Source: a virus
Direction: 5' to 3' (one strand)
Length of the DNA stretch: 64,000 nt
Virus record (IMG/VR): IMGVR_UViG_3300017978_000368
Coordinates: 704 to 64,703 of that record
The position numbers were made by a program, and so were the translations under genes. The notes beneath the pieces are model-generated. The model saw only the letters and a program-made list of their open reading frames with translations. It had not been told where the DNA came from and did not search any database. The number at the start of each line of letters is the position of its first letter. The first letter of the stretch is position 1. Positions 1-64,000 of the stretch are shown piece after piece.

Positions 1-16
1 GTATATTGCACCAACT

Positions 17-86
17 CCCGGACTCTCCGGTGTATCTGACGGCTCCGGGCCGACGTCATGCAGACAGATACGCCTTAACCGCATGA
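17..86 (+). ncRNA. Candidate structured cis-regulatory RNA (three interleaved helices)
   Basis: Pairings 17-22/44-49, 29-38/65-74 (10 bp, one G-U) and 56-61/81-86; the last helix overlaps the start of the SD (GAGGA 85-89) of the gene at 97. Confidence 0.55.
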
Positions 87-96
87 GGAAAAAATC

Positions 97-321
97 ATGG
101 CAAGCACCACCTTCTCTGGCCCAGTCACCTCGACAAACGGCTTCATCGGCGCAGTTACCGGCGCTGTTGCAGGTCCTGTTGCAGCTACCACGCTGACAGC
201 TTCGGGCGTCGCATCGCTGACCAACGCATCCATCTCCATGACCGCACTGCCAACAAGTGATCCTACTGTTGCTGGTCGTCTGTGGAACGACGCAGGCACC
301 CTCAAAGTTTCCGCCGGTTAA
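97..321 (+). CDS. Small virion/head-associated protein
   Basis: GAGGA SD; N-terminal MASTTFSGPV typical of genes that follow the capsid gene in this phage type (recognition only). Confidence 0.75.
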   Translation: MASTTFSGPVTSTNGFIGAVTGAVAGPVAATTLTASGVASLTNASISMTALPTSDPTVAGRLWNDAGTLKVSAG

Positions 322-329
322 TTGATCTC

Positions 330-345
330 GGGGGCTTCGGCCCCT
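330..345 (+). other. UUCG tetraloop hairpin
   Basis: GGGGC-TTCG-GCCCC in the intergenic gap; no U-tract. Confidence 0.6.
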
Positions 346-364
346 GTTCTAAAGGAGATTGATT

Positions 365-643
365 ATGGGTATGCAAACCGACATCAAAGCCGTGTCGTTG
401 GCGGCGTCTGGCACTGCGTTCAACCAGCGCACACGTATTCGTGGCGCTTTGATTGAGCCGGGTGCCAGCGCAGGTTCTGTTGTCTTCAAGGACGGCGGAT
501 CGGGCGGCACGACGATCATGACGATCAACACAACTGCCAACGGCGAGACCTTCTCAATGGTCATTCCGGCCGACGGTATCGTTTTTCAGACCGACGCGTA
601 TGTTGCTCTGACCAACGCCAAGATCACGGTGTTTTATGCCTAA
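365..643 (+). CDS. Putative structural protein (beta-rich)
   Basis: AAGGAG SD before ATG 365; position in head module. Confidence 0.75.
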   Translation: MGMQTDIKAVSLAASGTAFNQRTRIRGALIEPGASAGSVVFKDGGSGGTTIMTINTTANGETFSMVIPADGIVFQTDAYVALTNAKITVFYA

Positions 644-905
644 AGCAGCGCCCAAGAAGAAAGGTCCGTCTCTTGCGGTTGGCCGTGGCGAAAAGCTGCC
701 GGTCTCCAAAGGTGCGGGCTTGACGGCAAAGGGCCGGGCAAAATACAACCGGGAAACCGGCAGTAACCTGAAGGCTCCACAGCCCGAGGGGGGCCCACGT
801 AAAAAGTCTTTCTGCGCACGGATGTCGGGCATGCCCGGCCCGATGAAAGACGAGAGCGGCAAACCCACACGCAAGGCGGCTTCATTGGCCCGATGGAAGT
901 GCTGA
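636..905 (+). CDS. Small basic protein (DUF6321-like)
   Basis: K/R-rich; motifs GAGLTAKGRAKYN, RKKSFCARMSG, terminal RWKC. Confidence 0.7.
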   Translation: MPKAAPKKKGPSLAVGRGEKLPVSKGAGLTAKGRAKYNRETGSNLKAPQPEGGPRKKSFCARMSGMPGPMKDESGKPTRKAASLARWKC

Positions 906-906
906 C

Positions 907-1110
907 ATGACGCAGAACCACGACACCGTAAAGAACACGCTGGACATTCTTTCTGTGTTTGCAACCATTGGGTCCTTTTTGCAAATGCTGACCCCTGTGT
1001 TTGGTCTGATTGGTGCAGTCTGGACGTTGATGCGTATTGCAGAAATGGTCACCGGCAAACCTTTCGCGGAGATCATCCGCCGGAAGAAGCCCGATGCCGG
1101 GCAAGAGTAA
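907..1110 (+). CDS. Small membrane protein (possible holin-like)
   Basis: Hydrophobic core followed by basic C-terminus. Confidence 0.6.
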   Translation: MTQNHDTVKNTLDILSVFATIGSFLQMLTPVFGLIGAVWTLMRIAEMVTGKPFAEIIRRKKPDAGQE

Positions 1111-1157
1111 ACAGTTTTCAACAGCGGTTGAACCCGCATTTTCAAAGGTGGTACACC

Positions 1158-1349
1158 ATGGCTACAAAAATGAACCCCGCTTTCAAAGCAATGATCGAGA
1201 AGAACAAAGCAGGCGGTAAGGCCGCAGGCAAGCCTGCCAAGATGGCCAAGATGGCAAGCGGCGGCATGACCCGCGCTGATGGTTGTGTGTCCAAGGGCCA
1301 CACCAAGGGCAAGATGGTCAAGATGGCTGGCGGCGGCAAAGCCTGCTGA
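1158..1349 (+). CDS. Small basic protein with MAxGG motifs
   Basis: Lys/Ala/Gly/Met-rich; KMASGG and KMAGGG. Confidence 0.65.
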   Translation: MATKMNPAFKAMIEKNKAGGKAAGKPAKMAKMASGGMTRADGCVSKGHTKGKMVKMAGGGKAC

Positions 1350-1355
1350 TCTGAC

Positions 1356-1589
1356 ATGATGGCCAGTCGCGGTATGGGGGCGATCGCCCCCTCCAAGATG
1401 CCCAAGGGCGTCCGCAAGGCTCGCCGGGATGACACTGACTTCACGCAGTACGCTGAAGGCGGCAAGGTGGGGCTTTACGCCAACATCAACGCCAAGCGTG
1501 CTCGTGGGGCCAAGATGCGCAAGCCGGGGCAAAAAGGTGCTCCGACCGCGCAGGCGTTCATCGACTCGGCCAAAACAGCAAAGAAGTAA
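1356..1589 (+). CDS. Small basic protein
   Basis: Basic; contains YAEGG motif; tightly packed operon. Confidence 0.65.
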   Translation: MMASRGMGAIAPSKMPKGVRKARRDDTDFTQYAEGGKVGLYANINAKRARGAKMRKPGQKGAPTAQAFIDSAKTAKK

Positions 1590-1592
1590 ACC

Positions 1593-2291
1593 ATGGCAAC
1601 ATCCGGCGTAGCAAACTTCAACCTCGACTTGACTGAGATCGTTGAGGAGGCGTTCGAGCGCGTCGGTGGTGAGATGCGTACAGGCTACGACCTGCGCACG
1701 GCTCGCCGGTCACTGAACTTGATGTTCGCTGACTGGGCCAACCGTGGCATCAACATGTGGACCTTCGAGCAGGGCTCGATCCCGTTGGTGGCAGGCACGG
1801 CCACGTACGATCTTCCGGCCGACACAGTCGATTTGCTGGAGCACGTCATCCGCACGGGCGCGGGCAGCGCAGCCACACAGGCAGACCTGACCATTACGCG
1901 TATCAGCGTTTCTACCTACGCCACGATCCCCAACAAGCTGCAGCAAGCCCGACCCATCCAAGTCTGGATCGAGCGCTTGAACACACCGCGCATCACCGTG
2001 TGGCCCATCCCAGACAACAGCCAGCCGTACACCTTCGTGTACTGGCGCTTGAAGCGCATCCAGAATGCGGGCGATGGCATCAACACCATGGACATGCCTT
2101 TCCGGTTCATCCCCTGCATGGTGGCGGGCTTGGCCTACTACTTGGCGCTGAAGGTGCCCGGTGGCACAGAGCGTTTGGTGATTCTCAAGCAGCAGTACGA
2201 CGAAGCATGGGATTTGGCCAGCGCCGAAGATCGCGAAAAGGCAGCGGTACGTTTTGTGCCCCGCCGCCAGTACATTGGAAGCGGTACCTAA
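1593..2291 (+). CDS. Head-tail adaptor / head-completion protein
   Basis: DLTEIVEEAFER...ARRSLNLMFADWANRG pattern typical of podovirus adaptors; synteny. Confidence 0.7.
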   Translation: MATSGVANFNLDLTEIVEEAFERVGGEMRTGYDLRTARRSLNLMFADWANRGINMWTFEQGSIPLVAGTATYDLPADTVDLLEHVIRTGAGSAATQADLTITRISVSTYATIPNKLQQARPIQVWIERLNTPRITVWPIPDNSQPYTFVYWRLKRIQNAGDGINTMDMPFRFIPCMVAGLAYYLALKVPGGTERLVILKQQYDEAWDLASAEDREKAAVRFVPRRQYIGSGT

Positions 2292-2681
2292 ATGGGTAAC
2301 CGGTTTGCCAGCGCCAAGAACTCGATCGCCCAGTGCGATCGTTGTGGTTTCCGCTTCAAGCTCACGTCGCTGCGCAAGGAAATCATCAAGACCAAGACCT
2401 ACAACCTCTTGGTCTGCGACTCGTGCTGGGACCCAGATCAGCCGCAGTTGCAGTTGGGCATGTACCCAGTGGACGACCCTCAAGCCGTGCGCAACCCCCG
2501 CAGGGACACAACGTACGTGACGGCCGGACCCAACGTAGCGGGTTTTCCAACAGGCGGCAGCCGTGACATCCAGTGGGGCTGGGCCCCGGTGGGCGGGTCT
2601 CGATTTTTTGACGACGGCTTGACCCCTAACACCTTGGTGTTGACTGGAGCAGTCGGCCAAGTGACAATCTCAACATCTTAA
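2292..2681 (+). CDS. Conserved Zn-ribbon-like morphogenesis-region protein
   Basis: CDRC...CDSC pairs; DPQAVRNPR motif. Confidence 0.65.
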   Translation: MGNRFASAKNSIAQCDRCGFRFKLTSLRKEIIKTKTYNLLVCDSCWDPDQPQLQLGMYPVDDPQAVRNPRRDTTYVTAGPNVAGFPTGGSRDIQWGWAPVGGSRFFDDGLTPNTLVLTGAVGQVTISTS

Positions 2682-2691
2682 GGAGTTCATC

Positions 2692-2844
2692 ATGGACGCA
2701 AAGAAAGCAGTTCGCAAGCACGAAGCCAACATGCACCCCGGTGCAAAACCCACGAAGCTCCGCGCTGGTGGCAAGACCAACAGCGACATGCTGAAAATGG
2801 GCCGTAACTTGGCCAAGGTCGCCAATCAAAAAGCCAAGGGGTAA
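2692..2844 (+). CDS. 50-aa basic protein (not in ORF track)
   Basis: AAGGAG SD; MDAKKAVRKHEANMHPGAKPTKLRAGGKTNSDMLKMGRNLAKVANQKAKG. Confidence 0.7.
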   Translation: MDAKKAVRKHEANMHPGAKPTKLRAGGKTNSDMLKMGRNLAKVANQKAKG

Positions 2845-2846
2845 TC

Positions 2847-3050
2847 ATGGCAACGTCCTCAAAAACCAAAGCCGCCCCTAAACAGGCGGTGCTGCCCAAG
2901 GTCAACGCCATGAAACACATGGGGGACACCGACGTGTCCGTGGCCAACAACCACAGCAACGAGTACCCGGGCACCAAGACCTCCGGCATCAAAATCCGTG
3001 GCACTGGCGCAGCCACAAAAGGCGTGATGGCTCGCGGCCCAATGGCCTGA
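2847..3050 (+). CDS. Small basic protein (RGTGAATKG family)
   Basis: C-terminal KIRGTGAATKG motif; operon spacing. Confidence 0.7.
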   Translation: MATSSKTKAAPKQAVLPKVNAMKHMGDTDVSVANNHSNEYPGTKTSGIKIRGTGAATKGVMARGPMA

Positions 3051-3057
3051 TACGAAC

Positions 3058-3738
3058 ATGAACTACACCCAGTTGACCGCTGCGATCTGCGATTACACGC
3101 AGAACTTCGACCAAGACTTTGTTTCCAACATCCCAGTGTTCGTGAAGCAGGCGGAGCAGCGCATCTTCAACACGGTGCAGTTTCCGTCGATTCGCAAAAA
3201 CGTGACGGGCGTGACCTCGACAAACAACAAGTACCTGTCGTGCCCGGGCGACTTCTTGGCGGTGTATTCGCTGGCCGTGATTGACGCAACGGGCAACTAC
3301 GAGTTCTTGCTGAACAAGGATGTGAACTTCATCCGGCAGGCGTACCCCAACCCGACATCGACGGCGATCCCCAAGTACTACGCCTTGTTTGGCCCGACAA
3401 CGACCAGCGACGCGACGCCGCTCATCACGGATGAGCTGACGTTTATTCTTGGCCCGACCCCCGACGCGGTGTACAACGTCGAGCTGCATTATTACTACTA
3501 CCCTGAGTCGATCACAGTGGCCGCAGATGGCCAGACGTGGTTGGGTGACAATTTCGACTCCGTGTTGCTGTACGGCTCACTGGTCGAGGCTGTCACGTTC
3601 ATGAAGGGTGAAGCGGACATGGTTGCGCTCTACGACGGCAAGTACAAAGAAGCACTGGGCATGGCAAAACGTCTGGGCGATGGTATGGAGCGTCAGGACG
3701 CGTACCGTTCTGGCCAGTACAGACAACCGGTGAACTGA
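3058..3738 (+). CDS. Tail adaptor / tail tubular-like protein
   Basis: MNYTQLTAAI...FVKQAEQRI...LLYGSLVEA pattern; synteny. Confidence 0.65.
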   Translation: MNYTQLTAAICDYTQNFDQDFVSNIPVFVKQAEQRIFNTVQFPSIRKNVTGVTSTNNKYLSCPGDFLAVYSLAVIDATGNYEFLLNKDVNFIRQAYPNPTSTAIPKYYALFGPTTTSDATPLITDELTFILGPTPDAVYNVELHYYYYPESITVAADGQTWLGDNFDSVLLYGSLVEAVTFMKGEADMVALYDGKYKEALGMAKRLGDGMERQDAYRSGQYRQPVN

Positions 3739-3739
3739 T

Positions 3740-4147
3740 ATGGCGTTTGACCAAACTCTCACCACGCAGGCCAAGCTGGTTGCCCTGCAGGCTTTGGCCA
3801 CTGGCACGCTCAAAATGGCGCTGTACACGGCCAACGCAGACCTCAACGCAGGCACGCTGGTGTACTCCACGTCCAACGAAGTTGTGGGCACAGGCTACAC
3901 CGCTGGCGGTAACACGCTGACCAACGTGACGGTGTTGACCTCGGGCACAACCGCATACCTCGACTTTGACAACGTGGTTTGGAACCCCGCCAACTTCACG
4001 GCTCGCGGTGCGCTCATCTACAATACAAGCCTTGGCAACCTCGCTGTGGCGGTGTTGGACTTTGGGTCGGATAAAACGACCACCACAACATTCACCGTGC
4101 AGACACCGGCCAATACGGCTGACGCTGCGCTCATCCGTTTCGCATAA
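3740..4147 (+). CDS. Tail/fibre-attachment structural protein
   Basis: LKMALYT...GYTAGG...ARGALIYN...AVLDFG pattern common in tail modules. Confidence 0.65.
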   Translation: MAFDQTLTTQAKLVALQALATGTLKMALYTANADLNAGTLVYSTSNEVVGTGYTAGGNTLTNVTVLTSGTTAYLDFDNVVWNPANFTARGALIYNTSLGNLAVAVLDFGSDKTTTTTFTVQTPANTADAALIRFA

Positions 4148-4157
4148 GGGGTTTGAG

Positions 4158-4736
4158 ATGTTCAACGAAAAAGCGCATTCCGGCGACGCTGCAGCTGCAG
4201 GTTTGGTTGCAAAAACAGGTTTTGGCTCCGCTGCTCAGGGCGGCGGTGTGTTCCACGTTCAGTGCCTCGACAAAGACGGCAATCTGAAGTGGGAAGACAG
4301 TATGCACAACCTTGTGGTGAATCAGGGCCTGCAGGACATGAACACCCAGTACTTCAAGGGCTCAACCTACACGGCCGCGTTCTACCTCGGCTTGGTGCTC
4401 GGCCCCGGTTCCGGCACTGCGTATGCTGCGGCCGATACACTGGCTTCTCACGCAGGCTGGACCGAGTACACCGACTATTCCGGTTCTCGCAAAGCCGTCG
4501 CGTTTGGCACAGCCACAACGGCCGACCCGTCCGTTATCAGTAACAGTGCTTCCCCAGCACAGTTCAGCATTACTGGCGCTGGCGGCGTAGTCGCTGGTGC
4601 GTTCCTGTGCACAGTGGCCAGCGGCACTTCGGGCGTGTTGTTCTCTGAAGCTGACTTCCAGTCCCCCGGCGACCGTACCGTCGTGTCGGGCGACACCCTG
4701 AACGTCACCTACACGTTCAGCCTCGACGCAGCGTAA
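4158..4736 (+). CDS. Tail structural protein
   Basis: NLVVNQG motif, beta-rich; ATG 4158 preferred over upstream in-frame start. Confidence 0.65.
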   Translation: MFNEKAHSGDAAAAGLVAKTGFGSAAQGGGVFHVQCLDKDGNLKWEDSMHNLVVNQGLQDMNTQYFKGSTYTAAFYLGLVLGPGSGTAYAAADTLASHAGWTEYTDYSGSRKAVAFGTATTADPSVISNSASPAQFSITGAGGVVAGAFLCTVASGTSGVLFSEADFQSPGDRTVVSGDTLNVTYTFSLDAA

Positions 4737-4748
4737 TAGGCGGGGCCT

Positions 4749-5669
4749 GTGTTTGCAGGTAGCGCTTTTTCAGCAGCCCCTTTTTCAGCCACAGCTGGAG
4801 GGGTTGTTTTTGATGCGGCTGTTTTAGCTGCAGCAACCGCTACCGATTTTGAGTCAGCCACGTCCGTTGACTTTGCCGTTTTACATTCCGCAACTGCTAC
4901 TGGCAGTGACACGGCGTCAGTCGCCGCTTCTGTTTTCAACGCCGTAGCCCAAGACACCGCGCAAGGTGCGGACACGTTTGCGGCACTTGCAGACTTTGCG
5001 GTACTGGTTGAGGAACTCACCAATGGTGCAGACACCATTTCGTCGTTGGTTGACTTTGATGCAGCTGTTAGCGAGCGGTCAAACGCGGTAGATCGAGCGG
5101 TTGCGCGGGTAGATTTTGCAAGCAGCCTTTCGTCGGCGGCCACAGGCCGAGACGTCGTTTCCGCCGCTGCCACATTCCCAGTCAGTCTTGTGGACGAGGC
5201 CGCAGGCAGCGAGACACTTGCTCCAACAACCACCTACAACATATCCATGAGCGAGGGCGCTGCAGGGTCTGAAACCGTGGCCGCGCAGGTGGACTGGGCT
5301 GTTTTCATTGACGAGTTCTTGGCCGCGCAGGACAGCACGGTGGTGGCCCCTTCCGTTTTTAACGCGCCTGTTTCCGAGACCGTTGCAGCAGCGGATTCCG
5401 TCTTGGCGTTTGCGGTCTTTTTTGCTACGATGACCGACGGGGCTGTGGCTGTGGATCAGATCACAGCGCGGTTGCTCTGGGAGATAATCAATGACGCGCA
5501 GAACGCTGATTGGGCGCAACTGGGCGATTCACAGGCCGCGTCGTGGGGGACCATTGAAAATGCGCAGGTTTCTAACTGGGCGACAGCAGCCGATGCACAG
5601 AACCCCGGTTGGAACACACTTAACACCGCGCAGCCCAACTCTTGGGTTGTAATAAAAACACAATCGTGA
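4749..5669 (+). CDS. Ala/Asp-rich virion protein (fibre-associated)
   Basis: MFAGSAFSAAPFS N-terminus; low-complexity repeats; GTG start. Confidence 0.6.
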   Translation: MFAGSAFSAAPFSATAGGVVFDAAVLAAATATDFESATSVDFAVLHSATATGSDTASVAASVFNAVAQDTAQGADTFAALADFAVLVEELTNGADTISSLVDFDAAVSERSNAVDRAVARVDFASSLSSAATGRDVVSAAATFPVSLVDEAAGSETLAPTTTYNISMSEGAAGSETVAAQVDWAVFIDEFLAAQDSTVVAPSVFNAPVSETVAAADSVLAFAVFFATMTDGAVAVDQITARLLWEIINDAQNADWAQLGDSQAASWGTIENAQVSNWATAADAQNPGWNTLNTAQPNSWVVIKTQS

Positions 5670-5676
5670 GTAACGT

Positions 5677-8600
5677 ATGGCACTGACTGTCAAAGACCGG
5701 GTAAAAGAAAGCTCCACAACGACCGGAACGGCCGACTTTGTGCTGGGCGGCGCTGCCGCAGGGTTTCAAACTTTTGCCGTGATTGGCAACACCAACACCA
5801 CGTATTACGCCGCTGTCGATCAAGCCACTGGTGACTGGGAAGTGGGCGTGGGTACCTACTCCTCGACCGGCCCAACCTTGACCCGTGACACGGTGCTGGA
5901 GTCCAGCAACTCCGGCAGCAAGGTGAACTTTGCCGCAGGCTCCAAGGACGTGTTCTGTACCTACCCGGCAGAGCGCTCGGTGTATCTGGACGCAGCGGGT
6001 TCAGCGGTATCCGTGTTGGACATCGGCACGTTGGGCGCAAGCACCGCCAACATCACCACAGCCAACATCACGGCTGGCACGTTGACAACAACCCCGACCA
6101 GCGGGAACGACATCACCAACAAGACCTACGTGGACACCTTGGTGGCCTCGGGCATCCACTTTCATCAGCCTGTGCGGGTTGAGTCTCCCATCAACCTGAA
6201 CGCGACATACAACAACGGCACATCCGGTGTGGGCGCAACGCTGACCAACGCTGGAACCCAAGCGGCGCTGGAGGTTGACGGCATCACTGTTGCGGTCAAC
6301 GACCGCGTGTTGGTGTATGAGCAAACCACTCAGACGCAGAACGGTATCTATGTCGTCACCGACGTGGGTTCTGGCTCGACCAACTGGGTCCTGACCCGAT
6401 CCAGCGATGCGGACACGTACGTCATCAACAGCGCAGCGGGATTGAGCGAAGGCTCTACTGTTTTTGTGCAACAAGGCGCGACAGGCGCAGGCGAGACCTA
6501 CACCTGCAACACAAGCGGCGTCATCACGTTTGGCACGACCAACATCACGTTTGCGCAGATTTCTTCTGCGCAGATTTACTCGGCCGGTACTGGCCTGACG
6601 CTCAGCGGCACGCAGTTCAGTATCACGAACACAGGCACAGCGGGTACGTACGGCGGCGCAGGCACTGTCCCCATCATCACGACCAACGCACAGGGGCAGG
6701 TAACTTCCGTCACCCCTACGGCCATCGCCATCGCTGCGGCAGCCGTATCCGGCCTTGCTCCATCGGCAACCACGGACACCACCAATGCAGCAAACATCAC
6801 ATCGGGCACGCTCCCTGTTGCGCGTCTTAACGGCTCGTACACTGGCATCACTGGAGTTGGTACTCTCGCTGCTGGTACTTGGAACGGCAGCACTATTGCT
6901 GCTGCTTACGGTGGCACTGGCCAGTCTTCTTATGCTGTTGGCGACATTCTGTATGCGGGCACAACAACGTCTCTCACAAAGCTCGCGGGTGTAGCCACAG
7001 GCAATGCGTTAATTTCTGGCGGCGTGGGCACTGCGCCAGCTTGGGGCAAGATCGGCCTGCAAACGCACATCAGCGGCACGCTACAGATTGTCAACGGTGG
7101 CACAGGCGCAACAGACGCGGCAACTGCTCGGGCAAACCTTGGCGCTGGTACAGGCAATGGCTCGGTCACTTCGGTGGCCGCAGGCTCCTACCTGACTGGC
7201 GGCACGATCACAACGAGCGGCACACTGGCCGTTGATGCCACCACAACAAACACAGCGGGCAAGGTCGTCGCACGAGACGGCTCGGGCAACTTCAGCGCAG
7301 GCACCGTTACGGCCAACTTGACTGGTAACGTCACGGGTAACGTCACGGGTAACGTCACTGGCTCTTCTGGCTCCACTACCGGCAACGCCGCAACAGCCAC
7401 AGCACTGTCCAGCGGCCAATCGAACTGGAGCGGCACGGGTGTTCTTGGTAACGTCGTCGGTTTGATGGCTTGGAAGAACTACGGCAACAGCCACGTCATC
7501 TTTGATGCGTCCAACAGCACAACACCAAGCGGAACGGCTTGCAATAACACCAATCCGCAGAACAACTGGGCGGGGTCATACCCAACACTGATGGGCTGGA
7601 ATGGCGCAAACACTTACGGCGTTCGCGTGGACTCTGCTCGGGTTGCAGATAGCGCAGGCTCTACCTCCTCAGTAAGCGCCACTACGTCAACAGGAATTCA
7701 GTCCAGCTTTGTAACAACCATCAATACCACGACCCCCGGTCTGGCAACTTACGGTATTGCTTTTTCGGGGTCTAGTGCTGCGGATAACGCGCAGGGCATT
7801 ACATGGGGCTGGTCAGGAACCAGTGCGCAGGCAGGCATTTATGTTCAGTCATCTGGTGCGTACGGCACCAAGATGTATTTTGGAACGACGGACTCGTTTG
7901 CAACAGGTTCAAAGACTTCGATGTCGATCGACCACAACGGTATTATTCAAGTTCCAAGAAACTACCTGCAGTCGGACTCTTCTCTACGCGCCCCCATCTT
8001 CTACGACAGCAACAACACCGGGTACTACGTTGACCCGACTGCTGCAACGTCGGCTGTATTTGGGGGCTCAGTTGACGCGAGAACCTACAACTACGCTGGA
8101 GTGTTGTTAAACGCCAGCGGTACAGGCTCGGCCGGATCAGCCATCGGAATGCAGCAAGTAACTGCGGAAGGGTGGACTGGCCTTTTCGTAGACTATGAAC
8201 CAAACGCGGGTTGGGGTTTATATCACGATAACCCAAACAACTATTTCTGTATCACTGCTGAAAGCACCACCGGAAATTTCCGCAGCTTCACCGTGCCAAG
8301 CCGCTATTCCGGGAACCGTACAGCGTACGAAAAAATCAGGTTTGACCAAAACAATGGTGATATTATTTCTGGTGGAATTTCGTACGCGTACGGGTCAATG
8401 CGTTCGCCAATTTTTTACGACTACAACGACACCGGGTACTACCTTGACCCTGCGAGCGCATCCAACTTAAACCGGCTGGTGATTCAACCACGCATTGACA
8501 ACTACTATGTGGGCAACGTGTCCAGTACTGACCCCGTAGCAGATTGGCAATCGCTAACCAATACCACTGGGCAGTTTATTGTTTCGCAGTTTAACTACAC

Positions 8601-10053
8601 GCCCTCATACGCAAACTCACCGCCAAGTGTTTACACTTACGGCGCAGTGATGAGCTGGAGAACCGCCAACCACTCGTTCCAGCTTTACGCCTCTCACACA
8701 GGCGACATCACGTATAAAACGCAGTGGAATAACGACAACTACTCTGGTTGGTTGTACCCAATGGTTTACGGGCGTACCAACGGTGCGGGCGGCGCTGTGT
8801 ACGGAACAATTTTTTACGATCAAAGTGATACAGCGTACTACGTTGACCCGAACAGCGCTTCTGTTTTGTACTACACGAGCATGCAACGGGCAAGTTCAGG
8901 TTCTGACGCAAACGGACTTCCTGTTTTGAAAATCGCTGGATTCTCAAACTACGATTCTCTTGAGTTGGGCATTCAGTCAAACTACCAAGCCCAAGTCAGA
9001 ACTTACGGCAACGACATTCACTACTACTCAGGTCACTGGAGAACCATAGGAAACGTAGCATCCGAAAACCATCAGCACTACTGGTACACAAGTCAAGCAG
9101 GCAGTGCTAATTGGAGCACTTGGAAGATGCAGTTGGATCAGAGTGCAGCCTTGTCTGTTACAGGGTCAATACGCGCCCCCATCTTCTACGACAGCAACGA
9201 CACTGGGTATTACCTTGACCCAAACAGCACAAGCGACTCCGCCTTGCGGATTCGTGGTGGCGCTCTGCACGGCCCTAACCCAACATGGGGGATGTATTTG
9301 CTTGTCGGGGGTGATGGAAGACAGGGTTACATAGACAGCACAACTGTTGCGTCTGTTTGTACAACGGACGGCAACTTGCACATAGATGCTGCTAGCGGAA
9401 AAGGGCTATACCTTAACTACTACGACGGCAACGTAATCAACCTTGGCAACGGGGCCAACGGCATAGTTTCAACCATAAACACTGACGGCAGTTTCCGCCC
9501 CCAGATTGTTTACGACTACAACAACACCGGGTATTACCTTGACCCGACAGGCGGCACTTCACTGCGCACCGTGGGGGATTGGCGTGCTGACTCCTCTGGC
9601 TGGACGGGGGAGTTTGCTGGAAAGATTCAGTACCACGCAAGCAATTGGTATTTCCAAGCAGCGGGCGTGTTTCAATTTAGAAATTCCGGCGGGTCGCAAT
9701 TATTTGTTTGCGATGCTTCCGGTAATATCACTGCTACGGGCAACGTCACCGCGTACTCAGACGTCCGCGTCAAGGAAAACATCGTAACCATCGACTCCGC
9801 TTTGGACAAGGTTTTGAACCTGCGCGGGGTCTACTACAACAAGATTGGCAATCCTGAGCGCCGTGTCGGTGTTGTGGCGCAAGAAATTGAAGCAGTGCTT
9901 CCAGAGGTGGTGCGTTCAGTGGTTACCACCGACCCATCAACGGGGCAAACAACAGAATTGTTGGCCGTAGATTACGGCAACATAACCGGCTTGTTGATCG
10001 AGGCGGTAAAACAGCTGTCTGCTAAAGTGGACGAACTTCAAAAGAGGGTTTAA
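5677..10053 (+). CDS. Long tail fibre with C-terminal intramolecular chaperone (peptidase S74-like)
   Basis: Thr/Gly/Ser-rich shaft, GGTGAT motifs, YSDVRVKENI...LRGVYY S74 signature and terminal coiled coil. Confidence 0.9.
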   Translation: MALTVKDRVKESSTTTGTADFVLGGAAAGFQTFAVIGNTNTTYYAAVDQATGDWEVGVGTYSSTGPTLTRDTVLESSNSGSKVNFAAGSKDVFCTYPAERSVYLDAAGSAVSVLDIGTLGASTANITTANITAGTLTTTPTSGNDITNKTYVDTLVASGIHFHQPVRVESPINLNATYNNGTSGVGATLTNAGTQAALEVDGITVAVNDRVLVYEQTTQTQNGIYVVTDVGSGSTNWVLTRSSDADTYVINSAAGLSEGSTVFVQQGATGAGETYTCNTSGVITFGTTNITFAQISSAQIYSAGTGLTLSGTQFSITNTGTAGTYGGAGTVPIITTNAQGQVTSVTPTAIAIAAAAVSGLAPSATTDTTNAANITSGTLPVARLNGSYTGITGVGTLAAGTWNGSTIAAAYGGTGQSSYAVGDILYAGTTTSLTKLAGVATGNALISGGVGTAPAWGKIGLQTHISGTLQIVNGGTGATDAATARANLGAGTGNGSVTSVAAGSYLTGGTITTSGTLAVDATTTNTAGKVVARDGSGNFSAGTVTANLTGNVTGNVTGNVTGSSGSTTGNAATATALSSGQSNWSGTGVLGNVVGLMAWKNYGNSHVIFDASNSTTPSGTACNNTNPQNNWAGSYPTLMGWNGANTYGVRVDSARVADSAGSTSSVSATTSTGIQSSFVTTINTTTPGLATYGIAFSGSSAADNAQGITWGWSGTSAQAGIYVQSSGAYGTKMYFGTTDSFATGSKTSMSIDHNGIIQVPRNYLQSDSSLRAPIFYDSNNTGYYVDPTAATSAVFGGSVDARTYNYAGVLLNASGTGSAGSAIGMQQVTAEGWTGLFVDYEPNAGWGLYHDNPNNYFCITAESTTGNFRSFTVPSRYSGNRTAYEKIRFDQNNGDIISGGISYAYGSMRSPIFYDYNDTGYYLDPASASNLNRLVIQPRIDNYYVGNVSSTDPVADWQSLTNTTGQFIVSQFNYTPSYANSPPSVYTYGAVMSWRTANHSFQLYASHTGDITYKTQWNNDNYSGWLYPMVYGRTNGAGGAVYGTIFYDQSDTAYYVDPNSASVLYYTSMQRASSGSDANGLPVLKIAGFSNYDSLELGIQSNYQAQVRTYGNDIHYYSGHWRTIGNVASENHQHYWYTSQAGSANWSTWKMQLDQSAALSVTGSIRAPIFYDSNDTGYYLDPNSTSDSALRIRGGALHGPNPTWGMYLLVGGDGRQGYIDSTTVASVCTTDGNLHIDAASGKGLYLNYYDGNVINLGNGANGIVSTINTDGSFRPQIVYDYNNTGYYLDPTGGTSLRTVGDWRADSSGWTGEFAGKIQYHASNWYFQAAGVFQFRNSGGSQLFVCDASGNITATGNVTAYSDVRVKENIVTIDSALDKVLNLRGVYYNKIGNPERRVGVVAQEIEAVLPEVVRSVVTTDPSTGQTTELLAVDYGNITGLLIEAVKQLSAKVDELQKRV
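7321..7362 (+). repeat. 12-bp tandem repeat encoding TGNV
   Basis: actggtaacgtc/acgggtaacgtc x3 plus a partial copy. Confidence 0.85.
7981..9546 (+). repeat. Five dispersed R-x-P-I-F-Y-D-x-N-x-T-G-Y-Y-x-D-P modules in the tail fibre
   Basis: Copies at about 7981, 8401, 8805, 9172 and 9493. Confidence 0.9.
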
Positions 10054-10056
10054 ATC

Positions 10057-10404
10057 ATGGCAATCACATACACATGGGCCGTCACCGGCATGAAGGTCAC
10101 AACCGTCGGCAGTGAAGCCGATTACGTTGTTCAGACATACTGGACCAAAACCGGCACGGACGAGAACGGCAACACCGGTACGTTCAGCGGCGCGACGCCA
10201 CTGGACCCAAACCCAGATCAGACAGACTTTGTGCCCTACGACCAACTGACACAAGAAATTGTGCTGGGCTGGATTCAGCCCGTTGTGACGGGCAGCTACG
10301 AAGAGCACGTCAACGGCGTCATTGCAAAACAGATTGCAGATAAGATCGACCCCGTGACCGAACCCGCCCTGCCATGGGCCCCACCAACCCCACCAACACC
10401 GTAA
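10057..10404 (+). CDS. Tail-fibre-associated protein (putative assembly chaperone)
   Basis: MAITYTW...FVPYDQLTQEIVLGW...LPW pattern directly after the fibre. Confidence 0.65.
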   Translation: MAITYTWAVTGMKVTTVGSEADYVVQTYWTKTGTDENGNTGTFSGATPLDPNPDQTDFVPYDQLTQEIVLGWIQPVVTGSYEEHVNGVIAKQIADKIDPVTEPALPWAPPTPPTP

Positions 10405-10413
10405 GGAGAACGC

Positions 10414-10602
10414 ATGGAACCGAAAATCAACATTGGCGAAATCACCGTGACTGAGTACAATCTCATCATGAAACAGCTGACCACTGGGCAGCTGGGCGAG
10501 TGTCTTGACCTGTTTATGAAGCTGCGCGAAATTGGCGTGAAAGCGCAGCAAGAAATGCAGGCAAATCAAGGCCCCAGAAACGTACCGCCGCCTGCTGCAT
10601 AA
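10414..10602 (+). CDS. Small hypothetical protein
   Basis: AAGGAG SD; operon packing. Confidence 0.6.
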   Translation: MEPKINIGEITVTEYNLIMKQLTTGQLGECLDLFMKLREIGVKAQQEMQANQGPRNVPPPAA

Positions 10603-10616
10603 GCTAAGGACCTGAC

Positions 10617-12158
10617 ATGAGCACGTACTCACCCGACCTTCGGATCGAACTTATCACGACCGGCGACCAAGCGGGTACGTGGGGCACCACCACCAACACA
10701 AACTTGGCGTACGTCATTGAGCAGGCGGTTGCAGGATACATTTCTGTGGCCGTGGCTTCGGCCAACCAAGCCCTGACATACATCAACGGCGGCTCCGCGA
10801 CTGCGGCGCTCAACCAGTCTGTGCATGCGGCAATCGCCCTGACCACCTCCACGGGGGCCAACTTTGCTGTGTACGCCCCTCCGGCGTCCAAGCAATACAC
10901 TATCTACAACGCCAGCAGCTACACGGCCACGTTGTACAACTCGACCGTGATTGGCAACACCACAGCGGCCGGGGCAGGGGTGGCAATCCCTGCAGGCAAA
11001 ACCGTCACCGTGTGGACCGACGGTACCAACGTGTACTTCCAGAACAACCACCTGTCTGCGTTGACGCTGGACACCGATCTGGCCATTGCCGACGGCGGCA
11101 CTGGGGCTTCGACTGCCGCCAACGCTCGCACCAACCTCGGTGTGACTGCCACTGGCCAAGACACCACATACGCCTACCGGGCCAACAACCTGTCTGATCT
11201 GGCCAGCGCTTCGTCGGCTCGAACCAATTTGGGCTTGGGCACGATTGCCACGCAAAACGCAAACGCGGTCAGCATCACTGGCGGCTCCATCACCGGGATC
11301 ACGGACTTGGCCATTGCCGACGGCGGCACTGGGGCCTCGACAGCTGCGGATGCACGAAGCAACCTCGGCGTCACCGCGACCGGTCAGGACACCACATACG
11401 CCTACCGGGCCAACAACCTGTCGGATTTGTCCAGCGCCTCAACCGCACGAAGCAACCTCGGCCTTGGTACCATGGCCACCCAGAACGCGAACAGCGTGTC
11501 CATCACGGGCGGTTCAATCACGGGCATCACAGACTTGGCAGTTGCTGATGGCGGTACTGGGGCTTCCACGGCCGCAGACGCACGAACCAATCTGGACGTC
11601 CCTTCTCGCGGCGGCTCCGGCGCATCGGGCACTTGGGCCATCGGCATTTCTGGCACGGCAGCCACAGCTACAAGCCCCGCATCGGGCGGCTCGTTCATCA
11701 CCTCAAGCAACATCGGCAGCCAGTCGGTGAGCTTTGCCACGAACGCAACGAACGCCACGAACGCGACGAACGCCACAACAGCCGCCTCTTGCTCAGGCAA
11801 CGCGGCAACGGCCACAAGTCCGCAAGCGGGCGGGACATTCATCACGAGCAATAACATAGCGTTTCAAACGGTTGCAAACGCCACCAACGCTACCAGCGCC
11901 ACCAACGCTACCAACGCTACCAACGCCTCATTCCCGGCATCGGGCGGCTCGTTCATCACTTCAAGCAACATCGGCAGCCAGTCGGTTGCTTCTGCATCGA
12001 ACGCGAACAGTGCGGCACAAGTGGCCACGACCAACTTTTTGATCTACGAGTCCGGAGGCAAGTTGCTGTTTAAGTACGGCGGAACGACAATCGCGTCCAT
12101 GGATTCTTCTGGCAATTTCAAGACGTTGGCAGACATCACTGCCTACGGTTCACCTTGA
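10617..12158 (+). CDS. Second tail fibre/spike protein
   Basis: N-terminal GDQAGTWGTTTNTNL; repeated LAIADGGTGASTAADARxNLG units. Confidence 0.85.
   Translation: MSTYSPDLRIELITTGDQAGTWGTTTNTNLAYVIEQAVAGYISVAVASANQALTYINGGSATAALNQSVHAAIALTTSTGANFAVYAPPASKQYTIYNASSYTATLYNSTVIGNTTAAGAGVAIPAGKTVTVWTDGTNVYFQNNHLSALTLDTDLAIADGGTGASTAANARTNLGVTATGQDTTYAYRANNLSDLASASSARTNLGLGTIATQNANAVSITGGSITGITDLAIADGGTGASTAADARSNLGVTATGQDTTYAYRANNLSDLSSASTARSNLGLGTMATQNANSVSITGGSITGITDLAVADGGTGASTAADARTNLDVPSRGGSGASGTWAIGISGTAATATSPASGGSFITSSNIGSQSVSFATNATNATNATNATTAASCSGNAATATSPQAGGTFITSNNIAFQTVANATNATSATNATNATNASFPASGGSFITSSNIGSQSVASASNANSAAQVATTNFLIYESGGKLLFKYGGTTIASMDSSGNFKTLADITAYGSP
11079..11600 (+). repeat. 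228-bp tandem repeat (about 2.3 copies, 76 aa)
   Basis: LAIADGG/LAVADGG codons start at 11079, 11307 and 11535. Confidence 0.9.
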
Positions 12159-12168
12159 GGAGACGAGC

Positions 12169-12735
12169 ATGGCATTAACCCCCAGTGGCACCATTTCTCT
12201 TGGTGACATCAACACAGCAACGGGCAAGTCGGCCACAGCTCCGATCAGCATGAGCGGGACGGCGGTAAGGTGTATCTCGGGCACGACCCTCCTGACGGCG
12301 GTGAGCATGAGTCAGCTTCGAAATAAAAACTGTGCGGGGGGCACGATTACGGCAGGGACACGAACCGTCTCGGGCAAGTCCGGCACGAACACATCTAACG
12401 GGTATACCAGCAACGCTTCTGTGATATACGGGTCTATCACCCCCGGTAACATCACAACTTTTTACCCCAACGCAACTTCTATCGAGACCTTGTCCAGTTC
12501 TCAAACCAACGGCACTGGCAATTTCGCAAACACTTTTAACGTCAGAGGTACCAGCAGCGCAGGTTTTGGCAACGTAGTGAACATACAGGTTGGCGACAAC
12601 AACCGCTTATCCTTGAACTTGGTTACTTTCGTGACGCCATCAGGCCCGGCGGTATACACATTATCCAGTCCGAATCCGCTTGTGGCCGCTGCAGACGTTG
12701 GCGCGACAAGAGACTGGGTCATAACACAGGTGTGA
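12169..12735 (+). CDS. Fibre-tip/fibre-associated protein
   Basis: MALTPSGTISLGDIN N-terminus typical of adhesin-like proteins beside fibres. Confidence 0.6.
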   Translation: MALTPSGTISLGDINTATGKSATAPISMSGTAVRCISGTTLLTAVSMSQLRNKNCAGGTITAGTRTVSGKSGTNTSNGYTSNASVIYGSITPGNITTFYPNATSIETLSSSQTNGTGNFANTFNVRGTSSAGFGNVVNIQVGDNNRLSLNLVTFVTPSGPAVYTLSSPNPLVAAADVGATRDWVITQV

Positions 12736-12741
12736 CGAACA

Positions 12742-13887
12742 ATGAACCGCTTTATTTTTATTGAAAATGGCGTTGTACGCACCGCCGAAACCACCGACAT
12801 TCCTGAAGCAGGGGGTGCATTGGTGCTTTGCGATCTGCTCAACGTCTTCTCTCCGGGCGACGTGTTTGACCGGGCAAAGTACGAAGCGGCGTACCCCGAC
12901 ATGTACCACCCTTTTGCGCCAGCAACTCCGCAGACGCTGATCTACTCCCCCACCGCGTTCATTGAGCGCTCACAGCTCGCGCCTGCGGGGTTGCAGCTCA
13001 GCTTGCACGCACACATACCGGCGGCGTACGTCTACACCAGCAGCGACACGCAAGAGAGCTTTGCCAACTTGCAAGCGTACGGGCGCGTTCATGGAATCGA
13101 CGTTCCGGACTTCTCTCTGTGCGACAAGAGTGTTGCGCCGCAAAAGTTCTTGGCGGCAGGGTTTCCAACTCTGGCAACCAGCGCCGTGCGCAGCAAAGCT
13201 GACATCGAGGCTTTCGCTTTTGACCGCGTCATCTTAAAACCTGCGGTGTCGTCCGACACACGTTCTTCCGGCACGCTGGCCCCCGCCCTCTACAAAATCT
13301 TCACAAAGGCACAGGCCGTTGCGGAGCTTGATGCGCTTGGCTTCTTTTCGGACGCCGTTGCACAGACAGAGCCGATCGTTGTCCAGCAAGTAGCGGACGG
13401 TGAGGGCGACAGCTTTGATGCTTTGATACTGTCGGGCTGCATCAACGGTGCGGGCGATGTGTGGCACTTTTCTCCGCTGTGTTTGGAGACAAAGTTCAAC
13501 GAGCAAGGGCGTTTTGTGCGCTCTACGTGGTCAAACGAAAACGACACAGACGAAACTGCAGAACTGCAAAGCAAGGTTTCCACACTGCTTGCGGGGAACA
13601 AAAACTGTTTCTACCACCTGCAGTTTCTAAAAGCAGGCGGTGTCTGGGTGCCGCACGATTTTCAGTTCCGCACAACCTACTACACAGAAGCGGGACTTGC
13701 GCAAACCGGCCACCTCGGCTTTAAGCAAGACATCCTCAAGTTTGTGTACGACAAGTCAACCAACAAACCGGCAATGCCGTGCGCGTTCGGGTTGAACTTT
13801 TTCAACCTCCGTGACGGTTTTTCTTTTTCCAAGTTTGTAACTGGCCAGACGCGCAGCGAAGTCTTGTCTAAAACGTCACCCCCATGA
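12742..13887 (+). CDS. ATP-grasp-fold protein (divergent)
   Basis: DKS...FLAAGFPT, VILKP, PIVVQQ and HLQFL...HDFQFR in the order expected for an ATP-grasp fold. Confidence 0.6.
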   Translation: MNRFIFIENGVVRTAETTDIPEAGGALVLCDLLNVFSPGDVFDRAKYEAAYPDMYHPFAPATPQTLIYSPTAFIERSQLAPAGLQLSLHAHIPAAYVYTSSDTQESFANLQAYGRVHGIDVPDFSLCDKSVAPQKFLAAGFPTLATSAVRSKADIEAFAFDRVILKPAVSSDTRSSGTLAPALYKIFTKAQAVAELDALGFFSDAVAQTEPIVVQQVADGEGDSFDALILSGCINGAGDVWHFSPLCLETKFNEQGRFVRSTWSNENDTDETAELQSKVSTLLAGNKNCFYHLQFLKAGGVWVPHDFQFRTTYYTEAGLAQTGHLGFKQDILKFVYDKSTNKPAMPCAFGLNFFNLRDGFSFSKFVTGQTRSEVLSKTSPP

Positions 13888-14702
13888 AAATGCAGCGAAC
13901 ACTTGCGCTCTTCTTGGCTTTCTTTTTGTCTGCTGCGCACGCGGAGCAACCCACTGTGCACTCGACAGGAGAAGCGCATGCTCGTTTGCTGGCAAAAATG
14001 TTTTTCCCTGATGCGCCCATGTTGCCCAGCCCCGGAGCAGACGGGTTGCTGACGTGGAAAAAACTTGATGGCAACAAGACGGATGTGGCGATACACGTTG
14101 CGTTGGCTGTGCACTTTCTCCCAACGCTTCACGCACAAGAAGACCCGGCCAAGAAAAACGAACTGTTGGCGACGCTGGCTTCCGCACCACAAGCGCTGGC
14201 AGTACGCCCTGACTTTCCTGCGGACTCCTTGCAAGACTTGAAGCGACTCAACCGGCCGCTGACTGTCGGATGGGTGGGCCATGCCTGCAAAGCGCTTTTG
14301 GCCGAGCCTCTTTCCAAACAGGGCGTTGCGTTCGTTTATGTTGCCTACAAGACCCCACAAGAAGCCACTGCCGCGATGCTTGGTGGCCACATTGACGCCA
14401 CTTGCCCAGCCGCCGCTGCCCTGCGACAGACTGTGCAAAACAAGACCGGGAAAATCTTGCTGGACATTACGGGGTACCACGGCTTTGTGCTGACCACATA
14501 CCTGTTTGCTGGCAGAGAAATGACGGAAGAAACCAAGAGAAGCATCGTGAAGCAAGTCACCCGTAAACTCACGGCAGAGGACCACGCCTTGGCCGAAGCC
14601 AACGGTTTTTTGCTGAGCGTTCGGACGGGTAACGATGCGGTTGCTACTTTTGAAAGAGACCGTAAAATCTGGACCCAGATTGCTCGCCAGAGCAGTCCCT
14701 AG
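13884..14702 (+). CDS. Bug/TctC-like periplasmic solute-binding protein (divergent)
   Basis: Signal-peptide-like N-terminus; VAYKTPQEATAAMLGGHIDA resembles the Bug-family VPYKG...A..DLLGG.VD segment. Confidence 0.6.
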   Translation: MKMQRTLALFLAFFLSAAHAEQPTVHSTGEAHARLLAKMFFPDAPMLPSPGADGLLTWKKLDGNKTDVAIHVALAVHFLPTLHAQEDPAKKNELLATLASAPQALAVRPDFPADSLQDLKRLNRPLTVGWVGHACKALLAEPLSKQGVAFVYVAYKTPQEATAAMLGGHIDATCPAAAALRQTVQNKTGKILLDITGYHGFVLTTYLFAGREMTEETKRSIVKQVTRKLTAEDHALAEANGFLLSVRTGNDAVATFERDRKIWTQIARQSSP

Positions 14703-14721
14703 TTTTTATTGGGGTGTTGCG

Positions 14722-15168
14722 ATGATTGCAGAAATTGCTGCTGCCAATGCTGCGTTTGCGGTCATCAAGGGCGCTCTGGCCAACGGCAAGGAGCTGCACC
14801 AGCTCGGCTCCCGGGTCTTTGACTACTTCGATAACAAGGCCAAGATTCAAGAGAAGGCCACCCAGAAGGGTGGTGGCTCAGACCTCGAAGAGTTCATGGC
14901 GCTTGAGAACCTCAAGCAGCAGGAAGAAGAACTTCGTGAGCGCATGGTCTACGCTGGTCGCCCGGGTATGTGGAATGACTGGGTGAATTTCCAAGCAGCC
15001 GCAGCCAGAAAGCGCCGAGAGGCCCAAGAAGCGGCCAAACGTGAGGCGGCACGCAGGGCGGCAAGACTGGCCCAAATGGCTGAGTACATCGCCATCGGCA
15101 TCGCCTCGTTGATCCTTGCCGCGCTCATGATCGGCGGCATCGTCATCTACATGAAGCACCTGCGATGA
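14722..15168 (+). CDS. Coiled-coil protein with C-terminal TM helix (lysis region)
   Basis: MIAEIAAANAAFAVIKG; terminal hydrophobic helix. Confidence 0.65.
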   Translation: MIAEIAAANAAFAVIKGALANGKELHQLGSRVFDYFDNKAKIQEKATQKGGGSDLEEFMALENLKQQEEELRERMVYAGRPGMWNDWVNFQAAAARKRREAQEAAKREAARRAARLAQMAEYIAIGIASLILAALMIGGIVIYMKHLR

Positions 15169-15782
15169 GTGAAGAAAAGCTAAACGCCAACTCAACACTC
15201 GACAAGGTGCTCGGGTATGTGGACTCGCCGTTCAAGCTGTTCGCCATCCTCATCATGGGCGTGGTGGCCTTTGCTGGGTACTTTCTGTGGCAGAACCAAT
15301 CATTCATGATGGACGCCTACAAGGAGTCCAAGAAGCTGCCGGAGATCAACGCAGGCCGAGCCGACGAAGCGAGCGCCATGCTGTTCAAGCAGACCGGTGC
15401 TGCGGTGGTGGCCATCTTCAAGGTCAACCCCCTGTTCAACTCCCGGGTGCTGTTCAAGGCGTACACCAAGGATGGCAGGGACAAGAGCATCGAGGACATC
15501 GACGTGGGCCTGTTCAGCCAAAACTCGTCGAACAACAACGATGTGGTCAAGCTCATGACCAACGACATTCCGTGCTCAGAGTACCGGTACGCGCAGTCTG
15601 AAGTCGGGCTGTGGTACATCGAGAAGGGCGTGACCTTCACCTGCCGGGTGAGCGTGCCGCCAGACAACCACCGGTTTGTAGGCCAGATCACAGTGGGCTG
15701 GGCACAGCCTCCAGAAAACTTGGAGCAGACCCGATTCATGCTGGAGATCGCCAGCGCCATGTTGACCAAAAGGGGAAATTGA
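15165..15782 (+). CDS. Single-TM protein with GAF-like domain; T4 holin T-like
   Basis: N-terminal TM (FKLFAILIMGVVAFAGYFLW); C-terminal CRVSVPP...FVGQITVGW; in lysis cassette. Confidence 0.5.
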   Translation: MSEEKLNANSTLDKVLGYVDSPFKLFAILIMGVVAFAGYFLWQNQSFMMDAYKESKKLPEINAGRADEASAMLFKQTGAAVVAIFKVNPLFNSRVLFKAYTKDGRDKSIEDIDVGLFSQNSSNNNDVVKLMTNDIPCSEYRYAQSEVGLWYIEKGVTFTCRVSVPPDNHRFVGQITVGWAQPPENLEQTRFMLEIASAMLTKRGN

Positions 15783-16207
15783 TGAACCTGAGTGACCTGA
15801 ACCCGCTGGCTGCCATTGGCGGCAAACTGATCGACCGATTCTTGCCCGACCCCGCAGCTGCCGCAGCCGCAAAGCAGGAGCTGGCCCAGATGCAGGAGAA
15901 CGGCGAGCTGGCCCGGATGGCCAACGAGACCAAGGTGCTGGAGATCAGCAACGCCAACACGGCTGACGCAAGGGACATGCAAAAGGCAACCAAGTCGAGA
16001 ATGCCCGCGTTCCTGTCGGTCATCACGGTGCTTGGGTTCTTCACGCTGATAATTGGTTCCGCCCTTGGCAAGTTGCAGCTAACCGGCTCTGACATCATGA
16101 TGATGCTGCTCGGTGTGTTAGCTCGTGAGACCGCGTCTGTTTACAATTTCTGGCTAGGCAGCTCTAACAGCAGCCAGCAAAAAGACATCATGAAAGGCAT
16201 GAAATGA
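15782..16207 (+). CDS. Holin (3-TM/GTA-holin-like)
   Basis: IGGKLIDRFLPDPAAAAAAKQEL; TM helices; YNFWLGSS; adjacent to endolysin. Confidence 0.7.
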   Translation: MNLSDLNPLAAIGGKLIDRFLPDPAAAAAAKQELAQMQENGELARMANETKVLEISNANTADARDMQKATKSRMPAFLSVITVLGFFTLIIGSALGKLQLTGSDIMMMLLGVLARETASVYNFWLGSSNSSQQKDIMKGMK

Positions 16208-16716
16208 AAGCCAACTTCGACGCCGCACTCAAGGCCATCCTCCACCACGAAGGTGGTTTTGTGAATCATCCATCCGACCCCGGTGGCATGACCAATCTGG
16301 GCGTCACCAAGAAGGTTTGGGAGGAGTGGGTGGGCCACGAGGTTGATGAAAAGGCCATGCGTGCGCTGACGCCCGAGCTGGTGGGCCCCATGTACAAAGC
16401 CAAGTACTGGGACAAGATCAAGGGCGACGACTTGCCCGAAGGCGTGGACTACGCCGTCTTTGATGCTGCTGTGAACTCTGGCCCCGGGCGTGCGGCCAAG
16501 TGGCTCCAATCCTGCGTGGGTGTCGAGCCTGACGGCGGTATTGGTCCCAAGACGCTGGCTGCCGTGGCCGCATTCGACCCCAAAGAGCTGGTCGAGGACT
16601 ACGCCAAGCGCCGCCTGTCCTTCTTGATGGATTTGCCTCATTGGGGTACATTTGGCAAGGGCTGGGGCCGCCGCGTGGCGGAGGTGCAATCGACAGCCTC
16701 ATCTATGACTGCGTGA
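16204..16716 (+). CDS. Endolysin, glycoside hydrolase family 108 with PG-binding domain
   Basis: EGGFVNHPSDPGGMTNLGVT catalytic motif; FDAAVNSGPGRA; FGKGWGRR. Confidence 0.93.
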   Translation: MKANFDAALKAILHHEGGFVNHPSDPGGMTNLGVTKKVWEEWVGHEVDEKAMRALTPELVGPMYKAKYWDKIKGDDLPEGVDYAVFDAAVNSGPGRAAKWLQSCVGVEPDGGIGPKTLAAVAAFDPKELVEDYAKRRLSFLMDLPHWGTFGKGWGRRVAEVQSTASSMTA

Positions 16717-16724
16717 GGTAAACC

Positions 16725-18668
16725 GTGCCATTGCAAAAACTCCAGCTACGCCCCGGCGTCAACCGAGAATCGACATCCTTGGCCAATGAAGGCACTTGGT
16801 TCGAGATGGACAAGGTGCGTTTTCGCTCGGGCTACCCCGAGAAACTGGGCGGCTGGACGCTGGACACAGGCACATCTGAAGCCACACTGCAACCGCCTGC
16901 AGGCGCGTTTTGGGGCGTCTGCCGCTCACTGAACAACTGGATCACTTTGGCCGGTTTCAACCTGCTGGGGATTGGCACCAACCTGAAGTTCTACATCCAG
17001 CAGACAACAGGCGGCGATCTTTTTGACATTACCCCCATTCGTGACACAAACACCGTAGCGTCCAACGCTTTCACAACCACCAACGGCTCGACCACGGTGG
17101 TCATCAACGACGTAGGTTTCAACGGTATCACGGGCGACTTTGTGACAATCTCCGGTGTCGGCGGCGCAATCAACGGCATCCCTGCCGCTGCGCTGAACCA
17201 AGAGTTCCGCATCACATACCTTACGTCGAACACGTACAGCATCACTGTCTCATCCCCGGCAACGTCGTCTGGCACAACAGGCGCTGCAACCTTTACCTAC
17301 CAGCTCTCTGTTGGCGGCGAGATATACACCGTCGGTGTGGGCTGGGGTGCTGGCGGCTGGGGCGGCGATTCTGGCGGCACGCTTACTGGATGGGGTGACC
17401 CTGCGCCAGCAGGTATTGGTGTTGGCGAACAAATGCGTTTGTGGAGTCAGGCCAACTACGGCCAAGACTTGCTCATCAACCCTCGCGGCGGTGCGCTGTA
17501 TCTTTGGAAGGTGAACATCAGCCCCACCGTTTATGACCGTGCGGTGCTTTTGAGCTCCGGCAGCCCTTCGCCTTACACCACGGACACCTCATGCCCTTCA
17601 GTGTGCAACGCGGTGACTGTCTCCGACGCTTCGCGCTTTGTGATTGCGTTTGGTTGCAACGACTACGGCGAGACGGCCATTGACCCACTTTTGGTGCGCT
17701 GGTCAGATCAAGAAGACTACACCGTCTGGGCACCTGCAGCAACCAACCAAGCGGGCAGCTACCGCTTGAGCACGGGCTCATCTATTGTGGCGCACCTGCA
17801 GACACGTCAGGAAATCTTGGTGTGGACAGACGCCGCGCTGTACTCCATGCAGTACCTCGGCCCACCGTACGTCTGGGGCTTCCAGATTCTGGGATCGAAC
17901 CTTTCCATCGCTGGGCCGAACGCCGTGGCCACGGCGGCAAACGTCACGTACTGGATGGGGCTGGACAAGTTCTACATGTACTCCGGCCGTGTGGAGACGC
18001 TCTACTGCCCGCTGCGCCAGTACATCTTTGGCGACATCAACCTGCAGCAGCAGTACCAGTTCTTTGCCAGCACCAATGAGGGCTTCAACGAAATCTGGTG
18101 GTTCTACTGCTCGGCCAACTCCACGGCAATCGACCGCTACGTGGTGTACAACCACTTGGAGAAAATCTGGTCCTACGGCAACTTGGCCCGCACGGCTTGG
18201 GTGGACTCGCCCTTGCGCGATTACCCGACCGCTGCCGGTTACGACGGCCAGATCATCTATCACGAAGACGGCGTGGATGACGGCACGACCAACCCACCAA
18301 GCCCGATCGAGTCGTACGTACAGTCCGCTGACTTCAACATTGGGGACGGCCACAACTACGGCTTTGTCTGGCGCATGATCCCGGACATCACGTTCGACGG
18401 CTCCACGGTCAACAACCCGGCGGTGACCATCACGATGCGCCCACGGCAGAACCCCGGCGCGAACTACGGCGCGGCTCCTTCTCCAGAGGTCGTCAGCGCC
18501 CAGAACTATCAGGGCCAGCGCAACTACGTGGTGCAGCAGTTCACCGAGATTGTGTACACCCGGGTTCGCGGTCGCCAGATGGCGTTTAGGATTGGTTCCG
18601 ATGGGCTTGGCGTGCAGTGGCAGTTGGGCGTTCCTTCGATTGATGTCCGCCCGGATGGTCGTCGATGA
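16725..18668 (+). CDS. Tail nozzle/hub protein (P22 gp10-like)
   Basis: MPLQKLQLRPG...VRFRSGYPEKLGGW; beta-propeller-like repeats; LVRWSDQED. Confidence 0.75.
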   Translation: MPLQKLQLRPGVNRESTSLANEGTWFEMDKVRFRSGYPEKLGGWTLDTGTSEATLQPPAGAFWGVCRSLNNWITLAGFNLLGIGTNLKFYIQQTTGGDLFDITPIRDTNTVASNAFTTTNGSTTVVINDVGFNGITGDFVTISGVGGAINGIPAAALNQEFRITYLTSNTYSITVSSPATSSGTTGAATFTYQLSVGGEIYTVGVGWGAGGWGGDSGGTLTGWGDPAPAGIGVGEQMRLWSQANYGQDLLINPRGGALYLWKVNISPTVYDRAVLLSSGSPSPYTTDTSCPSVCNAVTVSDASRFVIAFGCNDYGETAIDPLLVRWSDQEDYTVWAPAATNQAGSYRLSTGSSIVAHLQTRQEILVWTDAALYSMQYLGPPYVWGFQILGSNLSIAGPNAVATAANVTYWMGLDKFYMYSGRVETLYCPLRQYIFGDINLQQQYQFFASTNEGFNEIWWFYCSANSTAIDRYVVYNHLEKIWSYGNLARTAWVDSPLRDYPTAAGYDGQIIYHEDGVDDGTTNPPSPIESYVQSADFNIGDGHNYGFVWRMIPDITFDGSTVNNPAVTITMRPRQNPGANYGAAPSPEVVSAQNYQGQRNYVVQQFTEIVYTRVRGRQMAFRIGSDGLGVQWQLGVPSIDVRPDGRR

Positions 18669-19309
18669 CCCGCCTCAACACTACCCGCCCGCCGTTCCTG
18701 CCAGTTGCGCCGCAGGATTACGAGCCGCGCTTCCACAACCAGCACAGCGATGTGCTGCGCCTGTACTTCAACCAACTGGACAACACGCTGGCCTCGGCCT
18801 TTGGCGTGAACGGCGGTGTGTACCTGCAAAACCCTCACGCCATGCTGATGAGCAGTCAGGATCAGGCCAACGCGGGGATTACGGTCGCCAACCAGTTGAG
18901 CTTCAACCAGCCCGTTATTCAGCAGGGCATCGAGGTACGCAACACCAACGAGATTTGGTTTGAGCAGGCTGGGCAGTACCTTGTCACATTTACCCTGCAG
19001 GTCTCCAACCGGGGGAACGCTTCGCAGGTGTTTGAGGTTTGGGCCGGGTATGACGGCACCAACTATCCGCTGTCCAACACACGGTTTGACATCCCGGCAC
19101 GCAAAAGTCTGTCTGAGTGGTCGCACATTGTCCCGGCCATTACGGGTATCTTCACAGTCACCAACCCTGACACCGAGTACCTCACCATCAAATGGTGGGC
19201 CAGCAGCACGGACGTGTTCTTGGAGCACTACGCCGCAGGCACCAGCCCGACTCGACCAGAAATACCGTCCGTCATCATGACGGTCAACTTTGTTTCACGC
19301 TTGCCGTAA
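18665..19309 (+). CDS. Tail protein
   Basis: LPVAPQDY...VLRLYFNQLD motif; follows nozzle gene. Confidence 0.6.
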   Translation: MTRLNTTRPPFLPVAPQDYEPRFHNQHSDVLRLYFNQLDNTLASAFGVNGGVYLQNPHAMLMSSQDQANAGITVANQLSFNQPVIQQGIEVRNTNEIWFEQAGQYLVTFTLQVSNRGNASQVFEVWAGYDGTNYPLSNTRFDIPARKSLSEWSHIVPAITGIFTVTNPDTEYLTIKWWASSTDVFLEHYAAGTSPTRPEIPSVIMTVNFVSRLP

Positions 19310-19366
19310 TTGCTCTGGGAAGCCCTACATGATAGACTCAACCAACCCCCTTTCCGAGAGGCGCAC

Positions 19367-21202
19367 ATGAGCCTGCAACTTGCCGCACAACACATGGCCT
19401 CGCGTGGCCGTGGCCCCGATACGCAACTGGTCCACATGGCCCCACAAGAAGTGGCGGGCCTGCACGCGCTTGCCAAAGCCCATGGCGGCTCCCTGACCGT
19501 CAACCCTGATACGGGTTTACCCGAAGCCGGTTTCCTGTCGAGCATTTTGCCAATGGTGATTGGTGCCGGTATTACCGCCGCCACAGGCGGTGCGGCAGCC
19601 CCTTGGATGATCGGTCTTGGCGTTGGTGGCGCACAAACGCTGGCCACAGGCAGCTTGCAAAAAGGCTTGATGGCAGGTCTGGGCGCGTACGGCGGCGCTG
19701 GTTTGGCTGGCGGTTTGATGAGTGCAGGCGCAAGTGCAGCGGCTAACCCGCTTGCAGGAATGGAAGCAGCCGCTTTGGAGAACCCTGCAGTGTCAGGTTT
19801 TCAGGCTGCAAACGCTGCGCCCGCCGCAGCCGCCTCTCCCGGCTACAACGTCATGACCGGAGGTTTCAGCGGTGTGGACCCCATGGGTCTCAACCCCGCT
19901 ATGGCGCAAGCCGCACCTGTCGCAGGACCCCCTACCGCACAGCTTGCCGCTGGTGCTCCGCAAGTATCTACCGCAACGCCCATGGCGGACAAGTTTTCGC
20001 AACTGGGCCAAGGGTTCAAGAGCTTGGGCACCGAAGCAGGCCGCGAAGCGTTCATGGGCAATGCCGCATCCAAGGGTGTGGAAGCCACAGGCGTTGGCGG
20101 AGCGTCAGGCCTGATGAAATACGGTTATGCCTCTGCGATGCCTCTGCTGATGCAGGGCCCAGAAGCCGCAGGTTCAAAACCCAAAGAGGAGCCGTACCGC
20201 TACACGTACGACCCCGGTCGAGTGAGTGACCCACAGGCAGGCTACTCTGGCGCACCCACTGGTGAGCGCACGTACTTCAACCCCGTCTACACCCGCACCG
20301 CAGCGGGTGGTGGTCTCATGGGCATTGGCCCAGTGCAAGCCATGTCAGACCGTAACGAGGCGCAAACCCTGATGGCCAACGGCGGTCAGATGTTTAATGA
20401 AGGCGGCGAGACCAAAGCCGTCAAACCCGTCGAGCAGGACCCGTACTACACCATGTCCGGCCAGTCCGGCGACGCGTTCAAGTACCTGATGGGCCAAGCG
20501 CCTACTCGCGCAGCACCTGCTGCACCCATGCCCGCACCTACCCCCGTGCAGGCTGCCGTGCCTCCTGCTGCCGCACAACCTGCGAGCGGCATGGCTGGGT
20601 TGATGTCTGCGATGCGGGGCTCCGGCTCTGGCGCAACAATGCGCCCATACACGTTTGACCCCGTAACAGGCGCATTCACAGCGCTGCCTGTCGTGAACGC
20701 CCCAGCGGCTAACGTGGGTGCCACCGCAACGAACGTGCCGTACGACTACGGCTACGGTGGCGACTCCGGCAGCGTAGGCGGTGGTGGTGGTGGTGGTGGT
20801 GGTGGTGGTGGTGGTGAAGGTGGTGGCATGAGCAACTCCGGCGAAGGCGGCGGAGCTCCGGGTGAAGGTGGCTGGGCCCAAGGCGGCATCGCCGCGCTGG
20901 CACAAGGTGGCCAGAGCCATTTGGGCGATTACTCGGACGGCGGCAGACTCCTGCGCGGCCCCGGTGACGGCGTCTCAGACAGCATCCCCGCTTCGATTGG
21001 CGAGAAGCGCCCAGCCCGTTTGGCTGACGGCGAGTTCGTGGTTCCAGCCCGCATCGTGTCTGAGTTGGGCAACGGCTCGACCGAGGCAGGTGCACGCAAG
21101 CTGTACGCCATGATGGACCGTGTGCAGAGCGCCCGCAAGAAATCCATCGGTAAAGACCGTGTGGCCGTCAACAGCCGCGCTGAGAAGTTGCTGCCTGCGT
21201 AA
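19367..21202 (+). CDS. Internal virion/ejection protein
   Basis: RGRGPDTQLVHM...VNPDTGLPEA N-terminus; Gly/Ala-rich TM-like stretches; C-terminal GPGDGVSDSIPA...DGEFVVPA domain. Confidence 0.75.
   Translation: MSLQLAAQHMASRGRGPDTQLVHMAPQEVAGLHALAKAHGGSLTVNPDTGLPEAGFLSSILPMVIGAGITAATGGAAAPWMIGLGVGGAQTLATGSLQKGLMAGLGAYGGAGLAGGLMSAGASAAANPLAGMEAAALENPAVSGFQAANAAPAAAASPGYNVMTGGFSGVDPMGLNPAMAQAAPVAGPPTAQLAAGAPQVSTATPMADKFSQLGQGFKSLGTEAGREAFMGNAASKGVEATGVGGASGLMKYGYASAMPLLMQGPEAAGSKPKEEPYRYTYDPGRVSDPQAGYSGAPTGERTYFNPVYTRTAAGGGLMGIGPVQAMSDRNEAQTLMANGGQMFNEGGETKAVKPVEQDPYYTMSGQSGDAFKYLMGQAPTRAAPAAPMPAPTPVQAAVPPAAAQPASGMAGLMSAMRGSGSGATMRPYTFDPVTGAFTALPVVNAPAANVGATATNVPYDYGYGGDSGSVGGGGGGGGGGGGGEGGGMSNSGEGGGAPGEGGWAQGGIAALAQGGQSHLGDYSDGGRLLRGPGDGVSDSIPASIGEKRPARLADGEFVVPARIVSELGNGSTEAGARKLYAMMDRVQSARKKSIGKDRVAVNSRAEKLLPA
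20780..20815 (+). repeat. (GGT)12 microsatellite encoding poly-Gly
   Basis: Direct reading: 12 perfect GGT units. Confidence 0.95.
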
Positions 21203-21630
21203 TGGACATTTCGCTGGTCCCTGTCGGTCAGATTGCCACGACGATACCCGCCGTGTTGACCTACCTGAAAGAGTCTGAACTCTGGACTCGGGGGCGTGCG
21301 AGCGCTGATGACATCCTGCGTTTTGTCCTCAACGGGCAAATGCAGCTTTGGGTTGTGCATGATTCGGGAACCGCCATGGGGCACATCATCACCGAGATCA
21401 AGCAGTACCCACGTTGCAAGATGTTCACGATCCAGTATTGCGCCATGGTGCCGGGCACAATGGAGGCGGTGGAAGATAAGATGCAGGAATTGGCCGAAGA
21501 TGCGGCCCGCAGCGCTGGCTGCGCAGGGATTGAATTCGTAGGACGCCCGGGGTGGCGTCAAACCGCCCGTAAGTACGGGTACGAGGTGCAGAGTGTGATG
21601 TACCAGAAATTTTTTGAGGTGAAGAAATGA
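21202..21630 (+). CDS. GNAT-like acetyltransferase-fold protein in the ejection module
   Basis: LWVV...IEFVGRPGW...YGY pattern; position like P22 gp14. Confidence 0.55.
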   Translation: MDISLVPVGQIATTIPAVLTYLKESELWTRGRASADDILRFVLNGQMQLWVVHDSGTAMGHIITEIKQYPRCKMFTIQYCAMVPGTMEAVEDKMQELAEDAARSAGCAGIEFVGRPGWRQTARKYGYEVQSVMYQKFFEVKK

Positions 21631-23633
21631 GCTACTCCCGCCGAGAACTTTACGCCTTTGGCGAGCCTTTGGGTGATAGCGCTACTCGCAAAGTAGCGGG
21701 CCGTACTGTTTACGGCGACGGCGGTGGCGGCGGTGGCGGCCCATCCAGCACAACCCAGACGCAAGACCTGCCTGACTGGGCCAAACCCTACGCGCAAGAA
21801 GTTTTGGGCAAGGGTGCAGCGCTGTCTGAGTCCCCGTACCAAGCGTACGGCGGTGAGCGGCAGGCACAGTTCACCCCACTGCAGCAGAAAGCGTTTGCAG
21901 GCGCGGGGTCAATGCAGCCGTCGGCAACTACCGGGCTGGGCGCATCCACAGCCGCTCTGGCATCTGACCGCGCCCTCAACACAGGGTATCAAACAGGCCA
22001 GTTCCAGAATCAGTTTCAGGCACCGGGCGACTACGGCCCTTCACAGTTCCAGAACGCTTTTCAAGCCCCGGGCCAGTACGCTGCCGGGCAGTTTGGTGAC
22101 ACATACACAGCGCCTGACGCGTACCAAGCGGGCCAATTCCAAAACCGCTTCCAAGGTCCTGACTCTTACCAAGCCGGGCAGTTTGGCGCTGAGCGTGTGA
22201 GCGGCCCGCAGCTTGATCGGTTCCAGATGGGCCCAGCGCAAGAAGTCTCTGCGCAGCAGCTCAACCAGTACCGTATGGGCCCCGCAGAGCGTGTTCGCAC
22301 GCAGTCGTTTGCCCAGCCCGGTGCGGCCGAAGCCTACATGTCGCCGTACATGCAGAGCGTTGTTGGTATTCAGCAACGTGAAGCGCAGCGAGCTTCTGAG
22401 ATGCAGCGCAACCAGAACCAAGCACAGGCCGTCGCGTCTGGTGCGTTTGGCGGCTCTCGTCAGGCCATCGTTGAAGCTGAGCGCCAGCGCAATCTGGGCA
22501 CCCAGCTGGGCGACATTCAGGCCACCGGTTCGCAGGCGGCATACCAGCAGGCGCAGCAGCAGTTCAACGCTGAGCAAGCCGCACGTCTGCAAGCGCAGCA
22601 ATCCAACCAGCAAGCCGGGCTCACTGTGGGCCAGCAAAACCTCGCATCGCAGCTTGGCGTGCAGCAGTTGGGTGCACAGACTGGCCTCCAAGCCGCGTTG
22701 GCAAACCAACAGGCCGGTCTGACAACCGGCCAACAAAACCTGCAGGCAGCACTACAAACCCAGCAACTGGGCGCACAAACCGGGCTGCAGGCAGCGCTGG
22801 CCAACCAACAACAATCTATGCAGGCGCAGCAGCTTGCGGAGCAGTCGCGTCAGTTCGGCGCAGGTCAAGGTCTGTCCGCTGCCCAGTTGCAAGCGCAGTA
22901 CGGGTTGTCGGCCGATCAGGCCCAAGAGGCTTCACGCCAGTTCGCTTCTACCCAAGCCGCACAGACCGCTGCACAGCAGTCACAGGCAAAACAGGCGGCG
23001 CAGCAGGCGTTCGAGCAGTCACGTCAGTTCGGCGCTGGCCAAGGCATGACAGCCGCGCAGCTCCAAGCCCAGTACGGCATGTCCGCACAGCAAGCCCAAG
23101 AAGCCGCGAACCAGTTTGCTGCACAGCAAAAAATGACCGGCGCTCAAACAGCCGCGCAATATGGCCAGTCTGCACAACAGCTTGGGGAACAGTCACGTCA
23201 GTACGGTGCGGGGCTTGGTTTGCAAGGACTTCAGACGGCACTCACAGGCGCGGGTCAGTTGGGCGCACTCGGCAGCCAGCAGTTCGGGCAGGCCATGGAC
23301 GTCAACAAGCTGCAAGCAGGTTACGGCACCCAGCAGCAACAGCAGGTGCAGAACGTACTCAACCAGCAGTACGAAGATTTCTTGGCCCAGAAAAAGTTTC
23401 CATACCAGCAGCTGGAGTTCCAATCCAACCTGCTGCGCGGCACGCCGTCCGGTGCAGTGCAAACCATGTACGCGCCCGGCCCGAGCATGGCGTCACAGGT
23501 TGCAGGTCTTGGTACCGCCGCGCTGGGCGCAAGCCAGTTGATGCGAGCCAAAGGCGGCACCGTCAGCTCTGAGACCAAGGGCAAGAAGAAAAAATCGGCA
23601 GGCTTGGCTGAGCTGGCCCTGTCCAAAATCTGA
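21627..23633 (+). CDS. Gln-rich ejection protein
   Basis: Leader then poly-Gly; LPDWAKPY; YMSPYMQSV; FGGSRQAI; hierarchical Q-rich repeats. Confidence 0.75.
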   Translation: MSYSRRELYAFGEPLGDSATRKVAGRTVYGDGGGGGGGPSSTTQTQDLPDWAKPYAQEVLGKGAALSESPYQAYGGERQAQFTPLQQKAFAGAGSMQPSATTGLGASTAALASDRALNTGYQTGQFQNQFQAPGDYGPSQFQNAFQAPGQYAAGQFGDTYTAPDAYQAGQFQNRFQGPDSYQAGQFGAERVSGPQLDRFQMGPAQEVSAQQLNQYRMGPAERVRTQSFAQPGAAEAYMSPYMQSVVGIQQREAQRASEMQRNQNQAQAVASGAFGGSRQAIVEAERQRNLGTQLGDIQATGSQAAYQQAQQQFNAEQAARLQAQQSNQQAGLTVGQQNLASQLGVQQLGAQTGLQAALANQQAGLTTGQQNLQAALQTQQLGAQTGLQAALANQQQSMQAQQLAEQSRQFGAGQGLSAAQLQAQYGLSADQAQEASRQFASTQAAQTAAQQSQAKQAAQQAFEQSRQFGAGQGMTAAQLQAQYGMSAQQAQEAANQFAAQQKMTGAQTAAQYGQSAQQLGEQSRQYGAGLGLQGLQTALTGAGQLGALGSQQFGQAMDVNKLQAGYGTQQQQQVQNVLNQQYEDFLAQKKFPYQQLEFQSNLLRGTPSGAVQTMYAPGPSMASQVAGLGTAALGASQLMRAKGGTVSSETKGKKKKSAGLAELALSKI

Positions 23634-23641
23634 GGTACGCC

Positions 23642-25174
23642 ATGATTGATGTCAACAAGATCACGTCCACGCTGGCCAAGTTGCCAGACGCTCAGTTGCA
23701 GCAGTACGCGCAGATGCACAAGAGCGACCCCTACATCATGGCGCTGGCCATGTCCGAGTCCAACCGCCGCAAAGAGATGCGCTCTGCCGGACAGGGTGCG
23801 CAAGGCGTGCAAGAGCAGCCCAAGGTGGTCGACCAAGCGGTGGCCGAGATGGCTCCACAACAACTCCCAGAAGAGATGGGTATTGGCCAGCTGCCTGCAG
23901 GCGACATGAACTTTGCCGACGGCGGCATCGTAGCGTTCGCTGGCGGTGGGGATGTTGAGCGGTATCAGTACGGCGGGATGCCTAAACCCACAAGCATGAT
24001 GGGTGACATCCCCGGCTTTGTTGCAGGCACAGGCAACATCATTCCGCAGCAAGGTGCACCAGAAGAAGTGCCTCTTTTGCGCAGACTGTTCCGCGAAGCC
24101 CGAGCTACGGGCGCAAACTATCAAGTTGAGCAAGCCAAAGCACGTATTGCCGCAGGCGTGGGTACTTCTGCCGATGAAGCGATTCTGGCTGCCGCAAGTG
24201 GCACACAAAACGCGGGGCCGTCACCACAGGACTTGGCCCAGTTTGATGCAGCGTCAAACCTGTACATGACCGAGCGTGCGAACAAGCAAGCTGCAGCCGC
24301 TGCCCCTAAAGTTGACAAAGGCACTACCGGGAAAAAAGCACCTGCACCGGCACCTGCAGCCGAGACCAAACCTGCCGCGCCAACCACGGGCTTCCGCGAG
24401 CGGTATCTCAAAGACCTTGAAGGCATGGGCCCTGAGAAGGCCAAGACGCTGGACGAAATCCGAGCCGAGCGTGCGGCACTCATGCCGCAAGAGAAGGCGT
24501 ACGCCGGGCTTGAAGCTGCGCTGAACAAAGAATCCGAAGGCGCTGCTGGCGAGAAGAAAGACGCCCTGTGGATGGCCGTGACCCAAGCTGGTCTGGCTGC
24601 TGCCGCTGGCGCGTCGCCGTACGCTCTGAAGAACATTGCCGAGGGCTTTGGTACAGGCTTGGCCGGGTACAAGGAGTCCTTGAAAGAGTTCAAGAAGGCC
24701 GACAAAGAGCGCCAGAAGGCCATGGCCGACATCGAGCAAGCCCGCCGTGCCGAGGCGCGTGGCGATGTGGACACTGCTTTGTCTCTGCGCGAGAAGAGCC
24801 AAGACCGCATGGACAAGTTCAACGACCGCAAAGCTGCAGGTTTGGCCGCCATTACTGGCAGCGAGATCAGCGCCGCCGCGTCCAAATACTCTGCCGACAC
24901 CAGCGCAGCGGCAACTCGTGAAGCCGCTAAGCGAACACCGGCCGAGTTGCAGTTGATCGAGCGCTACGGTAGCGACCCCAAGTTTGCTGCTGCGTACGAC
25001 AAGTTTGCACAAGCCAAGCGCGACCCTCAGACCGCTGAGACGTTGATGAAGGCGTGGTCCGGCAACGTGCTGCTGCAACAGCAGTACCCAAACCCGCAGG
25101 ACTACATTAAAATGATGTCCGGCTCCAGCTCCGGCGCTGGCGAATTCAAAGTACTAGGGGTGCGAAACCCCTAA
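23642..25174 (+). CDS. Ejection protein (helical, Ala/Lys/Glu-rich)
   Basis: FADGGIVAFAGGG; GLAAAAGASPYALKNIAEG; synteny. Confidence 0.7.
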   Translation: MIDVNKITSTLAKLPDAQLQQYAQMHKSDPYIMALAMSESNRRKEMRSAGQGAQGVQEQPKVVDQAVAEMAPQQLPEEMGIGQLPAGDMNFADGGIVAFAGGGDVERYQYGGMPKPTSMMGDIPGFVAGTGNIIPQQGAPEEVPLLRRLFREARATGANYQVEQAKARIAAGVGTSADEAILAAASGTQNAGPSPQDLAQFDAASNLYMTERANKQAAAAAPKVDKGTTGKKAPAPAPAAETKPAAPTTGFRERYLKDLEGMGPEKAKTLDEIRAERAALMPQEKAYAGLEAALNKESEGAAGEKKDALWMAVTQAGLAAAAGASPYALKNIAEGFGTGLAGYKESLKEFKKADKERQKAMADIEQARRAEARGDVDTALSLREKSQDRMDKFNDRKAAGLAAITGSEISAAASKYSADTSAAATREAAKRTPAELQLIERYGSDPKFAAAYDKFAQAKRDPQTAETLMKAWSGNVLLQQQYPNPQDYIKMMSGSSSGAGEFKVLGVRNP

Positions 25175-25191
25175 CAATTAGGAAACAGGCT

Positions 25192-28100
25192 ATGCCCATT
25201 TACAGCGTACAAGGCCCAGATGGGCGTATCTATGATGTGGAGGGGCCAGCCGGAGCTTCCGAAGAGCAGATCATTGCCGCAATCCGGGGGCAGCTTTCGG
25301 CAGCCCCCGCCAAACCTGCTCAAGACACCACCGGACTCAAAGCTGCCGCAGCCGCAGGCTTTGAGCGTCTCAAGGGTGAGACCGCGCTGACCGCAGGCAA
25401 GATCGGCCTGATGGACGAGGCAGCCGCCGAGAAGTACCAGAAAGAGAAAGAAGCCGCCGCGCAGGCCCGCTTCACCCCCACGGAAAAAGGCTGGACCGAG
25501 GACTTCGGTCTGAAGTTCAGGGAGACGCTGGGCGGCTCCCTCCCGTACATGGCCGCGCCCGTTGCCGCTGGTCTTGGCGCTTTGGCAGCTCCCGTGGCTG
25601 CACCTACTGCCGCCGTGCTTGGCGCAGGTTTGGCAGGTTTGACCTCGGCCGGACAGTTCACCGGCTCCAACTTGTCCCGTCAGATGGACACCGGCAAGAC
25701 GCTGGGCGAGACCAGTCTGGGCTCCGCCGTAGGCGCGGCCATCCCCCAAGCAGCGCTTGATACTGCCGCCATGGCCCTGATGCCCGGCGTGGGTAAACTC
25801 TTTGGCTCCGTGGGCTCCAAGCTCACCACCGCGCAGGCCGAGGCCATCGCCAAACAAACGCTGGGCCGCGCCGCTGCCGACTACGCCGCCAAGACCGGTG
25901 TGGCCATGGGCCGTGAAGGCTTGACCGAGACTGCACAACAAGTTCTGGAGCGAGTGCAGGCAGGTCTTGAGATCGCAGACCCCGAAGCCCGCAAGGAGTA
26001 CATCGACAGCTTCATTGGTGGAGCTGTGCTGGCAGGCGTTGGTGCCCCAGTTGGTCGTGCGGTTGAGCGTAGCGCGGCCAAGACCCAAGCAGGCGAAGCA
26101 CAACAAGCCCGCATCCGTGAGCAGCGCATGGCCGACGAAGCCGTGGCCAAAGAAGAAGCCGCTGCCGAAGAGGCCCGCAAGCAGACGCCCGAGTACGCAC
26201 TGCAGGTGGAGCAACAATACCGCGCTGCTGAGGAGCAGAAAGCCGCCCTGAAGGCGCAGATCAAGAAGGGCACCAAAGAGGAGCCACTCAACGAAGCCGA
26301 CAAAGCAGCCAACGCTGACATCAACGCGCAGCTCAAAGAACTGCAGCCCACCGTCAAAGAGCTGGGCCAAGAGTTCAACCGCACAGCCAAGACCCGCGCC
26401 CAAGCGCAGGAGCAAGCACGTCTTGACGCCATGTCGCCCGAGGACTTCATGCTGGAGCAGACCATGCAGGGCGAAGGCATGCAGGCTGCAGATCGAGCCA
26501 AACGCAAAAAGGGCGAATTGTTTGAGCGCGAAGTTACGCCTCCCGCTCCTGTTGACACGTCTGTGCAAAATTACGCCACGGGCCAGATCGAAGCAGCGCG
26601 GAACATGGGTGCCATTGGTGTCGACGACTACGTCGGCTTCCTGATGCAAGACCCCACGATGGCTGACCAGATGGTCAAGACGCGCACCAAGATGCCGGAC
26701 CTGACGCGCCAAGAGAACGAGACCGTGTTGAGCGCACTGAAACTGCAGCTCAAGGCGCAGGAAAAAGCCGCCGTAACCGAGACCAAAAACGAACTGCAAC
26801 AGCGTCAAACCGATTTGCAAGCGCAGACCGTAACGCCCGAAACAGACCCGTTGGCCCAACTGCGGGAGTCTGAAGCCGATGTTGAGAAGGTGCGCACAGA
26901 AGGCGAATCCAACTTCGACTATCTCAACGACATGTTTGGCCAAGCCTTCGAGAATCAGATGCCTGCCATTGCAGCGCCTGAAGGACTGACCCCAACGCCT
27001 GCTGCGCCGACCATCAAGCGCACGGTGGAAAAACTGATTGCCGACCGAGATCAGGCCGAGCAAGAGCGTGTGGCTGCCAACCAAGCCGGTGAGCGTGCTG
27101 CTGCCCGAGCAGCTGCTGAGCGTGCGGAGCAGGCCAAGACTGCGCTGAACCGCATTTCCAAAGAAGTTGGTGACACTGCGCCCTACGCTTCAGCCATCGT
27201 CAACAACCGCAACGCGCAGGAGAAAGCGCTGTTCGATCTGGAAGACGTGTTGGACAAGCTCAAGCGCGGTGTTGTGCTGGGCGGCGAGGCCACAGAAGAA
27301 GCCACGACCACACGCGCAGCGTTGCAAGCGCAGGCCGACGAAGCCAAGAAAGCGTACATCCGCTCTACACTGGCCGAAGCTGCAGCCCACCGCCGGGCAC
27401 AAGGCACGCCCGCCATCACCACCGATGAGGCCGTCAAGGCTGCGTCGGAGATGGACACCGCGCTGGAAGAGCTGATCGTGCGCATGCAGGCTGCTCCCCG
27501 CCGCGAGTCGCTGCAAGAGGTCATCACCAAGCCCGCACAGATGCGCGGCACAGAAGTCGTGTCGTCGGCCGAGACCGAGATGCGCGACACGCGCCCACTG
27601 GAAGAGCGCCGGTTTGGTGCCCCCGCTGAGGCGGTCAAGGTCATCCAAGAACAGCTGGCTGGTATCCGTGACACGCTGAGCAACGCCCGTGGCCAAGCCC
27701 GCAAGGTAGAAGCCGAGCCGCTGACCCGTCAATACGCCGCCACCGAAGCTGCCAAAGTGGCAGAAGCCCGGGGAGAGACCGCCACCACACTGGGCGGTGA
27801 GCTGCGCCGCCGCACGGAGTTTGTCCGCAACAAGATGGCCAAGATGGGCGGCATGCGCCCAGCCGCCCGCGATGTGTTGAACGCAGCCGCTGATGTCATG
27901 GACTCGGGCACACCTACACGCGAGTTGCTCGACACTGTTGAGCCGCTGGTCGACGCCATTGTGGCCAAGCGCGAGATCAAGCAAGTCGACATCCGGGCAG
28001 TCAAAGACGCCCTGACCGCAATCAGCAAGCAAGCCCGTGAAGGCGAGCGTGTCGGCCGTGTCGAAGGACAAGGCGAGTTGTTTACCGAGCGTCAGGACCG

Positions 28101-31100
28101 CGCCCGTGAAGACGAGACGCTGGGCGTCATTCGTCAGAGCTTTGCCAACCTGATGAAGTCGCCCCCTGTGTTGAAGGGGCGTGCGGCTATCGAGCAAGTC
28201 AAGAAGGCGCTGGCTGACGCCAAAGCACAGGCCGAAGCTGCTGAAAAAGCAAAAGGCGAAAAGCAAGTGCGCCGTTTGGCCGAGCTGGAGGACGCTGTAA
28301 CCGAACAGCGCCAAGACCTGCAGAACGCCATCACCAACGCCATGAACGCCGAGCGCGGTGCGCTGGCGGCAGCGGCCAAGCTGCAAGACGCGCCTGTGGT
28401 TGCCGCACAGAAAGCGCTGGACTCCGCCAAGAAAGACCTCGACGCGCTTCAGGCCCGCATTGACGCGGCCCCCGAGTTTGCTGAGAAGCTGCAGTACGCC
28501 AACGATCTGATTGCCCAGCGCAAAGCGCTCGACAAAGCGCAGGTCGATTTGGACACGGCCATTGCCCAGAGCCAAGCTACGTATGACGGCGCAGTGCTGG
28601 TTGCTGCTGCCCACCGTGACTCCATGGTGCAGTTTGAACGCAAGGCACTGAACCAGTTGGAGAAGCGCCTCGACAAGCTGCGCGGCTCTGTTGGACCAGA
28701 GGTTGCCAGTACCCAACGCGAAGCTGCTGCGCAACGCGCCCGTGTGGCCAAGGCCGAGAACGACGCACGCTTAGCCAACGAAGCGGCTGACCGCGAGAAG
28801 CGCAAGCTGGAGCAACGTCTGCTGTCTGGCTTCGGCCTCGAAGGCGTCAAGCGCGTGAACGGTGAAGTGGCTGCGATCAAGTCCGACACCGACAAGAAAG
28901 TGGACGCTGAGCGTGCACAAGCTGTGGCCAACCGCAAGCAAGCCGAAGAAGCGCTGGGCCGCAAACAAGACGTGCCGCAAATTGCCCGAGCCACCAGCCC
29001 GGTGACACGTGACATCACCAAGCCCGGTCGTCTGGAAGAGTCGCGCAAGCCCAAGCAAACCAACGTCGCCATCAAAGAAGTCGAGATGCAGGAAGCCAAC
29101 CGCATTTCTGAAGAGGCACGTCTGGCCAACGAGGAAGCCGCACGCATTCGCGGCATGTCCGAAAAAGAGAAAAAGCAGCAGGCAAAAGAAGAGCGCGAGC
29201 TGGCCAAGGAACTGGCCAAGCTGCGCAGCGTGTACCGCGTGTCCGACACCAAGGGCAAAGGCACAACACCCCAGCGTTTGGCAGCCATCATCAAGCGCAT
29301 GACGTCCGACTGGAAGAACGTGCCCACCATTGTGATGGCCGAGACCTTCGACGCGCTGCCCGCTGATCTGCGAGCACAGGCTGAGGCTGACGGCGTGGCG
29401 GACTTTGTGCCCGGCATGTACAACCCCAACGACAACACCGTGTACTTGGTTGCCGAGAACCTGCACAGCGACGAGGACATCTACGCCACTGTGGCGCACG
29501 AGATTGCTGGCCACTACGGTCTGCGCTCGATGCTGGGTGCCGACTACACCAAGACCATGGACGACATCTACAACGGCAACGCGGACGTGAAAGCGAAAGC
29601 CGACGCCAAGATGGAGCGCATCCCGTCTTTGTCACAGCAGACAGCCACCGAAGAAGTGCTGGCCGACATGGCCGAGAACGCTCCGGCCGAGCCCAAAGGT
29701 GCCCTGCGCCAACTGTACGACCGGATCAAGCGCTGGTTCCGCGAGACCTTGCGTTTCGACAAGATGACCGACAAGGCTGTGAAACAGATTGTGGAGAACG
29801 CCCGCAAGTACGTGATTGAGGGCACAGGCGGCAAAGGTGGGCAAGCTCCGCAGACCACCGCGCTGTACCGCGCCAAGACACCCAAGTACTCGACCGACGC
29901 ACTGGCCGCCGCAGGCAACACGGCAGGCAAAGTGATTGCAGGCCAGCGCAGCTTCACGGAAAACATCAAGGAAGAAGGTCTGGGCATGGGTCTGGCCACG
30001 CGCTTGGTTGACCGCTTCGCGCCTCTGGAGAAAGTGTCCAAGATGATGGACTCGCTCAAGGGCACGCAGATGATGTACTACGCCCGCATGTTCGACCAGA
30101 AGATGCACTTCTTGTCACAGGCTGTCAGCAACGGCGCGATCGGTCTGGAGAAGAAGACCCGCGCAGACGGCAAGAGCGAGTGGGTTGTTGAGAGCAAAGA
30201 AGGTGCGAGCATCAAGGGCGTCGTGGACATGCTCAAGGACGCCAAGAGCATCGTGGGTAGCGTCGACGGCGTCAGCCAGCTGTTCTCCCTGTACACGGTA
30301 GCCAAGCGTGCTGAGCGCGTGGGCCTGAACAAGCTGAACTTCGGCAACGCTGTGAACGAGTCTGAGCTCAAGAGCGCCATGAAGGCCATCAACGACACGC
30401 CCGGCTTGGCCAAAATCTTCGAAGACGCCCGTCAGGAATACAACGCGTTCAACAAGGGCATGGTTCAGTTTGCCGTCGACACGGGCGCTTTGTCCAAAGA
30501 CGTTGCAGCCAAGATGCTCAAGAGCGACGACTACGTGCCTTTCTACCGTGAGCGCAATGGCGGCGTCGAGATGGTGCTCGGCAACGAGACCATCGCCAAG
30601 ATCGGCAACCTGAAGAACCAGCCGTACCTGAAAGAACTGGTGGGCGGCGAAGACCGCATCATCGACTTCATGACCAGCTCCGTGCAGAACGCCAACATGC
30701 TGACTGACATGGCGCTGCGCAACTTGTCCACCAAGAGCGCGGCCTTCGAGCTGCGCGACATCGGCATGGCCAAAATTGGCAAGGGCACAGCGTCCGGCAC
30801 CGACGTGGTCAACTTCAAGGACGGCGGCGAGGACTTCCACGCCGTCATCGACACCACCGACGCAGGCTTCCCGGCTGACCTGCTGGTCAAGGGCATGGAG
30901 GGTATCCCGTACCAGACCACATGGCTCACCAAAGGTCTGGGCATCCCGGCCAACATCCTGCGCAAAGCTGTGACGCTGAACCCAGTGTATGCCGCCCGCC
31001 AGTTGTTCCGCGACTCGTTGGCCGCACCACTCTTGTCCGGCGCGAACTTCACACCCATCATGGGGGCGCTCAAAGAGATCAACGGCACAGCCAAGAAGAC

Positions 31101-32424
31101 GTTGGAGCGCCGGGGCATTACCGGTGGCCAAGTGTTCACGGGCACCCAAGACGATATGGCTGACACGCTGCGCCGGTTGACCGCTGGTGAATCCGGCTGG
31201 CTGAAAGGTGTTGCCAAGCTCGAAGCGCTGTCCATGGAGGCCGATGCGCTCACACGCCGCGCCCAGTACAACAGCTACATCCAGCAGGGCTTGTCCGAGA
31301 TGGAGGCCACATACGCTGCGCTGGAGTCCATGAACTTCAGCAAGCGTGGTTCCTCGCCTGCCATGCACTTCTTGTCGACTGTGATCCCGTTCTTCAACGC
31401 GCAGATTCAAGGTCTGAACGTGTTGTACAAAGCGTTCACTGGCGACATGCCGTTCAACGAGAAGCTCAAGGTGCGCGAGAAGCTGCTCCAGCGCGGTGCT
31501 CTGCTTGCTGCGGGCACCATGGTGTACGCCGTGCTGATGCAAGACGATGAGACCTACGAGAACGCCACCCCCGAGCAGAAGTACGGCAACTGGTTCATCC
31601 ACGTGCCCGGCTTCGACGAAGCGGTCAAGCTCCCCATCCCGTTTGAAATCGGCTACATCTTCAAGGCGCTGCCCGAGGCGCTGGTCAACATGATGGCCAA
31701 GGAAGAAGGCGGCGAAGAGGCCATCAAAGCGCTCAAACAGATCGTACTGCAGACCATCCCCGGCGGTTCGTCGTACGGCATTCCGCAGGCCATCAAGCCG
31801 CTGATCGAGGTGGGTCTGGGCAAGTCGTTCTACACAGGCCGCGATCTGGAGTCTGCCTACGAGCAGTCGATGGTGCCCGGCAAGCGTACACGGGAGAACA
31901 CCACGGACTTCGCCCGCACGGTGGGTGACATGTTCAACGTCTCCCCAATCAAGATCGACGCGCTGATCCAAGGCTACACCAGCAGCACCGGTCTGGCTCT
32001 CGTCCAAGCGCTGAGCTTCGCCATCCCCACGCCGCCAAGCCCTGACAAAGCCGCGCTGCGTGCGTCCGAGATGCCGTTGGTGGGTGGCCTGTTCCAGCCC
32101 AAGGATGCCGGTGGCATCATCAACGCTGCATACGAGCGCATGAACGAAGCCAAGCAGGTCAAGACCACGTTCGACGGGTTGATGGAGAAGGGTCGTCCAG
32201 AAGAGGCGCGGGAGTTCTTGCAAGAGAACCTCGACAAGTTTGCCAACTCAGCGCTGGCCACGAACTTCTCGGGCACCATGCAGAAGCTGTCACAAGCCGA
32301 GCGTGCGATCCGTGCCTCGAATCTGTCGCCCGATCAGAAGCGTGCGCAGCTCGACCAGCTCAAGCAGACGAAGATCAAGATTGCCGAGGCTGTACGGGCG
32401 GCCGGTAGAACCACACCCCAATGA
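25192..32424 (+). CDS. Giant (2410 aa) polyvalent internal virion protein with metallopeptidase and LPD38-like domains
   Basis: HEIAGH at about 29497-29514 in GMYNP...TVYLV context; C-terminal PFFNAQIQG...KLPIPFEIGYIFK typical of LPD38. Confidence 0.8.
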   Translation: MPIYSVQGPDGRIYDVEGPAGASEEQIIAAIRGQLSAAPAKPAQDTTGLKAAAAAGFERLKGETALTAGKIGLMDEAAAEKYQKEKEAAAQARFTPTEKGWTEDFGLKFRETLGGSLPYMAAPVAAGLGALAAPVAAPTAAVLGAGLAGLTSAGQFTGSNLSRQMDTGKTLGETSLGSAVGAAIPQAALDTAAMALMPGVGKLFGSVGSKLTTAQAEAIAKQTLGRAAADYAAKTGVAMGREGLTETAQQVLERVQAGLEIADPEARKEYIDSFIGGAVLAGVGAPVGRAVERSAAKTQAGEAQQARIREQRMADEAVAKEEAAAEEARKQTPEYALQVEQQYRAAEEQKAALKAQIKKGTKEEPLNEADKAANADINAQLKELQPTVKELGQEFNRTAKTRAQAQEQARLDAMSPEDFMLEQTMQGEGMQAADRAKRKKGELFEREVTPPAPVDTSVQNYATGQIEAARNMGAIGVDDYVGFLMQDPTMADQMVKTRTKMPDLTRQENETVLSALKLQLKAQEKAAVTETKNELQQRQTDLQAQTVTPETDPLAQLRESEADVEKVRTEGESNFDYLNDMFGQAFENQMPAIAAPEGLTPTPAAPTIKRTVEKLIADRDQAEQERVAANQAGERAAARAAAERAEQAKTALNRISKEVGDTAPYASAIVNNRNAQEKALFDLEDVLDKLKRGVVLGGEATEEATTTRAALQAQADEAKKAYIRSTLAEAAAHRRAQGTPAITTDEAVKAASEMDTALEELIVRMQAAPRRESLQEVITKPAQMRGTEVVSSAETEMRDTRPLEERRFGAPAEAVKVIQEQLAGIRDTLSNARGQARKVEAEPLTRQYAATEAAKVAEARGETATTLGGELRRRTEFVRNKMAKMGGMRPAARDVLNAAADVMDSGTPTRELLDTVEPLVDAIVAKREIKQVDIRAVKDALTAISKQAREGERVGRVEGQGELFTERQDRAREDETLGVIRQSFANLMKSPPVLKGRAAIEQVKKALADAKAQAEAAEKAKGEKQVRRLAELEDAVTEQRQDLQNAITNAMNAERGALAAAAKLQDAPVVAAQKALDSAKKDLDALQARIDAAPEFAEKLQYANDLIAQRKALDKAQVDLDTAIAQSQATYDGAVLVAAAHRDSMVQFERKALNQLEKRLDKLRGSVGPEVASTQREAAAQRARVAKAENDARLANEAADREKRKLEQRLLSGFGLEGVKRVNGEVAAIKSDTDKKVDAERAQAVANRKQAEEALGRKQDVPQIARATSPVTRDITKPGRLEESRKPKQTNVAIKEVEMQEANRISEEARLANEEAARIRGMSEKEKKQQAKEERELAKELAKLRSVYRVSDTKGKGTTPQRLAAIIKRMTSDWKNVPTIVMAETFDALPADLRAQAEADGVADFVPGMYNPNDNTVYLVAENLHSDEDIYATVAHEIAGHYGLRSMLGADYTKTMDDIYNGNADVKAKADAKMERIPSLSQQTATEEVLADMAENAPAEPKGALRQLYDRIKRWFRETLRFDKMTDKAVKQIVENARKYVIEGTGGKGGQAPQTTALYRAKTPKYSTDALAAAGNTAGKVIAGQRSFTENIKEEGLGMGLATRLVDRFAPLEKVSKMMDSLKGTQMMYYARMFDQKMHFLSQAVSNGAIGLEKKTRADGKSEWVVESKEGASIKGVVDMLKDAKSIVGSVDGVSQLFSLYTVAKRAERVGLNKLNFGNAVNESELKSAMKAINDTPGLAKIFEDARQEYNAFNKGMVQFAVDTGALSKDVAAKMLKSDDYVPFYRERNGGVEMVLGNETIAKIGNLKNQPYLKELVGGEDRIIDFMTSSVQNANMLTDMALRNLSTKSAAFELRDIGMAKIGKGTASGTDVVNFKDGGEDFHAVIDTTDAGFPADLLVKGMEGIPYQTTWLTKGLGIPANILRKAVTLNPVYAARQLFRDSLAAPLLSGANFTPIMGALKEINGTAKKTLERRGITGGQVFTGTQDDMADTLRRLTAGESGWLKGVAKLEALSMEADALTRRAQYNSYIQQGLSEMEATYAALESMNFSKRGSSPAMHFLSTVIPFFNAQIQGLNVLYKAFTGDMPFNEKLKVREKLLQRGALLAAGTMVYAVLMQDDETYENATPEQKYGNWFIHVPGFDEAVKLPIPFEIGYIFKALPEALVNMMAKEEGGEEAIKALKQIVLQTIPGGSSYGIPQAIKPLIEVGLGKSFYTGRDLESAYEQSMVPGKRTRENTTDFARTVGDMFNVSPIKIDALIQGYTSSTGLALVQALSFAIPTPPSPDKAALRASEMPLVGGLFQPKDAGGIINAAYERMNEAKQVKTTFDGLMEKGRPEEAREFLQENLDKFANSALATNFSGTMQKLSQAERAIRASNLSPDQKRAQLDQLKQTKIKIAEAVRAAGRTTPQ

Positions 32425-32575
32425 GGCCATCCTTGATGGCCGGGGTAGCCTTGATACGGAGGCGCTGAGCTACCGCAGCGCGGAGCCCGAGTTCCCGGGC
32501 TTTCTCCGTATCAATGGCTGGGACAAAGAAGCCCTCACCCGGCTTCAGGGCGGACCAAGGGTAGTTCGTTTTCAT
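32375..32575 (-). CDS. Small putative DNA-binding protein
   Basis: YPWSALKPGEGFFVP...GVWFYR; overlaps the primase gene end and the giant gene end. Confidence 0.6.
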   Translation of the reverse strand: MKTNYPWSALKPGEGFFVPAIDTEKARELGLRAAVAQRLRIKATPAIKDGLIGVWFYRPPVQPRQS

Positions 32576-35495
32576 CAATGTCGTCTGCCCTGCGGCTGAT
32601 GTGCATCACGTTCACGCGCATGTTCGGGCCGTTGGTCTTGGACAGCATGTCTTTTTTCGTGTAGCTGACGTGCCAGCCGACCTTGGCTTCGAGCTGCTTC
32701 TTGAAGTCCGCATAGCCGAAGCTCATGGACACGCAATGCTGCTTGAGCAGCTGCTCCTCGATGAAGTACTCGACGAACCCGTTCTGCAGCGTGTTGTGCT
32801 CAATGCGGCCGAGCACCTTGTTGCGCGTGATGGATTTCTCCACCGTGTCGCCAGTGCCCCACGCCGACAAGATGCGCTTGTCGCCGGTCTTCCACAGCAC
32901 CACGAAGCTGCCGTAGTTGTCCCGGGTGTAAGCGTTGAGAACATCCTCCGCCGTGCGCACGCTGCGCCGCAAAACCCCACGAGCATTGTTGACCAAGTCC
33001 TTGAGCGCTCCGAGCACGCCGTTGACAGGCACGTTGATGAGGTTGGCATACTTCGGCCCGGTCAGGATCGCAGCGGCCAGCACCTCGGTGCACCCGGTAT
33101 GCCAGTAACGCTCGTCGTCGCTGAAGCCGAACTCAGCCTTGACGCGCTCGTGCGTACGTTTCCACATCTCAGCGCAGACTTCTTGGTTCTTCACCAGCCA
33201 GCGCACCCATGCCTCGCCAGCCACACCGTAGTTGGTCTTGATGAGCTTGAGCGCAGCGCGTTCCTCGTCTGCCCACTGCAGCGCTTGGTTCGGGGTCCAC
33301 TCCAGCATGCGCAGCAATTCGCCGTTGGAACTGTGCTTGCGTGCTCCTGACATGTAGTCTGTCAGGTGGGTGTTGGAGGTCATGGTGCACGACAGCTTCC
33401 ATGTGCTGTTGTTGACGCGCTCCTTGTTGGAGCCCGACTCCATGCGCTCCTTGCCTTGGCCTTCTGTCAGGTCGAAGATGAAGGTGGGGGCCCACTCCAA
33501 GTCACCGCGCTGCTTGCTTGTGATCTCGTCGATCAGCAGGGGCATGCTGTTGAGCAGGCCAGCGCGTTGTTGCATGGCCACGGGGGATGTACCCTTGCCG
33601 GTACGGTAGTGGATCGGGTGGCCCCAGACGCCAGCCTTGGCGCTCAGCGTGAGTGACTTGCCTGTGCCGGACTCGGTTGAGCCGATGTGCCACACAAAGC
33701 CTTCGTACTCCGAGAACTTCAGCAGTGAGCAGCCGAAGCTGTCCAGACACATCGCCAGCATGGTGTACATCTTGCGCTTGGCCATGAGGTCCCAGAACTG
33801 CCGCCAGTCCTCCAGCGTGCCGTTCTGGCTCGTGTTCTTGTTGATGTTCTCCAGCCCCGGCATGGGGACTGTGATCTCGCGCCCGTCAGGCGTGAACACG
33901 CGGTAGTTGTAAACGAACGAGCCGTCCTTTTGCCAGCCGCACTGCAGCGGAATGTCCACGGCTTTCTTGGCCAGTGACGCTTCCTCCACACAGGCGCGGA
34001 CGTAGTTGAACAGGTTCTCGTCGTTGCCCTTGCCGTAGCTGGCAATGATGTTCTGGCCCGCCAAAAACTTCACAGTCTCGTCCTTGGACACCACGTGCTT
34101 GCTGGGCATTGTCACGTTCTTCGCGCCCATGGGGTGCAGCGCTACAAGGTGCACAACGAAGTCGGTCTCCTGCTTCAGGATGTCAACCACAAACATGTCG
34201 TACGCAAGGACCTGAACGTGCTTGGTGAACTTCTTGCCTTCGCCGTCTTTGTCTTCGCGCTCGCAGTACACGCCGCCATGCGTGCCGTAGCTGAACCCAC
34301 GCGGAGCCTTGGGACGCCTGACCTTCTGGTGCGGGGACTCATCCCCCATGTCGATGTCAGACGCTTCATCGGGCGCATCGAACATCAAGTCAATGTCGTC
34401 CGGCGTGCTGGGCGCTTCGTAGTTCACGTCAACATCTTTCTCAGTGTTGTCCGTCTTGATCTCTCGGCCGAGCGCCAGCGGGTTGGTGATCTTGCCGAAG
34501 TGTGGGCAGCCTTGGCACAGCCCGGGGTTCTCACTGTCCATCTTCACGCAAGCGTACGGGCCTTTGATCTCGGCCAGCTTCTGGCGCATGCGCGTCTCAG
34601 GGTAAGGGTGCAGGTCGCTGAGCCACTTGGACCAGTCTTCGCCGTCATCACACACCTTGGTCCATGAAAGCAACCCACGCCAGATGGGTTCGAGTCCGTC
34701 TTCCTTGGGGTTGGATATGTAGTTGGCAAGCTGTGCACAACCTGTGCCGTTCTCTGTACGAGCGTGGATGTTTTCAAACAGCGTGATGCTGTTTTGCATG
34801 AGCTTGACCTGCGTGGCGTTTGGATCGCGCTTGAGCCGTCGGCCGGGGATTGCTTCAAATTTTGGCGCTTGCATTTCAGGCGCAAGCAAAGAATTGATGA
34901 CAGTTCCTATGGCCTGCAGAGAGAACACATCCCCCGTACCCATCAACTTCACAGGGCGCGGCGTGTCGTACTTCTTCTTGAAGTTGGTCGTGCCCGGTAC
35001 GCGCAGAACACGGGCTGCGTCAGCAGTCACCGTCATGTCGATGCGCATGTCTTCTTGCTTGCACAGACGCTTGAAGTTCTCTGCAACAGGTTTCCAAGAG
35101 GCGATGTCGACCTCTTTATCCAGCGGCCAGTAGCAGTGGATGCCACCGCCCGAACCCACTATCCACGGGGTGCCCAGCGCGGCCAGCCCGGTCTTTTCCA
35201 GAAATGCGTTGAGCGCCAGTGCTGCGGCCTTCTTGGACTCGTAGCCATCCATGTCGATGAACAGGGACTTGACGAACTTGGCGTTGTCAGCAAGGCGTGA
35301 GCCTGACTTCTCGAACGTGGCCAGCGCGAAATACACATCCTTGTCTGCGCCGTGCCACTTATTTATGGCGGGGTCAAGCGCCTCGATGTCTTCTGCATAC
35401 TTGTGCTCCTTTTTTGTTGTGCTCAGTTCTGCCGCGCAATAGTACCCGTGACCCGGGGACGGCAAAACAGCCGCTAAAAACTCCAGCGGTGTCAT
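32535..35495 (-). CDS. Primase-helicase (AEP-type primase + DUF927-like helicase)
   Basis: SLFIDMD, GGGIHCYW, DAARVLRVPGT primase motifs; Cys cluster; Walker A GSTESGTGKS; LIDEIT. Confidence 0.88.
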   Translation of the reverse strand: MTPLEFLAAVLPSPGHGYYCAAELSTTKKEHKYAEDIEALDPAINKWHGADKDVYFALATFEKSGSRLADNAKFVKSLFIDMDGYESKKAAALALNAFLEKTGLAALGTPWIVGSGGGIHCYWPLDKEVDIASWKPVAENFKRLCKQEDMRIDMTVTADAARVLRVPGTTNFKKKYDTPRPVKLMGTGDVFSLQAIGTVINSLLAPEMQAPKFEAIPGRRLKRDPNATQVKLMQNSITLFENIHARTENGTGCAQLANYISNPKEDGLEPIWRGLLSWTKVCDDGEDWSKWLSDLHPYPETRMRQKLAEIKGPYACVKMDSENPGLCQGCPHFGKITNPLALGREIKTDNTEKDVDVNYEAPSTPDDIDLMFDAPDEASDIDMGDESPHQKVRRPKAPRGFSYGTHGGVYCEREDKDGEGKKFTKHVQVLAYDMFVVDILKQETDFVVHLVALHPMGAKNVTMPSKHVVSKDETVKFLAGQNIIASYGKGNDENLFNYVRACVEEASLAKKAVDIPLQCGWQKDGSFVYNYRVFTPDGREITVPMPGLENINKNTSQNGTLEDWRQFWDLMAKRKMYTMLAMCLDSFGCSLLKFSEYEGFVWHIGSTESGTGKSLTLSAKAGVWGHPIHYRTGKGTSPVAMQQRAGLLNSMPLLIDEITSKQRGDLEWAPTFIFDLTEGQGKERMESGSNKERVNNSTWKLSCTMTSNTHLTDYMSGARKHSSNGELLRMLEWTPNQALQWADEERAALKLIKTNYGVAGEAWVRWLVKNQEVCAEMWKRTHERVKAEFGFSDDERYWHTGCTEVLAAAILTGPKYANLINVPVNGVLGALKDLVNNARGVLRRSVRTAEDVLNAYTRDNYGSFVVLWKTGDKRILSAWGTGDTVEKSITRNKVLGRIEHNTLQNGFVEYFIEEQLLKQHCVSMSFGYADFKKQLEAKVGWHVSYTKKDMLSKTNGPNMRVNVMHISRRADDIDENELPLVRPEAG

Positions 35496-35513
35496 AAAAA
35501 TCCTTGGGTTGGG

Positions 35514-35654
35514 TTACTTGCCGTCGTCCAGCAGAGCGGCGAAGCGTGCGATGATTTCCTGAATCCACTCCACTGGGAGCTTGTCATGACCAATGATGTA
35601 CGCGTAGCGCAGCAGCTCGTTGTTGGTCAGGTTCTGTGGTCGAATGCCTTGCAT
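35514..35654 (-). CDS. 46-aa hypothetical protein (not in ORF track)
   Basis: MQGIRPQNLTNNELLRYAY...LLDDGK; GGAG upstream. Confidence 0.55.
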   Translation of the reverse strand: MQGIRPQNLTNNELLRYAYIIGHDKLPVEWIQEIIARFAALLDDGK

Positions 35655-35905
35655 GCTTTACTCCATGCCTCCTCGGCCGTGCCGGAAGACTGCAAAATTT
35701 GAAGAAGAGACGTTACCGTTGGACGGTACGCCACGAAGACCTCACCGCCTGCGAACCAGTTGTAGATCGTCTGACGGGACACCCCGGTCAGCTCAGAAAT
35801 CTTGGTCACAGGAAAGTCGAGGTACACGGCCCAGCGCCCGAGCTGGTTGCCCAGCGTCTTGGGGGCGTCATGCACCGTGTCGATGATCTGTTGGGAATAT
35901 GCCAT
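35627..35905 (-). CDS. HTH transcriptional regulator (Cro/XRE-like)
   Basis: VTKISELTGVSRQTIYNWFAG helix-turn-helix. Confidence 0.8.
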   Translation of the reverse strand: MAYSQQIIDTVHDAPKTLGNQLGRWAVYLDFPVTKISELTGVSRQTIYNWFAGGEVFVAYRPTVTSLLQILQSSGTAEEAWSKACKAFDHRT

Positions 35906-35913
35906 GGTATTGA

Positions 35914-35929
35914 AGGGGCCGAAGCCCCC
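35914..35929 (-). other. UUCG tetraloop hairpin upstream of HTH gene
   Basis: Minus strand GGGGGCTTCGGCCCCT, identical to 330-345. Confidence 0.6.
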
Positions 35930-35936
35930 TTGTTGA

Positions 35937-36926
35937 TTACTCGTCGTCCCAGTCGTCGACCATGGATGCCAAGTTGTTCTTGGCAGCAGGTACGGCGGTT
36001 GGCTTCTTCTCTTCCTTGCGCACGACAGGCTCTTCGGCTTCAGTCTCTTCCGCCACTGGCTCGGGCTTGGCTTTCGCTTTTGCTTTGGCCTTGGGTGGTG
36101 GAGGTGGGGCCTCGTCTTCAGTCTCCTCGACAGGCGCTGCGGCGGCTTTGGCCTTGCTTGCTGCTGGGCGCTCACCGCCGATGGCGGGGTCTGCAGGCTT
36201 GGTGACGTTGTCCATCTTGGCCACGCTCATGGTGATTGCTTTGATGGCGTCGTCGGACTGGCCTTGCTCCTTGATGTTCGGGTACTCGTCGTCGGTCAAC
36301 CAGCGCATGGCTTTGAAGAACAACTTGGGGGACTCAGACGCTGTGTCGAACTTCATGCGCGTCACCACTTCGGACGGGTCGATGTTCTGTGCAGCCAAGT
36401 AGCGAGCGTATGCTTGCAGTGGGCGGTTGTCGCCTTCTTCCTTGCCGAAGATCGAAGTTGCTGGCAGCGCCAGTTGCAACACGTCGCCTTCTTGGTCATT
36501 GGCCAACACCAGCGCCAGACGCTGTTGGTAGCGGCACGCACGGCTATTGCCTTGGCCGGAGCCTGCAATGTTCTGTGGGCACTCAGCGCAGGTCGAGGCT
36601 TGCTTGTTCTCGCTGTCAGGGCTTGGCTTGTCGCCGTCTGCAGACCAGCAGTCAGGAGCCGCTGCCTCGTTGGCATCGTACTTCTTGGCATAGAACACGC
36701 GGGACACTTTGGGCGCAGCGTTGACCAGCACCACGTCGAGATAGCGCTCGTCGATGGCAGCAACTTCTTTGCCGTTGTTGACCAGACGGAACACGCCGCC
36801 TTTGATGGAGACACGCTTGCCACCACCGCCACCACCCGCAAGGGCTTTGGCCATGGCTGACAACTCGCCACGCGCTTTGGCGAAGGCTGGGGCTTGGGAT
36901 GGGTTAAAGAGAGCTACGTTGCTCAT
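35937..36926 (-). CDS. Single-stranded DNA-binding/annealing protein
   Basis: SIKGGVFRL, CWS, CAECPQN...RACR; acidic C-terminal tail WDDE. Confidence 0.7.
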   Translation of the reverse strand: MSNVALFNPSQAPAFAKARGELSAMAKALAGGGGGGKRVSIKGGVFRLVNNGKEVAAIDERYLDVVLVNAAPKVSRVFYAKKYDANEAAAPDCWSADGDKPSPDSENKQASTCAECPQNIAGSGQGNSRACRYQQRLALVLANDQEGDVLQLALPATSIFGKEEGDNRPLQAYARYLAAQNIDPSEVVTRMKFDTASESPKLFFKAMRWLTDDEYPNIKEQGQSDDAIKAITMSVAKMDNVTKPADPAIGGERPAASKAKAAAAPVEETEDEAPPPPPKAKAKAKAKPEPVAEETEAEEPVVRKEEKKPTAVPAAKNNLASMVDDWDDE

Positions 36927-37153
36927 TTTGATTCTCCTTTGATGAAATCTAAAAACAGGTTGGCGGTTGTGACGACATTGGTGGCATGGTGCATGCCTCC
37001 GTTATTTTTGTGGAAGTCGATTGCAGACTGTAAAGCGGACTGACGGGTGTACACCGCGTCGCGCTTTTCCTGCAACGCACGCTCGTAGGTGGCGTCTTCG
37101 TCAGGCATGTCTTGTTCCGCCATAATGGCGGCGACGTCAATTTTCTTTGTCAT
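36923..37153 (-). CDS. Hypothetical protein
   Basis: Overlapping start/stop with neighbours; SD present. Confidence 0.65.
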   Translation of the reverse strand: MTKKIDVAAIMAEQDMPDEDATYERALQEKRDAVYTRQSALQSAIDFHKNNGGMHHATNVVTTANLFLDFIKGESK

Positions 37154-37623
37154 TTGGTTGGCTTTCTCACAGAGATTGCGTATTCGGTCATCGAGTTGAG
37201 ACCGGGCGGAACAACACCGGGGTTTTCCTCAAGGAACGTGCCCATGTTGGTCTGCGCAATGCGCTTCTCCAGCAAGTCGATGGCGTCGTGTTCCTTGATG
37301 AACTCTTTGAACGAGTCCCAGTCTTGTGTGTTGTAGCGTGTCTTGGTGGACAGCACCACTGTGCCGTTGTCGGTGCGCACAGAACTGACACCCATGACGA
37401 GCATCTGATCTTTGAGCGCCGTCTTCACGGCATCTTGTTGGCGCTTGATTTCTTCAACTGCGGCATCGTACTCCGATGTGAGTTCCTGAATCTTCGCGGC
37501 CATCTTGCGGTACACCTTGGCCAGCTTGTCCATGGGGATGGCTGCCATTGCTTCAGCGTCAGCGCGTGCTTGCTCCGCTGCGGTGTTGCTTGTTATCTCT
37601 TCTCCGTCGTCTACTTCGGTCAT
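37150..37623 (-). CDS. Conserved phage coiled-coil protein
   Basis: SVRTDNGTV...DWDSFKEFI...LLEKRIAQ pattern; AGGAG SD. Confidence 0.7.
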   Translation of the reverse strand: MTEVDDGEEITSNTAAEQARADAEAMAAIPMDKLAKVYRKMAAKIQELTSEYDAAVEEIKRQQDAVKTALKDQMLVMGVSSVRTDNGTVVLSTKTRYNTQDWDSFKEFIKEHDAIDLLEKRIAQTNMGTFLEENPGVVPPGLNSMTEYAISVRKPTK

Positions 37624-37666
37624 TTGCTTCTCCTAAAAGCGGTTGTGAACTTGTCTAAGATTTGAC

Positions 37667-37694
37667 ATCATACATGGGATTTTTTCGCATGCAA
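37667..37694 (-). promoter_or_regulatory. Putative sigma70 promoter
   Basis: TTGCAT-16 nt-TATGAT on minus strand in the intergenic gap. Confidence 0.45.
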
Positions 37695-37702
37695 CTCCTT
37701 TC

Positions 37703-39265
37703 TCAAGAATTTTTTACTTCACTGTCGAACAGGCCAACGAGCAACGAGTTGTCAGAAACTTTGGTGTTCATGGCCTTGAACAGCTTCTTCTCAATCGGGC
37801 TCGACTCGATGTGTACCACAGTAACTTTGTCGGAATCTTGACCTTTACGGTCGGCTCGTGCTATGCACTGGATGTACTGCTCGACGCTCATGAGCGGACC
37901 GAAGAACACAACCGTGTCAGCTGCCGTTAAGGTGATGCCGTGCGCAGTGGCCGCAGGCTGCATGACGAGCACCCGGATGGTGTCGGTGGTTTGGAAGTCA
38001 TTGATGATGCGCCCACGCTTGGTCGCGTTCACGTCGCCGTGAATCTGTTCAACGCCGTACCCCTTCTTGGTCAGGTGGCTCACGATGGTGTCGATGCTGG
38101 AGCGGAACAGCGCGAAGATGATGACCTTGCGTGACGTCTCCTCCAACACTTCCTCCAACACGTTCAAGCGCGGTGCAGCGTCGAACTCCACAACTTCCTT
38201 GTCGTCCGTGTACGCAGCGCCGCAGGAAATCTGCAGCAACTTGTTGACGGCAACACCAGCGTTGACCGCGCTGATCGTCTCACCCGCCGCACGCACCATG
38301 AGCTGCTCCTTGAGCATACGGTAGTACTTGTTCTGCTGGGGTGTCATGGGCACCTCACGCGTCACTGTGATGACTGGCGGCAAGTCGAGGCACTGCGCTT
38401 TTGTGAAACGTATTGCTGGTTGCAACGCGGCATACACCGTGGTCGTGGCGTCCGGCTTTGCTGCCCACTTGAACATGGTCAGCTTGTTCATCACCTTGTC
38501 GCGCCACGCTGTGAAGAACTTGGGCACGCCACCGGGGTTCACCAACTTGGCCAAGCCGTACGCATCCACGGGTGACTGCGAAGCAGGCGTGCCCGTCATC
38601 ATCCACAGGTACGTCTCGGGCTTGATGATCGAGGCCAGCGCTTTCCAGCGTCGTGTGCTGGGGTTCTTGTATGCGTTGGCTTCGTCCACAATGACCAAGT
38701 CGAAGCGGCCGTCTGCATTGATCTCGTTGGCGATCAGGTTCAGGCCGTCGTAGTTGGCGATGACGATCTCATAGTTCTGCTGGATCATCTCGATGCGGCG
38801 CGATGCCTGCGCATGGTGGGCCACCACAGCGGAGCGGTGGATGACGCTGGAGTTGATGTCACCCATCCAAGCGCTGTGCATGATCGACAAGGGGCACAGG
38901 ATCAACACACGCCGCACGTCACCGCGCTTCATGAGGTAGTCTGCAGCCCACAGAGCGCTCAGCGTCTTGCCTGTGCCGGGGTCGTTGAAACAGAATGCGC
39001 GGCGGTACAGCGTGAGGAAGCTGGCCGTCTCGATCTGGTGGGCCATGGGTGTGTAACGTCCGGGCCAGCTGTACTTGCGAGTGATAGGTGATGGTGCGTT
39101 CTTCACGCCAAGGTTGCGCAGTACGCGCATCTCATCAAGGCCCCAGTACACCGCTACTTCATACGTGCCGTCGTGCTCAGAGAGCACCTTATGTTTTGGA
39201 ATGACGCTGTACTTGTGTGGGTTGCGTGTGCGCACCACCAGCGCTTTGTTGTCAATGATTTGCAT
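37703..39265 (-). CDS. SNF2-family helicase
   Basis: DPGTGKT, IVDEAN, MMTGTP, QCIARADRKGQ motifs. Confidence 0.92.
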   Translation of the reverse strand: MQIIDNKALVVRTRNPHKYSVIPKHKVLSEHDGTYEVAVYWGLDEMRVLRNLGVKNAPSPITRKYSWPGRYTPMAHQIETASFLTLYRRAFCFNDPGTGKTLSALWAADYLMKRGDVRRVLILCPLSIMHSAWMGDINSSVIHRSAVVAHHAQASRRIEMIQQNYEIVIANYDGLNLIANEINADGRFDLVIVDEANAYKNPSTRRWKALASIIKPETYLWMMTGTPASQSPVDAYGLAKLVNPGGVPKFFTAWRDKVMNKLTMFKWAAKPDATTTVYAALQPAIRFTKAQCLDLPPVITVTREVPMTPQQNKYYRMLKEQLMVRAAGETISAVNAGVAVNKLLQISCGAAYTDDKEVVEFDAAPRLNVLEEVLEETSRKVIIFALFRSSIDTIVSHLTKKGYGVEQIHGDVNATKRGRIINDFQTTDTIRVLVMQPAATAHGITLTAADTVVFFGPLMSVEQYIQCIARADRKGQDSDKVTVVHIESSPIEKKLFKAMNTKVSDNSLLVGLFDSEVKNS

Positions 39266-39512
39266 ACTCAGGCTTTAGAAAGATTGTTTGGGTGGGGTTG
39301 TCTTCGTCTATGACGTCGTGCAGATGCCACAAAGTTCTTGCCACATGCAGTGTCGCGTCGTCGTAGCGCTCACCTGAACGCATACGCCCTCCGGTTTGAA
39401 TAACCCAGAGCGGGACTAGGACGTCTACCGGCGCATCAAGAATTTCAGGCGGCGTACCATAGTCCGTAAGCAGTTCTGCACGAGTCATGCGCGATCTGCT
39501 CTGCGCATTCAT
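39252..39512 (-). CDS. Hypothetical protein
   Basis: Translationally coupled overlap. Confidence 0.55.
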   Translation of the reverse strand: MNAQSRSRMTRAELLTDYGTPPEILDAPVDVLVPLWVIQTGGRMRSGERYDDATLHVARTLWHLHDVIDEDNPTQTIFLKPEYANH

Positions 39513-39871
39513 ACATCCTCTTTCAAGCGATACCAGCCGTCGACTTGCTCAAACAGCTTCGCGTGATTAATGCGAGCAAACACGTCGGCGTAAAAGTCTT
39601 TACCTTCTTCGGGTCTTGATTGGTGCCCATCGAACCACTGGTCACCAAACTTCAACTTCCACATCGTGATGGCTTGCGACAGTGGTATCTGAAACGCTTC
39701 GCTCTTGTTGGGGTCGAAACGAGGAATAGGTGTTGAGGGTTTTTGTGCACCCATTCCAAGCATGCTGTTGTACATTTGTTGTTGCTGCGCCGCTTGTATG
39801 CGGCGCTCCATTTGCTGATGGTAGTCCTCGTCAATAACGGTACTGTTTCCGCCAAAAAGATTTCCTAACAT
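39509..39871 (-). CDS. Hypothetical protein
   Basis: AGGAG SD; shares WxxKFG/WxxRYG segment with its neighbour. Confidence 0.6.
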   Translation of the reverse strand: MLGNLFGGNSTVIDEDYHQQMERRIQAAQQQQMYNSMLGMGAQKPSTPIPRFDPNKSEAFQIPLSQAITMWKLKFGDQWFDGHQSRPEEGKDFYADVFARINHAKLFEQVDGWYRLKEDV

Positions 39872-39880
39872 GTTGCTCTC

Positions 39881-40234
39881 CTAAGTTGGTTTCCTGCACA
39901 CGAACCGCGAACGGTCGGTGAGGTAGTGTGTTTCGAGTTGGCCCACAGACTTGAGCCGCTTGTACGCTGCACCGAAGAATGAATCTTCCAAGAGCTTGTC
40001 TACGTCTACCCATTCTTCTCCATAGCGTGTCACCCAGAGATTGACCAGCGTTTCAATAGGCGTGTTGAATGCCACGCTATCGAGGTCCGCCGTCGTTACG
40101 CTGTCCACATCCGTGATGACCCCACCCGGTGCCGTGACGGTGGCGTCGAATGAGGCAGCACCGTTGCTGTTGATGGTCAAGCCGCTTTGTGGGACGGCAG
40201 ACGTTATCCCGTAGGGATTGAAAATCAAGCTCAC
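39881..40234 (-). CDS. Hypothetical protein
   Basis: Coupled overlap; LVNLWVTRYG. Confidence 0.6.
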   Translation of the reverse strand: MSLIFNPYGITSAVPQSGLTINSNGAASFDATVTAPGGVITDVDSVTTADLDSVAFNTPIETLVNLWVTRYGEEWVDVDKLLEDSFFGAAYKRLKSVGQLETHYLTDRSRFVCRKPT

Positions 40235-40491
40235 TTGATCGAGTGGTCGCTCTTGCGAGCGTACGACCTGTTGGCGCTGGCGGTCTTCACCGTGAGGTTC
40301 TTGCGCGTCGTGGTGCCACCTTTGGACAGCGGCTTCTTGTGGTCCACGTCTTTGCCGTCGCCTTTGCTCACGACGCCTTCGGCCTCCAGCATGCGCCGCG
40401 CTTTGTTGCGCTGAGCACGAGCCTTCTTGGTTGCGGGTTTGCTGTCGTACGCTGGGTACGAGGCGCGGTCTTCAGGGTTCTTGTAGGGCAT
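40231..40491 (-). CDS. HNH endonuclease-like small protein
   Basis: GDGKDVDHKKPLSKGG...NL...SANRS. Confidence 0.75.
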   Translation of the reverse strand: MPYKNPEDRASYPAYDSKPATKKARAQRNKARRMLEAEGVVSKGDGKDVDHKKPLSKGGTTTRKNLTVKTASANRSYARKSDHSIK

Positions 40492-40501
40492 TTCAGGCTC
40501 C

Positions 40502-41167
40502 TTAGTGCTTGGGGTTGAACTCACAGCCAGTGACTTGGCACCAGCCGCAGAGCGGGGTTTGGTTGGGGTTCCACACGTTGTTGGCAAAGCTGGCTTCGAG
40601 CCGCGCTGTGCGTTCACGGTAGCGCCACCATGCAGCGTCCTTCTGGTCACGCGTCATCTGCAGCTTGACCATACTGTTTTTCACGATGAAGAGCAAGGCC
40701 GAGTTGACTTTGCGGATGTGGGGGAAGTACTCGAACACCATGCAGGACATGAGCACGAGCTGGTCGCGGTCCGGGTACTTGTTGTTGCCCGTCTTGTAGT
40801 CGCCCACCCACGCTGTCAGGTTCTCGTCATCAACGATCAGGATGTCGGCAATGCCGCGCACCCACACGTCGGGGGACTTCCACTCGGTTGGCTTCAAGTC
40901 AACGGTCAGCGCCATCTCGAACTCAGCGAGCTTGCGCCCGGGTTTCTTGATGAGCGAGTCCGCTACGTCTTTGAACTGCGCGTGCTCGGGTGGGATCGGT
41001 TTGCCGTCACGAACGTACAGTTCGAGCGACTCGTGCACTTGGTTGCCGTAGCGCGTGGCCTCGGTCTCTTGGAAGGGGTACTTCTTCAAGACCTTGACCT
41101 CGTGATAGCGCCGAGCGCAGCCCTCAAAATCTTTGAGGGAGGAGTGGGACCATGCGGGTTTTTTCAT
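40502..41167 (-). CDS. PD-(D/E)XK exonuclease (RecB/Cas4-like)
   Basis: WSHSSLKDFEGC, GNQVHESLE, RGIADIL, DYKTG, CGWC. Confidence 0.88.
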   Translation of the reverse strand: MKKPAWSHSSLKDFEGCARRYHEVKVLKKYPFQETEATRYGNQVHESLELYVRDGKPIPPEHAQFKDVADSLIKKPGRKLAEFEMALTVDLKPTEWKSPDVWVRGIADILIVDDENLTAWVGDYKTGNNKYPDRDQLVLMSCMVFEYFPHIRKVNSALLFIVKNSMVKLQMTRDQKDAAWWRYRERTARLEASFANNVWNPNQTPLCGWCQVTGCEFNPKH

Positions 41168-41168
41168 A

Positions 41169-41471
41169 TCAGAACTTTGCGGAGCGGATGGCATCGTTGA
41201 GCCGTTGAGAGAAGGCTGTGACAAACTGCTCGTTGGCTTCGAGCTTGTGGCCCATGTCGTGCAGGATGGCGTGGGTCACTTCGTGCCAGAACGTCTCACT
41301 GCGCTGGCGCTCAGAGCGCGGGGCCAAGCGCCCCCTGACACGCATGTTGTTGGCCACGCGGATGGCGTGCCCGTAGGTCACACTGCCTGCGCAGTCTGGG
41401 GGAAGCAAGCAGTACGGCTGCAGCACAGGGTACTTGGTCTTCCCGATCTTGATGGTCATTGGGATCATCAT
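41169..41471 (-). CDS. Small HExxH metallopeptidase-like protein
   Basis: FWHEVTHAILHDMG...EQFV. Confidence 0.6.
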   Translation of the reverse strand: MMIPMTIKIGKTKYPVLQPYCLLPPDCAGSVTYGHAIRVANNMRVRGRLAPRSERQRSETFWHEVTHAILHDMGHKLEANEQFVTAFSQRLNDAIRSAKF

Positions 41472-41486
41472 GGTTGCTCTCCTTGG

Positions 41487-43514
41487 TCAGTTTTTAGCCA
41501 ACCCGTATCGACGGTGTGCGCCACCGTCAGCGGCCAGAGGAATCCCCGGCAAATACTTCGGCTCCATAGTCATTTGCGCCAAGACCCAAGTCTTAGCGAA
41601 TTCAACTTCTTCATCCGGAACCACAGCGATCAATTCGTCATGGACCGTGCCCTTCACAGGGTACTTCTTGTCGACGCGCAGCATGCCGTCGGTCATCACA
41701 ATGCGGGCTACGCCCTGCACGATGTTGTTCGTGATCTTACCAGCATACAGCTTCGTTGCGTCGTCGCCGTACACCCACTGCAAGCCGCCTTCTTTCTCGA
41801 CGCCGTCCTCGTCCTTGGTCTTCTCGCGCTCTTGGCGCAGGTTTGGGTACAGCAAGCTCATGCCGTTGGGCAGCACGATCTCTTCTTTGCGGAAGGTCAC
41901 GCACTTGTATGTGAACTCGTTGCCACCAAACAGCGCACGCTCGATCATCGAGCCGCACATGTCCCAGAAGGCCACAACAGGCCACGCCGTAGCGCGGTAC
42001 TTGTCGATAATCATCTTGGCTGCAACACAGTGTACCAACAGCTCTTCGTCGGTGCAAGTGTGCGGAATCTCGTTCAGCTTCTTGACGTTGTCATCCCACT
42101 CAAGGAACTTCTGGATGTACGTTGCAGTGACCCCCAGTTTCTTCGCGAAGCTCTTATCGTAACGCTGAGGCGGCGCACCGAGGAAACCAACCAAAAGCTG
42201 GGCTGCAAACGAGGCCCACCCAAGTCCGTAACCGCAGCCAAGCAACGCGCTTTTCGCAGATTGCCGTAGGTCGGGATGGCTTTCTTTAGTAAGTCCGGGA
42301 ATGTTGAACATCTGAGCGCCGAACGCAGCGTAAGGGTCACCGCCCTGCCGGAAGATGAGGAGCATGTCTTCGTAGTCCGCCAGCCACGCGAGTACTCGCG
42401 GCTCAATCTGGGAGAGGTCGCCAACGACGAGCTGGTGATTCTCGGGAGCCATAATTGCTTTACGCAAGAAGGACCCACGCTTGAGGTTCTGCATGTTGAT
42501 GGCGCTGCCTTTGGCTGCCGTCCAGCGCCCAGACTTTGCGCCGTAGTATGAGAGCGGTACAGGTAGTCGGCCACGCTTGGAGATGTCCAGAAACCGCTGC
42601 GCCCGCGTACGCTCCGTGGTGGACTTGACTTTAAGACGAGCCTCACAGAGAGCGGCAACGTCCTCGTTGTCCCCGTTGAGCATCGCCTGAAAAAGTGCGT
42701 CATTCTTCGCAAGAGCAAGCGTCTGTTTGCCAGTGGTTTTGCTTTTCTTGTAAGGCGGCGGCATCCCGAGCGAACGCAGAACCTCGGCAAACTGTTTGTT
42801 GGATGCGAGCGACGCTTCATCAACGCCGATCTTTTGGAGGAGGGCTTCACGTTTTTCCTTTTCATCGTATAACGCGTCAGTGAGCATGCTCTGATCGAGC
42901 TCCAGCACCGGGCGTGTGTACATCTTGAGGGTCATGTCGATCAGGCGCAGCTCCTTGGTGGGGTACTTGCCGCCGCAGTTGCCTGTCACCGGATCAAGCT
43001 GCACCATCAGTTTGCTGAAAATCTGCTCACACAAATACACATCATGCGCACAGTACTCGGCAAGCTCGCGCTCAGTCTTCGGGTCCAGCTCCAGCATGCC
43101 GTTGGTGTTGTGCACCGCTTGGCCTTTGTCCGGTAAGCCAAAGTCCTTGGCCAGCTTCATCAACGAGTTGCCGACTTCAACTCCGCGCAAGGCCCGAGCC
43201 ATAGAGAGGCTGTCAAAGATAAAACACGGGTGCGCACCGTACACCCACTCCATGATGGAGACGTCGAACTGCGCGTTGTGGGCGAGAACTGCTGTGCGGT
43301 CCCAATCGACGCTGTCGAAGTACTCTTGCAGGTCGTCGCCCCTGATCCATGTCGCTTTGCCTGTTGTGCCGAATTCGTGCACGCATGCGCCGAATGCTTT
43401 GAATCGTTTATCACGTATGTATTCCTCTGTTGTCAGTTTTGATAGTGTGTACTCCGTGCTGTCCCAGCGTGTCTCGAAGTCAATGGTGATGATGTTGTCG
43501 TAAGGCTGGGCCAT
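41487..43514 (-). CDS. polA: DNA polymerase family A with 3'-5' exonuclease
   Basis: DFET and HNAQFD exo motifs; DLSQIEPR (A), RQSAKSALLGCGYG (B), VHDEL (C). Confidence 0.95.
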   Translation of the reverse strand: MAQPYDNIITIDFETRWDSTEYTLSKLTTEEYIRDKRFKAFGACVHEFGTTGKATWIRGDDLQEYFDSVDWDRTAVLAHNAQFDVSIMEWVYGAHPCFIFDSLSMARALRGVEVGNSLMKLAKDFGLPDKGQAVHNTNGMLELDPKTERELAEYCAHDVYLCEQIFSKLMVQLDPVTGNCGGKYPTKELRLIDMTLKMYTRPVLELDQSMLTDALYDEKEKREALLQKIGVDEASLASNKQFAEVLRSLGMPPPYKKSKTTGKQTLALAKNDALFQAMLNGDNEDVAALCEARLKVKSTTERTRAQRFLDISKRGRLPVPLSYYGAKSGRWTAAKGSAINMQNLKRGSFLRKAIMAPENHQLVVGDLSQIEPRVLAWLADYEDMLLIFRQGGDPYAAFGAQMFNIPGLTKESHPDLRQSAKSALLGCGYGLGWASFAAQLLVGFLGAPPQRYDKSFAKKLGVTATYIQKFLEWDDNVKKLNEIPHTCTDEELLVHCVAAKMIIDKYRATAWPVVAFWDMCGSMIERALFGGNEFTYKCVTFRKEEIVLPNGMSLLYPNLRQEREKTKDEDGVEKEGGLQWVYGDDATKLYAGKITNNIVQGVARIVMTDGMLRVDKKYPVKGTVHDELIAVVPDEEVEFAKTWVLAQMTMEPKYLPGIPLAADGGAHRRYGLAKN

Positions 43515-43801
43515 CAGTTGTACAACCCGCTCTCGGGAGCCTCCGCTTTGATGTCTGCGTTCATGATGGCAAACGCTTCGCTGACGAGCCCTGCCATTTC
43601 GTACTGGTTGGAGTTGATGCCGACCGAGATGAATTTCTCACCGTCGGACAGGAGCAGGGTGCCGCGCCACGTAGCGTCTTTGCCGTAGCACTGCGACAAG
43701 ATTGTCAGCATGCTGGCGAAGTGGTCCTTCTGTTGTTCGTCCAAGCCGCTGGCCATCTTCTCGATGGCAGCAACCGCTTTCTGTGCGATGTCTTTGTTCA
43801 T
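43514..43801 (-). CDS. Hypothetical protein
   Basis: AGGAG SD; coupled overlaps. Confidence 0.65.
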   Translation of the reverse strand: MNKDIAQKAVAAIEKMASGLDEQQKDHFASMLTILSQCYGKDATWRGTLLLSDGEKFISVGINSNQYEMAGLVSEAFAIMNADIKAEAPESGLYN

Positions 43802-44103
43802 ATCTCTCCTTGCATGAAACGCACCGACTGCAGCAGTGCGCGGAGGGTGTCGATGTTCTGTTCGTTGATGATGAGCGCCGTGCCTTTTGCCTTCCCGATG
43901 CGCTCGATGTTGTCGTCTTGCAGGGCGGTGGTCTTGCCCTTGCCTGCCTTGGCCTCGATGGCTACAAACTTCCCAGCAACACAACATAGGAAGTCAGGCA
44001 CGCCTGAGTTGCCGTAACCCGTGCCCATGGGCATGGCGTAGTAAACGCCTTCGGCTTCAAGAATTTTTCTGATCTGCTTCTTGACAGCAGCTTCTGGAGT
44101 CAT
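43798..44103 (-). CDS. VRR-NUC domain nuclease
   Basis: TPEAAVK...GVPDFLCC...AIEAKAGKG...Q. Confidence 0.88.
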   Translation of the reverse strand: MTPEAAVKKQIRKILEAEGVYYAMPMGTGYGNSGVPDFLCCVAGKFVAIEAKAGKGKTTALQDDNIERIGKAKGTALIINEQNIDTLRALLQSVRFMQGEI

Positions 44104-44552
44104 GGCCATTTTGTGGGGTCCTGTACTTCGTCGAGCCACATGTGCGTGGCGTTGCTGCCGTAGATCACGGTCTGCGCTACCGTCTCTTTGGTTTGCCGCA
44201 TGGAGTTTGCAAGCGATTGTGCGTAGATGCTGCCAAGCAGTCCGGGCTGCGGTGTGTTCTCAAAGAACTTATCCATGTCATCACCCTTGAGGTGTTTGAA
44301 CTCGCCGTCGTACTCCAGCACCACGCCCTGCGCCTTGAGCCACTTGTACCGCATGTGTGCGCTCTCGTACTGTTGCATCCTTTTGCGCATGTTTTCATGA
44401 GCCATACTGAGCGCTTGGATTCTGGCCGCTGTCACTTTGGCTTTCTGCTCAAGGTCCCAGATGTTGTGCTTGAGTGTCTTGATGTGCTGCTCTTCTGTGC
44501 GTTGGCCGAACGCACGCTGCAGTGGGGGTTCTTTCCATTTTGCTTTCGCCAT
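44100..44552 (-). CDS. Hypothetical protein
   Basis: GGAG SD; RYKWLK motif. Confidence 0.65.
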   Translation of the reverse strand: MAKAKWKEPPLQRAFGQRTEEQHIKTLKHNIWDLEQKAKVTAARIQALSMAHENMRKRMQQYESAHMRYKWLKAQGVVLEYDGEFKHLKGDDMDKFFENTPQPGLLGSIYAQSLANSMRQTKETVAQTVIYGSNATHMWLDEVQDPTKWP

Positions 44553-44579
44553 GGTTGCTTCTCCGGTTGGTTGAATAAA

Positions 44580-44686
44580 AGTTGGGGGGTGGGTAGATTC
44601 AGCGCCCCCGCCGCTGTGAGGAGTTGATGAGGTGGGTAACGTGAGCTGAGCGCCCCCTCATCCGACAAAACGTGTTCGCATCTACC
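44580..44686. ncRNA. Candidate structured intergenic element with two imperfect repeats
   Basis: Repeat AGTTG-N4-GGTGGGTA...AGCGCCCCC x2; stems 44592-98/44680-86 and 44626-32/44656-62. Confidence 0.4.
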
Positions 44687-44715
44687 GGGCTTGCACGCGT
44701 TGCGCAACCATGAAC

Positions 44716-44952
44716 TCAGCTCTCGTGTTTGGTTTGCATCTCGGCCAGCTTCTTCTTGTAGTGCTGCGCCTTGCCTGCGTCGTCAGAATCTTTCTTGCCT
44801 TGACGCATGGCGTACTTGATGATGTTCCCCTTGAGGAACCCTCGGAATTCTTCGGGCGTCAACACCGCTTCCATGACATGCCACGGCTGCATGCCCATGT
44901 CTTTGTAGTGTTGTCCGCCTACTTGCAGTTCGTCTGCTTTGACTTCGTTCAT
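44716..44952 (-). CDS. DUF3310-like protein
   Basis: QVGGQHYK...QPW...FLKGNIIKYAMR.GKK. Confidence 0.8.
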   Translation of the reverse strand: MNEVKADELQVGGQHYKDMGMQPWHVMEAVLTPEEFRGFLKGNIIKYAMRQGKKDSDDAGKAQHYKKKLAEMQTKHES

Positions 44953-44967
44953 GTTGCTTCTCCTTGG

Positions 44968-45108
44968 TTAAAACGGCGCTTCTGGCGCATCAATCATTGT
45001 CTTCTTGCGAGCGACGGTAGACAGGTGCATCATCTTCAACACCCTTGGGTCTGCTCTGTCGAACGGCCACCATGCGTTTGTTGTTAGGGCGTGGTATTGA
45101 CCCCGCAT
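44968..45108 (-). CDS. Small hypothetical protein
   Basis: WWPFDRADP...EAPF; overlaps the tail of the next ORF in another frame. Confidence 0.35.
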   Translation of the reverse strand: MRGQYHALTTNAWWPFDRADPRVLKMMHLSTVARKKTMIDAPEAPF

Positions 45109-45232
45109 GGCCTTCGAGCGTAGCGAAAGTGTGGAGGTTGCCGCACTCTTTCCTGCGCCAGATTTGGTTGTTGTGCTCATCGGTTCGTGTCTCCAGTGTA
45201 CGCGTCCATGCGCCGCATTGTGGGCATTTCAT
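44990..45232 (-). CDS. NrdR-like Zn-ribbon protein
   Basis: MKCPQCG...LETR...RRKEC...HTF.TLE, like the NrdR N-terminus without an ATP cone. Confidence 0.7.
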   Translation of the reverse strand: MKCPQCGAWTRTLETRTDEHNNQIWRRKECGNLHTFATLEGHAGSIPRPNNKRMVAVRQSRPKGVEDDAPVYRRSQEDND

Positions 45233-45597
45233 GACTCGTGTTTGTTGGGGTTACGGACCGATGGCTTGGCTTTTGAGTATATGCCAAACTGCTTGTATGC
45301 GAGCAAGTGAACTTCCTTTTTCAGCGTGTGTTCACCGATGCCGTGCATGTACCCGACCATCTCCCCCTTGGCACGACGAGCATCCAAGTTGTCCGTAACA
45401 ACTTGCCCAATACTTTTCTCGGACGACCCCTTGGCGCGGAAGGTCATGTCTTGTGCAAACACGCTAGGGCGAGGGTTATGCGCCCAGTGGAAGGGCGAGT
45501 TCGGGTGGCAGTTGCAGGTTTGTTTGGGCACAGGGTTTCCTTTCAGAACAAAACAATTTTTGGTGGTGTCGTATCTTACGAGGTCAAGAACTTTCAT
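45229..45597 (-). CDS. Hypothetical protein
   Basis: GAGAGG SD; coupled overlap. Confidence 0.6.
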   Translation of the reverse strand: MKVLDLVRYDTTKNCFVLKGNPVPKQTCNCHPNSPFHWAHNPRPSVFAQDMTFRAKGSSEKSIGQVVTDNLDARRAKGEMVGYMHGIGEHTLKKEVHLLAYKQFGIYSKAKPSVRNPNKHES

Positions 45598-45817
45598 TTT
45601 TACCTCTCTTCGCAAGAGCGTGCAGTTTTTCTTCAAGCGGTGCGTCAAGACCGCCACCTGTCCACGAGTCCCACATGGCAAACCTTTTTTGGTTGATGGT
45701 CAGGTCTCCGTCCGGACTGTCCTTCAGCAAACGCCCCATCTGGGCGCAGCTCGCCGTGAAGTTTTTTGGGGCCTCTTGGTCAGGGCAAATTGTGAATGTG
45801 TACGGCAGCTTGGCCAT
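45584..45817 (-). CDS. Hypothetical protein
   Basis: GAGGAG SD; KLPYTFTICP. Confidence 0.65.
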   Translation of the reverse strand: MAKLPYTFTICPDQEAPKNFTASCAQMGRLLKDSPDGDLTINQKRFAMWDSWTGGGLDAPLEEKLHALAKRGKNESS

Positions 45818-46013
45818 GTTTTCTCCTCAGTTCTCTGATCTTGTCGCGTGTCAGCGCCATGTTGAACACGCTGTTCATGCGCAGGGCTTTGTTGCGTTGG
45901 GCTTCACTGCGCCTGCGGTTCTCGCGCACGTCAGGCTGGGGCTTGGGCTTGTCAGGCCTGTCGCCCAGCTTGGAACAATGAAAAACACAAGCACAAGAAC
46001 CCCGGCCACCCAA
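45780..46013 (-). CDS. Hypothetical basic protein (start uncertain)
   Basis: C-terminal RMNSVFNMA looks protein-like; no clear ATG/SD in frame. Confidence 0.35.
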   Translation of the reverse strand: MGGRGSCACVFHCSKLGDRPDKPKPQPDVRENRRRSEAQRNKALRMNSVFNMALTRDKIRELRRKHGQAAVHIHNLP

Positions 46014-46023
46014 TCAGTCGTGC

Positions 46024-46224
46024 TCATGTGTTCTCCTTAATGCCGTGGGCGGCTTCAATTGAGCGAAACAGCGCACGAAATTCGTTGAACCCAATATTGG
46101 GTGAACTGTTAGCCCATGCGTGTGCAATGAACTCTTCGTTCTTTGGCTCATGCTCAAGAGTCAACGTGCCTTTTCCAATCGCCCCGCAGGCAGTGCAAGT
46201 GGATTCAATGTCAATTTCCATCAT
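46024..46224 (-). CDS. Hypothetical protein
   Basis: CTAC motif; C-terminal IEAAHGIK. Confidence 0.6.
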   Translation of the reverse strand: MMEIDIESTCTACGAIGKGTLTLEHEPKNEEFIAHAWANSSPNIGFNEFRALFRSIEAAHGIKENT

Positions 46225-46583
46225 GCGTCCCCCTTGATGCCGTGAGCGGCTTCGATGGCTCGGGCAATAGATCGCACACGAAAGTCAATGCCTTCTGCTG
46301 CCGTCCCGAACTCATAGATGTGGTCAAGCAAGGCATTGACTTGTTTGCGAGTTGCGTTGTCAATCTGCTCATCCGTCAGCCCCACCCATGTGCGCTGCGC
46401 AAACATGGCATCAACCTTTGGGGTTTGGTCACGCTCGCAGTACAAACAAACAGTGTGGTCTTTGTCGATGGCGACACTTGCCACCACCATGTCATCACCC
46501 CATTGTGTTTTAACGGGGGCTTGTTGCCATTTGAGCTTCATCTCAACCCCCAAAGATTTTGCGCAGCTCATCGTACAGGGCAC
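46221..46583 (-). CDS. Hypothetical mosaic protein
   Basis: RTWVGLTDEQI and ARAIEAAHGIK modules. Confidence 0.6.
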   Translation of the reverse strand: MPCTMSCAKSLGVEMKLKWQQAPVKTQWGDDMVVASVAIDKDHTVCLYCERDQTPKVDAMFAQRTWVGLTDEQIDNATRKQVNALLDHIYEFGTAAEGIDFRVRSIARAIEAAHGIKGDA

Positions 46584-47112
46584 GCGCTTGTTTGATACTC
46601 AGGTTGTTGAGCAGCGTCTCGGCATCCCACGCAGCGTTGATCTGCACAGGCGCTTCTACAACCGGCGTTGGCTTCTCTTTCTTGATATGCACCACAGGCT
46701 GCTTCGCTTCCACTGGCTTCACCTGATCCTTGTTGCGTGATGTCTTGAGCGGTGTGTACGTGTCCTTCGCTGCAAACATTGTGCCGTTGGCCTCACGCAG
46801 GAGACCTTGCTTGACCATCTGGCCGAGCAGTGAGCCCGTAGAACCTTTCTTGAACCCTTGCAGTGTCAGTGCCGCAACGATCTGCGTGCGTGTGTTGCCG
46901 GGGTTGTTCTTCACGTAATCGAACGTGGCGCGTGTGACGTTGTTGGTGGTCTGGAAGTATTGCTTGGGCATGGTTGCCTCCTTGGCTTTGGTTGTGATGG
47001 TCTCGATGGCTGCGTCTGCGCCCTCGTCGTCCCACGCAGCGGGGATTTGGGGAGTGGGTGCAGATGCGGCTTTGCTCAGTGCGTTTTGAAATGCGGTCTT
47101 GATGTCAGGCAT
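46543..47112 (-). CDS. Winged-helix-like DNA-binding protein
   Basis: TFDYVKNNPGNTRTQIVAAL...STGSLLGQMVKQGLL. Confidence 0.55.
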   Translation of the reverse strand: MPDIKTAFQNALSKAASAPTPQIPAAWDDEGADAAIETITTKAKEATMPKQYFQTTNNVTRATFDYVKNNPGNTRTQIVAALTLQGFKKGSTGSLLGQMVKQGLLREANGTMFAAKDTYTPLKTSRNKDQVKPVEAKQPVVHIKKEKPTPVVEAPVQINAAWDAETLLNNLSIKQARALYDELRKIFGG

Positions 47113-47126
47113 GATGACAGTTCCTT

Positions 47127-47612
47127 TCATTTAGCAGGGGTGGAGGTCTTAGTCTGGCTCTTTGGCCAGCCGAGTTTGCTCAGGTCGGCCACCATGTTGG
47201 CCACAGCAGGCAGGTTCTTTGTCGGCTCTGTCTCGGATGGGAAGTATGAGATGAACTCAGGCAGCAGCTTCTTGAGTTGGGCCAGCGTGCTGCATCCGTT
47301 GACTGCTGCGCTCAGCTTGTTGTGCGCATCGTCGCGCTCTTTCTTCTGCTTCGAGAACGGGGCCATGACTTTGTTCACGTCCGCATCACCCACGACGAAG
47401 TCTGTGCGGTATGACAGCGGGCTGTCCCAGCTTGAGACACTCTCTGTCTTGAGCGCCTTGGGGTGCGTCTTGTAGACCTTCTTGATGAGGTCGCTCATAC
47501 CCGCAACAAACGCGGCTTGTATTTCCGCCTTGAGCACAGTGTCCGGCTTCGTTGGCACGTCCTGCATGATGGATCGGACGATGGCTTCTTTTTCGTACTT
47601 GGTCAGTTTCAT
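47127..47612 (-). CDS. Nmad5-like (nucleotide-modification-associated) protein
   Basis: MKLTKYEKEAIVRSIMQDVP...STLAQLKKLLPE pattern. Confidence 0.6.
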   Translation of the reverse strand: MKLTKYEKEAIVRSIMQDVPTKPDTVLKAEIQAAFVAGMSDLIKKVYKTHPKALKTESVSSWDSPLSYRTDFVVGDADVNKVMAPFSKQKKERDDAHNKLSAAVNGCSTLAQLKKLLPEFISYFPSETEPTKNLPAVANMVADLSKLGWPKSQTKTSTPAK

Positions 47613-47621
47613 GGTTGTTCC

Positions 47622-47777
47622 TTACTTGGTTGAGTTGATGGGGTGAGCGAGGAGCCACTTGTCCCCGAGCAAGCGCAGGGACCGGACCCATGCGCGGATG
47701 TTGTGGCGTTGTGTGTGCACAGGTGCCCACTCATTGCAGAAGTGTTTACGGGCACGGACGAGCATGTTGGTTTTCAT
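47622..47777 (-). CDS. 51-aa hypothetical protein (not in ORF track)
   Basis: MKTNMLVRARKHF...RAWVRSLRLLGDKWLLA; AAGGTAGG upstream. Confidence 0.6.
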   Translation of the reverse strand: MKTNMLVRARKHFCNEWAPVHTQRHNIRAWVRSLRLLGDKWLLAHPINSTK

Positions 47778-48241
47778 AGGTTGTACCTACCTTTCGTGTT
47801 GAAGCGAAGAATGCCAGAGTTGGGTTTAGGGGCAGGCTGCACAAGGTTATGGAGCAGCTGCTTGACGGGGCGTAGCCCGTGATCGACAACGATGTCGATG
47901 TTGTGCTTGATGCCGAACAGCGTGGTGAAGCTCTCAAGCATGGGGTTGAGTTCCTTGCAGGCGAACCACAACGCGTCTTCGTAGGTGGAGGTGTGCTCGG
48001 TGAGTACAGAGGCAATGTTGAACTCCACACGTGCGCCTACCGAGCCGATACGCGAGGAGCTGCCGATCCTGTCCGGGTGCTCCAGCCACGGCTTGTTGGT
48101 GATCTCCACCGTGCCAGCAACCAGCAACACGTCATGCCAAGACCGCACAGACGCATGCTTGTCCACGTGCGTGAGCACGAACCGCGCATGGTACGTAGGG
48201 CCATTACCCCAGACCACGCGCTCGTTCTCACGCACCTGCAC
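47774..48241 (-). CDS. Hypothetical protein (start uncertain)
   Basis: Fills the gap after the DUF3150-like gene; GTG start assumed. Confidence 0.45.
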   Translation of the reverse strand: MQVRENERVVWGNGPTYHARFVLTHVDKHASVRSWHDVLLVAGTVEITNKPWLEHPDRIGSSSRIGSVGARVEFNIASVLTEHTSTYEDALWFACKELNPMLESFTTLFGIKHNIDIVVDHGLRPVKQLLHNLVQPAPKPNSGILRFNTKGRYNL

Positions 48242-48251
48242 GTCACACAGC

Positions 48252-49133
48252 TTAAAAGGAGAACTTGCTGAGGATGTCATCGACGGCTTTCTTGGTGTCT
48301 TCGCGCAGGCCCTCGTCCTTGCGCAGGTCTTTGGGGTCCACGCCACACAGCGCCACTTCCAACGCCTTGCGTGCGGCTTCGAGGTCGAGGTCATTGACCA
48401 CGTTCAAGGACTTGGTGATGTCGCACAACTCCAGCGCACCATCGACAAGGCTGTCGTGGAACCTGCGAGCCTTGGCCTCGCCCTCGACGTAGTCGGTAGT
48501 CAGTCGATCAGACATGCGCTTGAGATGGTCCCCGAGGCGGGCGCGAACATCTTGCATGGCAGCATCCACACGCTCTTGTGCAATGCGTTCGAGCTTGGCC
48601 TTGATGTCGTCCATCGCAGCGTTGCCAACGTCTACACGGAAGTCACCAGCAGTGGGCACAGGCAGGTAGTTCACACGGAAAGCGAACTTGGTCATGATGG
48701 CGTTCTGCGTGGGGTACTCGTCGCGCTTGAACATATCCCCCAATGCCATGGCCTGCGCTGTGATGAGCGTGGGGTAGATGTCGACGAACGCTTGCACCAT
48801 CATGGCGAACTCCTCCTCGAAGGCATTCATCTTGGCAGCGAAGCGCTCGAAGTTGATGGTGGGCAGCAAGCGCAGGCCCGAGTCAGACCATGGCAGTGTG
48901 TTGTCGTACACGAACGAGCGTGCTCGGCCGATCATGGACTGGATGTCTTCGAGCTCCGAGCGCCCGGCAAGCAGTGACTTGTTGACGCGTGCTGCATCTT
49001 TGGCCGCTGCGTTCTTGGACGTGACGATCTCTTCGGTCGCGCTCTTGTCGAGCTTGCGTGCAGTCCAGACCGATGCGTTGAACTCAGTGAGCATGGCGCA
49101 GGTGTCGATGTTGTAGCGTGTTGTGTTTGTCAT
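48252..49133 (-). CDS. DUF3150-like protein
   Basis: SVWTARKLDK...VNKSLL...TLPWSDSGLRLLP...FRDSLV-type pattern; AAGGAG SD. Confidence 0.65.
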   Translation of the reverse strand: MTNTTRYNIDTCAMLTEFNASVWTARKLDKSATEEIVTSKNAAAKDAARVNKSLLAGRSELEDIQSMIGRARSFVYDNTLPWSDSGLRLLPTINFERFAAKMNAFEEEFAMMVQAFVDIYPTLITAQAMALGDMFKRDEYPTQNAIMTKFAFRVNYLPVPTAGDFRVDVGNAAMDDIKAKLERIAQERVDAAMQDVRARLGDHLKRMSDRLTTDYVEGEAKARRFHDSLVDGALELCDITKSLNVVNDLDLEAARKALEVALCGVDPKDLRKDEGLREDTKKAVDDILSKFSF

Positions 49134-49145
49134 GGTTGATTCTCC

Positions 49146-49376
49146 TTAATAGATGTTGCTTGCGTTGTTGAGATGGGTCTTGAGCGCACGCAAGGCAAGG
49201 CGCTCAATAGTTACTTGGTGGTACATGACAAGGTTTGTCCCAATACCGTGCATGTTGTTCTGCAAGTAGTTGTACACAATCGTCTCCACTGCATCGACGA
49301 CTGCGCGTTGTGTTGCCTCGTCGTGGTCAGCAAGCAAGACAGTGTTGGTGAGCGCTGTGGGTAGCAGGTTGTTCAT
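49146..49376 (-). CDS. Hypothetical protein
   Basis: GGAG SD. Confidence 0.55.
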   Translation of the reverse strand: MNNLLPTALTNTVLLADHDEATQRAVVDAVETIVYNYLQNNMHGIGTNLVMYHQVTIERLALRALKTHLNNASNIY

Positions 49377-49377
49377 G

Positions 49378-49719
49378 TCATTTCTCCGAGGGGTTCTGGC
49401 GCTTGAGGCGCAAGAGGTTGAGGGCGATGGCAGCAGGTTGGCGCTCCGCGTATTGCTTGTGCTGTTTGAAAAACTCCCACAATACTTTCCTGTCGTGGAT
49501 GTTGAGCGCATCCTTGAGCTGTGCTTCGCCAAATCTTTCGCACTCGTGCAGGTAGAAGTTCGGAAACTTATTGGAAATCCAGAAACAAATCCGGCTCTCC
49601 TTATGGGTCCATCGGTGGTCTGTCAGCGTCCACGCATCGTGCTCCGCTGCTTCTGCCAACTCCTTGCCAAGCTCTGACATGCGCTTGCGGTGGTACTCCA
49701 AGATCAACTTATCGAACAT
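49378..49719 (-). CDS. Hypothetical protein
   Basis: AGGAG SD. Confidence 0.6.
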   Translation of the reverse strand: MFDKLILEYHRKRMSELGKELAEAAEHDAWTLTDHRWTHKESRICFWISNKFPNFYLHECERFGEAQLKDALNIHDRKVLWEFFKQHKQYAERQPAAIALNLLRLKRQNPSEK

Positions 49720-49969
49720 CGTTGTTCTCCTGTGTTGTGTAAAGGTAAAGCATCTCGCACAGCGCTATGGTGTTCTCCGCCATGCGTCGTTGTTCCTCGG
49801 CTCCCACCGAGTAGTAGTCGTGCATGAATGCAACGATAGGCCCAGTGAAACCGGGCTCACTGAAGCTGCCGACAACGATCTGCCCGGAGGCACGAAACGG
49901 TGGGCACACGCGCAAAGTTCTTTCGCTAACCGTGCGTGGCTGGAAGTCAAAACTAATTCCCCGGTTCAT
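49709..49969 (-). CDS. Hypothetical protein
   Basis: ATGA overlap with upstream gene. Confidence 0.5.
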   Translation of the reverse strand: MNRGISFDFQPRTVSERTLRVCPPFRASGQIVVGSFSEPGFTGPIVAFMHDYYSVGAEEQRRMAENTIALCEMLYLYTTQENNDVR

Positions 49970-50187
49970 GATGAACACCTCGCAAGGTTGATGCACGCAT
50001 CACGCAGATCGTTGGTGAGCGGTGCGGAGGTTGTGAAATTCACAATGCGGAACTCGTAGCGGTCTTGCTTCGCGTTGATGCTGTACCGGTACGGTGTCCC
50101 GAAGTGCACACGGTGAACCCTGAAGTCCACCATGTCCGGCTCGGCGGTGCGCACCACATCCCAAGACAACACCTCAACCGCACTCAT
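49966..50187 (-). CDS. Hypothetical protein
   Basis: ATGA overlap with vWA gene. Confidence 0.55.
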   Translation of the reverse strand: MSAVEVLSWDVVRTAEPDMVDFRVHRVHFGTPYRYSINAKQDRYEFRIVNFTTSAPLTNDLRDACINLARCSS

Positions 50188-51371
50188 GGCTTGATCCTCA
50201 TCACCTTGCCAGCGCGTGGCACGAAGTCATCGTTCTCCACCACACCCCACAGCGTGGGCATGTCGGTCATGCGGTAGTCGGACTCGATGTACCCGTCAGT
50301 CAGCATGATGACAGCCTTGGCCTTGATCTTGTGCTCGTCGATGTAGTCAGCAACACACGACACAGTAGTGCCGCCACCACCCTTGGGAGCCAGCGCCTTG
50401 GCGATGTCGGGGTACTGCTCGGGCTTGAACGTCTGATCGCCACACACTGACGTGTCCCACCACAGCATGCGCACGCTGTCAGGCCGGGTGTTCTGCACGA
50501 TACGCGCCACCTCACCGAACACGATGGGGTACGCCCAGTGCATAGAGCCCGAGGTGTCACACGCGATGATGATCTCACCGATGGTCTCGTCGAAGTGCGA
50601 CGGCATGATGAAGCCCGATGCAAGCAAGCGCTTGTTGGGAGGGCAGAAGCGTGAGTTCTCGTCGCCTACGCACACGCTGTTGATGAAGTCCTGCAACGCA
50701 TCGCGCCAGTTGGTCACGCGCTCCTGCGCTGTGCCGAGGATGTCACGGCCACCCGCTTCATCGCCACGCATCTTGCGCACAAGCAACTCACCTTGGCGGT
50801 TGGCATCGTCGATCATCTTGCCCAGCTTCTCCTTGTCCTCAGCAGACATGGGCTCGCCTGTGCCGTCACCCTCGCCGTCCATCTGGTGATCGTCCATAGG
50901 CATGGGCATCTCCTTGGCATCCTTGAGCAGGTCTTGCAGCACTTGTGGGTACGACATGCCTTGGTACTTCTTGTCGATGCACATGCTCTGCACTGGCCGC
51001 TCAACGAACTTGAAGTCAGGGTCGAGCTCCTCGATCAGGCCGTTGACCACGAAGTCCATCGCCACGTTGTTGATCTGCGCACCGAAGCGCTTGACGTAGC
51101 CGATGTAGGCAGGCAGCACGCAGTGCTTGAGTGCCACGTGGAAGTTCTCGTGCAGCACAACGTAGCGCAGTTGCTTGCGGTTGAGGTTGCTGATGAACTC
51201 AGCGCCGTAGTATTTGTTCTTGCCGTCAGTGCATGCGGTAGGCATGCCGTCCTTGACCTCGGACTTGCCCATGCAGATGATGCCGGACAGCAGCGCGAAC
51301 TTGTGATGACGCATGCAGTCGATGTTCGCTGCCTGAATCTTTTGGTTGGGGGTAAGTTTGTCAAAGCTCAT
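50184..51371 (-). CDS. Metallopeptidase (HExxH) + vWA domain protein (DUF2201-like)
   Basis: TACTDG...LHENFHVALKH; MIDAS motif DTSGS; IMLTDGY. Confidence 0.88.
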   Translation of the reverse strand: MSFDKLTPNQKIQAANIDCMRHHKFALLSGIICMGKSEVKDGMPTACTDGKNKYYGAEFISNLNRKQLRYVVLHENFHVALKHCVLPAYIGYVKRFGAQINNVAMDFVVNGLIEELDPDFKFVERPVQSMCIDKKYQGMSYPQVLQDLLKDAKEMPMPMDDHQMDGEGDGTGEPMSAEDKEKLGKMIDDANRQGELLVRKMRGDEAGGRDILGTAQERVTNWRDALQDFINSVCVGDENSRFCPPNKRLLASGFIMPSHFDETIGEIIIACDTSGSMHWAYPIVFGEVARIVQNTRPDSVRMLWWDTSVCGDQTFKPEQYPDIAKALAPKGGGGTTVSCVADYIDEHKIKAKAVIMLTDGYIESDYRMTDMPTLWGVVENDDFVPRAGKVMRIKP

Positions 51372-51715
51372 GGTTGTGACTCCTGTTGAAGTTGTTTAAG
51401 TTCAGTTGGATGAAATAGCTCAGCCATCTTTGGTTCTGAGTACGAGACGACGAAGTCAGACACCTCATGGCGCATCGCCCACAGCAGCGGCACAGTGTCC
51501 CGCGCTGCGTATAGCATGTCCTTGGTGTATGTAGCCTTGTCGAAGAACTCACGGTGAATAAGGCGCAGTGCCTTGTCCTTGATGCCGCGCCCCACGTACA
51601 GCGAGACCGCTGCCTTGCCCTTCGATGCGGTCATCCACACCTTAGACACGACAACGATCTCGCCGTCAGCGTTGCGGCTGAACAGATGCGTGTTGAGGAC
51701 CACTTGCTTGGTCAT
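51368..51715 (-). CDS. Hypothetical protein
   Basis: TGATG overlap with AAA gene. Confidence 0.55.
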   Translation of the reverse strand: MTKQVVLNTHLFSRNADGEIVVVSKVWMTASKGKAAVSLYVGRGIKDKALRLIHREFFDKATYTKDMLYAARDTVPLLWAMRHEVSDFVVSYSEPKMAELFHPTELKQLQQESQP

Positions 51716-52839
51716 CACTTGGTGCTGAAGAAAATCTTGTGAGCTGCCAGCATCTTGCCGAAGTTGGTCAGCGTCACGTAGATCGACACGCGCTGCGACT
51801 GAGCCACGCTGTTGCAGAAGATAGACTGCATCTCTGCACGCATGCGCCACACGTACTCGACAACCTTCTCGGCATCCTCACGCGTATCGACACGCGAGAC
51901 GAACTGGAACACCTGCACAAGCTGCGCGGTGGGGTTGTCGGACAGAGGCGCAGTCGCTGGGTCTTTGAGCACACGTTCGAGTGAGCAGATGTCACGGCCG
52001 AAGCGCACGAATGAAGACAGCGACTCGGCAGTCGTCGCACCCACAGTACCCACGAGCGCAGCCTCAAGCGTCTCGTCGTCGAGCACACCGTCACCTGAGT
52101 CAAGCACGTCACCCGCTGCAACCAAGCTGCGCGGCGTAGCGTAGGCCAGAGACATGCTGCGAGGGTTGAAGATGTAGCCGTTGTCCTTGTCTTGCTGCTT
52201 GCCCTCATGCTTGCCACCCTTCTCGTAGTCGAGGAACGAGTCCATGACCTGAGCGTAGCTGTTGACGAATGCAATCACAGAGGCGTTGACACCCTTGTCG
52301 ATGGCCCACTGCACCCACTCGCCAGCCGTGGGCTTGCGCATCTTGACGAACACGAGACGGTTGCGCAGGTGCGCTTGGATGCTATCGCCCAGACCCTCGA
52401 CTGCAAGGTTGGTAGCGCAGAACACAACGCTGCCCTCGGGCATGTGATAGTTGCCGACACGGCGCTCGTAGATGATCGGAGCAAGCACGTTCTTGATGAA
52501 CTGCGGAGCCTTGGCGATCTCGTCGAGGAACACCATGATGGGCTTGGCATCATTGACCCCGAGTTGATTGACCTTGCTGACACCGAAGCGCTCGTTAGGC
52601 AGCTCACGAGAGACGCCATTCTCGCGGTCGAGGTCAGGCATCCACACCGAGCCATCGCTCAGCTGTGTGCAGTCAACAGGGTCCACAGCGATGTGGTCTG
52701 CGAACTTGGGGTGCTTCTTGAGCGCATGGAACAGCGCGGTCTTGCCGATACCATTCTCGCCCTCGACGATGACGGTACGCTTGTCGCCCACTGCGGCGAT
52801 GAGGTTGAGAACTTGTGTGAAAGAAAGCATGTTATTCAT
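51715..52839 (-). CDS. MoxR-like AAA+ ATPase
   Basis: Walker A GENGIGKT; Walker B FLDE; sensor ATN; arginine finger LRNRL; TPRS. Confidence 0.9.
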   Translation of the reverse strand: MNNMLSFTQVLNLIAAVGDKRTVIVEGENGIGKTALFHALKKHPKFADHIAVDPVDCTQLSDGSVWMPDLDRENGVSRELPNERFGVSKVNQLGVNDAKPIMVFLDEIAKAPQFIKNVLAPIIYERRVGNYHMPEGSVVFCATNLAVEGLGDSIQAHLRNRLVFVKMRKPTAGEWVQWAIDKGVNASVIAFVNSYAQVMDSFLDYEKGGKHEGKQQDKDNGYIFNPRSMSLAYATPRSLVAAGDVLDSGDGVLDDETLEAALVGTVGATTAESLSSFVRFGRDICSLERVLKDPATAPLSDNPTAQLVQVFQFVSRVDTREDAEKVVEYVWRMRAEMQSIFCNSVAQSQRVSIYVTLTNFGKMLAAHKIFFSTK

Positions 52840-52874
52840 GATTGAAAACTCCTGTGATGAAAGAAAAGGTTTGC

Positions 52875-52891
52875 GGGAACACCGTGTTCCC
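52875..52891. promoter_or_regulatory. 17-bp palindrome copy 1
   Basis: GGGAACAC-C-GTGTTCCC. Confidence 0.8.
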
Positions 52892-52906
52892 GGCTTGTGG
52901 TTTGAT

Positions 52907-52936
52907 AGTGTATCGTAAATGTCTAGTGTTTGACAA
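52907..52936 (-). promoter_or_regulatory. Putative sigma70 promoter
   Basis: TTGTCA-18 nt-TACACT on minus strand, upstream of palindrome 1 and the AAA gene. Confidence 0.45.
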
Positions 52937-52953
52937 CTCCTTTCTGTAAAAAT

Positions 52954-53889
52954 TTATGCGAACGGCGTGGCCGTTGTGCGTGGGAAGTCCATGATGTTCA
53001 TGAACTGGGGCAGCGGCACAGCCGCAGACTTGCGCTTGAGCGCATAGGTCTCACGCACGATCACTCTCCACAACCCGTCAGCCAGAACCTTCTCTGTAAC
53101 AGGTTGCTCAGAGTTGTGCTCGGCTTTGTAGTACAGCTTGGTGGCCTCGTAGTCGTAGACCTTCTCGGCCAGCGTCATGAACGCGTTGATGTAGTCCTGC
53201 CCCAGAGCGCTGCCCTGTGTCATGCAGCGCAGCGCGTCGCGCTGCGCCCAAGTAACATCAACTCCACCCCTGAATGGGATAAGCATGTCTTCGTCGATGA
53301 ACTCTATGCGCCGCCAGTCCCCCATGCGCATGCAAGCCAGCGTGATGTAGGGCTCACACAGCGCCTTGATGTGGTTGCGTGTCTCCTTGTCGCTCTTGCC
53401 CACCTTGTGCGTGTACATCGGCGTGTGTGCTGACTGCTCTACGACGAGGCGTTTGCGTGGGCTGTTGTCGAACCACAAGCTGGCGCTGAACTCGCGGCCA
53501 TCTTCATGTATGCAGTCTTTGGCTGGCACAGGCACGGCCACCGTTTGATTGTCCGTGGTGTCCATGTGCATCAAGGTGCTGTGCCGTGTGACGTTGCGCA
53601 TGAATTGCTTGGATGTGTTGCTGTTGTGCGATGTGTACATCACGCGCCGTCCGTCTGGTGTTGGTGCATAGAAACGCGCCATGGCCGTGGTGTACAGCAT
53701 GACGTCGTAGTACTCGCCGCCACGTCCCTGCTCGATGCGATAGTGCCACGAGCGTGTGTCCTTGAGTGGGCGCTGGTTGTCGTTCCACTGACCCTTGCGT
53801 GTGAATGGCTTGGGCGTCTGGGTAAACCACTCGTGCGCTGACTCGAAGTCGTTGATGGTTGGAAGGTTGTAAATGGATGATGAGAACAT
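52954..53889 (-). CDS. Hypothetical early protein
   Basis: AAAGGAG SD; 311-aa ORF. Confidence 0.75.
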   Translation of the reverse strand: MFSSSIYNLPTINDFESAHEWFTQTPKPFTRKGQWNDNQRPLKDTRSWHYRIEQGRGGEYYDVMLYTTAMARFYAPTPDGRRVMYTSHNSNTSKQFMRNVTRHSTLMHMDTTDNQTVAVPVPAKDCIHEDGREFSASLWFDNSPRKRLVVEQSAHTPMYTHKVGKSDKETRNHIKALCEPYITLACMRMGDWRRIEFIDEDMLIPFRGGVDVTWAQRDALRCMTQGSALGQDYINAFMTLAEKVYDYEATKLYYKAEHNSEQPVTEKVLADGLWRVIVRETYALKRKSAAVPLPQFMNIMDFPRTTATPFA

Positions 53890-54331
53890 GGTTGAAACTC
53901 CTTTGGTTGGTGATGAAAATTACTCGGCGTCTGGTGCAGGAAAGTCTACGCGGATGCTGCGCACGGGGTCTACGTATTCCCACAGGTCGTAGTGGCCTTC
54001 GCCACCCGATTCTATTTGTAGGTCGTCGTTGTCTTCCCCCACGCGCACGAAGCGCCACTCGGCACCGAAAAGCTTCTCGGCATCGCGCATCAGTACGTCA
54101 TGGGCCTGCACTTCTGGATACGATTCATACCACTTCCACCCCTCTTGATAGAAGGTGATGATTGGGTGTTCGCCGTACTTGTACTGAACTTCGCTGAGCA
54201 CCGTGTTGGTGTGCGGGTCGTTCTTGGCGTGCATGAGCGTGACGAAGTTGTCGCGGTGCTCGATGGTGTCGAAGTGAATGACGTATGCAATGTCTGATCT
54301 GTAACCCATGGTTGAAACTCCTTTGGTTGGT
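53887..54331. repeat. 25-bp exact direct repeat pair (SD + start codon) flanking one gene
   Basis: catggttgaaactcctttggttggt at 53887-53911 and 54307-54331. Confidence 0.9.
53920..54309 (-). CDS. Acidic hypothetical early protein
   Basis: MGYRSD...KWYESYPEV...FVRVGEDNDD; AAAGGAG SD. Confidence 0.75.
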   Translation of the reverse strand: MGYRSDIAYVIHFDTIEHRDNFVTLMHAKNDPHTNTVLSEVQYKYGEHPIITFYQEGWKWYESYPEVQAHDVLMRDAEKLFGAEWRFVRVGEDNDDLQIESGGEGHYDLWEYVDPVRSIRVDFPAPDAE

Positions 54332-54338
54332 AAAAAAT

Positions 54339-54355
54339 GGGAACACGTTGTTCCC
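54339..54355. promoter_or_regulatory. 17-bp palindrome copy 2 (one mismatch)
   Basis: GGGAACAC-G-TTGTTCCC. Confidence 0.75.
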
Positions 54356-54376
54356 AGAAAGAATGATGACTGTTCC

Positions 54377-55057
54377 TTATACAAGGACGCCATCCTCGTC
54401 GAAGCGCCAGCCGTTGGCGTAAGCGCCCTCGATCAGCGACTCCTCACTGGTGAGGTGCTCGTGCTCAGCCTCAAGGTCTGCGTAGATTTTGTCAGCGAAC
54501 TCGCGTGCCTCCTCGATGACCCACTCCTCCAAGTCTTCGATCAGGTACTCGCCGTCGATACCTTTCCACAACTGGTACACATCGGCGCGTTGCAGTGGCC
54601 CGTCGTACTGCAAGCGTTGTTCACTGCCTTCGTCAAGCTGGTCCACAGCGCCGAAGTCTGTACTGTCAAGGCGCATTGTCTGCGAGTGCACGTAATGAAA
54701 CCCGTAGCGCGTGATGTTGACGTACTTCTCCACCCAGCCCTCGTCAAGCAGCGCTTGCAAAACAAAGTACCGATGATGGTCGGGGTTGTCTTCCTTCAAG
54801 TGGTGCTCAAGAAAGTGTTTGAGGTGCACGCGCCCTGTCCACGACGCGCCATCGCCTTGTGACCAGAAGCCTGAGAAGCGTATGTCCTCGATGTCGAAGC
54901 CCTTGGCCTTGCCATCTTCCTTGGCGCTGGCGTACGTGCAGTCCCACCATTCGTAGTCCAGCGTTTCGCTGAACCACATGAGCGCTTTCTCCTTGGCCTT
55001 GGGGCTCAAGTCTTCATAGATGAACTCGGTCTGTTCTGTTTCGATTTCAGTTGTCAT
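54377..55057 (-). CDS. Highly acidic early protein (candidate DNA mimic/anti-defence)
   Basis: D/E-rich; YEDLSPKAKEKA, FSGFWSQGDGA; AAAGGAG SD. Confidence 0.7.
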   Translation of the reverse strand: MTTEIETEQTEFIYEDLSPKAKEKALMWFSETLDYEWWDCTYASAKEDGKAKGFDIEDIRFSGFWSQGDGASWTGRVHLKHFLEHHLKEDNPDHHRYFVLQALLDEGWVEKYVNITRYGFHYVHSQTMRLDSTDFGAVDQLDEGSEQRLQYDGPLQRADVYQLWKGIDGEYLIEDLEEWVIEEAREFADKIYADLEAEHEHLTSEESLIEGAYANGWRFDEDGVLV

Positions 55058-55307
55058 GGTTGCTCTCCTTTGGTTGATCCATCTTCGCAATGATTACTGA
55101 CGCAGCGACGAGTGCTTGGGCCATGAGGTGCAGGTCCTGCATCTCTTTCTTTGCGCTCAGCAGCACGTTGGCAGCAGCTTGCTTGGTCATGTCCTTCATG
55201 AGTAGCTCAAACGCCTCGGGCTTGCGCTGGAGTAGCTTCTGTATGACAGGCAGGGCCTGTCGTTCTTCCCATGTGAGGGTGATCTTTGGTTTTGTCTCGG
55301 TTGTCAT
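55047..55307 (-). CDS. Hypothetical protein
   Basis: GGAG SD. Confidence 0.6.
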   Translation of the reverse strand: MTTETKPKITLTWEERQALPVIQKLLQRKPEAFELLMKDMTKQAAANVLLSAKKEMQDLHLMAQALVAASVIIAKMDQPKESNHDN

Positions 55308-55310
55308 GTC

Positions 55311-55436
55311 TCACTCCAAAAGTAAAAACACCACCATGAAGATGGCGAACAGCGCAAAGATGATGAGCTCAGCCTTGTCGCTGATGCTCTCTCTGTGCGT
55401 GGGGATGGGCTTGGCTGGGCCGGTGTATTTAGGCAT
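55311..55436 (-). CDS. 41-aa membrane peptide (not in ORF track)
   Basis: MPKYTGPAK...AELIIFALFAIFMVVFLLLE; AAGGA SD. Confidence 0.55.
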   Translation of the reverse strand: MPKYTGPAKPIPTHRESISDKAELIIFALFAIFMVVFLLLE

Positions 55437-55701
55437 TTGATTGATCCTTTCTTTCTCTTACGAGCCACTCGATGATGTTCATACCCTCGGCAAGCGTTGC
55501 CACGGGTTGGTCGTGGATGCGGGCAGGCCCATCGTTGCTTGTCACGAAGTACTCGACCCGCCTGCGCAGGCCCTCTTTTCCTTTGTCACGTTGCTCAACA
55601 AACCCAGCCGATGTGCTGCCGTTTGGGTACAGGTAGTGGATTCGCAGATGTTCTGCGTCCCTTACAGGCTGGAACATGCGCCACTCATAGCCTTCGTTCA
55701 T
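55429..55701 (-). CDS. Hypothetical protein
   Basis: AAGGAG SD. Confidence 0.6.
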   Translation of the reverse strand: MNEGYEWRMFQPVRDAEHLRIHYLYPNGSTSAGFVEQRDKGKEGLRRRVEYFVTSNDGPARIHDQPVATLAEGMNIIEWLVRERKDQSNA

Positions 55702-55719
55702 ATGCTTCTCCTTCGGTTG

Positions 55720-56184
55720 TTACAGCATGTCGCGCAGCACGTCCTTGACCTTGTCTTCCCAGTCGATACCGTCGATCTCCTCGTCCACATGCTGGGTGAT
55801 GATGTCCTTGACCTCGTCCTCTGTGACCCAGCCTTGTTGGATGCGGGCGTACTCGGTCAGTGTGGCGCGTGCTGTGTCTGCGGCCATCTGCTCGATGGTT
55901 TCTTGGGTGTGGTGCTCTTCGTTGTCCTCGTGGCTGGTGATGGCCTGCTCAACTGCGGTCTCGATCCTCTGGGCGATCATCAGCTCCAGCGCTTGGTCCA
56001 TGAGGGTCAGTGCGCGTCTGTTCTCCACCATGGCGTTGAACTTGGTCTCGACCAGCATGTCGATGTGCTTGGTCACGGCTTCGAGGAACAGGTTGACCCA
56101 CGAGTGGGCCACGTGGTGTTGTGGCTCGGGTGGGGTTGGTTGCTTGTCGTCGTCCATTGTGATGGGTTGGTTGATGTTTGTCAT
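55720..56184 (-). CDS. Acidic helical early protein
   Basis: GGAG SD; D/E-rich C-terminal half. Confidence 0.7.
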   Translation of the reverse strand: MTNINQPITMDDDKQPTPPEPQHHVAHSWVNLFLEAVTKHIDMLVETKFNAMVENRRALTLMDQALELMIAQRIETAVEQAITSHEDNEEHHTQETIEQMAADTARATLTEYARIQQGWVTEDEVKDIITQHVDEEIDGIDWEDKVKDVLRDML

Positions 56185-56231
56185 GATTGCTCTCCATAAG
56201 ATGTTTGCCAGTGACCGACTGGCAGCGGATT

Positions 56232-56248
56232 GGGAACACGGTGTTCCC
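56232..56248. promoter_or_regulatory. 17-bp palindrome copy 3
   Basis: GGGAACAC-G-GTGTTCCC. Confidence 0.8.
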
Positions 56249-56260
56249 AGATGCTGTTGT

Positions 56261-57112
56261 TCAAAGGTTGTCCCACCAACTTGGGTCGGACTCAGGCATG
56301 CTTGGGAGGGGTATCTCGGGCACGTGGATGATGGGTGGAGGCGGCGGCATGGGCACGCCAGCCTCTCGCATGGCCTTGACCCGTTCGAGTCGAGCCTTGG
56401 GGCTACCGTCCTTGGCCAGTGATGACACCTTGGGCGGTACACGATCCTTAGATGGCGGCACCCATGTGGCCAAGCCGGGCAGTCGGGCACGCTGGCGGTA
56501 CTCACTGGGCAGTGTCTCCCACAGTCGCTTCATGCGGATGCGCTCTTCCCATGTGACGTGCGGTTCCCAATCCAAGAACTTGGGCGCGATTCCCTTGGCG
56601 TTGCAGTCGAACTTCATACGCTCGCGCAGTTGGGTGAGCAGCAGCTTGTATTCCAAGAAGAATGTAAGGTCCATGCCCGGCCGTGTCTTCTTGGCGTGCT
56701 TCTCTTGTTGCTGGATGGCAGCCAACTCAGAGCGCAAACCCCCTATGACCTCGCCCCACGGCTTGGTCTTGGCCGCCTTCCATGCAGCACTGGCCGCCAT
56801 GCGCCGGTTGATGTTGGCCTTTCTGCTGCGTCGGCGCAGCTCTTCAGTGCCCCACGGTGCGTACAAGTCCCCGGCGCTGACGCGGTTGTGAATCTCCTTG
56901 GCCGTCAGTTCTCTGAGGGGTTTGGCGCGGGGTTGGCACAGCTTGCACATGGATGACTCGATCTCCACGCTTGCGTTGCCTGAGTAGCCCCTCGCTCTGG
57001 CCTGTGCTCGGGACAGGTCTCGCTTGAACTCGGCCAGCGGTTTGATCTGTTTGCACACGGCGCACATGGCCGCTTTGGTGCCCGGTGCAGGTGCAAGGTA
57101 GTGGTCTGACAT
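56261..57112 (-). CDS. Basic Zn-finger-containing early protein
   Basis: CAVC...CKLC; K/R-rich; Pro-rich tail; GGAG SD. Confidence 0.65.
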   Translation of the reverse strand: MSDHYLAPAPGTKAAMCAVCKQIKPLAEFKRDLSRAQARARGYSGNASVEIESSMCKLCQPRAKPLRELTAKEIHNRVSAGDLYAPWGTEELRRRSRKANINRRMAASAAWKAAKTKPWGEVIGGLRSELAAIQQQEKHAKKTRPGMDLTFFLEYKLLLTQLRERMKFDCNAKGIAPKFLDWEPHVTWEERIRMKRLWETLPSEYRQRARLPGLATWVPPSKDRVPPKVSSLAKDGSPKARLERVKAMREAGVPMPPPPPIIHVPEIPLPSMPESDPSWWDNL

Positions 57113-57139
57113 GGTGAATCTCCAAAGATGATGTAACGA

Positions 57140-57420
57140 GATTGTATTTTGTCCACCGAATACATGCAAGTGGACAGTACTGTGGGACAGTGCAAAGCCC
57201 CTGTTTATGCGGGTTGCGAGGGGTGCTGACCCACATGTCTATCAAATTCTGAGAGAACAAGGCTGGGGAAACCTTCGGGGTAAATCTTGTCCACTTGCAC
57301 GCACATATATACATACCTATCTAAATCTCTATTTATATATAGTAGTGTTCTGGACAGTGGACGTTGGACGCTAGTATCCATGCGGGTTACGGGACGTCCA
57401 CGCGATGTCCACGCCGTTGT
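57140..57420. other. Putative replication origin (iteron-like repeats + AT-rich core)
   Basis: Multiple TGGAC/GTCCA; 12-bp inverted repeat 57165-76/57288-99; ATGCGGGTT x2; AT-rich 57305-57345. Confidence 0.5.
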
Positions 57421-57478
57421 AATCGCTAGGATCAGGTGGGTATGCGTTTTTTGCATAGTTTCTCCACAACGTGTTGCT

Positions 57479-57495
57479 GGGAACACGGTGTTCCC
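57479..57495. promoter_or_regulatory. 17-bp palindrome copy 4
   Basis: CT-GGGAACAC-G-GTGTTCCC-AG (extends to 21 bp). Confidence 0.8.
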
Positions 57496-57509
57496 AGCGA
57501 TGGGCCAAG

Positions 57510-57701
57510 TCATTTGAAGCGGAGCTGGCGAGTGTCGGCCTTGTATGTGTCCCACGCAGCGTCACGGGCTCGCGCCTCTTCGATGACCTTGCGCTTGTAG
57601 GCTTTGTCCTCAGCGAGCCGCACGAAGTCTTCACGCAGGGCGCGGAGCTTGGCGCGTTCGGTTGTCTTGATGTCGATGGTGTAACGGTTGCGATGTGTCA
57701 T
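57510..57701 (-). CDS. Small basic early protein
   Basis: AGGAG SD; MTHRNRYTIDI. Confidence 0.65.
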   Translation of the reverse strand: MTHRNRYTIDIKTTERAKLRALREDFVRLAEDKAYKRKVIEEARARDAAWDTYKADTRQLRFK

Positions 57702-57720
57702 GGTTGATTCTCCTGAGTGT

Positions 57721-57737
57721 GGGAACACTGTGTTCCC
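57721..57737. promoter_or_regulatory. 17-bp palindrome copy 5
   Basis: GGGAACAC-T-GTGTTCCC. Confidence 0.8.
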
Positions 57738-57791
57738 AGAGTGATAGCGTGCGCCTATCGGGCGCAGCGGGTTGATTGTGAATAGCCTGTG

Positions 57792-57817
57792 CCTATCGGG
57801 TTTGTGTGCCCGATAGG
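57792..57817. other. 9-bp stem hairpin
   Basis: CCTATCGGG-8 nt-CCCGATAGG; extra arm copy at 57754-57762. Confidence 0.55.
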
Positions 57818-57858
57818 TTGCGTTTGACAGTAAACGGAACAGCGGCGAAGCCACCCGC

Positions 57859-58254
57859 TCAAAGCATGGCCAAGAAACGGCGCTTTTGTGCAGCAGTCAG
57901 ACCAGCGTAGGCTTTGGCGAGCTTGGCCACCGCATCGACTGGCTTGTGCTGACGTGTTGTGTCGCCAGACTTGAAGTGGATCATCACGTTGCGTGCCCAA
58001 GACATACGAGCAGCATCATGGCGCGTGTCGCGTGAGTACTCAGCGCCGTCAAAGAACTGAGCAGCGCCCGATGCGCTCCACGATACGTTGCACTTGAAGT
58101 GCGCGGCATGCACTTTGGCCAGCGCGGCCAACAGTTGGGAACACGGTGTTCCCGCGAACTCAGCAGCGGCTTGCTTGAGGGCATCGCCGTAGCTGGTGCC
58201 TGCTTTGAGGAACGATGCGTAACGTGCAGCGACTGTGTTGATAGATGTGTTCAT
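57859..58254 (-). CDS. First early protein (hypothetical)
   Basis: AGGAG SD; directly downstream of an extended -10 element. Confidence 0.7.
   Translation of the reverse strand: MNTSINTVAARYASFLKAGTSYGDALKQAAAEFAGTPCSQLLAALAKVHAAHFKCNVSWSASGAAQFFDGAEYSRDTRHDAARMSWARNVMIHFKSGDTTRQHKPVDAVAKLAKAYAGLTAAQKRRFLAML
58137..58153. promoter_or_regulatory. 17-bp palindrome copy 6 (intragenic)
   Basis: GGGAACAC-G-GTGTTCCC inside the 57859-58254 CDS. Confidence 0.8.
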
Positions 58255-58311
58255 GATGCTAACTCCTAAAGGTTGTGAATGTCGCAAGGGCCAATCCCCA
58301 ACGACAACTCT

Positions 58312-58320
58312 ATTTTACCA
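58312..58320 (-). promoter_or_regulatory. Putative extended -10 early promoter
   Basis: TG-G-TAAAAT on minus strand about 60 nt upstream of ATG 58254. Confidence 0.45.
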
Positions 58321-58560
58321 CAACGGGGTTTTTGGTAGTATCTCAGAGGGAGAAGCGAGAACCTTAGACCCCACCACCGGGGCATGTCCCATATATCGAG
58401 GCGGCATGGCGACATGACATGAACACTGTTCCACAACCGCACACAGCATTTTGTAAAACCCTTGACAAACACCACCCCCACCACAACATACTAGTACCCC
58501 CGTACTAATTTTATAAAATTTTCCAAGAATCTCTGTCAAACTCTGGACACCCGGCTACCA

Positions 58561-58593
58561 TAAAAAACCCCCGGGCCTTGTGAGCGCGGGGGT
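58561..58593 (-). terminator. Putative intrinsic terminator
   Basis: Minus strand ACCCCCG...CGGGGGT stem followed by a T-run. Confidence 0.5.
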
Positions 58594-58632
58594 ACAAATT
58601 TCACAACAAATACCTCGGAGAAAACCAACAGC

Positions 58633-58662
58633 TTGCACCGCTGGCGAAATCCAGTGTACATT
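58633..58662 (+). promoter_or_regulatory. Putative sigma70 promoter for packaging operon
   Basis: TTGCAC-18 nt-TACATT upstream of ATG 58706. Confidence 0.35.
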
Positions 58663-58705
58663 ACGCCCATCGAGGTTTCAAGCCTTTTTGGCTGCCTACG
58701 CAAAT

Positions 58706-59344
58706 ATGTTCGATCACTTGGTGCAATTCAATCCGGAGACATCACCGCCCGGAGACATCTTGAAGCTGGCTGACGCTGAGCCGGGAGAAGTCTTGGCCGC
58801 GCAGGTATCCACAGCCAGTTGGCTGCAGGAGCTGGGTGCGCCGCCAGATGACGAAGTGATCGACGAGCTGGAGAAGGCCGACGCCCGGCGGGCGTTCAAA
58901 GCGCTCACCACGAACACCGACACCGTGGAGCAAAAAGCTGCGCTGGTGCAACTCAAGACGCCAGAAGCTGTGCGCCACATCACAGGCATGCTGACCGCGT
59001 ACGACTGGGAGTTCATCGAGCAGGCCAAGGAGCTCAGGGGCTACACGGTGGCCAAGCTGGTGGAGGAGACGCAAAACCCCAACGCCAACATCCGGCTCAA
59101 AGCGCTCGGTCTGTTGGGCAAGGTCACGGAAGTGGGCCTGTTCACCGACAAGATCGAGGTCAAGCAGGCGGAAATGTCCGACGCTGAGATCGAGCAGCGC
59201 ATCAAGGACAAGCTGGCCAAGTTCATGGGGGTCATTGACGTGATTGACGTGGCCACCAGCACAGACGACATGCCGGAGAACGGCTCCTCTTTCAATCTGA
59301 TCCCAGATGAACCTCCAGAAACTGACGTCGCTGACCAAGCGTGA
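58706..59344 (+). CDS. terS: Terminase small subunit (putative)
   Basis: Directly upstream of and overlapping TerL; IRLKALGLLGK...LFTDKIEVK. Confidence 0.65.
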   Translation: MFDHLVQFNPETSPPGDILKLADAEPGEVLAAQVSTASWLQELGAPPDDEVIDELEKADARRAFKALTTNTDTVEQKAALVQLKTPEAVRHITGMLTAYDWEFIEQAKELRGYTVAKLVEETQNPNANIRLKALGLLGKVTEVGLFTDKIEVKQAEMSDAEIEQRIKDKLAKFMGVIDVIDVATSTDDMPENGSSFNLIPDEPPETDVADQA

Positions 59345-60845
59345 GTTGGAGGCGCTCGAACGCGCACTGCCGACGATGTCCATCAAGGAGAAGATGGAGC
59401 TGCTCGACGATTTGGAGGCGCGAGAGCGCAGAACACGCCTGACGGCGGCCCAAGACAACATGCTCGGGTTCGCTTCTTCGGTCTACCCGGGCTTCAAGAT
59501 CGGGCCCCACCACCGCAAGCTGGCCAAAATCTTCACGGACGTGATCGAGGGGAGAAAAAAGCGTGTCATCATCAACATCGCGCCCCGTATGGGCAAGTCG
59601 GAGTTCAGCTCCTACCTCTTCCCGGCCTATTTTTTGGGCAAGTACCCCCAGAAAAAGATCATCATGGGCACGCACACGGCCGGTTTGTCGGAAGACTTCG
59701 GCAGGCGTATCCGTAACTTGCTGGACACGGAGGAGTACCGTGAGATTTTTCCTCAAACCATGGTGGCAGACGACCAGAAGGCTGCTGGCAAGTGGTCCAC
59801 AAGCTCCGGCGGTCAGTATTACGCGGCTGGTGTTGGCGGCGCTCTTGCTGGCCGTGGTGCTGACCTGTTCGTAATTGACGATCCGCACTCTGAACAGGAC
59901 GTGAAGACCAACAGTCGCTTGGCTTTTGACACGGCGTGGTCGTGGTTCCAGACGGGCCCGCTCCAGCGCTTGATGCCGGGCGGGGCGATCATAGTCATCA
60001 TGACGCGGTGGTCGCTGCTGGACCTGACTGGGCGCTTGATAACGTATCAGGCCAAGAATCCCGAGGCCGAGCCATGGGAGATCGTCGAGCTTCCGGCCAT
60101 CTTGCATGAGGACACCGAGAACGAGAAATCGCTGTGGCCCGAGCAGTGGCCGCTGGCCACCCTCAAGTCGACAAAGGCTGCGCTGGACCCCAAGTATTGG
60201 AACGCCCAGTACATGCAGCAGCCCACGGCCGAGAACAGTGCGATCGTGAGCAGGAAGATGTGGCGCATCTGGCCGGGCGAGGACCCGCCGCGCTGCGACT
60301 ACGTGATCCAGAGCTGGGACACGGCCTTTGAAGTGAAGAACAACTCCGACTACTCGGCTTGCACGACGTGGGGCGTGTTCTACAACGAGGAAGAGGGCGA
60401 CGCGCCGCAGGTGATCCTGCTGGATGCGTTCAAGGACCGCATGACCTTCCCGGACCTCAAGCAGACCGCGCTCAAGCACTACAAAGAGTGGGAGCCAGAC
60501 GCGTTCATCGTGGAGAAGAAGGCGGCCGGAGCGCCGCTGATCCAAGAGCTGCGGGCCACGGGCATCCCGGTCCAAGAGTTCAGCCCCAGCCGGGGCAACG
60601 ACAAACTGGTGCGTCTGAACGCTGTTGCGGATTTGTTCAGTTCGGGTAAAGTCTGGGCACCGGACACACGCTGGGCCCGGGAAGTGATCGAGGAAATGGC
60701 GGCGTTCCCTGTCGGGGAGCACGATGACTTCGTGGACACGACCACCCAAGCGCTGCTTCGATTCAGGCAAGGCGGCTTCATCACGCTCGACTCAGACGAG
60801 AAAGAAGACCGCTCCTACACCCGCCGCCGGGCGGCGTACTATTGA
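59307..60845 (+). CDS. terL: Terminase large subunit
   Basis: APRMGKS Walker A; IDDPH Walker B; QSWDTA; IVEKKAAG; HDDFVD nuclease motif. Confidence 0.95.
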   Translation: MNLQKLTSLTKRELEALERALPTMSIKEKMELLDDLEARERRTRLTAAQDNMLGFASSVYPGFKIGPHHRKLAKIFTDVIEGRKKRVIINIAPRMGKSEFSSYLFPAYFLGKYPQKKIIMGTHTAGLSEDFGRRIRNLLDTEEYREIFPQTMVADDQKAAGKWSTSSGGQYYAAGVGGALAGRGADLFVIDDPHSEQDVKTNSRLAFDTAWSWFQTGPLQRLMPGGAIIVIMTRWSLLDLTGRLITYQAKNPEAEPWEIVELPAILHEDTENEKSLWPEQWPLATLKSTKAALDPKYWNAQYMQQPTAENSAIVSRKMWRIWPGEDPPRCDYVIQSWDTAFEVKNNSDYSACTTWGVFYNEEEGDAPQVILLDAFKDRMTFPDLKQTALKHYKEWEPDAFIVEKKAAGAPLIQELRATGIPVQEFSPSRGNDKLVRLNAVADLFSSGKVWAPDTRWAREVIEEMAAFPVGEHDDFVDTTTQALLRFRQGGFITLDSDEKEDRSYTRRRAAYY

Positions 60846-60856
60846 AAGATTGACAC

Positions 60857-63352
60857 ATGGCCACGAACATTGACAAAGCACTCTTCCAACAGCCGACAGG
60901 CATCGACGCCCTTGGTGAAGCAGAGGAGCCGATCGAGATTGAGATCGTGGACCCCGAGTCCGTGAGCATCCAAGCAGGAGACATGGAGCTTGAGATCGAG
61001 CCGGGCAAGCCCAGCATTGACGACTTTGACGCCAACTTGGCCGACTACCTGCCCGACGGTGAGATTTCCAGCACGGCCAGTGAGTTGTCCAGCGACATCG
61101 ACAACGACCGCAACTCACGCAAGGAGTGGGAGAAGGCGTACGTCACGGGCCTGAAGCTGCTGGGCCTGCAGATCGAGGAGCGCACAGAGCCATGGGACGG
61201 CGCGTCGGGCGTGTTCCACCCCATGATTACAGAAGCCGTCGTGCGCTTCCAAAGCGAGACCATCACAGAGACCTTCCCGGCCATGGGCCCGGTGCGCACG
61301 AAGATCGTGGGTAAAGAGACCCCCGAGAAGAAAGACGCAGCGATGCGGGTGCAGGAAGACATGAACTTCCAGCTCACCGAGGTCATGCAGGAGTTCCGCC
61401 CTGAGCACGAGCGCATGCTGTGGAGCCTCCCGGCCACCGGCTCGGCGTTCAAGAAGGTGTATTTCGACCCGAACCTTGGCCGTCAGACGTCCGTGTTCAT
61501 CCCGGCCGAGGACATCTTGCTGCCGTACGGCACCTCGGACATCCAGACTTGCTACCGCGTGACACACGTCATGCGCAAGACCGAGAACGAGATCAAGAAG
61601 CTCCAGCAGGCAGGCTTCTACCGCGACGTGGACATCGGTTCCCCGGACAAGGCGATCGACGAGATCAACAAGGCCAAGGACAAAGAAACAGGTTTCGCTG
61701 ACCTGAACGACGAGCGCTACACCCTGTATGAGAGCCACGTGGACTTGGTGCTCAAGGGCGACCCGCTGTGCGAGAAAAAGGACGACGGTGAGGTGGCGGG
61801 CATCGCGCTGCCGTACGTGGTCACGTTCATCCGGGGCACAAACACCGTGCTGGCCATCCGCCGCAACTGGGACGAGAACGACGACCTGCATTTGAAGCGC
61901 CAGCACTTCGTGCACTATCAGTACATCCCCGGCTTTGGTGCCTACGGCTTTGGTCTGTTCCACCTGATCGGTGGCTTCGCCAACTCGGCCACCAGCTTGA
62001 TGCGTCAGTTGATCGACGCGGGCACACTGTCCAACTTGCCGGGCGGCCTGAAGTCCCGTGGTCTGCGCATCAAGGGTGACGACACCCCGATCGCCCCGGG
62101 CGAGTGGCGCGACGTGGACGTGGGCTCCGGTGCCATCCGCGACAACATCCTGCCGCTGCCTTACAAAGACCCAAGCCAGACCCTGTACAACTTGCTGAAC
62201 ACCGTGGTCGAGGAAGGCCGCCGGTTCGCTTCAACGGCCGACATGAAGGTCAGCGACATGAGCGCGAACGCGCCTGTGGGCTCGACCCTTGCGTTGCTTG
62301 AGCGCCAGCTGAAGGTCATGACGGCTGTGCAGGCCCGGGTGCACTTCTCCCTCAAGCAAGAACTGCAGCTGCTGGCTGCCATCATCCGCGACTACACGGA
62401 CGACGAGTACACCTACGAGCCCGACGGCGAAGAGGGCCCACGGGCCAAGCGCGGCGACTACCGCCACGTGGACATCATGCCTGTGAGCGACCCGAACGCG
62501 GCCACTCTCTCCCAGCGCGTGGTGCAGTACCAAGCGGTGATCCAGCTGGCCCAAGGGGCCCCGGACATTTACGACCTGCCCAAGCTGCACCGTGGCATGC
62601 TGGAGGTGCTGGGCATCAAGAATGCCGAGAAGCTGGTGCCGCTGGAGGAAGACCAAAAGCCCACCGACCCTGTGTCGGAGAACCAGAACGTGCTTAAGGG
62701 TAAACCCGTAAAAGCGTTCCAGTACCAAGACCACCAAGCGCACATTCAGGTGCACATGGCGGCGATGCAGGACCCCGTCATCATGCAGTTGATCGGGCAG
62801 AACCCTCGCGCACAAGCGATGCAGGCAGCCATGATGGCGCACATTGCCGAGCACACCGGCTTTGCGTACCGCCAGAAGATCGAGCAGCAGTTGGGCATGT
62901 CGTTGCCTCCAGAAGGCGAGCAGCTGCCACCCCAGATCGAGATCGCACTGTCGGGCATGATGGCTCAAGCCGCGCAGCAGGTGCTCCAGCAGAACCAAGC
63001 CCAAGCCGCTCAGCAGCAAGCCCAGCAGCAACAGCAAGACCCCGTGGTGCAGATGCAACAGCAGGAGCTGCAGATCAAGCAAGGCGAGCTGGCGCTCAAA
63101 GAGAAGAAGCTGCAGATCGACGCGTCGACCAAGGCCGACGAGCTGGAGCTCAAGAAACAAGCGCTGGAAGGCAAGATGCAACTGGACGGCTTCAAGGCTG
63201 GCCAGCAGGCCACGCAAGCAGAGAAGAAGCTGCAGGCCGACCAAGAACGAGAAGGTGTCCGCATGGGCATCGACATCGCAAAAAGCAAGCAGCAAGCCGC
63301 TGCCCAGTCCCGTGCCAACGCACAGCCACCAAGAGGTAAGCCAACCAAATGA
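60857..63352 (+). CDS. Portal protein (P22-like, long Q-rich C-terminal barrel)
   Basis: Follows TerL; HPMITEAVVRFQ, GSAFKKVYFD, GFGAYGFG; helical Q-rich C-terminus. Confidence 0.92.
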   Translation: MATNIDKALFQQPTGIDALGEAEEPIEIEIVDPESVSIQAGDMELEIEPGKPSIDDFDANLADYLPDGEISSTASELSSDIDNDRNSRKEWEKAYVTGLKLLGLQIEERTEPWDGASGVFHPMITEAVVRFQSETITETFPAMGPVRTKIVGKETPEKKDAAMRVQEDMNFQLTEVMQEFRPEHERMLWSLPATGSAFKKVYFDPNLGRQTSVFIPAEDILLPYGTSDIQTCYRVTHVMRKTENEIKKLQQAGFYRDVDIGSPDKAIDEINKAKDKETGFADLNDERYTLYESHVDLVLKGDPLCEKKDDGEVAGIALPYVVTFIRGTNTVLAIRRNWDENDDLHLKRQHFVHYQYIPGFGAYGFGLFHLIGGFANSATSLMRQLIDAGTLSNLPGGLKSRGLRIKGDDTPIAPGEWRDVDVGSGAIRDNILPLPYKDPSQTLYNLLNTVVEEGRRFASTADMKVSDMSANAPVGSTLALLERQLKVMTAVQARVHFSLKQELQLLAAIIRDYTDDEYTYEPDGEEGPRAKRGDYRHVDIMPVSDPNAATLSQRVVQYQAVIQLAQGAPDIYDLPKLHRGMLEVLGIKNAEKLVPLEEDQKPTDPVSENQNVLKGKPVKAFQYQDHQAHIQVHMAAMQDPVIMQLIGQNPRAQAMQAAMMAHIAEHTGFAYRQKIEQQLGMSLPPEGEQLPPQIEIALSGMMAQAAQQVLQQNQAQAAQQQAQQQQQDPVVQMQQQELQIKQGELALKEKKLQIDASTKADELELKKQALEGKMQLDGFKAGQQATQAEKKLQADQEREGVRMGIDIAKSKQQAAAQSRANAQPPRGKPTK

Positions 63353-63543
63353 TCTCCGACTTCGCACGCGTATTGCGCGAGAAATTACGCACCGACATGA
63401 ACAACTACGCCGATGACTTGGCGGGTGGGGCATGCCGCTCTTTTGACGAATACCAAAAACTCTGCGGCCTAATTCAAGGTCTGGCGGTTGCAGAGCGTCA
63501 TCTCCTCGACCTTGTAGAGAAAGTAGAGCAATCAGATGAGTGA
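63349..63543 (+). CDS. Small conserved head-region protein
   Basis: LAGGACRSFDEYQKLCG.IQGL motif; ATGA overlaps. Confidence 0.75.
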   Translation: MISDFARVLREKLRTDMNNYADDLAGGACRSFDEYQKLCGLIQGLAVAERHLLDLVEKVEQSDE

Positions 63544-63970
63544 AATCATTCTGCCACCGGGCATCAGCCTGCCAAAGCACATCCAGCCCATCGAGTCCCC
63601 CGAGGCCGAGGCTGACAACGAAACCAAAGCATCAGCGCTACCAGTGCCCACCGGGTACAAGCTGCTGTGTGTTGTCCCAGAAGTCGACGAAAAGATTGCT
63701 GGCACGACCCTCGACCTTGTTCGAGATGCTGCGACCATGCGAGCCGAAGAACACGCCACCACGGTGCTGTTCGTGCTGCGGGTCGGACCAGACGCGTACA
63801 AAGACACCGCCAAGTTCCCATCAGGTGCATGGTGCAAGGAAGGTGATTTTGTGCTCGTACGTACCTACACCGGTACGCGCTTCAAGATTTTCGGCAAAGA
63901 GTTCCGCATCTTGAACGACGATCAGGTGGAGTGTGTTGTGCAAGACCCACGCGGTTTGACCCGCGCATAA
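63536..63970 (+). CDS. groES: GroES-like co-chaperonin
   Basis: PTGYKLL...VLRVGPDAY...KEGDFVL...GTRFKIFGKEFRILNDDQV matches the GroES C-terminal pattern. Confidence 0.75.
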   Translation: MSEIILPPGISLPKHIQPIESPEAEADNETKASALPVPTGYKLLCVVPEVDEKIAGTTLDLVRDAATMRAEEHATTVLFVLRVGPDAYKDTAKFPSGAWCKEGDFVLVRTYTGTRFKIFGKEFRILNDDQVECVVQDPRGLTRA

Positions 63971-63979
63971 GGAGTAGAA

Positions 63980-64000
63980 ATGGCTGGATACAAGTTCCCA
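63980..64000 (+). CDS. Start of probable scaffolding protein (truncated by window)
   Basis: AAGGAG SD then ATG GCT GGA TAC AAG TTC CCA; synteny. Confidence 0.5.

What the first reader, a model, noticed from the sequence alone, without database searches (positions are those of the whole stretch)
17..90. Three-helix, double-pseudoknot RNA candidate overlapping the SD of the first post-capsid gene
Seen: helix A CCCGGA(17-22)/TCCGGG(44-49), helix B GGTGTATCTG(29-38)/CAGATACGCC(65-74) and helix C TCATGC(56-61)/GCATGA(81-86). They are interleaved as A-B-A'-C-B'-C', and C' covers the start of the SD GAGGA (85-89) of the gene at 97. Three crossing helices within 70 nt is more structure than a terminator needs. 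Inference: a riboswitch-like, ribozyme-like or capsid-protein-binding element that sets the ratio of capsid to downstream products. I cannot match it to a named Rfam family from memory.
Basis: partly seen in the sequence, partly recalled or inferred. Interest (0 to 1): 0.65.

Follow-up and report, generated by a model that had tools for sequence, protein, structure and literature searches.

The report
Conserved double-pseudoknot leader RNA in podophages
The three crossing helices are real: they belong to a widely conserved, unnamed ~70-nucleotide folded RNA that forms the whole 5' leader of the gene after the capsid gene in a large family of aquatic phages, and its function has still to be tested.

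Summary
Observation confirmed and extended. In this one sequence they are not beyond chance. Comparison settles it. The element occurs once per genome in more than 150 related phage contigs and in cultured phages (Pelagibacter phages HTVC023P and HTVC027P, phage DSL-LC04). All helices show heavy compensatory change.

I found two more helices: D (40-42/50-52) and E (C54-G63, G55.A62). The fold is a three-way junction (B, D, E) joined by single, nearly invariant adenosines (A39, A53, A64). The loop of D pairs with the 5' tail (helix A). The loop of E pairs with the 3' tail (helix C).

A conserved sigma70-type promoter places the probable transcript start about 3 nt before helix A. The Shine-Dalgarno (SD) sequence lies 0-5 nt after helix C, or inside it. 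So the RNA is the complete leader of a small, putatively capsid-decorating ("cement") gene.

No Rfam family matches, including Mu-gpT-DE.

Function is inferred only. A cis-acting translational operator or attenuator is most likely. A 5'-end stabiliser, a riboswitch, an antiterminator or a ribozyme are not excluded.

The parts
2..7 (+). -10 hexamer TATATT of a sigma70-type promoter. TG lies immediately 5' of it. The capsid-gene (MCP) terminator, L001:670-696, lies just outside the window, upstream.
   Evidence: A TA[TC]A[AT][TA] hexamer ends 7-10 nt (mode 9) before helix A in 52 of 69 distinct upstream regions. A near-consensus TTGACA -35 box at 16-18 nt is present where another gene is inserted after the MCP gene.
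14..16 (+). Probable transcript start (A14) and a 3-nt unpaired 5' end.
   Evidence: The 7th nt after the -10 hexamer is A in 45 of 51 regions. Inferred from the promoter, not measured.
17..22 (+). Helix A, 5' arm (the 5' tail). Pairs with 44-49, which is the loop of hairpin D.
   Evidence: Swap test: a sequence's own A' complement is found in 80 of 85 sequences, against 33% for arms swapped from other sequences. There are 12 different arm sequences.
23..28 (+). Linker L1. It is 2-10 nt long across the family, pyrimidine-rich and almost free of G.
   Evidence: 7 G among 371 nt. No covariation with the SD or the early coding sequence.
29..38 (+). Helix B, 5' arm. Pairs with 65-74 and closes the three-way junction.
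   Evidence: All 10 pairs show changes on both sides. 92% of cells pair.
39..39 (+). Junction adenosine A39 (96% conserved).
40..52 (+). Hairpin D. The stem is C40-G52, G41-C51, G42-C50. The loop is C43 plus the A' arm (44-49).
   Evidence: The middle pair is UA 36, AU 35, GC 8, CG 6, with no unpaired case in 85 sequences. Helix D pairs in 100% of cells.
53..53 (+). Junction adenosine A53 (100% conserved).
54..63 (+). Hairpin E. The stem is C54-G63 plus G55.A62. The loop (56-61) is the 5' arm of helix C.
   Evidence: C54-G63 is CG 81, UA 3. The 55/62 pair is GA 52, GC 14, UA 12.
64..64 (+). Junction adenosine A64 (99% conserved).
   Evidence: The three junction positions read AAA in 81 of 85 sequences.
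65..74 (+). Helix B, 3' arm.
75..80 (+). Linker L3. It is 3-13 nt long, A/C-rich and G-poor.
81..86 (+). Helix C, 3' arm (the 3' tail). Pairs with the loop of E and overlaps the SD by 2 nt.
   Evidence: Swap test: 77 of 85 against 12% for swapped arms. There are 22 different arm sequences.
85..89 (+). Shine-Dalgarno GAGGA of the downstream gene.
   Evidence: Across the family the SD starts 0-5 nt after C'. In one clade it lies inside C'.
97..321 (+). The regulated gene (74 aa). It has a conserved N-terminus (M..TTF.GPV.S.NGF) and a hypervariable C-terminus, and is a putative capsid decoration or cement protein.
   Evidence: No Pfam match, and PHROG of unknown function only. The gene in the same position is annotated 'cement protein' in phage DSL-LC04. 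In phage SU10 it is gp10, Ig-like (PMC9509320).

Best explanation
SHOWN. Window 14-89 is a conserved, structured RNA read from the + strand. It makes up the whole 5' leader of the mRNA that starts at a sigma70-type promoter just after the capsid-gene terminator. That mRNA encodes the small gene following the major capsid gene.

The fold is a three-way junction of helices B, D and E, joined by single conserved adenosines (A39, A53, A64). The 7-nt loop of hairpin D is almost fully paired with the 5' tail (helix A). The 6-nt loop of hairpin E is fully paired with the 3' tail (helix C). Helix C ends at the SD, or contains it.

INFERRED, about 45%. The RNA is a cis-acting translational operator or attenuator. 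When the 3' tail docks into the loop of E (helix C), the SD sits at the end of a rigid helical arm, or inside it. Anything that stabilises the fold then limits 30S access. That could be the stability of the fold itself or, more interestingly, a phage-encoded protein. Unassembled decoration protein or capsid protein are the obvious candidates.

Such control would match output of the decoration-like protein to the strong promoter. The next gene's SD is sequestered by a stem that starts right after this gene's stop codon. Control here would therefore probably pass to that gene as well.
For: The structure is real:
- All helices show compensatory change on a structure-blind alignment and on an alignment of 85 distinct sequences made with the covariance model.
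- Swap tests support helices A and C.
- Helix E covaries.
- In helices B and D there are 73 G.U pairs against 4 A.C pairs. This fits an RNA of the + strand.

It is gene-specific:
- It occurs once per genome in 6 near-complete genomes.
- 62 of 62 model-positive hits from a context-blind pattern scan lie upstream of an M..TTF.GPV-type gene, and a capsid-gene homologue is detectable upstream in the 58 whose held DNA reaches far enough.
- It stays with the downstream gene when a gene is inserted after the capsid gene.

It is the leader: a promoter lies at a fixed distance.

It is linked to translation:
- The SD is adjacent to C' in most sequences and fully inside C' in one clade (L014, L040, L048, L056, L070). 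The end of C' is mostly 8-14 nt from the AUG.
- The next gene's SD is sequestered by a stem that starts right after the stop codon. This stem shows compensatory changes in relatives.

Host range: the element is present in phages of different hosts, including SAR11 pelagiphages and freshwater phages. Any partner is therefore phage-encoded or universal.
Against: - No experiment or transcript data exist. The transcript start, the effect on translation and any binding partner are all inferred.
- In most sequences the SD is only adjacent to helix C, which need not block 30S binding.
- Helices of 6-10 bp are stable on their own, so nothing shows that the RNA switches.
- A plain hairpin would be enough for simple attenuation. 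The elaborate fold therefore hints at something more specific.
- No decoration or capsid protein of a dsDNA phage is known to me to bind RNA (from my own knowledge).
- Some relatives lack the motif but keep the conserved protein N-terminus (CRP-901, Pag-Yong1).
Confidence: 0.45

Rival explanations
1. 5'-end protective fold, analogous to an exoribonuclease-resistant RNA (xrRNA). The 5' terminus is tucked into the D/A arm next to the junction, and the 3' tail closes a pseudoknot. This would shield a long structural-gene mRNA from 5'-end-dependent decay (RppH and RNase E entry or scanning, RNase J). No trans factor would be needed.
For: Helix A starts about 3 nt from the inferred transcript start, at a fixed distance from the promoter. 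The topology is a three-way junction, a 5' tail paired into the core and a hairpin loop paired to the 3' tail. By my own recollection it resembles flavivirus xrRNAs. No convincing promoter or terminator was found in the next 19 kb, so the leader may head a long operon. Presence in phages of different hosts fits an RNA-only function.
Against: There is only one copy per genome and none at other operon starts. In bacteria a simple 5' hairpin is enough for protection (established knowledge). Three unpaired 5' nucleotides are borderline for blocking RppH and RNase E. The tight link to the SD is not explained. No phage xrRNA turned up in the library search.
Confidence: 0.2
2. Riboswitch. A small ligand bound at the AAA junction or at the D/E hairpins stabilises docking of the SD-bearing 3' tail (helix C).
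For: The fold is a complex pseudoknot with about 10 nearly invariant junction nucleotides. The 3' pseudoknot strand lies next to or over the SD. By my own recollection this layout resembles the SAM-II and preQ1 translational OFF switches. The element spans phages of different hosts.
Against: Single-nucleotide junction linkers leave little room for a pocket. Helix C (6-8 bp) should form without a ligand. There is no conserved alternative pairing or expression platform. A metabolite link to a capsid-decoration gene is not obvious. No Rfam aptamer matches.
Confidence: 0.12
3. Cis-acting processive antiterminator RNA, similar to the put RNA of phage HK022. It would modify the transcribing RNA polymerase so that it reads through downstream signals in the structural operon.
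For: The element sits right after a strong promoter, at the head of a long gene block. It is about 70 nt long and multi-helical. Its size class is like put RNA (recalled, not tested).
Against: No convincing intrinsic terminator was found downstream in the window. The hairpin after the decoration gene is part of a stem that sequesters the next gene's SD, and it has a poor U-tract. The fixed contact with the SD is not explained.
Confidence: 0.05
4. Self-cleaving ribozyme that processes capsid-gene read-through transcripts.
For: It is small, pseudoknotted and phage-borne. The strand order A-B-A'-C-B'-C' is that of the pistol ribozyme P1/PK/P2 (recalled).
Against: A promoter already defines the 5' end. 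A strong terminator precedes the element. It lacks pistol P3 and its conserved nucleotides, and no ribozyme family hits at E <= 10. The junction is only three adenosines.
Confidence: 0.04
5. Chance complementarity, or a DNA-level element such as an operator, a recombination linker or a cruciform.
For: The single-sequence statistics are not significant. The region is a recombination hot spot, with inserted genes and a hypervariable gene downstream.
Against: There is massive compensatory variation in interleaved helices. G.U pairs outnumber A.C pairs 73 to 4. The linkers vary in length while the helices are kept.
Confidence: 0.01

Closest known systems
Autogenous translational operators built from pseudoknots: the phage T4 gene 32 leader pseudoknot, the E. 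coli rpsO (S15) pseudoknot and the alpha-operon (S4) double pseudoknot
   Same: A pseudoknotted fold in the 5' leader, at or next to the ribosome-binding site of one specific gene. In T4 gene 32 it also lies at the 5' end of the leader. This is the mechanism I consider most likely here.
   Different: There is no sequence or fold homology. Here the fold is a three-way junction with two loop-to-tail pseudoknots. The regulated protein is a putative capsid-decoration protein, not a nucleic-acid-binding protein. No binding partner is known.
Flavivirus exoribonuclease-resistant RNA (xrRNA)
   Same: About 70 nt. A three-way junction, a 5' tail paired into the core and a hairpin loop paired to the 3' tail. 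The comparison is of topology, from memory.
   Different: In xrRNA the 5' tail pairs with a junction strand, not a hairpin loop, and those helices are shorter. xrRNAs lie in the 3' UTR of RNA viruses and are not bacterial mRNA leaders. No Rfam hit. Nuclease resistance has not been tested.
Pistol self-cleaving ribozyme
   Same: The same strand order: hairpin, loop pseudoknot, second helix (A-B-A'-C-B'-C'). It is also frequent in phage and metagenome DNA.
   Different: The element has no P3 helix, no conserved pistol nucleotides and no G-U cleavage site. Its pseudoknot is 10 bp rather than 6, and it has the extra helices D and E. No model hit at E <= 10.
Mu-gpT-DE RNA motif (RF03012)
   Same: A conserved RNA motif found downstream of Mu gpT-like major head genes. 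The capsid protein here hits PF10124 (Mu-like_gpT) weakly.
   Different: The covariance model (53 positions) gives no hit on the element in 5 genomes, even at E <= 10. The element is tied to the downstream gene, not to the capsid gene.
phi29 packaging RNA (pRNA) and the purine-riboswitch three-way junctions
   Same: A compact three-way junction with two hairpin loops that engage in Watson-Crick loop pairing.
   Different: In pRNA the loops pair between molecules, and in purine riboswitches they pair with each other. Here each loop pairs with a flanking tail. The junction linkers are single adenosines. There are no Rfam hits. The RNA is continuous with an mRNA.

Membership tests
Any Rfam 15 family (4227 models) | A covariance-model match | tested here: not met
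   No hit at E <= 10 in window 1-1500. No hit on the element at E <= 1 in 15 diverse homologous loci.
Mu-gpT-DE (RF03012) | A match to the RF03012 model downstream of a gpT-like capsid gene | tested here: not met
   The best hits are 9.8-12.4 bits (cut-off 49), none of them on the element. The window's own genome gives no hit.
Pistol ribozyme | P1, P2 and P3 helices with a 6-bp pseudoknot, conserved linker nucleotides and a G-U cleavage site | tested here: not met
   The B'-to-C' linker is 3-13 nt, variable and unstructured, so there is no P3. No model hit.
Pistol ribozyme | Self-cleavage activity | not testable with these tools
   Needs an in vitro transcription and cleavage assay.
Flavivirus-type xrRNA | A ring-like fold that halts 5'-to-3' exoribonucleases | not testable with these tools
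   Only the secondary-structure topology can be compared. No Rfam hit.
Riboswitch (generic) | A conserved aptamer with ligand-dependent alternative pairing that controls an expression platform | tested here: inconclusive
   The conserved core is present and the SD is next to helix C. No conserved alternative pairing was found between L1 or L3 and the SD or early coding sequence. Ligand binding cannot be tested.
Cis-regulatory mRNA leader (generic) | A fixed position between the transcript start and the ribosome-binding site of one gene family, on the sense strand | tested here: met
   Promoter 7-10 nt upstream. The SD lies 0-5 nt downstream or inside C'. G.U against A.C is 73 to 4. The genomic context is constant.
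Intrinsic terminator of the capsid gene | A GC-rich hairpin followed by a U-tract directly after the gene | tested here: not met
   The terminator is a separate element at L001:670-696, upstream of the promoter. The element has no U-tract.

The most novel reading that the evidence does not exclude
A new class of complex-fold regulatory RNA: a three-way junction with twin loop-to-tail pseudoknots. It would sense a ligand or a phage assembly-state signal, or would catalyse a reaction. In that way it would time or meter translation of capsid-decoration and coupled structural genes across a very abundant group of aquatic podophages, including SAR11 pelagiphages.
Probability: 0.17. Interest if true: 0.85.

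Novelty: new variant of a known kind. Interest (0 to 1): 0.68.

Why it matters
Structured RNAs with this much covariation, and with two pseudoknots around a tight three-way junction, are rare. By my own recollection, similarly complex folds have often proved to be riboswitches, ribozymes or specific protein operators.

- **Cultured hosts.** The RNA occurs in cultured phages of SAR11. Outside the window's own clade no host is established.
- **Gene context.** It controls the leader of a hypervariable virion gene.
- **Testability.** The leader is short and is driven by a consensus sigma70 promoter, so reporter, probing and structural work in E. coli is straightforward.
- **Possible payoffs.** If it binds a phage structural protein, that would be an unusual feedback from assembly to translation in a dsDNA phage. 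If it blocks RNases, I know of no xrRNA-like element reported from a phage, and the library search found none.

Tried and rejected
- **Rfam and named motifs.** Rfam at permissive thresholds on the window and on 15 relatives gave nothing on the element. A direct test of Mu-gpT-DE (RF03012) was negative.
- **BLAST against cultured phages.** BLAST of the element found nothing. The covariance model was needed to find it in HTVC023P, DSL-LC04 and MW202675, with a weak hit (14.4 bits, E 0.16) in HTVC027P that I confirmed by eye.
- **Phage-specific promoter.** TGTATATTG is not repeated in the window, so there is no phage-specific promoter consensus.
- **Frameshift or read-through stimulator for the capsid gene.** Rejected. 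A terminator, a promoter and sometimes a whole inserted gene lie between the capsid gene and the element.
- **Start-codon pairing.** GTCATG 55-60 can pair with CATGGC 96-101 in the window. This follows from the CATG palindrome and is not conserved in clades with a different helix C.
- **Extra pairings.** Pairing of L1 or L3 with the SD or the early coding sequence shows no signal. Own and swapped scores are equal.
- **Downstream protein.** There is no Pfam family and no PHROG of known function. The AlphaFold model has pLDDT 47 (all-beta, unusable), so I ran no fold search. There is no PDB relative. The ESM Atlas returned only viral hypothetical proteins.
- **Host assignment.** The homologous contigs sit in metagenome-assembled genomes (MAGs) of many unrelated phyla, so binning is unreliable.
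- **Published catalogue.** Fremin et al. 2023 (PMC10690425) list 8,495 unnamed candidate RNAs from IMG/VR. The supplements are not held, so I could not check whether part of this motif is already listed there.

Full report
**1. Where the window lies**

The window is bases 704-64703 of a 65,655-bp IMG/VR virus record. Reading upstream (L001 = record 1-2603; window position = L001 position minus 703) shows this order:
- The 3' end of a major capsid protein (MCP) gene, ending at L001:620.
- A strong intrinsic terminator at L001:670-696.
- TG followed by TATATT (window 2-7).
- The reported helices.
- The SD GAGGA (85-89).
- A 74-aa ORF (97-321).

The MCP fragment hits Phage_capsid_4 and Mu-like_gpT weakly. 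An SU10-type adaptor lies at 1593-2288.

**2. The observation**

Helices A, B and C are exactly as described. Alone they prove nothing. Nested folding finds only helix B, with z = -0.65. Unrelated A-B-A'-C-B'-C' helix sets of similar total length occur in nearly every 700-nt control stretch.

**3. Comparative evidence**

The MCP fragment retrieved 80 related IMG/VR loci. A constrained helix search found the same arrangement in 71 of them (72 reported, one judged false by eye), always immediately upstream of a gene that begins M..TTF.GPV (or MGFATHLGPW). This holds even where a roughly 0.6-1.2-kb insert lies between the MCP gene and the element. In several loci that insert is a gene resembling a homing endonuclease.

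On a structure-blind MAFFT alignment of 66 distinct sequences (A1), four helices were scored:
- 86.7% of cells pair, against 30-43% for slid partners.
- 278 cells have changes on both sides, against 47-86 in the slid controls.
- 0 of 500 shuffles reach the observed values.

The fourth helix is new. Helix D (40-42/50-52) flanks the A' arm. On the larger alignment A2 its middle pair is UA 36, AU 35, GC 8, CG 6, with no unpaired case in 85 sequences.

I built a covariance model on helices B and D (R1). It finds one copy in the window (14-88, 70.7 bits) and one in each of five other near-complete genomes.

I also ran a context-blind scan of IMG/VR for the core pattern GACNGTCCCGGCNGAC. It gave 80 loci, of which 62 are positive with R1. 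All 62 have the same gene type downstream. In 58 an MCP homologue (43-91% identity) lies 70-1270 nt upstream. In the other four the held DNA ends about 45-850 nt upstream of the element, too short to show one. The 18 negatives are chance matches, mostly in GC-rich sequence.

In the R1-based alignment of 85 distinct sequences (A2):
- Helices B and D contain 73 G.U pairs and only 4 A.C pairs, so the pairing belongs to the + strand RNA.
- Swap tests confirm A and C, which are not in the model. A sequence's own A' arm has a complement in its own 5' region in 80 of 85 sequences, against 33% for arms taken from other sequences. For C the figures are 77 of 85 against 12%. There are 12 different A arms and 22 different C arms.

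**4. A fifth helix and the architecture**

C54 and G63 covary (CG 81, UA 3). Positions 55 and 62 read G.A 52, GC 14, UA 12. So the 5' arm of helix C is the loop of a short hairpin, E. This mirrors the A' arm, which is the loop of hairpin D.

The core is therefore a three-way junction of helices B, D and E, with single adenosine linkers: A39 (96%), A53 (100%) and A64 (99%). All three are A in 81 of 85 sequences.
- The loop of D pairs with the 5' tail (helix A).
- The loop of E pairs with the 3' tail (helix C).

L1 (2-10 nt) is pyrimidine-rich and nearly free of G. L3 (3-13 nt) is A/C-rich. Neither covaries with the SD or the early coding sequence.

The loop geometry has 0-1 unpaired nt on the 5' side and none on the 3' side. 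That is the geometry of fully paired kissing loops (established knowledge), so the fold is sterically plausible. I could not model it in three dimensions.

**5. The element is a complete mRNA leader**

- A -10 hexamer ends 7-10 nt (mode 9) before helix A in 52 of 69 distinct upstream regions.
- The hexamer is preceded by TG directly in 31 regions and by TGn in 11.
- The 7th nt after the hexamer is A in 45 of 51 regions.
- Where a gene is inserted after the MCP gene, a near-consensus TTGACA lies at 16-18 nt.

The transcript therefore probably starts about 3 nt before helix A. This is inferred, not measured.

At the other end, the SD starts 0-5 nt after C'. In one clade (L014, L040, L048, L056, L070) it lies inside C'. 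The end of C' is usually 8-14 nt from the AUG.

**6. Distribution**

BLAST of the element against cultured phage genomes finds nothing. R1 does detect it upstream of the gene after the MCP gene in:
- Pelagibacter phage HTVC023P (36.9 bits).
- Phage DSL-LC04 (32 bits), where the downstream gene is annotated 'cement protein'.
- The uncultured virus MW202675.
- More weakly, Pelagibacter phage HTVC027P.

An AT-rich version is visible by eye in phage 023Pt_psg01.

I could not recognise it in CRP-901, Alcaligenes phage QDWS535, Caulobacter phage RW or Pag-Yong1. Pag-Yong1 appears by eye to have a different H-type pseudoknot whose 3' arm carries the SD. Nested folding cannot show that pseudoknot.

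Half of 52 related contigs found in MAGs also carry the element. Those MAGs span unrelated phyla, so they say nothing about the host.

**7. The regulated gene and its operon**

The downstream proteins are 65-246 aa long. They share only about 16 N-terminal residues. They match no Pfam family, and the only PHROGs matches are an unknown-function family and one marginal hit to a spanin family, which I take as chance.

An AlphaFold model of the 177-aa subtype is all-beta but has pLDDT 47, which is unusable. There are no PDB relatives and no informative Atlas matches.

By position the gene corresponds to SU10 gp10, which is Ig-like and a putative minor capsid protein (PMC9509320). It also corresponds to the DSL-LC04 'cement protein'. 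That function is an assumption.

After the stop codon, TTGATCTC (322-329) pairs with GAGATTGA (355-362), which covers the next gene's SD. The pairing encloses a C(UUCG)G hairpin. Relatives show compensatory changes. This looks like a translational-coupling device rather than a terminator.

No convincing promoter or terminator follows in window 1800-21000. The leader may therefore head a long structural operon.

**8. Comparison with known RNAs**

No Rfam 15 family matches. Mu-gpT-DE (RF03012), a motif downstream of gpT-like capsid genes, was tested directly and does not match.

The strand order equals that of the pistol ribozyme, but P3 and the conserved nucleotides are missing. The topology recalls flavivirus xrRNAs and three-way-junction RNAs such as phi29 pRNA or purine riboswitches. 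These are resemblances from memory, not membership.

A 2023 catalogue of 8,495 unnamed candidate RNAs from IMG/VR (PMC10690425) may contain part of this motif. Its data are not held, so I could not check.

**9. Function**

Nothing here tests function. My ranking:

| Reading | Probability |
|---|---|
| Cis-acting translational operator or attenuator | about 0.45 |
| 5'-end protective fold | 0.2 |
| Riboswitch | 0.12 |
| put-like antiterminator | 0.05 |
| Ribozyme | 0.04 |
| Artefact or DNA-level element | about 0.01 |

- The element is gene-specific and occurs once per genome.
- It contacts the SD, which is sequestered in one clade.
- It is combined with a near-consensus promoter.
- The next gene's SD is sequestered by a stem that starts at this gene's stop codon.

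That the RNA itself is a real, conserved structured element I hold at about 0.97.

Noticed in passing
window 322-362: Right after the stop codon of ORF 97-321, TTGATCTC (322-329) pairs with GAGATTGA (355-362), which covers the SD of the next gene (ATG at 365). The pairing encloses a GGGGC(UUCG)GCCCC hairpin (331-344). About half of the relatives have the same arrangement, with compensatory changes (for example TTTAGCTC/GAGCTAAA in L076). The others overlap the stop codon with the SD (TAGGAG). It looks like a translational-coupling structure rather than a terminator.
   Followed up: partly
L001:670-696 (just upstream of the window): A strong intrinsic terminator directly after the MCP gene. Its T-tract runs into the promoter of the leader. 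A second hairpin (CGTGGGC cta GCCCACG) lies at L001:630-646.
   Followed up: partly
L003, L004, L010, L013, L021, L023, L032, L047, L052, L057, L061, L069, L071, L073, L074 (between the MCP gene and the element): Many relatives carry a roughly 0.6-1.2-kb insert between the MCP terminator and the leader's promoter. Where I read it (for example L003, L013, L023), it begins with a motif typical of GIY-YIG homing endonucleases (IYKIIN..N.KFY(I/V)GS). In these loci a full TTGACA-N16/17-TATATT promoter precedes the leader.
   Followed up: partly
window 97-321 and homologues: The gene after the leader has a conserved N-terminal peptide of about 16 aa and an otherwise hypervariable body of 65-246 aa. 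The pattern is that of a virion-attached protein with exchangeable distal domains.
   Followed up: partly
L082:3134-3205 (Planktothrix phage Pag-Yong1; the same sequence in MinM2 and Pra-JY27): The homologous leader lacks the motif. By eye it can form a hairpin CCCGGGG/CCCCGGG whose loop (CCGTCTCC) pairs with GGAGACGG, which contains the SD. That is a simpler H-type pseudoknot at the same place. Three 'different-host' records of identical length (65,014 bp) share this region.
   Followed up: no
L221-L272: Near-complete phage contigs of this family (55-64 kb) are binned into MAGs of many unrelated phyla, including an archaeon and Dehalococcoidia. These are probably binning artefacts, so MAG taxonomy gives no host.
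   Followed up: no

Follow-up and report, generated by a model that had tools for sequence, protein, structure and literature searches.

In lambdoid phages, which form immunity specificity groups, the first gene of an early operon encodes Cro, which lowers early transcription. The lambda N protein and its boxB site co-vary among the same phages, in which terminators lie downstream of the first gene. The temperate Streptomyces phage phiC31 carries conserved inverted repeats (CIRs) that are bound by its c repressor. In the Cluster A mycobacteriophages, binding of the L5 gp71-type immunity repressor to sites termed stoperators blocks elongation, and the stoperator consensus differs among related phages in correlation with repressor distance (PMC6550527, PMC9283540). 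The phage described here carries repeated palindromes in its early operon which, together with the first gene of that operon (g1), probably represent a rapidly diversifying system of regulator and binding sites that controls early gene expression.

The window, i.e., the whole 64,000-nucleotide stretch that was analysed, and the entire 65,655-bp viral record from which it derives were scanned on both strands. The palindrome GGGAACAC-N-GTGTTCCC occurs six times (Table 1), compared with 0.01 copies expected by chance (shuffled sequences, up to two mismatches), and nowhere else in the record; relaxing the scan to three mismatches yields no additional match. The only imperfect copy, at 54339, has a single mismatch at its innermost pair. 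All six copies are located within the early operon, the genes of which lie on the minus strand, and span about 5.3 kb of the 65.6 kb. Neighbouring dyads are 0.2-1.9 kb apart, with a mean spacing of about 1 kb. The strictly invariant arms comprise 7 bp (GGGAACA/TGTTCCC), and the 7-3-7 geometry separates the half-site centres by 10 bp. On the sense strand the centre base of the six copies is C, A, C, C, C and G, and the flanking pair outside the arms is T-A in four cases and C-G in one. Seven of eight copies of this palindrome type also have complementary bases at the eighth pair, which a hairpin cannot form. The stems are 7-9 bp long in the window and reach about 12 bp in relatives.

Table 1. 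Positions of the palindromes and associated features in the window
Feature	Positions	Strand	Remarks
g1, first early gene, candidate cognate factor	57859..58254	-	131 aa, net charge about +8
Early promoter/leader upstream of g1	58300..58690	-	promoter scan and reading by eye
Palindrome inside g1 coding sequence	58137..58153	-	codons ~35-40, encodes A-G-T-P-C-S-Q
Palindrome before g2	57721..57737	-	g2 start codon 19 nt downstream
Palindrome at head of AT-rich g2-g4 spacer	57479..57495	-	14 nt past g2 stop
Palindrome between g4 and g5	56232..56248	-	12 nt past g4 stop, 47 nt before g5 start
Mismatched palindrome followed by T run	54339..54355	-	g10 start 29 nt downstream
Palindrome in g12 (ATPase) operon leader	52875..52891	-	ATG 35 nt downstream
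Sigma-70-like promoter TTGTCA-N18-TACACT before g12	52907..52936	-	kept in relatives
Early genes g2-g11	52954..57701	-	presumed regulated targets; mostly ORFans, very variable among relatives

An earlier note on this DNA had described six copies confined to the early region, one of them kept inside a coding sequence and another just past a putative promoter, with a variable centre base and complementary flanks in five copies; the exact scan recovers the same six positions and agrees on each of these points. Its statement that five copies are intergenic also holds, but its count of four before a start codon was too low, since all five end 19-47 nt before an ATG. The copy at 57479 ends 22 nt ahead of its ATG, but that ATG opens a doubtful ORF.

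Only the copy at 52875, which starts 16 nt downstream of the -10 hexamer of the g12 promoter, is adjacent to a promoter-like site in the window, and no copy overlaps a promoter hexamer. In some relatives or types, a copy of the family palindrome directly adjoins the -35 of their homologous early promoter, and some copies in relatives are placed upstream of the -35 of the main early promoter. The g1 leader contains TTGAAA-N17-TACACT according to the promoter scan, and TTGACA-N18-TATAAA plus an extended -10 (TGgTAAAAT) as read by eye. A sigma-70 promoter overlapping each palindrome was considered and rejected, the hexamers being unconvincing. The palindromes were also rejected as intrinsic terminators: when the transcribed strand is scanned for a G+C-rich hairpin with a U tract directly behind it, only the copy at 54339 passes. 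In many relatives, the site directly after g1 resembles a true intrinsic terminator. Searches of the early proteins against Pfam and PHROGs gave no informative matches.

About 100 related uncultured freshwater phages share this architecture but carry at least 13 different palindrome types, among relatives whose ATPases are 75-99% identical. Each genome contains 4-9 copies of one type. In 46 genomes, 222 of the 225 type-specific copies fall in the 8-kb stretch upstream of g12, the conserved ATPase gene, and the remaining three in a comparable amount of other DNA. In six complete genomes, the genome's own type is the only palindrome with at least three copies and is confined to the early region, the exception being one unrelated three-copy motif in G001. 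At syntenic sites the flanks are kept and the palindrome is exchanged: at the position of copy 56232, relatives carry palindromes of the GCGGACA, GTGAGAC or GGGGAGAAC type, with the same conserved sequence downstream, and relatives likewise have another palindrome at the site syntenic to 57479. At one junction, palindromes of different type stand in tandem pairs, and mosaic genomes exist. Within a genome the arms are nearly invariant, positions 2-6 being mismatched in just 4 of the 34 sites with one mismatch. The centre is free in sequence across types, with a slight excess of pyrimidines on the sense strand, and the flanks follow a consensus (AACTY/RAGTTT) that is conserved in sequence without pairwise covariation. 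Downstream T runs are more common than upstream A runs. Spacers of both 5 and 6 nt occur in the GTGAGAC type, and all types fold into similar hairpins although their spacing in duplex DNA differs.

Even the nearest cultured relatives are distant: by DNA polymerase, Rhizobium phage RHph_TM3_14A (33%) and Pseudomonas phage KPP25 (30%), and by terminase, Pelagibacter phage HTVC027P (52%). The first 50 kb of KPP25, early region included, contain no repeated palindrome family, and a megablast of the palindrome region against a phage database gave no match. DSL-LC04 has a different organisation.

Palindromic sites on early-transcribed DNA could in principle serve a host regulator or defence protein, directly or as decoys, or the helix-turn-helix (HTH) protein encoded at 35627, as the earlier note had proposed. 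A scan of 185,579 species genomes returned 119 single matches, about the chance level, and no genome with more than one copy; moreover, the palindromes of close relatives that share these freshwater habitats are unrelated. Both results argue against a host protein. The HTH ORF can be dismissed because it is 90% identical in the complete genome G001, whose palindromes, of the GTGAGAC type, differ entirely. We therefore regard this family of explanations as highly improbable. REP elements, which need many copies on the host chromosome together with a cognate transposase (RAYT), were rejected in view of the same scan.

Among the early genes, g1 is the best tracker of palindrome type (AUC 0.959). 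Genomes of different type share at most 69.5% identity in g1, compared with maxima of 78-100% for the other early genes. On the g1 tree, 11 changes account for the 12 types, the fewest possible and hence no extra change, whereas g2 and g4 each require one, g5 two, g9 three and g10-g12 four. The zinc-ribbon protein g4 was rejected as the reader of the palindromes, since L010 has the palindrome of the window and a very different g4; it is also contradicted by L017, in which g4 is 70% identical and the palindrome is of another type. The g2 protein was rejected because identical g2 proteins are found with different types. The association extends to the codon level. An A-D-x-x-S-A motif in g1 is encoded by the genome's own type through synonymous covariation of the Ala and Ser codons (GCG GAC..TCC GC, GCA GAC..TCT GC and GCT GAC..TCA GC), and the AGTPCSQ and RETSVSH versions in g1 match the genome's own type as well. 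The copy at 58137 is kept at all 17 positions in L014, where the flanks are about 60% and the g1 protein just 47% identical. This comparative pattern of at least 13 types on one architecture, tracked by g1, is as a matter of sequence comparison a new result.

Intercistronic placement, the terminator-like copies (one of six in the window, many in relatives), the tandem pairs of different types and the mosaic genomes would all be compatible with hairpins that function by structure only, as weak terminators or mRNA stabilisers lacking a specific reader, and that owe their identity within a genome to concerted evolution, driven by short-patch recombination between the copies. This explanation is rather improbable in our estimation: it does not account for the fixation of single-position differences (the GCG, GCT and GCA types) in both arms of every copy, for the synonymous fixing of the type within g1, for the near-absence of drift or covariation at arm positions 2-6, or for the copies upstream of promoters.

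A primary role in recombination, with the palindromes as junctions at which early-gene cassettes are shuffled in the manner of the promoter/stem-loop cassettes known from T4-type phages, had also been put forward. Gene-content breakpoints in relatives do coincide with the sites: relative to L010, breakpoints and gene insertions occur at or beside the palindromes at 54339 and 56232, and genes between conserved flanks are replaced. That part of the proposal stands, but the coincidence looks like a consequence of conserved junctions. Type-specific sequences would limit rather than promote exchange between phages, exchange across types evidently occurs, closely spaced identical dyad repeats carry a cost in deletions and inversions, and the codon-level upkeep within g1 is left unexplained. 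We consider recombination very unlikely as the primary function.

The g1 family consists of basic, hypervariable proteins of about 125 residues that are found in viruses only. No Pfam or PHROG family was recovered for g1, the best hit of a PDB profile search had an E-value of 0.43, and the ESM Atlas returned unnamed viral clusters only. An initial model (32 sequences) had a pLDDT of 57.6, too poor for use, and a later one reached 89.3. A Foldseek search with the model against the PDB, AlphaFold DB clusters and BFVD gave no significant match; with VIA-align wide, the top Z was 5.6, to generic helical proteins. Neither a helix-turn-helix nor any other known DNA-binding fold was recognised in g1. 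Structure prediction suggests a symmetric homodimer, with a test score of 0.56 versus 0.00 for the best control, an agreement between runs in at least 77% of contacts and a partner pLDDT of at least 75. The 0.56 mark is attained by 20 of 30 proteins solved as one-chain pairs and by 1 of 23 solved as single chains, counts that hold only roughly for g1, the test of which ran on an alignment built for this analysis. Distant g1 homologues are likewise flanked on both sides by palindromes; they are mostly on contigs too short for use.

We favour, at a probability of about 0.5, the reading that the palindromes are cognate operators of a g1 dimer and govern early transcription. They would thus be cis-acting sites for a phage-encoded sequence-specific factor, most probably g1, which would bind double-stranded DNA as a symmetric dimer. 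The sites are positioned at or just past the early promoter or within g1, directly after g1, between early-gene blocks and shortly after the ATPase/replication operon promoter. Rising levels of g1 protein would fill these sites, and the occupied sites would throttle early transcription, that of g1 included, by promoter occlusion and as roadblocks to elongation; protein and sites would co-diversify into many specificity types. The favoured reading agrees in this respect with the earlier note, which had suggested operators of a dimeric regulator encoded by the phage; its choice of the HTH protein as that regulator was wrong.

Several observations weigh against g1 operators, namely the absence of a recognisable DNA-binding fold in g1, the 5- and 6-nt spacers of the GTGAGAC type, which sit uneasily with a rigid dimer, the resemblance of the site behind g1 to a true terminator in many relatives, and the location of the majority of the window sites away from promoters. 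The association between gene and type decays away from g1, a pattern that physical linkage alone would also yield. In favour of g1, 9 of 10 genomes have the g1-linked type at the g12-proximal site, 6 kb away. Foreign-type sites are present in the 3' part of several genomes (L167, L161, L194 and L205), so that a strict match to g1 is not required. The asymmetry of the T runs and the pyrimidine-leaning centre suggest some strand-specific component at the RNA level.

The last point leads to hairpins in the early mRNA (stem of 7-12 bp, loop of 3-5 nt) whose reader would be a phage-encoded factor, probably g1 here too. Such a factor might act in lambda N-like antitermination, in autogenous translational repression just upstream of the Shine-Dalgarno sequence, or in Cas6-like processing or stabilisation. 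The similarity of the hairpins in all types despite unequal duplex spacing, the variable spacer of the GTGAGAC type, the T-run asymmetry and terminator-like site past g1, the distance of 19-47 nt from the site ends to the start codons, and the first position of g1 in the operon, like that of N in lambda, are all in keeping with an RNA target. However, the loops are free here and known readers (N-boxB, coat proteins) read the loop, sequence-specific recognition of perfect duplex stems is difficult in A-form RNA, and some copies precede the -35 of the main early promoter. Complementarity of the eighth pair and conserved, non-covarying flanks fit duplex recognition better than RNA hairpins, and a symmetric dimer model suits a dyad DNA site. 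We judge an RNA reader unlikely, though not negligibly so. A G-U wobble test of RNA pairing is uninformative, because mismatches are almost confined to the innermost and outermost pairs, and the sequencing runs listed were contig-level freshwater and river metagenomes only, with no RNA among them.

The earlier suggestion of functional hairpins survives in this mRNA form, but not as N4-type promoters or RNase III sites. Like the sites here, N4 promoters are hairpins (5-7-bp stem, 3-nt loop) upstream of early genes, but the centre of the N4 loop is a conserved purine and the centre here is free. In this phage the searches returned no RNA polymerase family, of virion or other phage type, and the 2410-aa virion protein matches LPD38 and polyvalent-protein families only; a very divergent enzyme could escape such a search. 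RNase III sites of the T7 early type need about two helical turns of double-stranded RNA, for which the stems are too short.

Tentatively, the apparently virulent freshwater phages may possess a specificity-group system new to recognition, composed of an orphan hypervariable first early protein and 4-9 dyad sites in at least 13 specificities. The g1 protein of one phage would then act on a related co-infecting phage through the early operon of the latter, in an immunity-like exclusion. Such exclusion between co-infecting lytic relatives, if real, would lead us to expect diversification, with escape driving new specificities, and immunity-like diversification of regulator and operator would extend beyond temperate phages. 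If the pairing with g1 is true, nature provides a series of protein-DNA (or protein-hairpin) specificities, at least 13 in number and orthogonal to one another, some of them one base pair apart per half-site; the series would be useful for studying the evolution of recognition codes and as orthogonal regulatory parts. Upkeep of a site within the gene of the candidate regulator is also an unusually clean case of overlapping protein and nucleic-acid constraints.

How the locus relates to described systems can be summarised as follows. Like lambda N and its nut sites, the system would couple the product of the first early gene to sites that can form hairpins in early transcripts; unlike boxB, which has a boxA beside it, is read through its loop and is present at two sites per genome, the palindromes have free loops, invariant stems and 4-9 sites, and membership of this family was rejected on the free loop sequence. 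Like the CIRs of phiC31, they are highly conserved inverted repeats of about 17 bp in intergenic parts of the early region; the phiC31 repressor gene, unlike g1, is not the first early gene, and we know of no comparable diversification of CIR types. Like the lambda Cro/CI operators, they are 17-bp dyads of roughly 7-3-7 geometry associated with a small dimeric protein (the g1 dimer being predicted), but lambda operators cluster at two promoters, whereas the present sites are spread over 5-7 kb, mostly off promoters, one of them within the coding sequence of the candidate regulator, and g1, in contrast to Cro and CI, has no recognised helix-turn-helix. Like stoperators, they are multiple copies of a phage-specific motif (six here, 4-9 in relatives) in transcribed and mostly non-promoter regions. 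Stoperators, however, are asymmetric, oriented with transcription and bound by a monomer, and number 20-30 across the whole genome of temperate phages; the sites here are dyads restricted to the early operon of a phage in which no lysogeny genes were noticed, and g1 is unrelated to the L5 gp71-type repressor and encoded as the first early gene. By analogy, the system would work like Cro operators or stoperators, yet it belongs to neither family.

Exact scanning of the window for GGGAACAC-N-GTGTTCCC gave six matches (see table), and no further match was found when three mismatches were tolerated; the chance expectation at two mismatches or fewer, assessed by shuffles, is 0.01. The window represents 64 kb of a 65,655-bp IMG/VR viral record that was judged complete, and the entire record holds the same six copies only, in agreement with the earlier note, which had described them as confined to the early region. 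The palindrome observation holds, and its strength goes well beyond what was visible to that first-pass reading. Apart from the copy within the first early gene, g1, the copies are intergenic and end 19-47 nt 5' of an ATG. The sole mismatch, in copy 54339, falls at the innermost pair, which leaves invariant arms of 7 bp (GGGAACA/TGTTCCC) around a centre of 3 nt.

Positions in the window of the palindrome copies, early genes (g) and neighbouring sequence features
Feature	Position	Strand	Remark
Palindrome copy	52875		starts 16 nt past the -10 hexamer of a promoter-like site ahead of the ATPase gene g12
Palindrome copy	54339		one mismatch
Palindrome copy	56232		
Palindrome copy	57479		
Palindrome copy	57721		
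Palindrome copy	58137		within the coding sequence of g1
g1	58254-57859	minus	first early gene
g4	56261-57112	minus	283-aa early protein
g7	55311-55436	minus	
g12	51715-52839	minus	MoxR-like ATPase
HTH ORF	35627		
Repeated initiation region	54307-54331 and 53887-53911		25 nt, ahead of g10 and g11
g2-g4 spacer	57130-57440	minus	AT-rich
Second dyad	57467-57476		directly past palindrome 57479
Hairpin	57835-57856		weak, terminator-like, straight after the g1 stop
G-rich word	58470-58484		early leader

A long minus-strand operon begins in the palindrome region and diverges from the plus-strand terminase and structural genes. Among the encoded proteins are a family A DNA polymerase, a DUF927 primase-helicase, an SNF2 helicase, a terminase, a portal and a polyvalent virion protein of 2410 aa that contains an LPD38 domain. 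The phage inhabits freshwater and river metagenomes and has only distant cultured relatives, and nearly all of its early proteins are ORFans. The g12 ATPase is conserved at 75-99% across the clade, compared with 27-85% for the adjoining early genes, and the closest homologues from cultured phages, at 26%, are ATPases of N4-like Vibrio phages. The g4 protein carries an N-terminal CxxC...CxxC zinc-ribbon-like motif, and its C-terminal part is replaced in the related contig L010. The translation-initiation regions ahead of g10 and g11 are identical (ACCAACCAAAGGAGTTTCAACCATG).

About 100 related contigs were gathered by an IMG/VR motif scan and two protein-anchored searches. Close relatives carry the same palindrome at syntenic positions despite flanking DNA of down to 76-90% identity, and in more distant relatives the window palindrome is absent and another perfect palindrome occupies the equivalent places. 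Designated by one arm, 13 types were seen: GGGAACA, GTGAGAC, GCGGACA, GCTGACA, GCAGACA, ACAGACA, ATGGACA, AGGTGCA, GTGGAGA, GTGGTCA, AGTATCA, GGGGTTA and GGGGAGAAC (F5). The copy number is 4-9 per genome, with essentially a single type in each; among 46 genomes, 222 type-specific copies lie in the 8 kb upstream of g12, versus 3 in a comparable amount of DNA elsewhere. In six complete genomes the genome's own type is the only palindrome with at least three copies, restricted to the early region, with the exception of one unrelated three-copy motif in the complete relative G001. Most types share a frame consisting of AACTY, seven type-specific nucleotides, NNN, the reverse complement and RAGTTT, which in the window type is reduced in its flanks (CT...A). 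At syntenic junctions the palindrome is exchanged and the flanks are kept, as in the sequence downstream of the site ahead of g5, and in two cases two different palindromes stand in tandem. The sites, together with a probable site-reading factor, form a clade-wide, rapidly diversifying system.

Recombination cassettes had also been proposed for these sites. Breakpoints relative to L010 do fall at palindromes, yet recombination as the primary role is rejected: type-specific junctions would impede exchange, and exchange crosses palindrome types regardless. In contigs L021-L029, the gene for a 45-aa small membrane protein (the g7 homologue) keeps GTGAGAC-N5-GTCTCAC within its coding sequence, and this copy persists in L028/L167, even though the remaining sites there belong to another type; g7 of the window has no such internal palindrome. 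The second dyad (CAACACGTTG in the window) extends in relatives up to CTCCACAAC-GT-GTTGTGGAG, and in GTGGAGA-type phages the family palindrome reuses its TGTGGAG half-site in the opposite arrangement. The g2-g4 spacer contains iteron-like GTGGACA/TGTCCAC words (4 of the 18 exact window copies inside 260 bp, plus near-variants) and is possibly an origin, or a complex promoter ahead of the zinc-ribbon gene g4.

Mismatches at arm positions 2-6 are very rare within a genome (4 of 34 one-mismatch sites, the others deviating at the innermost or outermost pair). The centre varies freely in sequence and, in the GTGAGAC type, in length as well. Several types differ at one position per arm (GCG, GCT, GCA, ACA or ATG before GACA), and such differences occur in both arms of every copy. 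Hairpins maintained for structure only would be expected to show free covariation, which the palindromes do not. The copy in the g1 coding sequence lies at a conserved A-D-x-x-S-A motif, where the third codon positions of Ala and Ser co-vary (GCG GAC..TCC GC; GCA GAC..TCT GC; GCT GAC..TCA GC) and thereby keep the copy identical to the genome's own type; the equivalent spot encodes AGTPCSQ in the window's clade and RETSVSH in the GTGAGAC clade. In the related contig L014, all 17 nt of the palindrome are identical to those of the window, with 47% identity in g1 and about 60% in the neighbouring codons. A host regulon or host repeat finds no support: 119 single matches across 185,579 species genomes is about chance.

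The mechanism is one that we infer. Recognition of the palindromes as duplex DNA is the favoured reading, with a probability of roughly one half. The 7-3-7 geometry is compatible with a dimer, the flank motifs show sequence conservation but no pairwise covariation, and in some types copies abut the -35 of the early promoter. Complementarity at an eighth pair, which a hairpin cannot accommodate, is seen in 7 of the 8 window-type copies, the overall figure being 35 of 100 against 25 expected. Some role at the RNA level, compatible with duplex recognition, is rather unlikely. It would account for the similar hairpins in all types although the duplex-DNA spacing differs, the variable spacer of the GTGAGAC type, downstream T runs stronger than upstream A runs, a mild pyrimidine bias of the centre on the sense strand, and the terminator-like site after g1 in many relatives; against it, copy 54339 is the window's only terminator-like palindrome on the transcribed strand. 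On balance, these points favour duplex recognition. Other hairpin functions were rejected: N4-type hairpin promoters on the free loop sequence and the lack of any detected RNA polymerase among the phage's genes, and RNase III processing sites on stems that are too short. In relatives, a hairpin homologous to the weak one behind g1 follows the family palindrome and a T run, giving two terminator-like elements past the gene. The G-rich word of the early leader (GTGGTGGGGGTGGTG) is conserved in distant relatives immediately upstream of the early promoter and, in some types, of the first palindrome.

Proteins that are 88-97% identical in G001, whose sites are nevertheless GTGAGAC, cannot set specificity, and most of the replication module is thereby excluded as the site reader. 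The same applies to the HTH ORF put forward earlier as a regulator, which is 90% identical in G001. Identical g2 proteins occur with different palindrome types, which removes g2 as the reader, and g4 shows no correspondence to type. Among the early genes, g1 matches the palindrome type best (AUC 0.959; top cross-type identity 69.5%); on its tree, 12 types are accounted for by 11 changes, the lowest number possible, and the extra changes rise with distance from g1 to reach 4 for g10-g12. Linkage would give the same gradient, and this covariation is therefore suggestive, but not decisive, of g1 as the reader. Three other findings also point towards g1. In 9 of 10 genomes the site near g12, 6 kb away from g1, is of the g1-linked type. 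Contigs L029 and L025, which overlap, pass, when taken as one phage type, from F5 sites to GTGAGAC sites and back to an F5 site, for which a single crossover would be insufficient if they are one genome. Finally, every type places a copy at the early promoter, within the leader or in the 5' portion of g1, usually with another directly after g1, and distant g1 homologues, found independently, show the same placement.

The g1 protein is basic (net charge about +8) and belongs to a family confined to viruses (166 clusters at 50% identity), with no Pfam or PHROG assignment. Its confident model (pLDDT 89.3; 103-row alignment) comprises three helices, a beta hairpin and three more helices, and has no significant structural relatives. 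It passed a homodimer test with a score of 0.56 (best control, 0.00); among proteins solved as same-chain pairs, 20 of 30 attain this mark, and among those solved as single chains, 1 of 23. These counts are only rough for g1 because its alignment was custom-made. The dimer runs showed at least 77% contact agreement and a partner pLDDT of at least 75. The predicted symmetric dimer would suit a dyad site.

Lambda Cro operators are a close analogue of the palindrome system. The closest in operation are the stoperators of Cluster A mycobacteriophages, described (PMC6550527; PMC9283540) as 20-30 repressor-bound sites, mostly off promoters, at which elongation is blocked and whose consensus varies among related phages in correlation with repressor distance. 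The palindrome system is outside both families. The phage has no lysogeny functions that we noticed, its palindromes are symmetric, few and restricted to the early operon, and the candidate protein, the product of the first early gene, belongs to an orphan family.
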